Shown here: positions 1 to 32,000 of the stretch, piece after piece
Numbering within the stretch: position 1 is the stretch's first letter
How the letters are laid out: the number at the start of each line of letters is the position of its first letter
From: Candidatus Nanoarchaeia archaeon
GTDB lineage: Archaea > Nanobdellota > Nanobdellia > Woesearchaeales > JANQNC01
Direction of reading: 5' to 3'
DNA length: 32,000 nucleotides
NCBI GenBank assembly: GCA_028279745.1
Contig: JANQNC010000001.1
Location: 840,001 to 872,000, forward strand
The notes under the pieces: model-generated
Database searches by the model: none
What the model was told of the DNA's origin: nothing
The model's input: the letters and a program-made list of their open reading frames with translations, nothing else
Translations under genes and position numbers: made by a program

Positions 1-1023
1 ATAAATGGGTTGGACATAGGAAATGAGGAAAAAACAGTTTATGTAGATTCGGTAGCTGACTCAGATAAGTTATGTGTACTAGATGAAAATGTAACATCAC
101 TATCAGACCTTACAGATGAGTGTGATGGAGAAGACGAAGTATTGCTTAAATGTCCAGAAACAAGATCAGGCATAACTTGTGCAAAAGACGGAGACAGATA
201 TGAGATAGTTGGGTTGGATCATAGCTTAGTTAAGGAGATGGAGAAAAACGAAAGTGAGAAGGCGGAGGATGAGATAGAAGAAAACTGCGCAAAATACTGG
301 GTGTGTACTGCATGGAACCCATCAAACTGTCCACCAGAAGGAAGACAGACAAGATCATGCACAAACACTAAAGGATGTGGTGATGGAAAACCAACACTTA
401 TGCAGACATGTACATACCAGCCTTCATGTGAAGACGGAATAAGAAACCAAGGAGAGATACAAACAGACTGCGGAGGACCTTGTAAAGCATGCTCAACAAC
501 ATTCCAAAGAAGACAACCGATACCTGTAGCAACAACAGCAACAGGACAGGCAGCAGCAGAAACACAATCAGCAAAAAATATAGATGATGAAGAAGGAGGA
601 AGCATATTCTTATGGTTGATCATACTAGTGATATTGGGAATAGGTGGGGCAGGAACATATATTTATGTGAAACCGCAGTTGAAAAACTTACATCTAATGA
701 AAAAAGAAGAGACAGGCGGGGAATATTCATTAGAAGACGTAAAAGAAGCATTGTTACTATTGGAAGAACCAATCCACACAGCACTGATACAAGGAAACTC
801 AGAACAGGACATCAAGAACTCATTAGTAGAACAAGGATGGGATCTAGACTTGGTAGAAGAGATACTGAAAGTGTACCAGTTTGAAGAACACCACAAACAG
901 TTGTATGAATATATGAAAAAACAGATAGCAAAAGGCAAAGATATAGCTGAAGTTAGAAGAAACCTGATAGAGAAGAAATGGGATAAGAAGCTAGTGGATG
1001 AGATGATCAAAGTAGCTAAATAA
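1..1023 (+). CDS. Cys-rich surface protein, probably 5'-partial. It has a Cys-rich ectodomain, a single TM helix and a cytoplasmic tail with two short helical repeat modules.
   Basis: Frame 1 is open to base 1, with no stop before the TTG at 10. The visible N-terminus has no signal peptide, although a Cys-rich ectodomain (nt 286-492, CAKYWVCTAWNPSNCPPEGRQTRSC...SCEDGIRNQGEIQTDCGGPCKAC) precedes one TM helix (IFLWLIILVILGIGGAGTYIYV, nt ~601-666). The start is therefore probably upstream of the window. The C-terminal ~110 aa carry two copies of a helical module (DIKNSLVEQGWDLDLVEEILKV / DIAEVRRNLIEKKWDKKLVDEMIKV). Confidence 0.6.
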   Translation: MNGLDIGNEEKTVYVDSVADSDKLCVLDENVTSLSDLTDECDGEDEVLLKCPETRSGITCAKDGDRYEIVGLDHSLVKEMEKNESEKAEDEIEENCAKYWVCTAWNPSNCPPEGRQTRSCTNTKGCGDGKPTLMQTCTYQPSCEDGIRNQGEIQTDCGGPCKACSTTFQRRQPIPVATTATGQAAAETQSAKNIDDEEGGSIFLWLIILVILGIGGAGTYIYVKPQLKNLHLMKKEETGGEYSLEDVKEALLLLEEPIHTALIQGNSEQDIKNSLVEQGWDLDLVEEILKVYQFEEHHKQLYEYMKKQIAKGKDIAEVRRNLIEKKWDKKLVDEMIKVAK

Positions 1024-1050
1024 TAATTCTTTTTTATAAACCCCCAAAAC

Positions 1051-1060
1051 CTTTATAAAT
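1051..1060 (+). promoter_or_regulatory. TATA-like box (CTTTATAAAT) upstream of the SSB gene, followed by a GGAGG Shine-Dalgarno at 1091-1095
   Basis: An A/T box lies ~45 nt upstream of the ATG at 1104. GGAGG sits 8 nt before that ATG. A second TATA-like box, TTTTTATAAA, is at 1031-1040. Confidence 0.35.
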
Positions 1061-1103
1061 ACCCTCTTAACTTTTTCTAGATAACATAACGGAGGACATT
1101 AAG

Positions 1104-1469
1104 ATGAAAGTAAACGAACTACAAGCAAAACAAGGAAACGTGGACATAGAAGTAGAGATAGTATCAGTAGATGAACCAAGAGAATTCCAAAAATTTGGAA
1201 TGACTGGAAGAGTTGCAAACGCAACCGCAAAAGATGATACAGGAGAAATCAAAGTAACTCTATGGAACGAACAAATCGACCAGGTAAAAGCGGGAGATAA
1301 GGTTAAGATAACAAAAGGATACGTTAATGAATGGCAAGGTGAAAAACAACTTACAACAGGTAAATTTGGCCAGTTAGAAGTTTTAGGATCTGAGTCAACA
1401 GAAGGAACAGAAGCTAATGAAGAAGCTTCAGACGCAGTTGAAGACGCAACTGAAGAGAAAGTAGAATAA
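1104..1469 (+). CDS. ssb: Single-stranded DNA-binding protein with one OB fold and an acidic C-terminal tail (crenarchaeal-type SSB / RPA-like)
   Basis: The segment DDTGEIKVTLWNEQIDQVKAGDKVKITKGYVNEWQGEKQLTTGKFGQLEV matches the OB-fold core pattern of Sulfolobus-type SSB (GDETGRVKLTLWGK...G.VVKIENAW....G..QL..G). It is followed by an acidic tail (SESTEGTEANEEASDAVEDATEEKVE). GGAGG lies upstream. Confidence 0.75.
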   Translation: MKVNELQAKQGNVDIEVEIVSVDEPREFQKFGMTGRVANATAKDDTGEIKVTLWNEQIDQVKAGDKVKITKGYVNEWQGEKQLTTGKFGQLEVLGSESTEGTEANEEASDAVEDATEEKVE

Positions 1470-1495
1470 ATCTTGTGTTAATGGGTTGAGTTCAA

Positions 1496-1608
1496 GGGGA
1501 CGTAGCTCAGCCTGGGAGAGCACTACGCTGAAGACACACTCACTACGTTCGTAGTTTCAGAGTGTCTCTGAAACGTAGGTGTCCCGGATTCAAATTCCGG
1601 CGTCCCCA
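1496..1608 (+). tRNA. tRNA-Phe (anticodon GAA) with a 39-nt intron at the canonical 37/38 position
   Basis: The cloverleaf was read by hand. Acceptor GGGGACG (1496-1502) pairs with CGTCCCC (1601-1607), with discriminator A at 1608. D arm: GCTC-AGCCTGGGA-GAGC. Anticodon stem CTACG (1523-1527) pairs with CGTAG (1574-1578). Loop CT-GAA-GA has the anticodon at 1530-1532. Variable loop: GTGTC. T arm: CCGGA-TTCAAAT-TCCGG. The intervening 1534-1572 is the intron. There is no encoded CCA. Confidence 0.9.
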
Positions 1609-1609
1609 C

Positions 1610-1620
1610 TTTATTTTTCT
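1610..1620 (+). terminator. Oligo-T tract (TTATTTTTCT) directly after the tRNA
   Basis: A T5 run at 1614-1618 lies immediately 3' of the tRNA discriminator base. Archaeal terminators are typically oligo-T tracts. Confidence 0.4.
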
Positions 1621-1624
1621 TAAA

Positions 1625-1634
1625 TTTTATATAG
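1625..1634 (+). promoter_or_regulatory. TATA box (TTTTATATAG) for the ORF at 1656, consistent with a leaderless transcript
   Basis: The box is centred ~26 nt upstream of the ATG at 1656. Confidence 0.4.
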
Positions 1635-1655
1635 TATGGGATAAAGTAGTTCTAT

Positions 1656-2066
1656 ATGGGGGAGAAGAATTTAGAGGAGAGGAGTGATCTAGATCTAATC
1701 AGAGAGTATAGACGAGGTAATAAAGAAGCAGCAGGAGTACTTTACTTTAGATATGAAAAAGCGATAAACCATATGTCTCAGAATACAGTAAGACTTCCAA
1801 GAACAACCCCTCAAGATAAAAAAGGATTAGTTCACATGATATTTGTGAATGCGTTTCCGATGTATAAAAATAAAAACAAAGCAGGATTCCTAACTTACTT
1901 GAAAAGATGCGTAAAGAATGGTTTACTTTCTGAATATAAGAAACTTATAGCACAAAAAAGACAAGGGGAGCTAACTACAATAAGCTTGGATTCAGAAACA
2001 GGAAGACGAGCAGTTGAACAAAGATCTTATCAGATGTGGTCTTTGGGTTATGAAGGGAGGTCGTGA
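1656..2066 (+). CDS. Small helical protein resembling sigma-70/ECF region 2 only, with no region 4
   Basis: SDLDLIREYRRGNKEAAGVLYFRYEKAI resembles the sigma-70 r2.1 opening (..L......Gd..A...L...Y......). AGFLTYLKRCVKNGLLSEYKK resembles r2.2-2.4 (F.tWL..I..N...d..Rk). The ORF has its own TATA box and a K/E-rich composition. The family assignment is tentative. Confidence 0.4.
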   Translation: MGEKNLEERSDLDLIREYRRGNKEAAGVLYFRYEKAINHMSQNTVRLPRTTPQDKKGLVHMIFVNAFPMYKNKNKAGFLTYLKRCVKNGLLSEYKKLIAQKRQGELTTISLDSETGRRAVEQRSYQMWSLGYEGRS

Positions 2067-2069
2067 TCT

Positions 2070-2684
2070 TCAAAATTTATAATCAAACTCTTCATTATTC
2101 AGCTCAGCTAATTCTTCATCAAAACTTTCCCAAGGGAAGATATAAAGTTTGTCAACAACGTTTAACTTTTCACATTCTTCTTTAGAAAGCTTCTGATTCT
2201 CATTTGTGTAATAACCGCAGGTTGTGAAGTCTACATCTTTAACTGAATCTTTGTAAAAATAATCTTTTCCTAGTGCAACATATATGATTTTAGAGCTTGG
2301 GAGTTTATTTTTAATCTCTTTAATAACATCACTTGCGATGGTTCCAGTAGAATGATTCCCTTCAACAACAAGGATTAACGGTTTTTTATTATCAAAACCA
2401 ACAAGATCCGAGAACTTAGTGTTAAGGATCTTCTTTAGATCTAACTCATTCTCACCTTTGAAGTACTTTTCTTGAAATGGTAGTATTCTTAGTGCATTAA
2501 ACTTGTAAGCCAGATTAATTCCTGGGATGCCACCACCTCTAAGAATCGGAACAATGACATCAATCTCCAAATTGTTTTCTTCCAGATATTTAGAGACTTC
2601 TTGGTGGATTTTATCTATGTAGCTTTCATATTCATCCCAATCTATTTTTTTTAGTTGATCTTTTTCATACTTAATTGTCTTCAC
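2070..2684 (-). CDS. Type I phosphoribosyltransferase-like protein
   Basis: It has a PRPP-loop-like motif (PLILVVEGNHSTGTI; compare VLIVDD..dTG.T), an upstream VPILRGGGIPG motif and a C-terminal FPWE. The start overlaps the msrA stop by 14 nt. Confidence 0.55.
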   Translation of the reverse strand: MKTIKYEKDQLKKIDWDEYESYIDKIHQEVSKYLEENNLEIDVIVPILRGGGIPGINLAYKFNALRILPFQEKYFKGENELDLKKILNTKFSDLVGFDNKKPLILVVEGNHSTGTIASDVIKEIKNKLPSSKIIYVALGKDYFYKDSVKDVDFTTCGYYTNENQKLSKEECEKLNVVDKLYIFPWESFDEELAELNNEEFDYKF

Positions 2685-3294
2685 CCCAAGTTTTCTTTAT
2701 GTATTGAGGTCTGCCAGAGCCTACCTCATATAATTTATATTGAATAGTTCTCTTTTCAGAATAATCTTGATGATATTCTTCGGCCAAGAAGAATTTGGGG
2801 GCTTTTAGAATCTTAGTGACAACTGGTTTGTCAAACTTGCCAGACTCTTCTAACTCTTTCTTAGATTCTTCAGCAATCTTCTTCTGTTCATCATCAACAT
2901 AGAAAATAGCTGTTAAATATTGAGAACCTTTATCAACAAACTGACCTTTATCGTCGGTAGGATCTATATTTCTCCAAAAGAACTCAACCAATTCTTTGTA
3001 AGATATTTTTTCAGGATCAAATGTGATTAAGATAGCTTCATAGTGTCCAGTCTTACCAGATGAAACTTCTTCATAAGTTGGATTATCTGTTTCTCCACCT
3101 GTATAACCCGAAACAACATCAGTAACACCATCTAAAGCCTGAAATGCAGCTTCCATACACCAAAAGCAACCACCTGCAAAAGTTGCATTCTCTAACCCTT
3201 CTTTTTTTACCATGGTACTTTCACCTCGTTCAACAACAGCACAACCTAATAAAGTAATAGAAATAAGAATTGCAATAAATATAATCCTTTTCAT
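2671..3294 (-). CDS. msrA: Peptide methionine-S-sulfoxide reductase MsrA with an N-terminal lipoprotein-type signal
   Basis: It carries the GGCFWCMEAAF catalytic motif, then VVSGYTGG...PTYEEV..G.TGH.E and EYHQDY. The N-terminus MKRIIFIAILISITLLGCAV has a lipobox-like LLGC. Confidence 0.9.
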   Translation of the reverse strand: MKRIIFIAILISITLLGCAVVERGESTMVKKEGLENATFAGGCFWCMEAAFQALDGVTDVVSGYTGGETDNPTYEEVSSGKTGHYEAILITFDPEKISYKELVEFFWRNIDPTDDKGQFVDKGSQYLTAIFYVDDEQKKIAEESKKELEESGKFDKPVVTKILKAPKFFLAEEYHQDYSEKRTIQYKLYEVGSGRPQYIKKTWGEDN

Positions 3295-3318
3295 AACTGG
3301 TATTTTGGTGTTAACTGA

Positions 3319-4074
3319 TTATAAACATTTCGCTGTTTTATCTGATAAATCCAAGAATAAGTCAAAAGGATTAATTCCTGAGTTAACTTCATTGATTACG
3401 AAGTTCAAAGCAAAGTCATGCAATCCATTCTTAGCAGGTTCTGGAACGATTAAGTTATTTGATAGATTTCCAATATTCTTTTCTTTGATAGCTCTGATCC
3501 AAGCAAGTTCAAAAGCAAACGCTTTAGCTTCCTCATCTCTACTATTGCCTAAGTTATTTGATAGAACATGACCTATTTCATGACCCATAGTAACCATCAC
3601 ATGAGCAAGATCTGAGTTCTTAACAAAAACCATCTTGGGGTGAGTGTTAATAGCAAAGCCTTCAATACCTTCATGCCAATCTTTATTGATTTCCTTCATC
3701 TTTTCTTTAGAACAGACACTGATCATAATATCTCCTGGAAGTTCTTTGTCTGTTGTAGCTTTGAAAGCTTCTTCAATCAGTTCTTTTATCTCTTCAGCAT
3801 TATCAATAAATTTAGTTTTTGATGCGTATGGGCTGATGAAGTTAGTTGCAGATGCGTAAGTTTTAGATTCAGATTGTTTTGTTGAAGAGTAAGTTTGGGA
3901 AGAGTTGTAGTTAGTTGTTTCTGATAGTGAGAAAGAGTAATCTTGACCTGTTAAAGATTCGATACTGTGGGAAGTTGGGGTGTATTGGGGCGAGGTAGGT
4001 TGTTGAGAACAAGAAGCACAATAGCTAACACTAGGTGAACTGTAATTTATTACTGAATCTATAGTGTTATACAT
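3319..4074 (-). CDS. HExxH zinc-metallopeptidase-like protein (ImmA/IrrE-like core) with an S/T/Y/Q-rich low-complexity N-terminal region
   Basis: MGHEIGHVLSNNLGNSRDEEAKAFAFELAW combines HExxH with a downstream E..A..FA, as in COG2856-type ImmA/IrrE peptidases. The first ~110 aa are S/T/Y/Q rich. Only a 24-nt, TATA-less gap separates it from msrA, which suggests co-transcription with msrA and the PRT gene. Confidence 0.55.
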   Translation of the reverse strand: MYNTIDSVINYSSPSVSYCASCSQQPTSPQYTPTSHSIESLTGQDYSFSLSETTNYNSSQTYSSTKQSESKTYASATNFISPYASKTKFIDNAEEIKELIEEAFKATTDKELPGDIMISVCSKEKMKEINKDWHEGIEGFAINTHPKMVFVKNSDLAHVMVTMGHEIGHVLSNNLGNSRDEEAKAFAFELAWIRAIKEKNIGNLSNNLIVPEPAKNGLHDFALNFVINEVNSGINPFDLFLDLSDKTAKCL

Positions 4075-4202
4075 AGTGTCACATCTCCATACTTTATAGA
4101 GTATAAAGTAAAAGGGTTTTATAAAGAAAATTAGGCTAAAATGGGGTTAAGTGAGACACTTTTGTCATGTATCACTTCCTCAAAGTAGTAAAATATGGGA
4201 AA

Positions 4203-4212
4203 GATTTAAATA
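4203..4212 (+). promoter_or_regulatory. TATA box (GATTTAAATA) for the gene starting at ATG 4235
   Basis: The box is centred ~27 nt upstream of ATG 4235. This favours 4235 over the TTG at 4223 used by the ORF track. Confidence 0.4.
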
Positions 4213-4234
4213 GTGAGCCAAATTGTCAATCTTG

Positions 4235-5416
4235 ATGAAAAAGAAGAAACCAAAGAAATCTAAGGATAGGACTTTTTTTATTCCTGACCACTATATTGAA
4301 CCAGAAACTCACAATTCACCTTCATCTATAAGTGGAGAGGATTACGTAAGTAAAGTGGGTGAAAGATCTTTCGAGGATCTTGCTATACCTAACTTCAATG
4401 GGATGCTGGTTGTAGATCTGAACATAGCTGAAACTTTAGATAGGTTAAGATCATTACCTCCAGCAAGTACAAGAGATTTTATGACAACTAGACCAGGCTC
4501 TGGCGATAATGTGGGACACACTATTGTTGAGGGAGATCAAAACCCTTTTCTTTCTTCATTAATACCTTCAGAAGTTCTTAAAATGTTCGATATTAATATG
4601 TCGGCTCCTTGGGAGTCTGGATGGGGTGAATCTAGAGAAATATCAAAAGAAGAAGCTTGGAACATATTAGAATCAGAAGAAAATGTACCTGTTCCAGAAA
4701 AGTTTGTAGCAAACAGCAAAAACTGGAAACATCTACAAAAAAATGAGTCAAACATATGGACATACCAATTCTCAGATGTTATCTGTGGGGAAGGAAATAT
4801 GAAAGTGTTAGGGCTTCATTACATAGATGAAGGCAAATTCCCATTTATGTTTATTTTTCAAGAGTATATTGGTGTAGACCGTTTGTTTGGTGGAAGAGAA
4901 AGATACAACCATGACCATAAAAGATCTTTTACAGTATACTACTTTGATCCAAAAGGAAAAGGAAGATTTGTTTTGGGAGAACACATGTCAGAAAAGCCAC
5001 ATTATTTTGCAGGGGGTATATTTCAAAAACTGAAAAGTTTTGATTTGGAGTCAGAAGTAAAAGCTGCAATGAGATGTCATCCGGATAAGATAGCATCATC
5101 ATGGGCATATGGTAGTTATACTCTTGGATCTAGGGGTATGACAGATTATGAGATGTGTGAAGCAGGACTGAACGGGGACAGACTGTTTGAAACTTACAAC
5201 AATACAAAACTTGTACAAGATATAGAATCAAAAGTAACTGAAGAGAGAAAAGCAAGGCATGAAAGAGTGCCTTATCTTGTGATGGGGGATGATCCTAGGG
5301 ATTATGAACCAAGCTTCTCATTAAGAAATTCACAATCTTTGGGAGATTCAATTGATATCAAAGAAGTTCTATTTAACATGTTAGAGATGACTAATCCTGA
5401 AGTGTCTTATAGATAA
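4235..5416 (+). CDS. Hypothetical protein with a basic N-terminus and no recognisable domain
   Basis: This is a long ORF with native-like composition. The lysine-rich N-terminus is MKKKKPKKSKDR. I recognised no catalytic or family motif. Its stop lies 1 nt before the next ORF. Confidence 0.6.
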   Translation: MKKKKPKKSKDRTFFIPDHYIEPETHNSPSSISGEDYVSKVGERSFEDLAIPNFNGMLVVDLNIAETLDRLRSLPPASTRDFMTTRPGSGDNVGHTIVEGDQNPFLSSLIPSEVLKMFDINMSAPWESGWGESREISKEEAWNILESEENVPVPEKFVANSKNWKHLQKNESNIWTYQFSDVICGEGNMKVLGLHYIDEGKFPFMFIFQEYIGVDRLFGGRERYNHDHKRSFTVYYFDPKGKGRFVLGEHMSEKPHYFAGGIFQKLKSFDLESEVKAAMRCHPDKIASSWAYGSYTLGSRGMTDYEMCEAGLNGDRLFETYNNTKLVQDIESKVTEERKARHERVPYLVMGDDPRDYEPSFSLRNSQSLGDSIDIKEVLFNMLEMTNPEVSYR

Positions 5417-5417
5417 A

Positions 5418-6257
5418 ATGGAATTAGAAAAAACATTGAAAGAAGTACTTGAAATAAGTCCAGTAACACCTCACATTTTTCTAGAAAGTATGCTGACTGT
5501 AGAAAGAGGAGCGAGACCTGCTTCACTAGTCTTTATGGATCAGTTTAACCAAAAAAAGATGGGCAGACCAACAAGCTTGAATACAGAAGAACATCAATGG
5601 TATAGAGATGTAAAGAAAGCAGCAGAACAGATGGGGTTAAAAACATTTATCATGACAGATGTTGATGGGCCTCCAGGATCAGCAGTATTTCCAAAAGTAG
5701 TTTTCTATAAGGAAGATCATATAGGTGATAAATTCAGATCACTTGAGGAAACATACAAAGAGATCAACCAGATTAAAACTAAAGAAAACAAGTTAGATGC
5801 AAGATTTTTCCCAGCAAAATATGATGAAGGATTATTGTTTGGGATACCTTCTTGTTGTGCTTCTAACTTTATAGAAACAAGAATACAATCATTTAGCGGA
5901 GGGGGAAAAGACAGCACAATAGAAGAAGTGTTGAGAAAGAAACTTGTTAACTTAGCGGATGATGTTAATGAAGTGGGGAAATTACCTGTAAACTTTCTTT
6001 CTATGTTCTGGGCATATGAAGTATACCCTTGCAGTTTGGATTGTAAGCCTGCACAGATGAAAGGATATGAGGTATTGAGTTGTTTTGGGGATCAAAAGGT
6101 TGCAGAACTGTACAAAGATGTGATTATGGTAAATAATGCAAAAGCATTACACACAAGGTGGGCAGTTATAGAAATGCCAAAAAGAATACCGCATACAGAA
6201 GATATATACAGAAAGTTTAATCAGGGAGTTTTAGATTATATTCAAGAGAATTTCTAA
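5418..6257 (+). CDS. Hypothetical protein with a CC...C...C cysteine signature
   Basis: The ATG lies 1 nt after the upstream stop, giving an operon pair. LLFGIPSCCASNFIE and YPCSLDCKP form a four-Cys arrangement that could bind metal. I could not assign a family confidently from memory. Confidence 0.6.
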   Translation: MELEKTLKEVLEISPVTPHIFLESMLTVERGARPASLVFMDQFNQKKMGRPTSLNTEEHQWYRDVKKAAEQMGLKTFIMTDVDGPPGSAVFPKVVFYKEDHIGDKFRSLEETYKEINQIKTKENKLDARFFPAKYDEGLLFGIPSCCASNFIETRIQSFSGGGKDSTIEEVLRKKLVNLADDVNEVGKLPVNFLSMFWAYEVYPCSLDCKPAQMKGYEVLSCFGDQKVAELYKDVIMVNNAKALHTRWAVIEMPKRIPHTEDIYRKFNQGVLDYIQENF

Positions 6258-8479
6258 CCCATCGTACGACTGAGTATCTGGAATGCTAAGAAGTTAAACA
6301 ACAGTATAACAACTCCTGCAATAAAACAATACATTGAGACTGCTTTGATCTCATTCTTACCGATGGAAGCTTGTTCTCCTAATTTATCAGCACCATTCTC
6401 GATACCGTTAACTAGTACAGATATTATGTAAATCAACTGAATAACATAAACTCCCACTACAATCTGAAAGTAGAAAGTGGGCACACCATAACCAAACAAG
6501 TCAAACACGCCACCAATAGCAACATCACTAGAAGTCTGTTCAGCAAGTCTATCAGTCAACTGGCCCATAATAAAAGTAACCATGGAAGTGATGCCTATAA
6601 CAATACCTGCAATAGCAGGTGTCATGAAATTAATCTGAGCCTTCAAACTTGAAATGGTATCAGATAATAGATCCTTTAATCTTTCATCAACCTTATGCAT
6701 CTCTTTAATATAATTTGAAATGTTGATCAAAGCAGAAGCTGCTACTTGTGGACCTTTCTTAGCTGATTCAACAAGAACTTTCATAGAAGATTCAACCAAA
6801 GATGAAGGAAAATCTTTCAAAGCACCATACTGAACATTAAACACAGCTTGTTCAACACCCAAACCTAATCGAGTAATGTTATTGCTTACGGTCTTAAAGA
6901 ACTTACCTGAAACACTGTTAGGCATAGAATCCGCGACCTTGCTGAAAGCAATCTCAGCAGGTAAACCATCACCAAGTCTATTCCCTAATGTGAACAAAGC
7001 GGAAGCGAACTCTTGTTCTAGCTGCTTGCTTCTGTTTCTTATCTCCATAACCTTGCCAGAAGTCAACTTAAAGAAAATACCAATACATAACCCAATACCT
7101 AAAACGACAAGAATACTAAATAAAGAAGAACCGAGACCAAACGGCCCGACAACCTGTCCATAATTGGGGCTGTCTTCTTTAGTTATCTCTCTATAATCCA
7201 ATAGACACAAACCTTTCTTCTCATTACCTTCAATATCGCCACCATACTTAATACCATCACCTCTGCTTGTTGTGCAATAATCAAACTCTAGCCCAGGATT
7301 CAAAAAGTGTAAAATCAAAGGAGTGTAGCCAATAATCAAGAAAATAACAAGAACTATCAAACTAAAGTACAAAGGGTTAATACCGATCTGAAGATTACCT
7401 TTGCCGATCAAAACCTTTTTTTGCTTTTTCATCTCAGGATTATACTCACTGATGTCAGTATCACCATAACCTGCAGGTCTAGTCGACAATATCTTCTTAC
7501 CTAAGAAAAATACTGCGGCAGGGAAACCAATATTGTATAATGCCATGACGTGAAACCATTCAACACCCTCCATAAAACTCAATACTAAAGGTAAAATAAC
7601 CAAACCAAGAATAGGCAAGACAATCCCAAGCATGTTCATAATAGTAAGAGGTGATTTTAAGTTTTGAGCGTAATGAAGCATCTTCTCATAAGTACCTTCA
7701 AGCATAACTGTCAAGGATTTATCCAAAGAACCAACCCGTCTATCTTCGCTGGTTTCGTATAAAGAAGATTCAATCAAGTGAACAGACTCAATAAATTCAT
7801 CATTAAAACCCTGCCATCTTTTCAAGTAGGAGTCCATACTGTCGCTGATATTGCTGAACTGTTCAGTCTCAACATCCCAGATAACTTTTCTTAGATCAAG
7901 ACTTAAAGGAGGACCGATGTGATCTGCTGCAAACCTAACTGCAAGTTCAAAGTTAGATGTGTGACGCATATAAGTAACCATGTAAAATATACAAAGAACC
8001 ATCTGATTGCTGGCTTTCATACGCCATTGAGTAGATAAAGTAAAAGGTAACTTACCTAGCGGCCCAATCATTATCAGACCAATCAAAGCAAAGAAAATTA
8101 TGAAAAACATATCCTGGAACAAGATAAAGCTAACAACAGACGCAGCAACAATAAATGCTAAAGGAAACAGATAACTAAAAGAGTTAACACCTGTAGGAGT
8201 TACATCTAAGTGACAAGTTTTAATCGCTTCTTCCATAGCCGGCAAATTTTTTTCAGAAACAGGCATCTTAAGAACTCTCTCAGCAAGGCCACAGCCTTTC
8301 TCATAGAGAGAAAGACGCCTAGGCAACAAGTCTTTCCTAAACTCATCATACTCACGAGAAGAAATCTTATCTGTGTCAACAGAACCTTCAGGAATACCAG
8401 CAGGTTCAGGAGCCATCTGACTAGCTATCTTTTTCTTGAACTCCTCAGCCATCTTGTCATAGTCCTTCATTTCAGGCAT
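6254..8479 (-). CDS. Polytopic membrane platform protein of the FlaJ/TadC/PilC (T2SS-F) type
   Basis: The protein is 741 aa and contains two soluble helical segments, each followed by TM bundles. These segments are ELAVRFAADHIGPPLSLDLRKVIWDV...MLEGTYEKMLHYAQNLKSPL and EFASALFTLGNRLGDGLPAEIAFSKVAD...MKVLVESAKKGPQVAASAL. That arrangement matches duplicated T2SS-F domains. It is the last gene of the ATPase operon. Confidence 0.7.
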   Translation of the reverse strand: MPEMKDYDKMAEEFKKKIASQMAPEPAGIPEGSVDTDKISSREYDEFRKDLLPRRLSLYEKGCGLAERVLKMPVSEKNLPAMEEAIKTCHLDVTPTGVNSFSYLFPLAFIVAASVVSFILFQDMFFIIFFALIGLIMIGPLGKLPFTLSTQWRMKASNQMVLCIFYMVTYMRHTSNFELAVRFAADHIGPPLSLDLRKVIWDVETEQFSNISDSMDSYLKRWQGFNDEFIESVHLIESSLYETSEDRRVGSLDKSLTVMLEGTYEKMLHYAQNLKSPLTIMNMLGIVLPILGLVILPLVLSFMEGVEWFHVMALYNIGFPAAVFFLGKKILSTRPAGYGDTDISEYNPEMKKQKKVLIGKGNLQIGINPLYFSLIVLVIFLIIGYTPLILHFLNPGLEFDYCTTSRGDGIKYGGDIEGNEKKGLCLLDYREITKEDSPNYGQVVGPFGLGSSLFSILVVLGIGLCIGIFFKLTSGKVMEIRNRSKQLEQEFASALFTLGNRLGDGLPAEIAFSKVADSMPNSVSGKFFKTVSNNITRLGLGVEQAVFNVQYGALKDFPSSLVESSMKVLVESAKKGPQVAASALINISNYIKEMHKVDERLKDLLSDTISSLKAQINFMTPAIAGIVIGITSMVTFIMGQLTDRLAEQTSSDVAIGGVFDLFGYGVPTFYFQIVVGVYVIQLIYIISVLVNGIENGADKLGEQASIGKNEIKAVSMYCFIAGVVILLFNFLAFQILSRTMG

Positions 8480-9213
8480 CTTAGTAAATCTCCATGAGTT
8501 TTTTTATTGCTGAATATTAAGTCAGCCATCCAAACACTGGGCTTATCACCCTTGTAATCTGTAACTTTCCCACCTGCTTCCTTAACAGCAATTATCCCCG
8601 GTGCAATATCCCATGGCTTAACATTATGACATAAATAAAAGTCACAACCCCCATTTGCAACAAGAAGCGTGTCAAGAGCAGCACAACCTAAAGTCCTTAA
8701 ACTGAAAGTTTCATTTGCAACCTTAACAATCTGATCTGAAATGTTCTTATGGTCTTTTAGATGGGTCGAAGTAACAAATAAAGCGTCTTCAAAACTTTTA
8801 TCAGACACATGAACTTTCTTATCATTGATAAAACAGCCTTTGCCTTTTTCAGCAACTAAAAACATGTCAAGTGCAGGAAGGTTCATAACGCCCAGAATAA
8901 TCTCTTCATTTTTCATCAAAGCGATATTAACCCCAAATAGAGGTATGCCTTTCATAAAATTGTGAGTGCCGTCAACAGGATCAATAAACCAAGTATATTC
9001 AGAACCTCTATTTTCTCTATGGGACTCTTCAGAAACTATATTGTGATCGGGGAAGTGAGACTTAATGATCTCTTTAATCAGTTTTTCAGATGCTTTGTCA
9101 GTCTCGGTAACGAAATCCTGGTGACTCTTCTCATGGATCTCATGTTTTTTATGAAAGTTATTCATAACTAAGTTCCCGGCTTCTAACGCAGCCTTTACCA
9201 TTACCTCTTTCAT
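8467..9213 (-). CDS. suhB: Inositol-monophosphatase family protein (archaeal IMPase/FBPase-type)
   Basis: It has the FVTETD, WFIDPVDGTHNF and KPWDIAPG motifs of the IMPase/CysQ superfamily. The start codon forms an ATGA overlap with the ATPase stop (9210-9213). Its 3' end overlaps the platform gene start by 13 nt. Confidence 0.85.
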   Translation of the reverse strand: MKEVMVKAALEAGNLVMNNFHKKHEIHEKSHQDFVTETDKASEKLIKEIIKSHFPDHNIVSEESHRENRGSEYTWFIDPVDGTHNFMKGIPLFGVNIALMKNEEIILGVMNLPALDMFLVAEKGKGCFINDKKVHVSDKSFEDALFVTSTHLKDHKNISDQIVKVANETFSLRTLGCAALDTLLVANGGCDFYLCHNVKPWDIAPGIIAVKEAGGKVTDYKGDKPSVWMADLIFSNKKTHGDLLRCLK

Positions 9214-11510
9214 TTTTTGTTAACACTTTCTTTCTTAACTTCACGTTTAACCCAAACATCCCAATCTTCAAAGATACGTTTAGGGTCTAAGCTTCCAACT
9301 TCATCCTGGATCTTTTCAGAAACCTTGTGGAACTGATCATTACACTTAATTACAAATGGAGCTTCCAGCAGGTCAAGATTATTAGATTGATGAGCATAAT
9401 TAACAACAGCTTCTTTTGTTTTTGCCCTTAACAAAACATTACCCCACAAAGCATCCCAATCAGTAGCCCATTCTTTAACATTGCCTGCAATAGATTTTAA
9501 TATTTCAGAATCTCCGTTAATCAGATCAGGAGTTGTATCTAATTCATCTTTACCTGGGTTATATTTTAACAGGTCGACAAAACCTCCTTCTGCCATAGGA
9601 TCTTCTTCCCAGAACTTCCTAACTTCAGTTATTTGAGTTACCCTTCTCATCTTATGAAGACCATCAGCACTTCTAACTGGGTTTGCAATAATCACAGCAT
9701 CAGTAGCTTTGAAAGAAGTTTTAGGCACACCTAGATCATTAACAACCCTATCGTAAATACCGTAAGGAGAGTCACCATGGATAGTTCCAGCAACAACATT
9801 AGCAGCAGCGCCAACTCTCATAGCTTCATACAAAGCAACAGCTTCTTTACTTCTAACTTCTCCAACAATCAATGCACTGTCACCAAGTCTTAACGTAGCT
9901 CTGATACCGTCAGCAGCATTCATCTCACCACTTTCAGCAGATGCAAAAGCAGAAGCAACCTTCATGGGTTGAATGTTATAACCTAATTCTCTTAAAGGAG
10001 ACGTTGGAAGTTCTAAAGTATCCTCGATAGTTATAATCCTGTAACGTCTCATCATCTCAACAAGAATACTTGCAAGCAATGAAGACTTACCTGAACTTCT
10101 TGTCCCACAGATAAGCATAGTCTTGTTTCCATCAATCAAGAAACTCCACAAACCTGCAGCAATGGGGTTAATGGTTTTGTAGTGCATGAAAAGAGGGAAA
10201 GTCCAAGGCTTATCCCTGTGTCTTCTAAAACTAAAACCTAATCCAAAAGGGTTTAATGGTTCAGTTATTGTACTAACCCTGCACCTGGCTCCAGGGAATT
10301 CAATCTCAGTATCAAGAATTGGATGAGCTTCATCTAAAGGCCTGCCAGAAATCATCCTTAACTTTGATGCCCAAGACTCACTCTCGGGAATGGTTGGATA
10401 TATGTTGGTATTACAGTCCCCAAATTCACCATGAACAACGAATAAAGGAATCCTTCCAAGAGGGCTGTTAACACTTACATCTTGGATCTGTTCATCTTGA
10501 AGCAGAACTTCAATCAAACCAAAACCAACAGTATACCTAACTAATATTTCTGAAAGCTGATTCATCTCTTTATGAGACATACGAACATTTCTACTCTTCA
10601 CTAACTCTTCAATTAAATCTAGCCCAACATGAGTAAACACTTCCCTCATCCTTTGAGGATCAACAAACTCTTCTTTAGTTGGTTTGTGTTCAGCCATAAC
10701 TCTACGAGCCATATCTAAAATTTCATATTTATCTTCAGTAAGCTTGAATTCGGGAGGCATCATATGATACAAAGTTTCTACTGTGCCAGGAACGTCAAAA
10801 ACAGTAACTTCAATATCATCATTAACAAGGTAAGAGTTTATTTCTTCACCATTAGTAGGATAATCAGCCATCAACTTAGTAAACATAAAATCAGGCTTAA
10901 TTGCAGGCCTGAAAAGCTTCCTGTAAATACTTCTGTCACCAAGCATGTAACCTGCAACATCGGGCAACGCAACACCAATAAGCTTGGTTCTTTCAAAACT
11001 CCTTATAAGCCACATAACAATACTCATGAAATTCTTTATACCTGCAGCAGTGCTTTGATCAGCAACTTTCTCTAAATGCATCCTTTCATGTCTAAGAATC
11101 CTTTTTAACTCAACATAAGCACCAATCGGATCAGACTTCAGCAAACTATAGACAACTATCTGTAAATCTTGATACCACTTGTTTGCAAAACTAGAACAGT
11201 TTGGGTTAGAAGCAATCTTACCATAACTAAACATCTCTTTGTTAGACACAACGGTGTTGAACAAAACACCAATCTCTTTCAAAAGACCAACCTGGTTCAA
11301 ATCATATTCATAATCTTTTCTTTGATTAAACACAATCTTGGTTATTGTGCCAGAACTTGCTAATTCATCAACAACACGAGACATGATAAGAGGATTGTCC
11401 TCAAGGCTAGGGATGATATTAAGGCTTTCACAGTTAAATCTAAGTATAGCTTCACCGCCTTCTCTAACTATTTCACCCTTTAAAGAACCAACATTTTGTG
11501 AATCAACCAT
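9210..11510 (-). CDS. Type II/IV secretion-family ATPase (FlaI/PilB/VirB11-like) with a long N-terminal extension
   Basis: Motifs present are Walker A (CGTRSSGKSSLL), Asp box (IITIEDTLEL), Walker B (ALIVGEVRSKEA) and His box (VAGTIHGDSP). Walker A lies roughly 470 aa into a 766-aa protein, so the N-terminal region is unusually long. Confidence 0.85.
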   Translation of the reverse strand: MVDSQNVGSLKGEIVREGGEAILRFNCESLNIIPSLEDNPLIMSRVVDELASSGTITKIVFNQRKDYEYDLNQVGLLKEIGVLFNTVVSNKEMFSYGKIASNPNCSSFANKWYQDLQIVVYSLLKSDPIGAYVELKRILRHERMHLEKVADQSTAAGIKNFMSIVMWLIRSFERTKLIGVALPDVAGYMLGDRSIYRKLFRPAIKPDFMFTKLMADYPTNGEEINSYLVNDDIEVTVFDVPGTVETLYHMMPPEFKLTEDKYEILDMARRVMAEHKPTKEEFVDPQRMREVFTHVGLDLIEELVKSRNVRMSHKEMNQLSEILVRYTVGFGLIEVLLQDEQIQDVSVNSPLGRIPLFVVHGEFGDCNTNIYPTIPESESWASKLRMISGRPLDEAHPILDTEIEFPGARCRVSTITEPLNPFGLGFSFRRHRDKPWTFPLFMHYKTINPIAAGLWSFLIDGNKTMLICGTRSSGKSSLLASILVEMMRRYRIITIEDTLELPTSPLRELGYNIQPMKVASAFASAESGEMNAADGIRATLRLGDSALIVGEVRSKEAVALYEAMRVGAAANVVAGTIHGDSPYGIYDRVVNDLGVPKTSFKATDAVIIANPVRSADGLHKMRRVTQITEVRKFWEEDPMAEGGFVDLLKYNPGKDELDTTPDLINGDSEILKSIAGNVKEWATDWDALWGNVLLRAKTKEAVVNYAHQSNNLDLLEAPFVIKCNDQFHKVSEKIQDEVGSLDPKRIFEDWDVWVKREVKKESVNKK

Positions 11511-11610
11511 TAATCTACCCCTCTTTTTTATAGTTATAACTACTGAAAAATATCCATGAATGCTAATATTTAAATATTCCTAAAATAGAATGCCTTTTTA
11601 GGAGGAAAAA
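11511..11610. promoter_or_regulatory. Divergent promoter region between the ATPase operon and the coiled-coil genes
   Basis: A/T boxes on both strands are TTTTTTATAGTTATAAC (11525-11541, for the minus gene) and AATATTTAAATATT (11565-11578, for the plus gene). AGGAGG at 11600-11605 sits 5 nt before ATG 11611. Confidence 0.4.
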
Positions 11611-12096
11611 ATGCCAGAACAGCAACCAATGCAGCCACCACAACCGATGGGGCAAGAAACACCGGCAGCACAGCCAGAAGAAAAGAAATCAATAGGTGCA
11701 TCGCTATTCGGGCCAAAAAAACCAGAAGCTCCAGCACAACCACAAACATCTTCAGAAGTAATTGAGATGGGTCAAAGATTAAGATTAATAGAAGAAAGGT
11801 TCGCAAACTTAAGAAACAAAGTGGGAGTAATGGATCAGAACATGCTTAATAATTCAAGAGAAGAGAAAAAAGATATACAAGGAGTAAATGCAGAGTTAGA
11901 TGAGATAAACAGAACAATCAACGACCTAAAAGACAAGATGAAGCTGATGATAGAAGAGATAAAAACAATGGCAAGAAATGAAGATTTGCAAACCATAAAA
12001 AAGTATTTAGAGTACTGGCAGCCAGTCGAGTTTGTGACAAGGAAAGAACTATTAGATGTTGTTAAAAGATTGAAGGAAGATAGACAGAACATTTAA
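11611..12096 (+). CDS. Coiled-coil protein with a P/Q-rich N-terminus
   Basis: A strong SD (AGGAGG) precedes the start. The N-terminus is MPEQQPMQPPQPMGQETPAAQPEE, followed by ~110 aa of heptad-like K/E/L/I sequence. No enzymatic motif is present. Confidence 0.6.
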   Translation: MPEQQPMQPPQPMGQETPAAQPEEKKSIGASLFGPKKPEAPAQPQTSSEVIEMGQRLRLIEERFANLRNKVGVMDQNMLNNSREEKKDIQGVNAELDEINRTINDLKDKMKLMIEEIKTMARNEDLQTIKKYLEYWQPVEFVTRKELLDVVKRLKEDRQNI

Positions 12097-12142
12097 ATAC
12101 TAAACAAAACAAAATAATATAAAAAAAGAAGGTGATAATATA

Positions 12143-12862
12143 ATGGCAGATGCATCAATTCTAGATCAAGTATTGCAGATGAAACAGCAAGGGCTTTCAG
12201 ATAATCAGATAATCCAAACATTACAAAGAGCAGGTAATAACCCACAGCAAATATTTGATGCAATGAGTCAAGCAGAAATAAAAGGAGGAGTGCAAGGAGT
12301 GCCTCCGCAGGAGATGCAGATGCAACAACAACCAGAAAACCCGATGCAGATGCAACAACAAGAACAGATGCCTCAATATCAACAACCACCGATGCAAGGT
12401 GGAGTAAGCAATGAAGAAGTAGAAGCGATAGCAGAATCAATAATAGATGAAAAATGGGACGACTTGATGAAAAGCATGAGCAAAGTGATAGCATGGAAAG
12501 AAGATATGGATGGAAAATTAGCAGAGATGGATCAGAAATTCAACGACTTACAGAAAAACTTTGAAGAATTACACAAATCAGTATTAGGAAAAATATCAGA
12601 CTATGACAGAACAATGACAGATGTGGGTACTGACTTAAAAGCAATGTCAACAGTGTTCAAAAAGATACTGCCTGGTTTTATGGAGACAGTGGGGGAGTTA
12701 TCTCAAATAAGAGATGATCTATCGGGAGTTCCAGGATCAAAGAAGCCGAAGAAAGCCGAACCTGTAGAACCTAAACCATTGTTTGATGAAAAAACTGAAG
12801 TAGAAGAGAAGGAAGAAAAACTTTCTGATAAAGATAAAAAATCAATAGAAGATAACATCTAA
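12143..12862 (+). CDS. Coiled-coil protein with an N-terminal small helical module, a Q/M/P-rich linker and a K/E-rich tail
   Basis: An SD-like AAGGTGA lies upstream. The N-terminal module ILDQVLQMKQQGLSDNQIIQTLQRAGNNPQQIFDAM resembles the repeat modules in the tail of the first ORF. The linker is PPQEMQMQQQPENPMQMQQQEQMPQYQQPPMQ, followed by a coiled coil. Confidence 0.6.
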   Translation: MADASILDQVLQMKQQGLSDNQIIQTLQRAGNNPQQIFDAMSQAEIKGGVQGVPPQEMQMQQQPENPMQMQQQEQMPQYQQPPMQGGVSNEEVEAIAESIIDEKWDDLMKSMSKVIAWKEDMDGKLAEMDQKFNDLQKNFEELHKSVLGKISDYDRTMTDVGTDLKAMSTVFKKILPGFMETVGELSQIRDDLSGVPGSKKPKKAEPVEPKPLFDEKTEVEEKEEKLSDKDKKSIEDNI

Positions 12863-12867
12863 TTCTT

Positions 12868-13446
12868 TTATTTTGCGTCTGGTCCGCCGGCCATAAGCCT
12901 GACCGTGAAAGAAGCAATCAATAGGATAAATAATAACCCAACAACTTTAGGATTAAACAAAACAGACCATACATTATCTGTAAAAGTTTCAGGCTGTTTA
13001 GGTGTGATATTAGCTATCTCTTGAGCAGGAGTTCCATTAGCCGTTAAAGATAACAAACCAGGACCATAAACCTTACCTAAACCAGCTATCAATATTATTA
13101 CACCAAAGATAAGAATAAACCAATGGATGGTGTCCCATTTTGACATAACACCAATAACACTCTTTTCAGGAGCGCCCATAAACCTATACATCATCAAAAC
13201 AAACATGATGAATATTATCAACACAACAAACCAAGGCGCCATAAAATTGATCATCTCGATCATCTTAGGACTAAACAACATGATGCCTGCAATACAGATT
13301 GCGATCAGAGAATTAATTCCTCTATCAGTGTTTTTACCAAATGGTTTGATAAACTCAAGAATTGCAAAAGTAACAGCAAACACAAGAATAAAAGGGAAAA
13401 CTACTGAGAAGTGTTGCAGTAACCCGATATCAAGAAGTGTCGCCAT
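12868..13446 (-). CDS. Polytopic membrane protein, paralogue 1 of a tandem family
   Basis: I place the start at ATG 13446 (MATLLDIGLL...). The longer track ORF would overlap the upstream gene. The N-terminal helix VVFPFILVFAVTFAILEFIKPFGKN matches the signature of the two upstream paralogues. It has about 5 predicted TM helices. Confidence 0.6.
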   Translation of the reverse strand: MATLLDIGLLQHFSVVFPFILVFAVTFAILEFIKPFGKNTDRGINSLIAICIAGIMLFSPKMIEMINFMAPWFVVLIIFIMFVLMMYRFMGAPEKSVIGVMSKWDTIHWFILIFGVIILIAGLGKVYGPGLLSLTANGTPAQEIANITPKQPETFTDNVWSVLFNPKVVGLLFILLIASFTVRLMAGGPDAK

Positions 13447-13471
13447 TTTAAAAATCAAAGCATGAAGGAAA

Positions 13472-14116
13472 TTATTTCTTTCCTCCAGCACTAAGCATCT
13501 CACCTAACTTTTCGAATGCACTCTTTTCGTCCTTTTCTTTAGGCTCACTAATAATGAACCAAACCAATAAACCAAACATCAAGATGACCAGTATCATCCC
13601 CCTGTTCGTGTCATCGTTCAAAAAGTCAAGCCATCCAGGAAGATTGTATCCTCCTAAGATTCCTGCTGATGCCAAAAAGATAAGCACAACTACGATAAAA
13701 GATATTACGGCTACCACACCAGCTAAAGGCGTGCCAGCAATATTGATTTCAGGTCCTAGAATACCTATAAGCATCATGACCATTATGATCAATACCGCAA
13801 TAACTGAAATCTGAGGAAGTGCGTTGTTAATAACTTCAACTACATCAGGAAAGTTAGTTCCTGCAAGTTTAGCGTCATACTTATTTTCTAAAGTGCCTAG
13901 TGTGACGTGAGGAATAACTACAAGCAAACCAATAATCAATGCAATTATGACATTAAAATTCTTTTGTGGTTTGCCGTCATCAGTCTTACCTAAAACTTTA
14001 GTTTTCTGTAAAACTGCAAACATTATTGTAAATATAAGTAAAAATGGTAATAAAACATCTGCGAGACCTAAATCATTAAGGCTTCGAATTCCTTGTACAA
14101 GTATATTTTGTGGCAT
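13472..14116 (-). CDS. Polytopic membrane protein, paralogue 2 of a tandem family
   Basis: The signature is LGLADVLLPFLLIFTIMFAVLQKTKVLGK. AGGAGG lies 8 nt upstream of the ATG (14125-14130, minus strand). The C-terminal tail is K/E rich. Confidence 0.65.
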   Translation of the reverse strand: MPQNILVQGIRSLNDLGLADVLLPFLLIFTIMFAVLQKTKVLGKTDDGKPQKNFNVIIALIIGLLVVIPHVTLGTLENKYDAKLAGTNFPDVVEVINNALPQISVIAVLIIMVMMLIGILGPEINIAGTPLAGVVAVISFIVVVLIFLASAGILGGYNLPGWLDFLNDDTNRGMILVILMFGLLVWFIISEPKEKDEKSAFEKLGEMLSAGGKK

Positions 14117-14161
14117 CTAAACAACCTCCTTTAAGTATAAATTAACTCACAATCTGTATAT

Positions 14162-14179
14162 AAAAAGCTTTCGCTTTTT
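14162..14179 (-). terminator. Hairpin AAAAAGC-tttc-GCTTTTT directly after the stop of paralogue 3
   Basis: A perfect 7-bp inverted repeat with a 4-nt loop sits just downstream of the stop codon at 14182-14184. The 3' arm supplies a U5 run on the minus-strand transcript. Confidence 0.35.
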
Positions 14180-14181
14180 AA

Positions 14182-14754
14182 CTACTCACTCTCTTCCTTC
14201 TTTTCTTTCTTTTTACTAGGGTCTCTTGTGATGTACATCATGAAGATAACAATCACAACAATCAAAATAATAGATGCTAAAGCATTCGTACTCCAATTAT
14301 CACGTATGAACTCCCACAACGGACCCAGCCATCCAAGCGCGTTAAGGAATATAAGCACAACACCAATACCCATAACTACCATGAAAAAGATCATCAAAGG
14401 CTGATCTTTAGCAAGTTTAATCTCTTCAGTACCTCTAAACGTACCTATCAACATAAGGAAACATACTGCGATCAGTACAAGTAAAACTACATTAGCTAGT
14501 GCTTGATTGATAACTGCAACAAGCTTTGAAGAAGCAACTACAAAAAACCCAATACAAAATGCAACTAATGAATTAAGATTACGTTTAGGGAATTCAACAC
14601 CATCCTTGTCTTTTTCAACACCTAAAACTCTTGTTTTTTCAAGAATTGCAAACATTATTGTAAATACTAATAGAAATGGAAGTACAACATCGTAAATTCC
14701 TATCTTGTAGAAGAAATTAATCACACCTCTAAAAGTAGATTCTTGAGCTTGCAT
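14182..14754 (-). CDS. Polytopic membrane protein, paralogue 3 of a tandem family
   Basis: The signature is IGIYDVVLPFLLVFTIMFAILEKTRVLGVEK. The C-terminal tail is K/E rich (DPSKKKEKKEESE). It has its own TATA box. Confidence 0.65.
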   Translation of the reverse strand: MQAQESTFRGVINFFYKIGIYDVVLPFLLVFTIMFAILEKTRVLGVEKDKDGVEFPKRNLNSLVAFCIGFFVVASSKLVAVINQALANVVLLVLIAVCFLMLIGTFRGTEEIKLAKDQPLMIFFMVVMGIGVVLIFLNALGWLGPLWEFIRDNWSTNALASIILIVVIVIFMMYITRDPSKKKEKKEESE

Positions 14755-14777
14755 ACTCTATTTATAAAGAGTTAGGG

Positions 14778-14786
14778 TATATAAAG
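14778..14786 (-). promoter_or_regulatory. TATA box (minus-strand CTTTATATA) for paralogue 3
   Basis: The box is centred ~28 nt upstream of ATG 14754, consistent with a leaderless transcript. Confidence 0.4.
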
Positions 14787-14799
14787 TTTTCTATGATTA

Positions 14800-15120
14800 T
14801 TATATTAGGTTCTTGAAGAAGATTAAGTAGTACAATACATATATTATTATGAATAAAACAATGAATGACAACCATTTACCAACAAAACCTGCTTCTCTAA
14901 TCTTGAAAAGTCTATAGATTGAATGTAAAATGTGTTTGATATGAGGCTTAATGAATTCAGTAACTGTAATGAAAGCTATCCCTATAGAGAGCATTACAAG
15001 AATGATCTTTATGTGTAAAGGGTTATTAGAACGCATTATGATTCGTATGACAATTTCTTCTACTAATCCTAATACTAAGAAAGTAGCTATCAAGAACATG
15101 TAAGATTGAAGTTTACCCAT
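14800..15120 (-). CDS. Small hypothetical membrane protein (~3 TM helices)
   Basis: The 106-aa ORF has hydrophobic segments (FLIATFLVLGLV, IILVMLSIGIAFITV, LSFIVLFIIIYVLYYLIFF). A TATA-like CATTTAAATA at 15141-15150 lies ~25 nt upstream on the minus strand. Confidence 0.45.
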   Translation of the reverse strand: MGKLQSYMFLIATFLVLGLVEEIVIRIIMRSNNPLHIKIILVMLSIGIAFITVTEFIKPHIKHILHSIYRLFKIREAGFVGKWLSFIVLFIIIYVLYYLIFFKNLI

Positions 15121-15167
15121 GCGGACATTTGAGGGAGATCCATTTAAATAGGTTTTGGAGACAAATC

Positions 15168-15177
15168 TTTATAAAAA
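15168..15177 (+). promoter_or_regulatory. TATA box (TTTATAAAAA) for the translin gene
   Basis: The box is centred ~27 nt upstream of ATG 15200. This favours 15200 over the TTG at 15155 used by the ORF track. Confidence 0.4.
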
Positions 15178-15199
15178 ACCACTCATTCTTTGGCTTAAA

Positions 15200-15772
15200 A
15201 TGATAAACAAAGACAAATTTACAAAAATCAAAGGAGAACTTGAAAAATACGATAAAGAAAGAGAATCAATAATCCTAAAGACAAGAGAGATAATAACACT
15301 ATCAAAACAAATCATCTATGGACTACACAGAAAAGAAAATGTTGACGAGTTAGTTGAAGAAATCAAAAAAGAAATTTCTAATCTAAAAGATTTAGCAAAA
15401 GACCCCGCATCAGAATATACAGGATCATATAAATCAGCAATGCAAGAATATGTAGAAGCATTAGCATTCTATCAGTATGTGAAAGATGGAAGCTTACTTG
15501 AGCATGAAGAACTAGATATTTTACCAGAACATTACTTACTTGGACTGTGTGACTTAACAGGAGAGTTAGTAAGGAATGGAGTTAATGCAAGCATAGAAGA
15601 AGAATATGAAAAAACTGCAAAGATAAAAGATTTTGTAAGTGAATTGTATGGTGTGTTGTTACAGTTCAACTTCAGAAATGGAGAGCTAAGAAAAAAATTC
15701 GATGGGATCAAATGGGATCTAAAAAAATTAGAAGACATGGTTTTTGACTTAAAACTAAAAGGTAAGATCTAA
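15200..15772 (+). CDS. Translin-family protein
   Basis: The protein is all-helical with translin-like motifs: EHYLLGLCDLTGELVRNGVNA (Y..G..D..GEL.R) and the C-terminal LRKKFDGIKWDLKKLEDMVFDL. Confidence 0.7.
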   Translation: MINKDKFTKIKGELEKYDKERESIILKTREIITLSKQIIYGLHRKENVDELVEEIKKEISNLKDLAKDPASEYTGSYKSAMQEYVEALAFYQYVKDGSLLEHEELDILPEHYLLGLCDLTGELVRNGVNASIEEEYEKTAKIKDFVSELYGVLLQFNFRNGELRKKFDGIKWDLKKLEDMVFDLKLKGKI

Positions 15773-15773
15773 A

Positions 15774-16307
15774 ATGGAAATAACAAAAGCAAAAAAAGAA
15801 GAATTATCAGGACTAGTAAGAGTATACAAAGAAGGATTTGCGGAACATAATATCTTTAAGCAATCATACGATAAAGTAGTCGAATACTTGGAGATTACGC
15901 AAGAGAGAGATGAGGAAACTGGCGGAGGATATTTAATCGCAAGGGCAGAAGAACACTTACCAGGATCAACACAGTTTGACTCTGAAATCGTAGGAGGATT
16001 ATTGATTTCTAAAGTTGGAGAAGGAAGCGATGGTCATACAAGATGGAGATACAAACATATTGCAGTAGCAAAAGAACAGAGAGGAAAAGGTATAGGTAAA
16101 GCACTAATCCAAAAAGCAGATGAGATGGTGCAACAGATGATCAAAGAAGGAAAAATAAAAACTGCAAGAGTAGAAGTAAGAGCTGCAGAAGGAGAAAAAG
16201 AGTCAATACCTTTCTATGAGAAATCAGGATTTAAGCTAGAATCAACAACAGAACATTATTACCGAGCAAACGAACCAATGTACACATTGATGAAATTCTT
16301 CTCATAA
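15774..16307 (+). CDS. GNAT-family N-acetyltransferase
   Basis: The acetyl-CoA binding motif is IAVAKEQRGKGIGKALIQKA (Q/R-x-x-G-x-G/A), and FYEKSGFK is present. The start lies 1 nt after the translin stop. Confidence 0.8.
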   Translation: MEITKAKKEELSGLVRVYKEGFAEHNIFKQSYDKVVEYLEITQERDEETGGGYLIARAEEHLPGSTQFDSEIVGGLLISKVGEGSDGHTRWRYKHIAVAKEQRGKGIGKALIQKADEMVQQMIKEGKIKTARVEVRAAEGEKESIPFYEKSGFKLESTTEHYYRANEPMYTLMKFFS

Positions 16308-16308
16308 G

Positions 16309-17424
16309 ATGCTTGAAATAAAACAGGAAGATGGAGAAGCAAGAACAGGAGTTCTAAAACTAAACTCGGGAAAAGTCAAAACACCTTTCTTTATGCCAGT
16401 AGGAACAAAAGGTGGTGTGAAAAATTTAACACCCGAACAACTTGAAGATACAGGAACTGAGTGTTTGATCTCAAACGCATTTATTCTTTCTTTAAGACCG
16501 GGGGTTAAGTCAATTGCAGATCATGGCGGGTTGCATGAGTTTATGAAATGGAAAAAAGGGATCTTCACAGATAGTGGCGGATTTCAAATATTGAGTAAAG
16601 ATTTCTTGATCAAAAAAAGTGAGAAAGGAGTTTACTTCAAAAACCCATATGGTGGAGATAAATCAATGTTCACACCAGAAGATTCTATTAAAATTCAGAA
16701 TTTGATCGGGAGTGATGTAGCAATGTGTCTAGACGATGTACCTCATTATGGAAAAAGTGAGAAGTACATGTTGGATACGTTGAATAGAACAACAGACTGG
16801 GCTTTGCGGTGTAAAGAAGCACACGCAAATGAAAAACAACTGTTGTTTGGGATCGGGCAAGGAGGAATATTTCCTGAGCTAAGAAAGAAAAGTGCACAAC
16901 AACTAAACAAGATAGGATTTGATGGATATGCCTTAGGTGGGTTATGCATAGGAGAATCAAAAAAAGAACTGTTCAATTCAATAGCTGCTCAAGTTAAACA
17001 TTTTGACAAAGACAAACCAAAATATGTGATGGGAATGGGAAGTCCTGATGATATAGTAGAAGCAGTTTCTTTAGGAGCAGACTGTTTTGACAGCATATAT
17101 CCTACTAAAAATGCGAGACACGGAAGCTTATTCACAAAAGAAGGAACACTAAAGATGAAATCCAGAAAGTATAATGGAGATACTTCACCGATAGAAGAAG
17201 GATGCAAATGTTATGCTTGTAAGAACTACAGTAAAGGTTTTGTGCATCACATGTTGATAGTACATGAACAGATAGGGAAAACACTAGCAGCAATCCATAA
17301 CTTAACGTTTATGCAGAATTTTATGGAAGAGATTAGGGAAGCAATCAGGAATAACACATTTGATGAGTTTAAGAAAGAATTCTTAGCTAACTTTAATGTT
17401 GAAAATAAAGTTAATAACAGATAA
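16309..17424 (+). CDS. tgt: tRNA-guanine transglycosylase, catalytic TIM-barrel only with no C-terminal PUA-type extension
   Basis: Motifs are TPFFMPVGT, FTDSGGFQ, GYALGGLCIGE and MGMGSPDD, plus the Zn site CKCYACKNYSKGFVHH. At 371 aa with a C-terminal HNL.F...FM..IR.AI helix, it is collinear with bacterial Tgt. Confidence 0.9.
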   Translation: MLEIKQEDGEARTGVLKLNSGKVKTPFFMPVGTKGGVKNLTPEQLEDTGTECLISNAFILSLRPGVKSIADHGGLHEFMKWKKGIFTDSGGFQILSKDFLIKKSEKGVYFKNPYGGDKSMFTPEDSIKIQNLIGSDVAMCLDDVPHYGKSEKYMLDTLNRTTDWALRCKEAHANEKQLLFGIGQGGIFPELRKKSAQQLNKIGFDGYALGGLCIGESKKELFNSIAAQVKHFDKDKPKYVMGMGSPDDIVEAVSLGADCFDSIYPTKNARHGSLFTKEGTLKMKSRKYNGDTSPIEEGCKCYACKNYSKGFVHHMLIVHEQIGKTLAAIHNLTFMQNFMEEIREAIRNNTFDEFKKEFLANFNVENKVNNR

Positions 17425-17426
17425 GA

Positions 17427-18329
17427 TTATCTCTTTTTTAGAAATACAAATCCAAGTACAGCAACAGCAATAACACCTATAATTGCGCTTGTATTGAACT
17501 CAGGAATCTCTTCTCCAGGAAAGCTTTCAGAAACACATAGACACTCGTTTGTGCAAATGTAACCAGGGTCACAAGTTTGTTCAGTGTCGCAGTCTTCTCC
17601 AGGATCTATGTCTTCATTACCACAGATAGGCATGCAATCAAATCCGTCACAAAACTCATCAGGTTCACAGTCGTTATCATCTAAACATTCTTCAGTGAAC
17701 TCACAAATACATTCGTTTGTGCAAGTATATCCAGGATCACAAGTTTGTTCAGTGTCGCAGTCTTCTCCAGGATCTATGTCTTCATTGCCACAGGTAGGGA
17801 GACAATCTCCACCATCGCAAAAATACCCTTCATTGCAACCAACTTGGTAAGGGAAGATAGGATTTGGAATTTCGCCACATTCAGGACCAACTCTGCCACA
17901 TCCATGCACGCCGTTAATTTCTGCGCAAACACCTTCATCAAGGTATTGGTCATCACCTTCACAATAATAAAAATCATATGTTGAACAGTTTTCTTTTAGG
18001 TAAGCACCAACACCTCCTGCAATGCTAGACTGAACTACACATTCACCTTCAACACAGATGTTAGGGATAGCCCATACTTCTGGACTGTCAGGGTTACAAG
18101 TTCCACCACCGCACTGGGTTCTTTCAGTGTTAAGAAACGGGCCACCTACACAAAACATGCCTTCGCCGCTAGAAACATTAACAACAACATCAGTATATTC
18201 GCACTGACCTTCATTACAAACTTCAGTAGTACATTCATTCTCATCTTGACAGTGTGCATCAATTTCACAAAAAGCAAAAACTGCAGAAGATGCAAAAAGA
18301 ATTGTTAATAATAACATGATTGGTCTCAT
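17427..18329 (-). CDS. Secreted Cys-rich repeat protein with a PEF-CTERM-type sorting signal
   Basis: The signal peptide is MRPIMLLLTILFASSAVFA. Cys density is very high, with CGNEDIDPGEDCD units. The C-terminus EEIPEFNTSAIIGVIAVAVLGFVFLKKR combines a PEF motif, a TM helix and a basic tail. Confidence 0.75.
   Translation of the reverse strand: MRPIMLLLTILFASSAVFAFCEIDAHCQDENECTTEVCNEGQCEYTDVVVNVSSGEGMFCVGGPFLNTERTQCGGGTCNPDSPEVWAIPNICVEGECVVQSSIAGGVGAYLKENCSTYDFYYCEGDDQYLDEGVCAEINGVHGCGRVGPECGEIPNPIFPYQVGCNEGYFCDGGDCLPTCGNEDIDPGEDCDTEQTCDPGYTCTNECICEFTEECLDDNDCEPDEFCDGFDCMPICGNEDIDPGEDCDTEQTCDPGYICTNECLCVSESFPGEEIPEFNTSAIIGVIAVAVLGFVFLKKR
17545..17798. repeat. Intragenic direct duplication with a 168-bp period (units 17545-17630 and 17713-17798)
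   Basis: The units are ~86 bp and nearly identical. A 50-bp exact match, TCACAAGTTTGTTCAGTGTCGCAGTCTTCTCCAGGATCTATGTCTTCATT, occurs at 17569-17618 and 17737-17786. It encodes CGNEDIDPGEDCDTEQTCDPGY(T/I)CTNEC twice. Confidence 0.9.
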
Positions 18330-18393
18330 GGGGAGATTATTGGGTTAGGATGTATAAAAATCTTCTGTTTTATTATACTATACTAACAGATAA

Positions 18394-18403
18394 GTTTAAA
18401 AAA
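18394..18403 (+). promoter_or_regulatory. TATA-like box (GTTTAAAAAA) for aspS
   Basis: The box is centred ~30 nt upstream of ATG 18429. Confidence 0.35.
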
Positions 18404-18428
18404 AGACAAATAAGAAGGGTGTGTGAAA

Positions 18429-20219
18429 ATGAAAAGAAGAACACATACATGCGGAGAATTAACAAAAGACGAGATAGACAACGAAATAACCCTAAATGGA
18501 TGGGTTGCAACAAATAGGGATCATGGCGGAGTAATATTCATAGATCTAAGAGACAGATATGGGATAACTCAAATAGTCATAAATCCAGAAGATAAAGAAC
18601 TATTCAAAATAGCTGAGTCACTAAGAAGAGAAGACGTAATCTCAGCAATAGGAAAAGTAAGAGCAAGGCCTGAAGGGATGGCAAACAAAAACATATCTTC
18701 TGGAGAAGTAGAAATAGTTGTTTCAGAGATAGAAATTCTAAACAAATCATTAACACCACCAATAGAAGTTGATGACAATATAGAAGCAAACGAAGAACTA
18801 AGATTACAGTACAGATTCATAGACCTAAGAAGACCAGTAATGCAGGAAAGACTGATAAAAAGACACAAAGCAGCAATGGCAGCAAGAAAGTCATTATCAG
18901 ACGAAGGATTCCTAGAAATAGAAACACCATTACTAGTAAAAGCAACACCAGAAGGGGCAAGAGATTATACTGTGCCATCAAGGGTGCACCCAGGAAGTTT
19001 TTATGCATTACCACAATCACCACAGTTATACAAGCAACTGTTAATGGTTGCAGGTTTTGACAAGTATTTCCAACTACCAAGATGTCTAAGAGATGAAGAT
19101 CTGAGGGCAGACAGACAGCCCGAGTTCACACAGATAGACATTGAGATGAGTTTCCCAACACAAGATGAAATATTCAGAGTGGGGGAAAAGCTGGTTAAGG
19201 ATATTTTCAAAGAAACAATCGGAATGGATGTAGAAACACCATTCCCAAGACTTCCTTATGCAGAATCAATGGCAAGATTTGGGAATGATAAACCAGACCT
19301 AAGATTTGGTCTTGAGTTGACTGAAGTAACAGACATAGTAGTTAAGTCAGACTTTGGAGTTTTCAAAGATGTTAAAGAAAACGGTGGGATTGTTAAGTGT
19401 ATAAACCCTGAAAAAGAGCTAGGAAGAAAAGAAATAGACAACTATATCAAACACTGTCAAGAATTTGGAGCAAAAGGGATGGCATGGATGAGAGTAACAG
19501 AGAATGGGTTGGAGAGCAATATAGCAAAATATTTCCCAGAAGATGTGCAGAAAGAATTGATAGATGCGACAGAAGCAAAACCTGGAAGTATATTGATGTT
19601 CATAGCAGACAAACCGAAAAAATGCAACGATGTAATATCAAGACTTAGGCTAAAATTAGGAGAAGATCTTGAGCTATATGATAAAAAAGATTTCAAACTA
19701 TGTTGGATAGTTGACTTCCCACTATTCGAGTTTAACGAGGATGAAGACAGATGGGAGCCAGCGCATCACATGTTTACAATGCCAAAAGAAGAATGTCTGC
19801 AGTACATAGAAGACGCACCAGAAAAAGTATTTGCGACATGTTATGATATGGTATTGAATGGAGTAGAACTTGCTTCAGGATCAATAAGGGTGCATGATCC
19901 AGAAATACAAGAAAGGATAATGAAAAGAGTGGGATTCCCAAAAGAAAAAGCAGAAGAAAGATTTGGATTTTTATTGAATGCATTCAAGTATGGAGCACCG
20001 CCGCATGGTGGATTTGCAATAGGGTTTGATAGGCTAGTCGCAATGATGAACTATACAAACGACATCAGAGAAGTGATAGCATACCCTAAGAACAAAAGCG
20101 CGATAAACCCAATGGATGGATGCCCAACACCTGCAGATGATGAAATGCTGAAAGAACTAAAAATAAAATTAGACAAGGTGGAAAAAAATGAAAAAAAAGA
20201 GGATGAAAAAACCGAGTAA
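18429..20219 (+). CDS. aspS: Aspartyl-tRNA synthetase with bacterial-type architecture (insertion domain present)
   Basis: The protein is collinear with E. coli AspRS along its full length. Matching segments include TPEGARDYTVPSRVHPGSFYALPQSPQLYKQLLMVAGFDKYFQ, CLRDEDLRADRQPEFTQIDIEMSF and GFAIGFDRLVAMM. At ~597 aa it includes the bacterial insertion domain. I start it at ATG 18429 rather than GTG 18423. Confidence 0.95.
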   Translation: MKRRTHTCGELTKDEIDNEITLNGWVATNRDHGGVIFIDLRDRYGITQIVINPEDKELFKIAESLRREDVISAIGKVRARPEGMANKNISSGEVEIVVSEIEILNKSLTPPIEVDDNIEANEELRLQYRFIDLRRPVMQERLIKRHKAAMAARKSLSDEGFLEIETPLLVKATPEGARDYTVPSRVHPGSFYALPQSPQLYKQLLMVAGFDKYFQLPRCLRDEDLRADRQPEFTQIDIEMSFPTQDEIFRVGEKLVKDIFKETIGMDVETPFPRLPYAESMARFGNDKPDLRFGLELTEVTDIVVKSDFGVFKDVKENGGIVKCINPEKELGRKEIDNYIKHCQEFGAKGMAWMRVTENGLESNIAKYFPEDVQKELIDATEAKPGSILMFIADKPKKCNDVISRLRLKLGEDLELYDKKDFKLCWIVDFPLFEFNEDEDRWEPAHHMFTMPKEECLQYIEDAPEKVFATCYDMVLNGVELASGSIRVHDPEIQERIMKRVGFPKEKAEERFGFLLNAFKYGAPPHGGFAIGFDRLVAMMNYTNDIREVIAYPKNKSAINPMDGCPTPADDEMLKELKIKLDKVEKNEKKEDEKTE

Positions 20220-20685
20220 AGGCGCAGTACTTGTAATGCTGGCAGCAATACTAATAATGGCAATAGTGGTGTCATTGTGGGGATTAGGAAGAGTTTACTT
20301 TGAAGAACCACAAGACATAGGATTAGTCCAACAAGAAGCAAGGCAAGATGCAGGAGCGCAAATAAGCTGCTCATCAACAAACCTGGGATTTAAGATACTG
20401 TCTGCAGAATATGTCGGAAGAGATATAGAAGTGCTATTAGAAAATCAAGGTTCACAAACATTAGATAGAATACAGGTGACCCTTAAAGGAGAAGAGGAAG
20501 AGGAAACATTAACAATAGCGCAAGAGATACCTGGATTTGCATTAAAGACAGTACACATAACGCCAAATCCAATCATCGGATCTGTAAGAGACATATCAAT
20601 GATGCCTGTACTGACAGCGGGAACAGTGAAAGTTCCATGCACAAACAAAGAAAGAACAAAAGAAGTTCCGCCAGTACCTAGATAA
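20188..20685 (+). CDS. Small N-terminally anchored protein, possibly with a class III (prepilin-like) signal
   Basis: AGGTGG lies 6-7 nt upstream of the ATG. The N-terminus is MKKKRMKKPSKG/AVLVMLAAILIMAIVVSL: a basic region, then K-G, then a hydrophobic helix. A beta-rich ~130-aa domain follows (DIEVLLENQGSQTLDRIQVTL). The start lies inside the aspS 3' end, in the +1 frame. Confidence 0.55.
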   Translation: MKKKRMKKPSKGAVLVMLAAILIMAIVVSLWGLGRVYFEEPQDIGLVQQEARQDAGAQISCSSTNLGFKILSAEYVGRDIEVLLENQGSQTLDRIQVTLKGEEEEETLTIAQEIPGFALKTVHITPNPIIGSVRDISMMPVLTAGTVKVPCTNKERTKEVPPVPR

Positions 20686-21331
20686 ACTTTAAAATTTCTT
20701 TTAAATTTTTATTTTCTATAACAACATCAGCTTTAGCTTTTAGTTCATCGTCTTTAGGAGCAATTGCAATAAACAAACCAACGTTTCCTATTATGCCTAA
20801 ATCATTCTTACTATCTCCTACAAAAATAACATCATCAGTAAGAATGTTCTCTTCTTTACAGATGTGTTTGACACCGTCAACTTTAGTTTCCATATCAAAA
20901 GGAGTCCCAACACCCTCTATAATGTCCCCTTTCTCATCAAAAACAATCTTATTAATGAAAACATGATCAAAAAAATCCTTGTAGTTAGGAATTAACTTTT
21001 CAAGAAGAAAATCAACACTCCCAGAAACCAAACAGATAATCTTAATACCTCTATTCTTTAATTCAGTTAGTGTTTCTATAGCATTAGGCATAAGATGAAT
21101 ATCTTTAATACATCCAAGTAACATTTCCTTATTAGCGTCTTTACTTTTCCATAACTCAATATCATGATCAACCCAATCCTGATAAGAAAACCTTTTTTCA
21201 GCAAAATCCTTATGAGCTTTTTTTATGATGTCTGGGTCAATCTTCAGACATCTGTGGATGGTTTGCCAAGAATACTCTTTAGAATCGGTCAAAGTTCCAT
21301 CAAAGTCGAATATAACTGCTTTATATCTCAT
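20678..21331 (-). CDS. HAD-superfamily phosphatase (phosphoserine-phosphatase-like)
   Basis: It has HAD motif I (VIFDFDGTLT), motif II (LVSGS) and motif IV (VGDSKND). Confidence 0.8.
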   Translation of the reverse strand: MRYKAVIFDFDGTLTDSKEYSWQTIHRCLKIDPDIIKKAHKDFAEKRFSYQDWVDHDIELWKSKDANKEMLLGCIKDIHLMPNAIETLTELKNRGIKIICLVSGSVDFLLEKLIPNYKDFFDHVFINKIVFDEKGDIIEGVGTPFDMETKVDGVKHICKEENILTDDVIFVGDSKNDLGIIGNVGLFIAIAPKDDELKAKADVVIENKNLKEILKFI

Positions 21332-21377
21332 AAGTTATGTTAGGAGTTTATCATTTAAATAATTTTCAACAAAAACC

Positions 21378-21385
21378 TTATAAAA
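21378..21385 (+). promoter_or_regulatory. TATA box (TTATAAAA) for gatB
   Basis: The box is centred ~26 nt upstream of ATG 21407, consistent with a leaderless transcript. Confidence 0.4.
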
Positions 21386-21406
21386 TGTGGAGTAAACGCT
21401 AGTGAT

Positions 21407-22786
21407 ATGGTAGAAGTCAAAATAGGACTAGAGGTACATGGTTACTTAGATATGATTGACACAGGCAGGAAACTATTTTGTGATTGTGAAATAGATGAAG
21501 AAGCTTCACCTAATTCTAATATCTGTCCAGTATGTACTGGGCAGCCTGGTAGTAAACCTATGCTGCCAAACCAAGAAGCAATCAAGAAAATCATTGCAAT
21601 CGCTAAAATGCTAAACTGCAGAATAAATTCAGACTTATTATTTCAAAGAAAACACTACGACTGGCCAGACATGCCAACAGGATATCAGAGAACAATGAGT
21701 GGCAGTTTTGCAGTACCTGTAGGGGAAGAAGGAGAGTTTGAAGGAATAAGAATAAATGAAATTCACTTAGAAGAAGATCCAGCAGCATGGGATCCAGTAA
21801 CTGGAAAAGTTGACTACAATAGGGCAGGACATCCATTAGTTGAGATTGTAACAGAACCAGACTTTACATCATCACAACAAGTTAGAGAATGGTTAAAAAA
21901 ATTAGTTACAACCTTAGGTTATGTTAAAGCAGTAAATGCAAACGCAGGAATAAAATCAGATGTTAACGTTAGTATAGGGCCTGCATTTGATAGAGTAGAA
22001 GTTAAAAATGTTAATTCCATCAAATCGATAGCAAAAGCAGCAGAGTACGAAATTGCTAGGCAGGAGAAGGAGACTTCTGAAGGGAAGAAGATAGAACAAC
22101 AAACTAGAAGATGGGACGATGGAACTGGTGAAACACAATTCATGAGAAGTAAAGAACAGGCACAAGATTACATGTTTATACCAGAACCAGATCTACCCAT
22201 AATTGAGATCACTGAAGATTATGTTAAAGAGATAGAAGAAGGATTACCACAAAAACCCCAGGAGAAGATTGAGAAATTTACTTCTCGAGGAGTTGAGTTA
22301 GAGGACGCAGAGGTATTAGCATCTGAATTAATGTTAGCAGAACTGTTTGAAAAAGTGGCAGTAGAGATAGATCCGAAGTTAGCAGCTAAATGGTTGAGAC
22401 GGGAGTTGCTTAGAGTTCTGAATTATAACAAAAAATCATTAGAGGAAGTTAAGATAGATGAGAAACACATTATTGAGCTGTTAATTATGTTAGAGAAGAA
22501 AGAGATTTCTGACAAAGTAGCAAGAACCATAATGGAAAAACTGATGGAAGAAACATTCAGCCCGGTAGATTATGTTAAGCAAGAAGGGCTTTCTATGGTT
22601 TCAGATAAAGGGGAATTGGAAAAGATTTGTAAAGAAGTGATTAAGAATAATCCTGATGCTGTTAATGATGTCAAAAATGGCAATGAAAAATCAGTAAATT
22701 TCTTAGTCGGACAGGTAATGAGACAAACCAAAGGTAAATCAAATCCAACAGAAGTTGGGAAATTGATGAAAGAGTTGATTGAGTGA
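21407..22786 (+). CDS. gatB: Asp/Glu-tRNA amidotransferase subunit B
   Basis: Matching segments are KIGLEVHGYLD..KLFCDC...CPVCTGQPGSKPMLPNQEA, IHLEEDPA and the C-terminal VNFLVGQVMRQTKGKSNP (YqeY-like tail). The 459-aa length fits GatB rather than GatE. Confidence 0.9.
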   Translation: MVEVKIGLEVHGYLDMIDTGRKLFCDCEIDEEASPNSNICPVCTGQPGSKPMLPNQEAIKKIIAIAKMLNCRINSDLLFQRKHYDWPDMPTGYQRTMSGSFAVPVGEEGEFEGIRINEIHLEEDPAAWDPVTGKVDYNRAGHPLVEIVTEPDFTSSQQVREWLKKLVTTLGYVKAVNANAGIKSDVNVSIGPAFDRVEVKNVNSIKSIAKAAEYEIARQEKETSEGKKIEQQTRRWDDGTGETQFMRSKEQAQDYMFIPEPDLPIIEITEDYVKEIEEGLPQKPQEKIEKFTSRGVELEDAEVLASELMLAELFEKVAVEIDPKLAAKWLRRELLRVLNYNKKSLEEVKIDEKHIIELLIMLEKKEISDKVARTIMEKLMEETFSPVDYVKQEGLSMVSDKGELEKICKEVIKNNPDAVNDVKNGNEKSVNFLVGQVMRQTKGKSNPTEVGKLMKELIE

Positions 22787-22788
22787 TC

Positions 22789-23997
22789 CTATTTTATGTC
22801 GAAGATATTCTTCAAATCATCTTTGACACGTTGTTCAAAGTCTAGATTTCTCTCTCCCTCTTTCTTTTCAGAATTTAAAGCCACCATCAAAGCGCTGACC
22901 ATGCTTTTTTCTTCATCTTTGTTATACAGATCAGTCTGTCCGATGTGTTCCTCAACCAATTTGTCTTCGATGTCCTCAATAGTTGAGAAATCAACATTAA
23001 CAGTCTCAAACTCTTTAGTAGAAGCACCTGCGGTGTTTTTCATAACATAATAAGCACCTTTATTGTAAAGATCATTAAAAATTCCCTTAAAGTCAATGTT
23101 AGCTAAGTTTCCAGAATTTAATATTCCTGAAAGTCTTAATGTAACAACTTTACCAGACACTTCTTCTTTCTTAATTGCTTCCTTAATATCAGCTTCAGCC
23201 TGTTCAGCAGATTTATTTTCACAATCGACAGATATCTTTACTGTCTCCATAACTGGAAGATCAATCTTGTCTAACTTACCTTCTGAGAAAATAAAGAAAC
23301 TACCTTTGCTTAACTTCTCCAACTCTCTAAAATTATTTGGGAAAGTAGGTCCAGGATAAACGATAGGTCCATAATAAGGTTCAACAGTGCTAAACACATA
23401 ATGAACATGACCTCCAGCATAATAGTTGAAGTCTTTCGGTAATAATGATAAAGGTGAAGATTCCATGTTAGCCATATCTTCAGGTTTGAATTCGCTTAGT
23501 GCTGTGTGGAAAACAAATATTTTGAAACCATCTTCATTCTCTAAACTATCTTTATCTAAAGATTCATAATAAGATTTGTCAAGCATACCTTTCCTGCCAA
23601 GAATGCCTGTAATTTTAGCACCAGTTTTACCGTCGATAGTAAAATTTAATCTTAATTTGTTATCTTCAACACTACCTTTAACAACGTTAGTTACTAGTCC
23701 TGCATTTTCTAAAACATCAATCATTGTCTTACCAGAAGGACTAAAATCATGAGAGCCCGCAACAATATAAACTGGGATGTGGCTATCTTTTAACTCTTTA
23801 AGCTTAGCAACAGTTTCTTTTAGCCCATCAAAACCCGGGACTGCTGTGTTGAACAAATCTCCAGCTATGATCGCAAAATCAACTTGATTCTCAATACATT
23901 TGTCAACAGCCATAGAGAAAGCCTTAATGCTAAGATCTCTCATTTTAGGATCTCTCCAACCACCAATATGACAGTCTGCTAGATGTGCGAATTTCAT
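22789..23997 (-). CDS. mre11: Mre11/SbcD-family DNA double-strand-break repair nuclease
   Basis: The calcineurin-like phosphoesterase motifs appear in order: LADCHIG, AGDLFN, AGSHD, VFHT, GGHVHY. Confidence 0.8.
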   Translation of the reverse strand: MKFAHLADCHIGGWRDPKMRDLSIKAFSMAVDKCIENQVDFAIIAGDLFNTAVPGFDGLKETVAKLKELKDSHIPVYIVAGSHDFSPSGKTMIDVLENAGLVTNVVKGSVEDNKLRLNFTIDGKTGAKITGILGRKGMLDKSYYESLDKDSLENEDGFKIFVFHTALSEFKPEDMANMESSPLSLLPKDFNYYAGGHVHYVFSTVEPYYGPIVYPGPTFPNNFRELEKLSKGSFFIFSEGKLDKIDLPVMETVKISVDCENKSAEQAEADIKEAIKKEEVSGKVVTLRLSGILNSGNLANIDFKGIFNDLYNKGAYYVMKNTAGASTKEFETVNVDFSTIEDIEDKLVEEHIGQTDLYNKDEEKSMVSALMVALNSEKKEGERNLDFEQRVKDDLKNIFDIK

Positions 23998-24017
23998 ATT
24001 AAGACTAATATTGAGGA

Positions 24018-24028
24018 TTAATATAAAT
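24018..24028 (-). promoter_or_regulatory. TATA box (minus-strand ATTTATATTAA) for mre11; it could also fire on the plus strand
   Basis: The box is centred ~26 nt upstream of ATG 23997. The near-palindromic A/T box also sits ~20-25 nt upstream of the GC-rich element on the plus strand. Confidence 0.4.
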
Positions 24029-24037
24029 GTTTTGAAT

Positions 24038-24143
24038 CAGCTGACCCTGTCAGCTGTGGTCACTACTTTCCCACACCACTAGTGCGGTGGCACCAGAAGC
24101 GGGCAAAGCTTGATGCTTAGCCCACTGGCTAACAAACCTTTTT
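24038..24143. ncRNA. GC-rich structured intergenic element; candidate small non-coding RNA of unknown class
   Basis: About 57% G+C by hand count over 24038-24133, in an otherwise AT-rich window. Hairpin 1 is CAGCTGAC-cct-GTCAGCTG (24038-24056). Hairpin 3 is GGGCaAAGC-ttgat-GCTTaGCCC (24101-24123). A weaker stem is CCACaC...GGTGG (24071-24090). The element ends in a T5 run (24139-24143). It lies between two diverging genes, so it is not a terminator for either. The strand is unresolved. Confidence 0.35.
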
Positions 24144-24148
24144 AAAAG
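24139..24148 (+). promoter_or_regulatory. TATA-like box (TTTTTAAAAG) for the MFS transporter gene
   Basis: The box is centred ~26 nt upstream of ATG 24169. This favours 24169 over 24157 as the start. Confidence 0.35.
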
Positions 24149-24168
24149 AATAAACAATGTTATTTCAT

Positions 24169-25350
24169 ATGAAAAGAAACATTCCTTTATTGTATGCAAT
24201 TGGGGGGTTGTCGTGGACAAGACTCTTTATACCTGTGATCGCTCTTTTTTATATAGCATCTCAAGTAACGATAGAACAGTTCTCATTAATATTTGGAATA
24301 TTCGCGCTAGTAATACTTCTTTTTGAAATACCTTCAGGAGTGTTAGCAGACTTATTAGGAAAAAAGAAAGCATTACTTATGTCAAGGTGCCTTTATATCG
24401 TAGAGATATACATACTTGCATTCTACAATGGATTTTGGCCATTATTAATTGCAAAAGTGATAAGTGGAATTGGGGTAAGTTTAGGATCAGGAACAGACCA
24501 AGCAATGATGTATGACACCCTGAAAAGGTTAAGAAGAACAAAAGAACACAAAAAAATATCTGGAAATGTACAGATGATAAATAACATATTTATGGCAATA
24601 GCATTTATAGTTGGGGCTTACTTATTCTCTATTGGTCCAAAACTTCCAGCAATAGCATCTTTGCCTTTCATAACGCTGGCCACGGTTTTAGTACTTTTTC
24701 TGAAGGAACCATACAAAAACCACAAAGGGTTAAGCATATCAAACTCAGTCAAGCATCTAAAAGAAGGATTGAAATATTTTGCAGGACACAGCTATGTTAA
24801 GTATCTTACATTCTACTCATTTCCAATAATATCCGCAATAATGATTACTCAGTCACTATCCTCAGCATATCTAAAAGAAATATTAGTTCCTGTGTCTCTA
24901 ATAGGTATCGTAGCATTTGCATCATCTTCCCTATCTTCATTATCTGCAAAGATGACACACAGAATAGAAGAAAAAGTAGGAGAGAAAAAATCACTCTTTA
25001 TGTTACAAGTAACTGTGTTTTTAGGAGTAATCTTAATGTCGTTTATGATAGAATATATTGGCGCAATCTTTTATCTATTTATTTCTTTAGCATACGGTTT
25101 TTCAATGGTACTAATAAACCACTACATGAACGAACATATAGAAACATCGCATAGAGCGACAATGCTATCAATAAAAAATATGTTTAATAATTTGGCAGTG
25201 TTCTTACTTCTTCCTTTAGTCGGGTTTATAATCAAAAGCAGTTCATTCAAGATAGCTTATCTAGTTTTAGGGATAATAGTGTTATTCTTCTTCGGCGCAT
25301 TGGCATTATATTCAAGAAAACTAAGATTAACCCAAATCAAAGATGCTTAG
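24169..25350 (+). CDS. Major-facilitator-superfamily transporter
   Basis: It has about 12 hydrophobic segments and an MFS motif-A-like loop (GVLADLLGKKKALLMS) between TM2 and TM3. Confidence 0.8.
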   Translation: MKRNIPLLYAIGGLSWTRLFIPVIALFYIASQVTIEQFSLIFGIFALVILLFEIPSGVLADLLGKKKALLMSRCLYIVEIYILAFYNGFWPLLIAKVISGIGVSLGSGTDQAMMYDTLKRLRRTKEHKKISGNVQMINNIFMAIAFIVGAYLFSIGPKLPAIASLPFITLATVLVLFLKEPYKNHKGLSISNSVKHLKEGLKYFAGHSYVKYLTFYSFPIISAIMITQSLSSAYLKEILVPVSLIGIVAFASSSLSSLSAKMTHRIEEKVGEKKSLFMLQVTVFLGVILMSFMIEYIGAIFYLFISLAYGFSMVLINHYMNEHIETSHRATMLSIKNMFNNLAVFLLLPLVGFIIKSSSFKIAYLVLGIIVLFFFGALALYSRKLRLTQIKDA

Positions 25351-26674
25351 AAACCTTCTTTTCAAATAAGGAATAGTATCTTTTACCGATCTGTCTTACC
25401 TTTTTCTTCAAAGCCTCTTCATTCATCATAGCAGCTTTGTAGTTTGACAAAACTTTCTTGCCATTTACATAAACTGTGTGGGCTTTGCAAGAGTCAGTGA
25501 AGATTAGATCAGCTAAGTGATTAAAACCAGGAATAAAAGGAAGATCATTCTTGTTCCAAAGAACCAAATCAGCTTTCTTGCCAACATCGATAGTTCCAAT
25601 ATCTTCCTCAAGACCCATAGCTTTAGCGCCATTAATAGTCAACATTTTGAAAAGGTCGAGATAGTCGATTAGGTCGGCCTTTTCATACTTATCAGCAATC
25701 TTATCAAAAGCAGCATGAGCATCACCCCTAACCTCGTTAGAGTTGTTATTGATTGCAGCATCAGAAGCAAGCGCAACATTAACTCCAGAATCCATCAGAT
25801 CCTTAACAGGACAGATTCCCGCAGCAACATAGGCATTAGCTCTAGGGCAATGAACAACATGAGCTTTAGCTTTAGCTAAATAACCGATCTCTTTCTTAGT
25901 GAGTTTAGTCATGTGGGCCATCGAGACCCTGTGGTTTAATGCACCAATCTTATGTAAGTGTTCAACAGGTCTATGTCCTGTCCTTTCTTTAACTGCATTA
26001 ACATAAACATCACCTTCAGCAGCATGCATATGGAAATAAACATCATACTTTTCAGCCAAATTCAACATTCCTTTGATCAGCTGATCAGAACAGTATCTTA
26101 CATTAACAACACCAAAATGAACCCTTACAAGATCGGAATGGTATTTGTTGTGGAGTTCTTCAGCTCTCTTGATCCTTTCTTCAGTCTCCCAAGTAATCGC
26201 TCTAGTAGCACTCTTTTTTTCTTTAGCAACAATATCTTTAGGAACTAATGTGCAAGCAGCCCTAATCCCTAAATCCTTGTAAACTTTAGCTTGAGTTTCA
26301 ATCTCTGAACCAACAGAATAAAAACAAGTTGTTCCTGCTTTCAATCCTTCTAAAACAGCAATATAAGACATCCAAAATCTGTCAGAGGGTCTTTTAATCT
26401 TAGACATAGAATGAAGTAGATCCATCTGTTTAGCATGACTAAGACCCACACCTAATGCTCTGTTAAATTGTTGTGAAGGATGAAAATGAGCATTAACAAA
26501 ACCAGGAGTTATGAAAAATTCTTTACCGTCTAGTTTCTTTGCTTTTTTAGATCTAATATTTTTACCAATTTTAGCAATTCGATCATTTTCTATAAGAATA
26601 TCAACATTATCGTATCTTTCTAACTTTTTACCAATATAGGCAGTCGTATTCTTAATTATAGTCTCCATATCCAT
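25337..26674 (-). CDS. Amidohydrolase-superfamily deaminase (ATZ/TRZ, MtaD/DadD-like nucleoside or nucleobase deaminase)
   Basis: The metal ligand pattern is GFVNAHFHPSQ (HxH), FHMHAAE, HVVHC and ASDAAINNNS. I start it at ATG 26674 (MDMETII). The track uses TTG 26683. An A/T-rich box at 26686-26697 could be its own promoter. Confidence 0.8.
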   Translation of the reverse strand: MDMETIIKNTTAYIGKKLERYDNVDILIENDRIAKIGKNIRSKKAKKLDGKEFFITPGFVNAHFHPSQQFNRALGVGLSHAKQMDLLHSMSKIKRPSDRFWMSYIAVLEGLKAGTTCFYSVGSEIETQAKVYKDLGIRAACTLVPKDIVAKEKKSATRAITWETEERIKRAEELHNKYHSDLVRVHFGVVNVRYCSDQLIKGMLNLAEKYDVYFHMHAAEGDVYVNAVKERTGHRPVEHLHKIGALNHRVSMAHMTKLTKKEIGYLAKAKAHVVHCPRANAYVAAGICPVKDLMDSGVNVALASDAAINNNSNEVRGDAHAAFDKIADKYEKADLIDYLDLFKMLTINGAKAMGLEEDIGTIDVGKKADLVLWNKNDLPFIPGFNHLADLIFTDSCKAHTVYVNGKKVLSNYKAAMMNEEALKKKVRQIGKRYYSLFEKKVSKHL

Positions 26675-26703
26675 TTTAAACAAATTTTTATTTATTAATC
26701 TTT

Positions 26704-28230
26704 CTATGAAAGTTTGATGCCTGAGAATTCTTTCTTCACTGTGGAATCTTTTTTCTCTTTAACTAAATCATCAAACAAAGGAATCTTAACAGGAGTTGCA
26801 AACGAAACAAAATTACTAGAAACAACCGCTTCACCCTTATCCAAAGAAGCAATAGTTCTATTATCATCGCTTAAATCTTGAGATGAAGACTCGATTATTG
26901 CAGCTCGTTCAGGAGCCATCTCAATACCTAAAATAATCTTGGTGTTCATGTTCGCCAGGATAGGTCTTGGGATTAATGATGGAAGCTGAGTGATAGCTAA
27001 CAGGCCTACTTTGAATTTTCTACCTTCCCTTGCGATAGCTGAAAAAATATTCTGGCCTTTATCTAAAACTTCTTTACCTATAACTCTCGGAGCTTCCTCA
27101 ATAACAACAGAGATAGAAGGTTTTGAATCAAGAGTTCCTTCTCTTTTGAAATATCTGTAAGCATTCAGTAATTCAGTTGCCAATAAAGAGCTGATCAGTA
27201 ATTCAACCCCTTCAGGTAATGAGGAGGTGTCAACAATAACAGTTTTTGATTCAGTTAATTCCTTGATTATATCTTTAATTGTTGTTTGTCCAGATTGAAC
27301 ATCAAAAACACCTTTGCAGACTGCTTTCGAGTCAACAAGGCTTACTGAGAACAAAGACATAATCATTCTTCTCAACACATTAATACTGCCTTCGTGGAAT
27401 TTTATATTATCATCTAAACTTCTATCTTCAGAGACAGCAGCAATCCATTCATTACCATATTTTCTATAGTAAGCATACATGGCTTGAATCTGAGGATCAG
27501 AAAGGTTAACAATGCCTTTCAAATGTTCAGGTTTGATTGTTTTGACATTAATTTTGAGAGTCTTTGCACCGGGGGGCATCTTCCCAGTACTGTAGTAGAC
27601 TACTTTGTCAGTATCAAAGTCTTTTAGTCCAATAGAGTTTCTGCCAAAGTACTCATCGTGAGGATCTAAAACTAAAGTTCCACAATAATCTTTGTCAATC
27701 AAATTCCATAAGACAGACTTAACCAAGTTAGATTTACCTTTCCCAGTAGAAGCAGCAACTAAAACGTGTTCAGAAATAACTTTGTCTCCTGGAAGATTAA
27801 CATCAATATCTAAAACCTTACTTCCAGATCTTAATTTTCCTAAAGTTATGTTGTTGTAGGGTTTTGAAGTGAAGATTATGTCATTGTTTCCAATTTCCTT
27901 TACTTTGGAGAAGAATCCCGGAAGTGTTTTACAAGATGAAGAACTGTTGCCTTTTAGTGTGATCAAGTTTTTCATCAGTGCTAATTTATAATTTCTTAAG
28001 TTTTGATCATAAATCTCTAGATCATTGTCTTCCTCTAACTTTAATCCAGACATCAACTCTAAGTTTTGTTGTGATATCTGGGAGCCAAACATCAGATCAA
28101 ACACTTGAAACAGAATTTTTGAGTTTTCATTTTCAGCTATTAGAAGTTCTCCAAGCTCAATATCTCTATCTGACTTTTGTCTAACTAGAACTTTACCAAA
28201 CTCACCTGCAATAATCTGACCAACAACCAT
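26704..28230 (-). CDS. herA: HerA-type (FtsK/HerA superfamily) hexameric ATPase/helicase
   Basis: The N-terminal barrel-like region is [18 protein letters not shown]...GELLIAEN. Other motifs are Walker A ([12 protein letters not shown]), Walker B (VVIEEAPRV) and [19 protein letters not shown], which is typical of HerA/DUF87. Confidence 0.8.
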
Positions 28231-28304
28231 GAGTTAACGTTTTTTAGGGAGGTATATAAGTTTTTTGAAGGGCTTTTTAAGTAGCTTAATTAAGAATTAA
28301 AATC

Positions 28305-28326
28305 AAGAGGAAAATTATTTCCTCTT
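28305..28326 (-). terminator. Hairpin AAGAGGAAA-atta-TTTCCTCTT spanning the stop codon of the PEF-CTERM gene
   Basis: A perfect 9-bp inverted repeat (28305-28313 / 28318-28326) is followed on the minus-strand transcript by T-rich sequence (GATTTTAATTC). Confidence 0.3.
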
Positions 28327-28845
28327 AAAAACTAAGAAACCAGCAACTGCTGCCAATATAATAACTGCAACTACAGGACTGAATTCAGGAATCTCTTCTT
28401 CAAGACCTAGTTCGGGGTCGCAAGACATGAATTCTACAGCAGAACATTCTTCTTCATCCCATTCCCAGATGCATAGATGGTTGTCATCTTCTTTATACTC
28501 TGAACAAGACTCGTTGGTTTCTAATAAGTTACAATCGTTGATGTCCAGTCTATCTCTACAGTCTACTGTAAAGTTAGCGCAACCCCAGTCACTCGAGTTT
28601 TTGGTACAAGTCCAAGCAGGATGGGAGAAAGACATGCAAGAATGCAGACCTTGATAATGTCCTGTGGAAGGGTGGTATGAGTCTGCATAGTATTGATTAC
28701 ATTCAGAAGGGTTAACTCCTAAAGCATTTAAGCCAACAGTACAAGACTCAACATACTTTAAATCAGAACAGTCTTTGGGTGGAAGGCTTGCAAAAGCAAC
28801 ACCTATTGCCAGTAAAGCAACCAGCAAAAAAATTGTTTTTTTCAT
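28315..28845 (-). CDS. Small secreted Cys-rich protein with a PEF-CTERM-type sorting signal
   Basis: The signal peptide is MKKTIFLLVALLAIGVAFA and the mature part has 15 Cys. The C-terminus EEEIPEFSPVVAVIILAAVAGFLVFKRK combines a PEF motif, a TM helix and a basic tail. Confidence 0.7.
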   Translation of the reverse strand: MKKTIFLLVALLAIGVAFASLPPKDCSDLKYVESCTVGLNALGVNPSECNQYYADSYHPSTGHYQGLHSCMSFSHPAWTCTKNSSDWGCANFTVDCRDRLDINDCNLLETNESCSEYKEDDNHLCIWEWDEEECSAVEFMSCDPELGLEEEIPEFSPVVAVIILAAVAGFLVFKRK

Positions 28846-28939
28846 TTTATTACCTCCAACTATTGGATGTGCTCTTTATCTAGGGATAAGCATATATAAA
28901 ACTTGCTATCAACCAAAAACAATATAAGGAGATTAATAT

Positions 28940-29716
28940 ATGGACAAATTGGGGGATAATTTGAAACTAGAAAAACAACCAACCGCAGAAAAAGCAGCAA
29001 AAGTTCTAGAGGAAGGAATCAATAAAAAGTATGCGTGTATCATTAGTGCAAACTGTACTGCTCGTTATAGTGGAAGAGCAGAAAGCTTTCTTGATCTGGG
29101 AGATAGAATAATATTTATAAAACCTGACACAACCGTATTGATACATCAAACTTCTGGATCTCAACCAGTAAATTGGATGCCAAACAACACAGTGCACAAT
29201 GTAAGTGTGAAAAAAGATAAGTTAGTGTTAAGCAGCGCAAGAATCAGTCCACCAGAAAAATTAGAAGTAGAGATGGATCAAGTACATTTTGTAAACATTA
29301 TGGAGATGGAAGATAGAGAGAAGATACAAACACAAGGCAGTGAGAAACATATGGCAGAGATGATATATAAGAATCCTTCACTTATTTCTAAAGATTTCAA
29401 ACCAGTCTCAATGGAAGAACAAACAAAATATGGGTTCATAGACGTTTTTGGGCATGATGGAAAAGGTGTGTTGACTATAGTTGAGTGTAAAAGATATAGT
29501 GCTGATTTAGGAGCTGTTACGCAGTTAAGGAGATATGTTGAAAGAATCAAAAAAGATAAAGGATTGAAGAAAGTCAATGGGGTCATTGCTGCACCCAAAA
29601 TTAGTTCAAACGCAAAGAAAATGCTTGAAGACTGGGGGTTCAAGTTCAAAATGGTAGAACCGCCAAAACACTTCGAGGAAAAAAAGAAAAAACAATCAAT
29701 TTTATCCAACTTTTAA
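28940..29716 (+). CDS. nucS: NucS/EndoMS-type endonuclease (RecB-like PD-(D/E)xK C-terminal domain)
   Basis: An AAGGAG SD lies upstream. The C-terminal domain GFIDVFGHDGKGVLTIVECKRYSADLGAVTQLRRYVERI contains the D...E-x-K nuclease core and the QL.RY motif typical of NucS. The ~258-aa length fits. Confidence 0.75.
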   Translation: MDKLGDNLKLEKQPTAEKAAKVLEEGINKKYACIISANCTARYSGRAESFLDLGDRIIFIKPDTTVLIHQTSGSQPVNWMPNNTVHNVSVKKDKLVLSSARISPPEKLEVEMDQVHFVNIMEMEDREKIQTQGSEKHMAEMIYKNPSLISKDFKPVSMEEQTKYGFIDVFGHDGKGVLTIVECKRYSADLGAVTQLRRYVERIKKDKGLKKVNGVIAAPKISSNAKKMLEDWGFKFKMVEPPKHFEEKKKKQSILSNF

Positions 29717-29748
29717 TCACTACTCGCTAAAAAAATTGGCTGGGAAAA

Positions 29749-29757
29749 GTATATAAG
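29749..29757 (+). promoter_or_regulatory. TATA box (GTATATAAG) for pyrBI
   Basis: The box is centred ~31 nt upstream of ATG 29784. Confidence 0.4.
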
Positions 29758-29783
29758 TAAGTTCTTAGAGTAATTAGTTTTTG

Positions 29784-30719
29784 ATGACTGAGCATAATTT
29801 TGAGGGAAGAGACATAGTTTCAATAAACGATTTTTCTAGAGAAGAGCTAGAGCATGTTCTAAAAACAGCAAAATCTATGGAGGCGCTAACCAGAAAGGAA
29901 GGCCACACCTTCCTAGAAGGATATGTGATGGCAGCATTATTCTTTGAACCTTCCACAAGAACAAGAATGAGCTTTGAAAGCTCAATGAATAAATTAGGCG
30001 GAAAAGTAATCAATGTAACAGATGCAAAAGTAAGTAGTGCAGTGAAAGGAGAAACTCTTTATGACACAATAAAGATGGTTGAAAGCTATTCTGACGTTAT
30101 TGTAATGAGACATAACAAAGATGGAGCTGCAAGATTTGCTGCAGAAGCAACAGGAAAGCCCGTAATAAATGCAGGAGATGGTAAAAATCAACATCCGACA
30201 CAGACAATGTTGGATATGTACTCAATCCAAAAAACACAGGGGAAACTGGATGGATTGACAATAGCAATGGTTGGAGATCTAAAATATGGAAGAACCGTAC
30301 ACTCATTAGCAACTGCAATGTCACACTATAACACAAAATTCAGATTTGTCTCGCCATCATTCTTACAGATGCCGGATTATTCAATAAAAGAGCTAGAAGA
30401 AAAAGGGTTAGATTATTCATTACATAAAGATATGAATGAGGTAATAAAAGATGTTGATGTTTTATACATGACAAGAGTGCAGAAAGAAAGATTCTCAGAT
30501 GCTTCAGAATATGAAAAAGCAAAAGATATGTACATACTAACAGGAAACATGCTGGAAGGAGCAAAAGGGAACATGAAAGTAATGCATCCGTTACCAAGAG
30601 TAAATGAGATACAACCTTCAGTAGACCAAACAGCATATCATTATTATTTTGACCAAGCAGCAAATGGGGTGCCGATAAGACAGGCACTACTTGCTTTAAC
30701 TTTGGGTGTTATGAGATGA
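29784..30719 (+). CDS. pyrB: Aspartate carbamoyltransferase catalytic subunit
   Basis: It has the FFEPSTRTRMSFE (STRTR), HPTQ and HPLPRV motifs. I start it at ATG 29784. Confidence 0.95.
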   Translation: MTEHNFEGRDIVSINDFSREELEHVLKTAKSMEALTRKEGHTFLEGYVMAALFFEPSTRTRMSFESSMNKLGGKVINVTDAKVSSAVKGETLYDTIKMVESYSDVIVMRHNKDGAARFAAEATGKPVINAGDGKNQHPTQTMLDMYSIQKTQGKLDGLTIAMVGDLKYGRTVHSLATAMSHYNTKFRFVSPSFLQMPDYSIKELEEKGLDYSLHKDMNEVIKDVDVLYMTRVQKERFSDASEYEKAKDMYILTGNMLEGAKGNMKVMHPLPRVNEIQPSVDQTAYHYYFDQAANGVPIRQALLALTLGVMR

Positions 30720-31174
30720 CTGAATCAGAATATACAATACAAAAAATCAAGAACGGAACAGTGATAGATCATCTACCTTATCTAACACATCTGTGGTTGG
30801 TAGGAAAGATACTCAAATTTCACAAGCTAGACGAACCAGTCTTGATAGCGTCAAAACTTAAAGGAGAAAACGGATATAAAGGAGTAATCAAAGTAGAGAA
30901 CAAAGCATTGACGCAGGACGAATACAACAAAATAGCGATAATAGCTCCAGATGCAACGGTAAATATAATAGAGAATTATAGGGTGGTTGACAAAAAGAAA
31001 GTAGAATTACCTGATGTTCTGGAAGGGATAGTTAAATGTGCAAATGAAGGCTGCATAACAAACAATGAAAGATGGGCAAAATCAAAATTAAATGTTTTGG
31101 ATAGAAAACCGCTGGAACTCAAATGTCACTATTGTGAGCACACATTTGGAAGAGATAATGTTTATATTCTGTAA
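30716..31174 (+). CDS. pyrI: Aspartate carbamoyltransferase regulatory subunit
   Basis: An ATGA start/stop overlap links it to pyrB. It has IKNGTVIDHL and a four-Cys Zn domain (CANEGC...CHYCEH). Confidence 0.9.
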   Translation: MTESEYTIQKIKNGTVIDHLPYLTHLWLVGKILKFHKLDEPVLIASKLKGENGYKGVIKVENKALTQDEYNKIAIIAPDATVNIIENYRVVDKKKVELPDVLEGIVKCANEGCITNNERWAKSKLNVLDRKPLELKCHYCEHTFGRDNVYIL

Positions 31175-31804
31175 TCACTTTAGAACTTTACCTGTCTTGA
31201 TATACCAAAGATAAAGATCTAATTCTCCTTGTTTAAGACTTAAAGAATCACAAAGTTTATCGAGAACTTTTTCAAACTCTAAATATTTCTTTTTGTTCAT
31301 GGTCTTTGGCAAAGTTATCAGCTTCATTTCTGCCATCAGTCTTTGGACATGTTTGTCAAGAATCGCATAATCTAAGAAGCCAACATTTCTTAGAAAGTGA
31401 GAGGCTTCTTTATAACCCATACCTTTTATGTTTTCAACTAACCACTGTCTCTTTTCATTTTTGTTTTTTATCTTTTTTAGAATATCTTTAATGTTTTTAT
31501 GCTTGTTTGCTAAGTGGATAAAATGAGCCCTTCTGTTGTAAAATCTGTACTTTGCTTTTTTTAATCTCTTTGCAAGATCTGCTTCAGTTTTGTAGTTGGT
31601 GAAGCCTTTATAACCAAGCTCTTTCTGAATTCTTATCCCGAGTTCTGCAGAAGTGTTGGCAGTTAGAATGCAGAAGCATAATTCGGAGAACCAGTCTTTG
31701 TTATCTTTCTTTTTTAGACTGTTAAATTCTTTAATCCTTTTATCAATCTGTTTTTTAATATCAGAATTTCTAACATCTTCGACCTTTTCGATAAGGAAAT
31801 CCAT
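31175..31804 (-). CDS. ogg: 8-oxoguanine DNA glycosylase / AP lyase, archaeal Ogg2-type (HhH-GPD)
   Basis: ELCFCILTANTSAE and IKGMGYKEASHFLRNVGFLDYAILDKHV form the helix-hairpin-helix with the catalytic K and D. The ~209-aa length fits archaeal Ogg. Confidence 0.75.
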   Translation of the reverse strand: MDFLIEKVEDVRNSDIKKQIDKRIKEFNSLKKKDNKDWFSELCFCILTANTSAELGIRIQKELGYKGFTNYKTEADLAKRLKKAKYRFYNRRAHFIHLANKHKNIKDILKKIKNKNEKRQWLVENIKGMGYKEASHFLRNVGFLDYAILDKHVQRLMAEMKLITLPKTMNKKKYLEFEKVLDKLCDSLSLKQGELDLYLWYIKTGKVLK

Positions 31805-31921
31805 TTTATAACAGGAAATTATTCCTCTTTTATAAAGCTAGTTAAATTGATACAAAACTATTTATACTTAGAGCAGAACCCCAATATAAAAGAGGTTTTG
31901 GTGGAAATATGGTTAAGGAGA

Positions 31922-32000
31922 ATGAAACAAGACTTAAAGGTGAAAGTATTAAGCATCACATCTTTATTTCCGAATTGTATTAATAGAACTCGGGGAATTT
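31922..32000 (+). CDS. Possible 5' end of an ORF running off the window (MKQDLKVKVLSITSLFPNCINRTRG...)
   Basis: The frame is open from 31901 to the window edge. An ATG at 31922 is preceded by AAGGAG, although the spacing is only 1 nt. A TATA-like CAATATAAAAG lies at 31882-31892. The fragment is too short to assess. Confidence 0.2.
   Translation, partial: MKQDLKVKVLSITSLFPNCINRTRGI

Follow-up and report, generated by a model that had tools for sequence, protein, structure and literature searches.

A type IV filament motor pair with a divergent platform, genetically linked with coiled-coil and five-helix membrane protein families in Woesearchaeota

The window analyzed here, a 32,000-nucleotide stretch of DNA, comes from a small DPANN-type archaeon of the Woesearchaeota. 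Read from its ORFs, positions 6254–15120 encode a platform protein, an inositol monophosphatase, an ATPase, two coiled-coil proteins (CC1 and CC2) and three paralogous membrane proteins (PAR1, PAR2 and PAR3), with the motor, the CC pair and the PAR triad forming three separate transcription units on alternating strands (−/+/−). All of the ORFs named in an earlier sequence-only reading of this DNA are present where it had placed them. That reading had also been unable to assign the neighbors of the motor to families, and this was confirmed, as none of the five accessory proteins (CC1, CC2, PAR1–3) has a match in Pfam, in NCBIfam or among proteins with a solved structure.

The 766-aa protein encoded at 9210–11510 (− strand) is a secretion ATPase of the type IV filament (TFF) kind. 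It matches Pfam T2SSE at 54.3 bits (cutoff 24.9; E = 1.1e-14), and its catalytic motifs are intact: Walker A (GTRSSGKS, residues 469–476), Asp box (IEDT, 495), Walker B (IVGEVR, 548) and His box (GTIHG, 575). The earlier description of a FlaI/PilB-type ATPase with a long N-terminal region and Walker A about 470 residues in was therefore accurate. The core spans residues ~290–655; N-terminal to it is a ~290-aa extension whose fold has no assignment, and C-terminal to it are ~110 additional residues. In NCBIfam, FlaI (4.8e-36) and TadA (5.7e-30) were the matches, both under their cutoffs, with the FlaI equivalog reaching 124.6 bits against a cutoff of 550. Its nearest solved relatives are A. fulgidus GspE2 (afGspE2, PDB 2OAP, 6e-27), CpaF (8e-22) and FlaI (5e-18). 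The ATPase is well conserved, with a median identity to orthologs in related species of 60%, compared to 57% for AspRS.

The platform gene (6254–8479, − strand) encodes a 741-aa protein with ~8 hydrophobic segments and two helical bundles on the cytoplasmic side; a small segment containing strands (residues ~356–425) lies between hydrophobic helices. Family searches gave no direct T2SSF match for the platform in either Pfam or NCBIfam. The FlaJ/TadC-type assignment made in the sequence-only reading is instead carried by the predicted GspF-like cytoplasmic domain, by sub-threshold T2SSF matches in 5/30 orthologs (best E = 0.0014) and by the location of the gene, which adjoins the ATPase gene in 72/80 Woesearchaeota species. 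An AlphaFold model (pLDDT 78) gave local Foldseek matches to the cytoplasmic domain of EpsF/OutF with a probability of 0.98–0.99 (TM-score (target) 0.73–0.77, rmsd 2.8–3.0 Å); no internal duplication was detectable in the protein. More than 2900 homologs were found, with 50–60% identity across Woesearchaeota, and identity to orthologs in related species is 52% (AspRS 57%). The predicted fold is thus platform-like, and we consider 6254–8479 to be a very divergent platform of the FlaJ/TadC/PilC type. That the ATPase and platform together make up a TFF motor pair, as proposed earlier, is supported.

Between the two motor genes sits a gene absent from the earlier account, encoding a 248-aa inositol monophosphatase family protein (8467–9213, − strand; Pfam Inositol_P, 6.9e-63). 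Its ends run into both flanking genes, stop codon over start codon, with 4 nt shared with the ATPase gene and 13 nt with the platform gene, which makes co-transcription probable. No inositol monophosphatase gene occurs at this junction in any of the 72 related loci that have the ATPase beside the platform; here it is a lineage-specific insertion into the operon. On the other side of the ATPase gene, the 100 bp that separate it from CC1 (11511–11610) contain TATA-like elements in both orientations: TTTAAATA precedes CC1, and TATAAAAA, read on the minus strand, precedes the ATPase gene. This region may act as a divergent promoter region for the two genes.

CC1 (11611–12096, + strand) and CC2 (12143–12862, + strand) had been described as divergently transcribed; they are in fact in tandem on the same strand and diverge only from the ATPase gene. 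CC1 is a soluble coiled-coil protein of 161 aa. In an alignment of 32 orthologs, the N-terminus is rich in P and Q and two motifs can be recognized, one of the KKxLFG type and a conserved KYxxxWxPVxFVT in the C-terminal part; family searches in Pfam and NCBIfam gave nothing past generic coiled-coil noise. CC2 is a soluble protein of 239 aa. Its N-terminal domain is UBA-like with three helices, and a linker rich in P and Q connects this domain to a conserved coiled-coil domain of ~110 aa (33 orthologs aligned). Between 6 and 19 of the 33 members have weak matches to UBA, UBA_3, Raf1_HTH or DUF7626; similarity to ArlX (FlaX) is at E of about 0.07–0.09, with 0.086 in one of the searches, and far under the equivalog cutoff, and the matches of the CC2 profile in the PDB are generic coiled coils. 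The two proteins show no significant BLASTP match to each other, and their profiles compare weakly (hhalign probability 20%, E = 0.0012).

The three tandem ~5-TM genes proved to be true paralogs, as had been proposed: PAR2 matches PAR3 at 8e-22 and PAR1 matches PAR3 at 2e-12 in BLASTP, and each protein has five hydrophobic helices. PAR3 (14182–14754, − strand, 190 aa) is the first gene of the PAR3-PAR2-PAR1 unit and has a TTTATATA element ~25–35 nt upstream. PAR2 (13472–14116, − strand, 214 aa) has a loop specific to its subfamily with a conserved IPH motif; it and its 535 homologs, of which every named one is from Woesearchaeota/Nanoarchaeota, match no Pfam family. The PAR2 model, the only one considered for the PAR and CC proteins, consists of five long helices (pLDDT 77) and had no fold match in the PDB by Foldseek (best E = 0.86). 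For PAR1 (12868–13446, − strand, ~192 aa), the open frame runs on to a GTG at 13503; the start is most likely the ATG at 13446 (MATLLD...), as the orthologs begin MATFLD.... The copies are in same-strand tandem in every related locus that is long enough (31 genome and 80 metagenome loci), and the order PAR3-PAR2-PAR1 is kept wherever subfamilies were assigned.

A small 3-TM protein at 14800–15120 had also been counted among the neighbors, but this was unsupported. The 106-aa hydrophobic ORF (− strand) is missing from the protein collection, is called by neither NCBI nor Logan, which instead call a 50-aa ORF on the opposite (+) strand at 14951–15103, and has no relatives in 160 related loci. 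Other species have only ~50–300 bp between PAR3 and translin. The ORF is probably outside the system and is possibly not a gene.

We assessed, as the sequence-only reading had proposed, whether the accessory genes stay with the motor in other genomes, and in most loci they do. The complete arrangement PAR3-PAR2-PAR1 / CC2-CC1 / ATPase-platform is preserved in 30/45 informative platform-anchored Woesearchaeota species loci, which come from nearly all of the deep branches in the platform tree, with at least 9 independent disruptions. When anchored on the paralogs, the intact block with the ATPase in the locus was found in 19/27 loci and the CC genes in 22/27, and all three of the long contigs sampled from PAR2 homologs have T2SSE and a ~740-aa protein beside the PAR genes. 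CC1 adjoins the ATPase gene in 34/45 informative loci, including 4 without PAR genes. Gene order is rearranged in L083 with all three modules still together, and the linkage survives insertions between modules in L095, L101, L104, L111, L117 and L146. However, 11/45 motor loci have neither CC nor PAR genes nearby, for 5/27 PAR triads no motor lies within 10 kb, and 3/27 paralog-anchored loci have PAR and CC genes without the motor. As a baseline, the clearly unrelated SSB-like OB-fold gene after the platform is retained in 36/61 loci (59%) and translin before PAR3 in 20/45 (44%). The block is conserved, but the CC and PAR genes keep their place by the motor at rates (67–81%) only modestly higher than this, and synteny alone has low power and is weak evidence.

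No pilin-like ORF was found in two scans of 6254–15120 for class III signals, which agrees with the sequence-only reading as far as the operon itself is concerned. However, a pilin-family ORF of 165 aa (20188–20685, + strand) lies 5 kb past this region in the same window. It has a K-G site, then a 20-residue hydrophobic helix, then a globular domain with two conserved Cys. The ORF itself has no Pfam match and a degenerate N-terminus lacking the SPLIATV motif. An exhaustive HMMER search with it yielded 19 relatives, mostly starting KKGISPLIATVLIVGF, two of which reach Pfam Pilin_N at 22–23 bits (cutoff 25.2); its K-G is aligned in register with their cleavage site. We place the ORF in a Pilin_N-type family of archaeal type IV pilin-like proteins encoded by stand-alone genes, and it is a candidate substrate of the motor. 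The window proteins that were scanned include no recognizable prepilin peptidase. A classical pilin gene occasionally lies beside the related ATPase gene (loci L052 and L047). More generally, archaeal TFF pilin genes are often stand-alone or far from the ATPase/platform locus (PMC4858521; bioRxiv 10.64898/2026.04.22.720090), and the nanoarchaeal ATPases in subclade 4F had no identifiable cognate pilins (PMC4858521). Annotation of Woesearchaeota MAGs routinely includes flaI and flaJ, and these MAGs carry flaK and archaellin/pilin genes reported as highly expressed (PMC11606122).

We give slightly better than an even chance to the interpretation that the block encodes the motor at the core of an archaeal TFF variant particular to Woesearchaeota, with pilins encoded elsewhere and with lineage-specific accessory proteins. 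It is less likely, though still plausible, that an ordinary TFF motor lies beside an unrelated CC pair and 5-TM triad of other envelope or cytoplasmic system(s), with adjacency reflecting ancestral Woesearchaeales gene order that has not decayed. Such an origin would fit the similar retention of unrelated neighbors, the alternating transcription units and the sizeable minority of loci in which modules are apart; as the CC genes lie between the other two modules, neutral breaks at single points would yield exactly these patterns. Yet the CC/PAR linkage exceeds both baselines and outlasts the inversion and reshuffle in L083 as well as the insertions elsewhere, CC1 and the ATPase gene have a short putative divergent promoter region in common, and all five accessory families appear restricted to the lineage bearing this unusual motor.

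The sequence-only reading had favored a non-canonical, TFF-derived machine without a filament, in which the motor would drive a membrane device of PAR and CC proteins, for example for host attachment or for transfer or uptake of material. Its motor pair and unassigned neighbors stand, but we consider the non-filament part improbable. Motor conservation at the level of housekeeping genes is unusual for a pilus system, and the extra ATPase domains and five lineage-specific partners without known counterpart would also suit such a device, as would the lack of a pilin in the 9-kb block here and in most related loci. However, pilin-less loci are common in archaeal TFF systems (PMC4858521; bioRxiv 10.64898/2026.04.22.720090), and this, with the pilins in L052 and L047, the pilin-family gene only 5 kb away and the Woesearchaeota flaK and pilin genes noted above, makes the missing operon pilin a weak argument; nor does anything point to what the PAR proteins do. 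We regard it as very improbable, and already disfavored, that these two proteins are ArlI/ArlJ, the archaellum motor of the source organism. FlaI is the best NCBIfam name for the ATPase and matches routine MAG annotation, but the equivalog score is far too low, among solved structures afGspE2 and CpaF match better than FlaI, genes for ArlH, ArlF, ArlG and archaellin are absent beside the pair here and in L082, L083 and L085, and the CC2–ArlX similarity is marginal. In addition, the ATPases of archaella have been described as the minimal version, lacking additional domains (bioRxiv 10.64898/2026.04.22.720090).

In the favored TFF variant, the hexameric ATPase would dock on the polytopic platform, and ATP hydrolysis would pull pilins with class III signals from the membrane and polymerize them into a surface filament, with the pilins supplied from elsewhere in the genome (20188–20685 being one candidate). 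The N-terminal extension of the ATPase would be the likely docking surface for CC1 and CC2, as domains added at the N- and C-terminal ends of such ATPases are specific to individual subsystems and have been proposed as interfaces for accessory proteins (bioRxiv 10.64898/2026.04.22.720090). PAR1–3 may form a hetero-oligomeric membrane accessory of the motor. By analogy with the archaellum, where ArlI/ArlJ have soluble coiled-coil partners (ArlX or ArlC/D/E) encoded alongside, CC1 and CC2 could fill the role of a cytoplasmic scaffold or regulator. ArlX has an N-terminal TM helix, whereas CC1 and CC2 do not, and this locus is without ArlH, ArlF, ArlG and archaellins.

Among known systems, the ATPase shares its Walker A, Asp box, Walker B and His box with afGspE2 and with Caulobacter CpaF, the Tad pilus ATPase. 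It differs from afGspE2 by ~190 more N-terminal residues and the ~110-aa C-terminal tail, and from the Tad pilus in having no TadZ, Rcp or Flp-type genes nearby. Haloarchaeal 4F loci also encode a dedicated coiled-coil protein (arCOG07564, intracellular and suggested to be regulatory (PMC4858521)), but they include pilins and an S-layer-like or adhesin gene that this block lacks. Split-locus archaeal TFF (Makarova et al. 2016 clade 4, e.g. 4E/4F; Sulfolobales bindosome BasEF) likewise have an adjacent ATPase and TadC/FlaJ-like platform, pilins or substrates encoded elsewhere, lineage-specific accessory proteins and extra ATPase domains. Here the platform is too divergent for Pfam T2SSF, and the three 5-TM paralogs and two coiled-coil proteins have no counterpart among the TFF accessory proteins described in PMC4858521 and bioRxiv 10.64898/2026.04.22.720090. 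With accessory families that match no known family, the block is best read as a lineage-specific variant of known archaeal TFF machinery.

The motor ATPase (gene 9210–11510, minus strand) matches the Pfam family T2SSE (PF00437) at 54.3 bits, against a gathering score of 24.9. Its NCBIfam matches, FlaI (NF058587, 4.8e-36) and TadA (5.7e-30), both fall below cutoff, and its nearest solved relatives are A. fulgidus GspE2 (2OAP, 6e-27), CpaF (8e-22) and S. acidocaldarius FlaI (5e-18). Walker A (GTRSSGKS, residues 469–476), the Asp box (IEDT, 495), Walker B (IVGEVR, 548) and the His box (GTIHG, 575) all align with their afGspE2 counterparts, and as these four motifs are intact the ATPase should be catalytically competent. 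The homologous core begins near residue 290; the first ~290 and last ~110 residues matched nothing in our searches. Since the orthologs of other species are equally long (751–771 aa), the N-terminal extension is a family trait. According to a 2026 preprint, extra N-/C-terminal domains are particular to each archaeal type IV filament (TFF) subsystem, and accessory proteins are proposed to bind there (bioRxiv 10.64898/2026.04.22.720090, section 6). Identification as the archaellum ATPase ArlI/FlaI was rejected, as the FlaI match reaches 124.6 bits and the equivalog cutoff is 550. No ArlH (KaiC-like), ArlF/G or archaellin genes were found among the window proteins scanned or in three related loci (L082, L083, L085), and an archaellum is effectively excluded for the motor pair.

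We accept the product of 6254–8479 (minus strand) as a putative, very divergent FlaJ/TadC-type platform on the basis of its modeled structure, sub-threshold ortholog matches and position beside the ATPase gene, direct searches having returned no Pfam or NCBIfam family and no T2SSF (PF00482) match even at E ≤ 10. T2SSF matched 5/30 of its orthologs below threshold (best E 0.0014), and the family profile found nothing among PDB sequences. The protein has more than 2900 homologs, the best 120 of which are 51–60% identical over the full length. An AlphaFold model from 30 orthologs (pLDDT 78, pTM 0.74) shows two cytoplasmic helical bundles (residues ~144–302 and ~449–604), each followed by hydrophobic helices, with ~8 hydrophobic segments counted. 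Foldseek found no global match for this model in the PDB. It did find local matches, to the cytoplasmic domain of the type II secretion platform proteins EpsF (2VMB, 3C1Q, 2VMA) and OutF (5NBG), with a probability of 0.98–0.99, a TM-score (target) of 0.73–0.77 and an rmsd of 2.8–3.0 Å over ~115 residues. Aligning the two halves of the protein with hhalign gave no similarity that would indicate an internal repeat. The platform gene adjoins the ATPase gene in 72/80 species-level loci.

What the sequence-only reading observed in this region was largely correct, and every ORF it named is present where it was placed. It had overlooked an inositol monophosphatase family gene (8467–9213, minus strand; 248 aa, Pfam 6.9e-63) between the ATPase and platform genes, whose start and stop codons overlap both neighbors. 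None of 72 related loci has this gene at that position, so it is an insertion specific to the window’s lineage. Different insertions between the two motor genes occur occasionally in other species (e.g., L033, L058, L104, L146). The genes of the two soluble coiled-coil proteins, CC1 (11611–12096) and CC2 (12143–12862), had been described as divergently transcribed; both lie in tandem on the plus strand and are divergent from the ATPase gene only, from which a 100-bp region with TATA-like elements in both directions separates them. We dropped the 106-aa ORF at 14800–15120 as a member of the system: it has relatives in 0/160 related loci and is called by neither NCBI nor Logan. The TATA-like element of PAR3, one of three 5-TM membrane paralogs, is situated between PAR3 and this ORF. 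The start of PAR1 was also moved, most likely to the ATG at 13446, which matches its orthologs.

The 32-kb window has a GC content of ~36%, and no tRNA genes were found in it. Its archaeal housekeeping genes encode NucS, a HerA-like protein, GatB, AspRS, tRNA-guanine transglycosylase and translin. The suggestion of a DPANN-type archaeon was borne out, the platform’s relatives being annotated as Woesearchaeota or Nanoarchaeota. Many public assemblies with the motor, CC and PAR genes (L004, L008, L009 and others; binchicken co-assemblies) are titled “uncultured Methanosarcinales archaeon”, which looks like mislabelled taxonomy. Neither the platform nor PAR2 had relatives in the viral contigs scanned, so nothing points to a mobile or viral origin. 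The window’s SSB-like OB-fold gene (1104–1469) lies 4.8 kb from the platform gene, with six genes between them: PMSR and five with no assigned family and weak, sub-threshold matches only. The three of these that were tested (3319–4074, 4223–5416 and 5418–6257) have no relatives in related loci, and the six-gene stretch may be an insertion. A 136-aa ORF (1656–2066, plus strand) weakly matches region 2 of bacterial sigma-70/ECF sigma factors (best E 6.5e-05, falling well short of the cutoffs); such a match is unexpected in an archaeon and may be spurious. Elsewhere, two genes (17427–18329 and 28315–28845, both minus strand) encode cysteine-rich secreted proteins that end in EEIPEF, a TM helix and KKR/KRK. 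These C-termini look like a PEF-CTERM (archaeosortase-type) sorting signal, and TIGR03024 scores them at 14–15 bits, under its cutoff of 23. The 17427–18329 protein also contains a near-perfect internal repeat, CGNEDIDPGEDCDTEQTCDPGY.CTNEC.C.

The families beside the motor proved as unassignable as first described when compared with Pfam (2025), NCBIfam (2026) and the PDB. PAR1 (12868–13446), PAR2 (13472–14116) and PAR3 (14182–14754), all on the minus strand, are paralogous (BLASTP 8e-22 and 2e-12) and represent three orthologous subfamilies, whose order PAR3-PAR2-PAR1 is constant in loci with subfamilies assigned. Wherever a related locus extends far enough to include them, the PAR copies lie in tandem on one strand; four tandem genes, the extra one PAR2-like, were seen in L013, L053, L069, L073, L075 and L104. 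None of 43 PAR members matched a Pfam or NCBIfam family. A model of PAR2 (pLDDT 77) has five long helices and no counterpart in the PDB, where it drew GPCR and channel noise only (E > 0.8). Two candidate identities were rejected. As split platform fragments, the PAR proteins show no relation to the platform by hhalign (probability 0.1%). As A24 prepilin peptidases, they lack GxGD, PAR1 and PAR3 do not share D91 of PAR2, and Peptidase_A24 matches 0/43 members.

CC2 begins with a conserved, UBA-like domain of three helices, which a P/Q-rich linker joins to a coiled-coil domain of ~110 residues. CC1 is likewise a coiled coil, and its C-terminus carries the conserved motif KYxxxWxPVxFVT. Their mutual relation is weak, and we do not claim paralogy. 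We rejected FlaC/D/E, ArlX, ESCRT-III and PspA-like identities for both, as these gave generic coiled-coil noise only: there were no Snf7/PspA matches, and the best ArlX/FlaX similarity of CC2 was at E 0.07–0.09 (ArlX E 0.086 in one member). The “MALFGKKK” N-terminus of the CC proteins is one that we take to resemble ESCRT-III N-termini. In the ortholog alignments (A2 for CC2, A4 for CC1), an N-terminal motif of the M-A-L-F-x-x-K-K type is present in 26/32 CC2 sequences and, as KKGLFG, in 18/37 CC1 sequences. The same type of motif was seen by eye in ~40% of ATPase orthologs (19/64 by strict regex; L002–L081) and is absent from the window’s ATPase. Its recurrence may be coincidental, or the proteins may share it for docking or membrane binding.

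We assessed gene order from two anchors, taking the motor, CC1/CC2 and PAR3-PAR2-PAR1 as the complete block. Within the best 80 platform-anchored loci, 45 Woesearchaeota species loci had enough upstream sequence to judge, and these carried the complete block (30/45), CC1 and the motor (4/45) or the motor alone (11/45). On a neighbor-joining tree of the platform, the full block occupies nearly all deep branches and has been disrupted at least 9 times. Among 27 PAR2-anchored metagenome loci with at least 4 kb beyond PAR1, drawn from the best 80, the ATPase was present in 19 and CC genes in 22, and five had the triad alone. On three long contigs reached via PAR2 homologs, T2SSE and a ~740-aa protein adjoin the triad in 3/3. 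One of the three (L083; JGI Ga0453684_0000016, 4524–12843) is reshuffled, with platform and ATPase inverted, followed by three PAR genes, an ACT-domain gene and, at the opposite end, genes of CC2 and CC1 size; despite this, all three modules remain together. The PAR and CC families are therefore syntenic with FlaI/FlaJ homologs in related genomes, and the lack of synteny that was to count against linking them to the motor did not materialize.

Median identity to the window’s proteins in related loci was 60% for the ATPase, 52% for the platform, 57% for AspRS, 44% for translin, 33–46% for PAR and 35–41% for CC1/CC2; the loci were chosen by platform similarity, and the figures are reliable only relative to one another within shared loci. 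On that scale the motor is under the same constraint as a housekeeping enzyme. Pilus machinery is not usually so conserved, and this is the most interesting quantitative feature of the locus.

Two independent scans found no protein with a class III signal (basic N-terminus, [KR][GA], a hydrophobic helix of ~20 residues, no further TM) in 6254–15120. The claim that no filament subunit lies in or near the operon stands for that interval and is weakened for its surroundings, as a putative 165-aa pilin-family ORF (20188–20685, plus strand) with a K-G site and a single hydrophobic helix lies only 5 kb past the block. It overlaps the 3′ end of the AspRS gene by 32 nt, and its N-terminus reads MKKKRMKKPSKG-AVLVMLAAILIMAIVV. 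A word-indexed search with this ORF returned no relatives; an exhaustive HMMER search returned 19, most with the canonical archaeal pilin N-terminus KKGISPLIATVLIVGF (KKGISPLIATV). Pilin_N has no match to the ORF itself and matches two of the relatives at 22–23 bits, against a cutoff of 25.2. In the alignment, the K-G of the ORF is in register with the relatives’ cleavage site and two cysteines are conserved in the globular domain; the SPLIATV motif is lost, as it is in the closest relatives (P0248–P0250). The ORF is thus a predicted divergent member of the archaeal Pilin_N-type pilin family. Its relatives are stand-alone genes away from ATPase genes, which fits the literature on unlinked archaeal pilin genes. 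Class III-signal genes beside the motor are rare in related species, yet present: immediately upstream of its ATPase gene, L052 encodes a 416-aa protein (N-terminus MSIKKTAFSKKSQAAIEFLSTYGWAFIVIL), and L047 has one of 186 aa.

The step from a missing pilin to a filament-less machine, taken in the sequence-only reading, does not hold, as pilin genes in archaea often lie apart from the core ATPase and platform genes (PMC4858521) and L052 and L047 carry such genes by the ATPase. Split loci have been described for subsystem 4E and the bindosome (bioRxiv 10.64898/2026.04.22.720090). The window proteins scanned included no PibD/FlaK-type prepilin peptidase; Woesearchaeota MAGs have been reported with flaK, and archaellin genes were reported as highly expressed in them (PMC11606122). 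With pilins often encoded apart and a putative pilin-family ORF at 20188–20685, the empty operon is no argument for a filament-less machine, which otherwise has no positive support and which we consider improbable. For genome mining, the same caution applies in archaea generally: an operon without a pilin is no evidence for a pilin-less machine.

We instead lean toward a Woesearchaeota-specific variant of the archaeal TFF machinery. Its pilins would be supplied from genes outside the motor locus, and its elongated ATPase and divergent platform would probably act with lineage-specific partners. Of the candidates for such partners, CC1 and CC2 have the stronger linkage, and the PAR triad could plausibly serve as a membrane accessory. 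The main rival holds that the CC and PAR families are merely inherited neighbors of the motor, and here the control genes matter. The SSB-like gene lies 3′ of the platform within 2.5 kb in 36/61 related loci and translin 5′ of PAR3 within 1.5 kb in 20/45, which puts neutral gene-order retention at 44–59% at the sampled phylogenetic depth. Retention of the block, at 67–81%, is only moderately higher. The synteny supports a functional link of PAR and CC with the motor and does not establish one; we regard simple inheritance of neighbors as rather unlikely, though a serious contender. So high a neutral baseline within one DPANN order is itself a caution for genome mining. A further reading goes beyond our favored TFF variant and joins PAR, CC and motor in one Woesearchaeota-specific envelope machine, its TFF motor recruited for something other than, or beyond, a conventional pilus; we think this a long shot. 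If true, it might be, for example, a gated membrane conduit for host-cell attachment or for uptake of host material, and the motor would owe its housekeeping-level conservation to being essential for a host-dependent way of life.

The locus defines a lineage-wide motor pair that standard domain models recognize only by half, the platform being invisible to Pfam. Its five lineage-restricted partner candidates form a defined target set for multimer modeling, phyletic profiling, metatranscriptomics and cryo-ET. Among uncultivated DPANN archaea, Woesearchaeota are some of the most widespread, and the locus may bear on how this host-dependent lineage makes contact with its partners.
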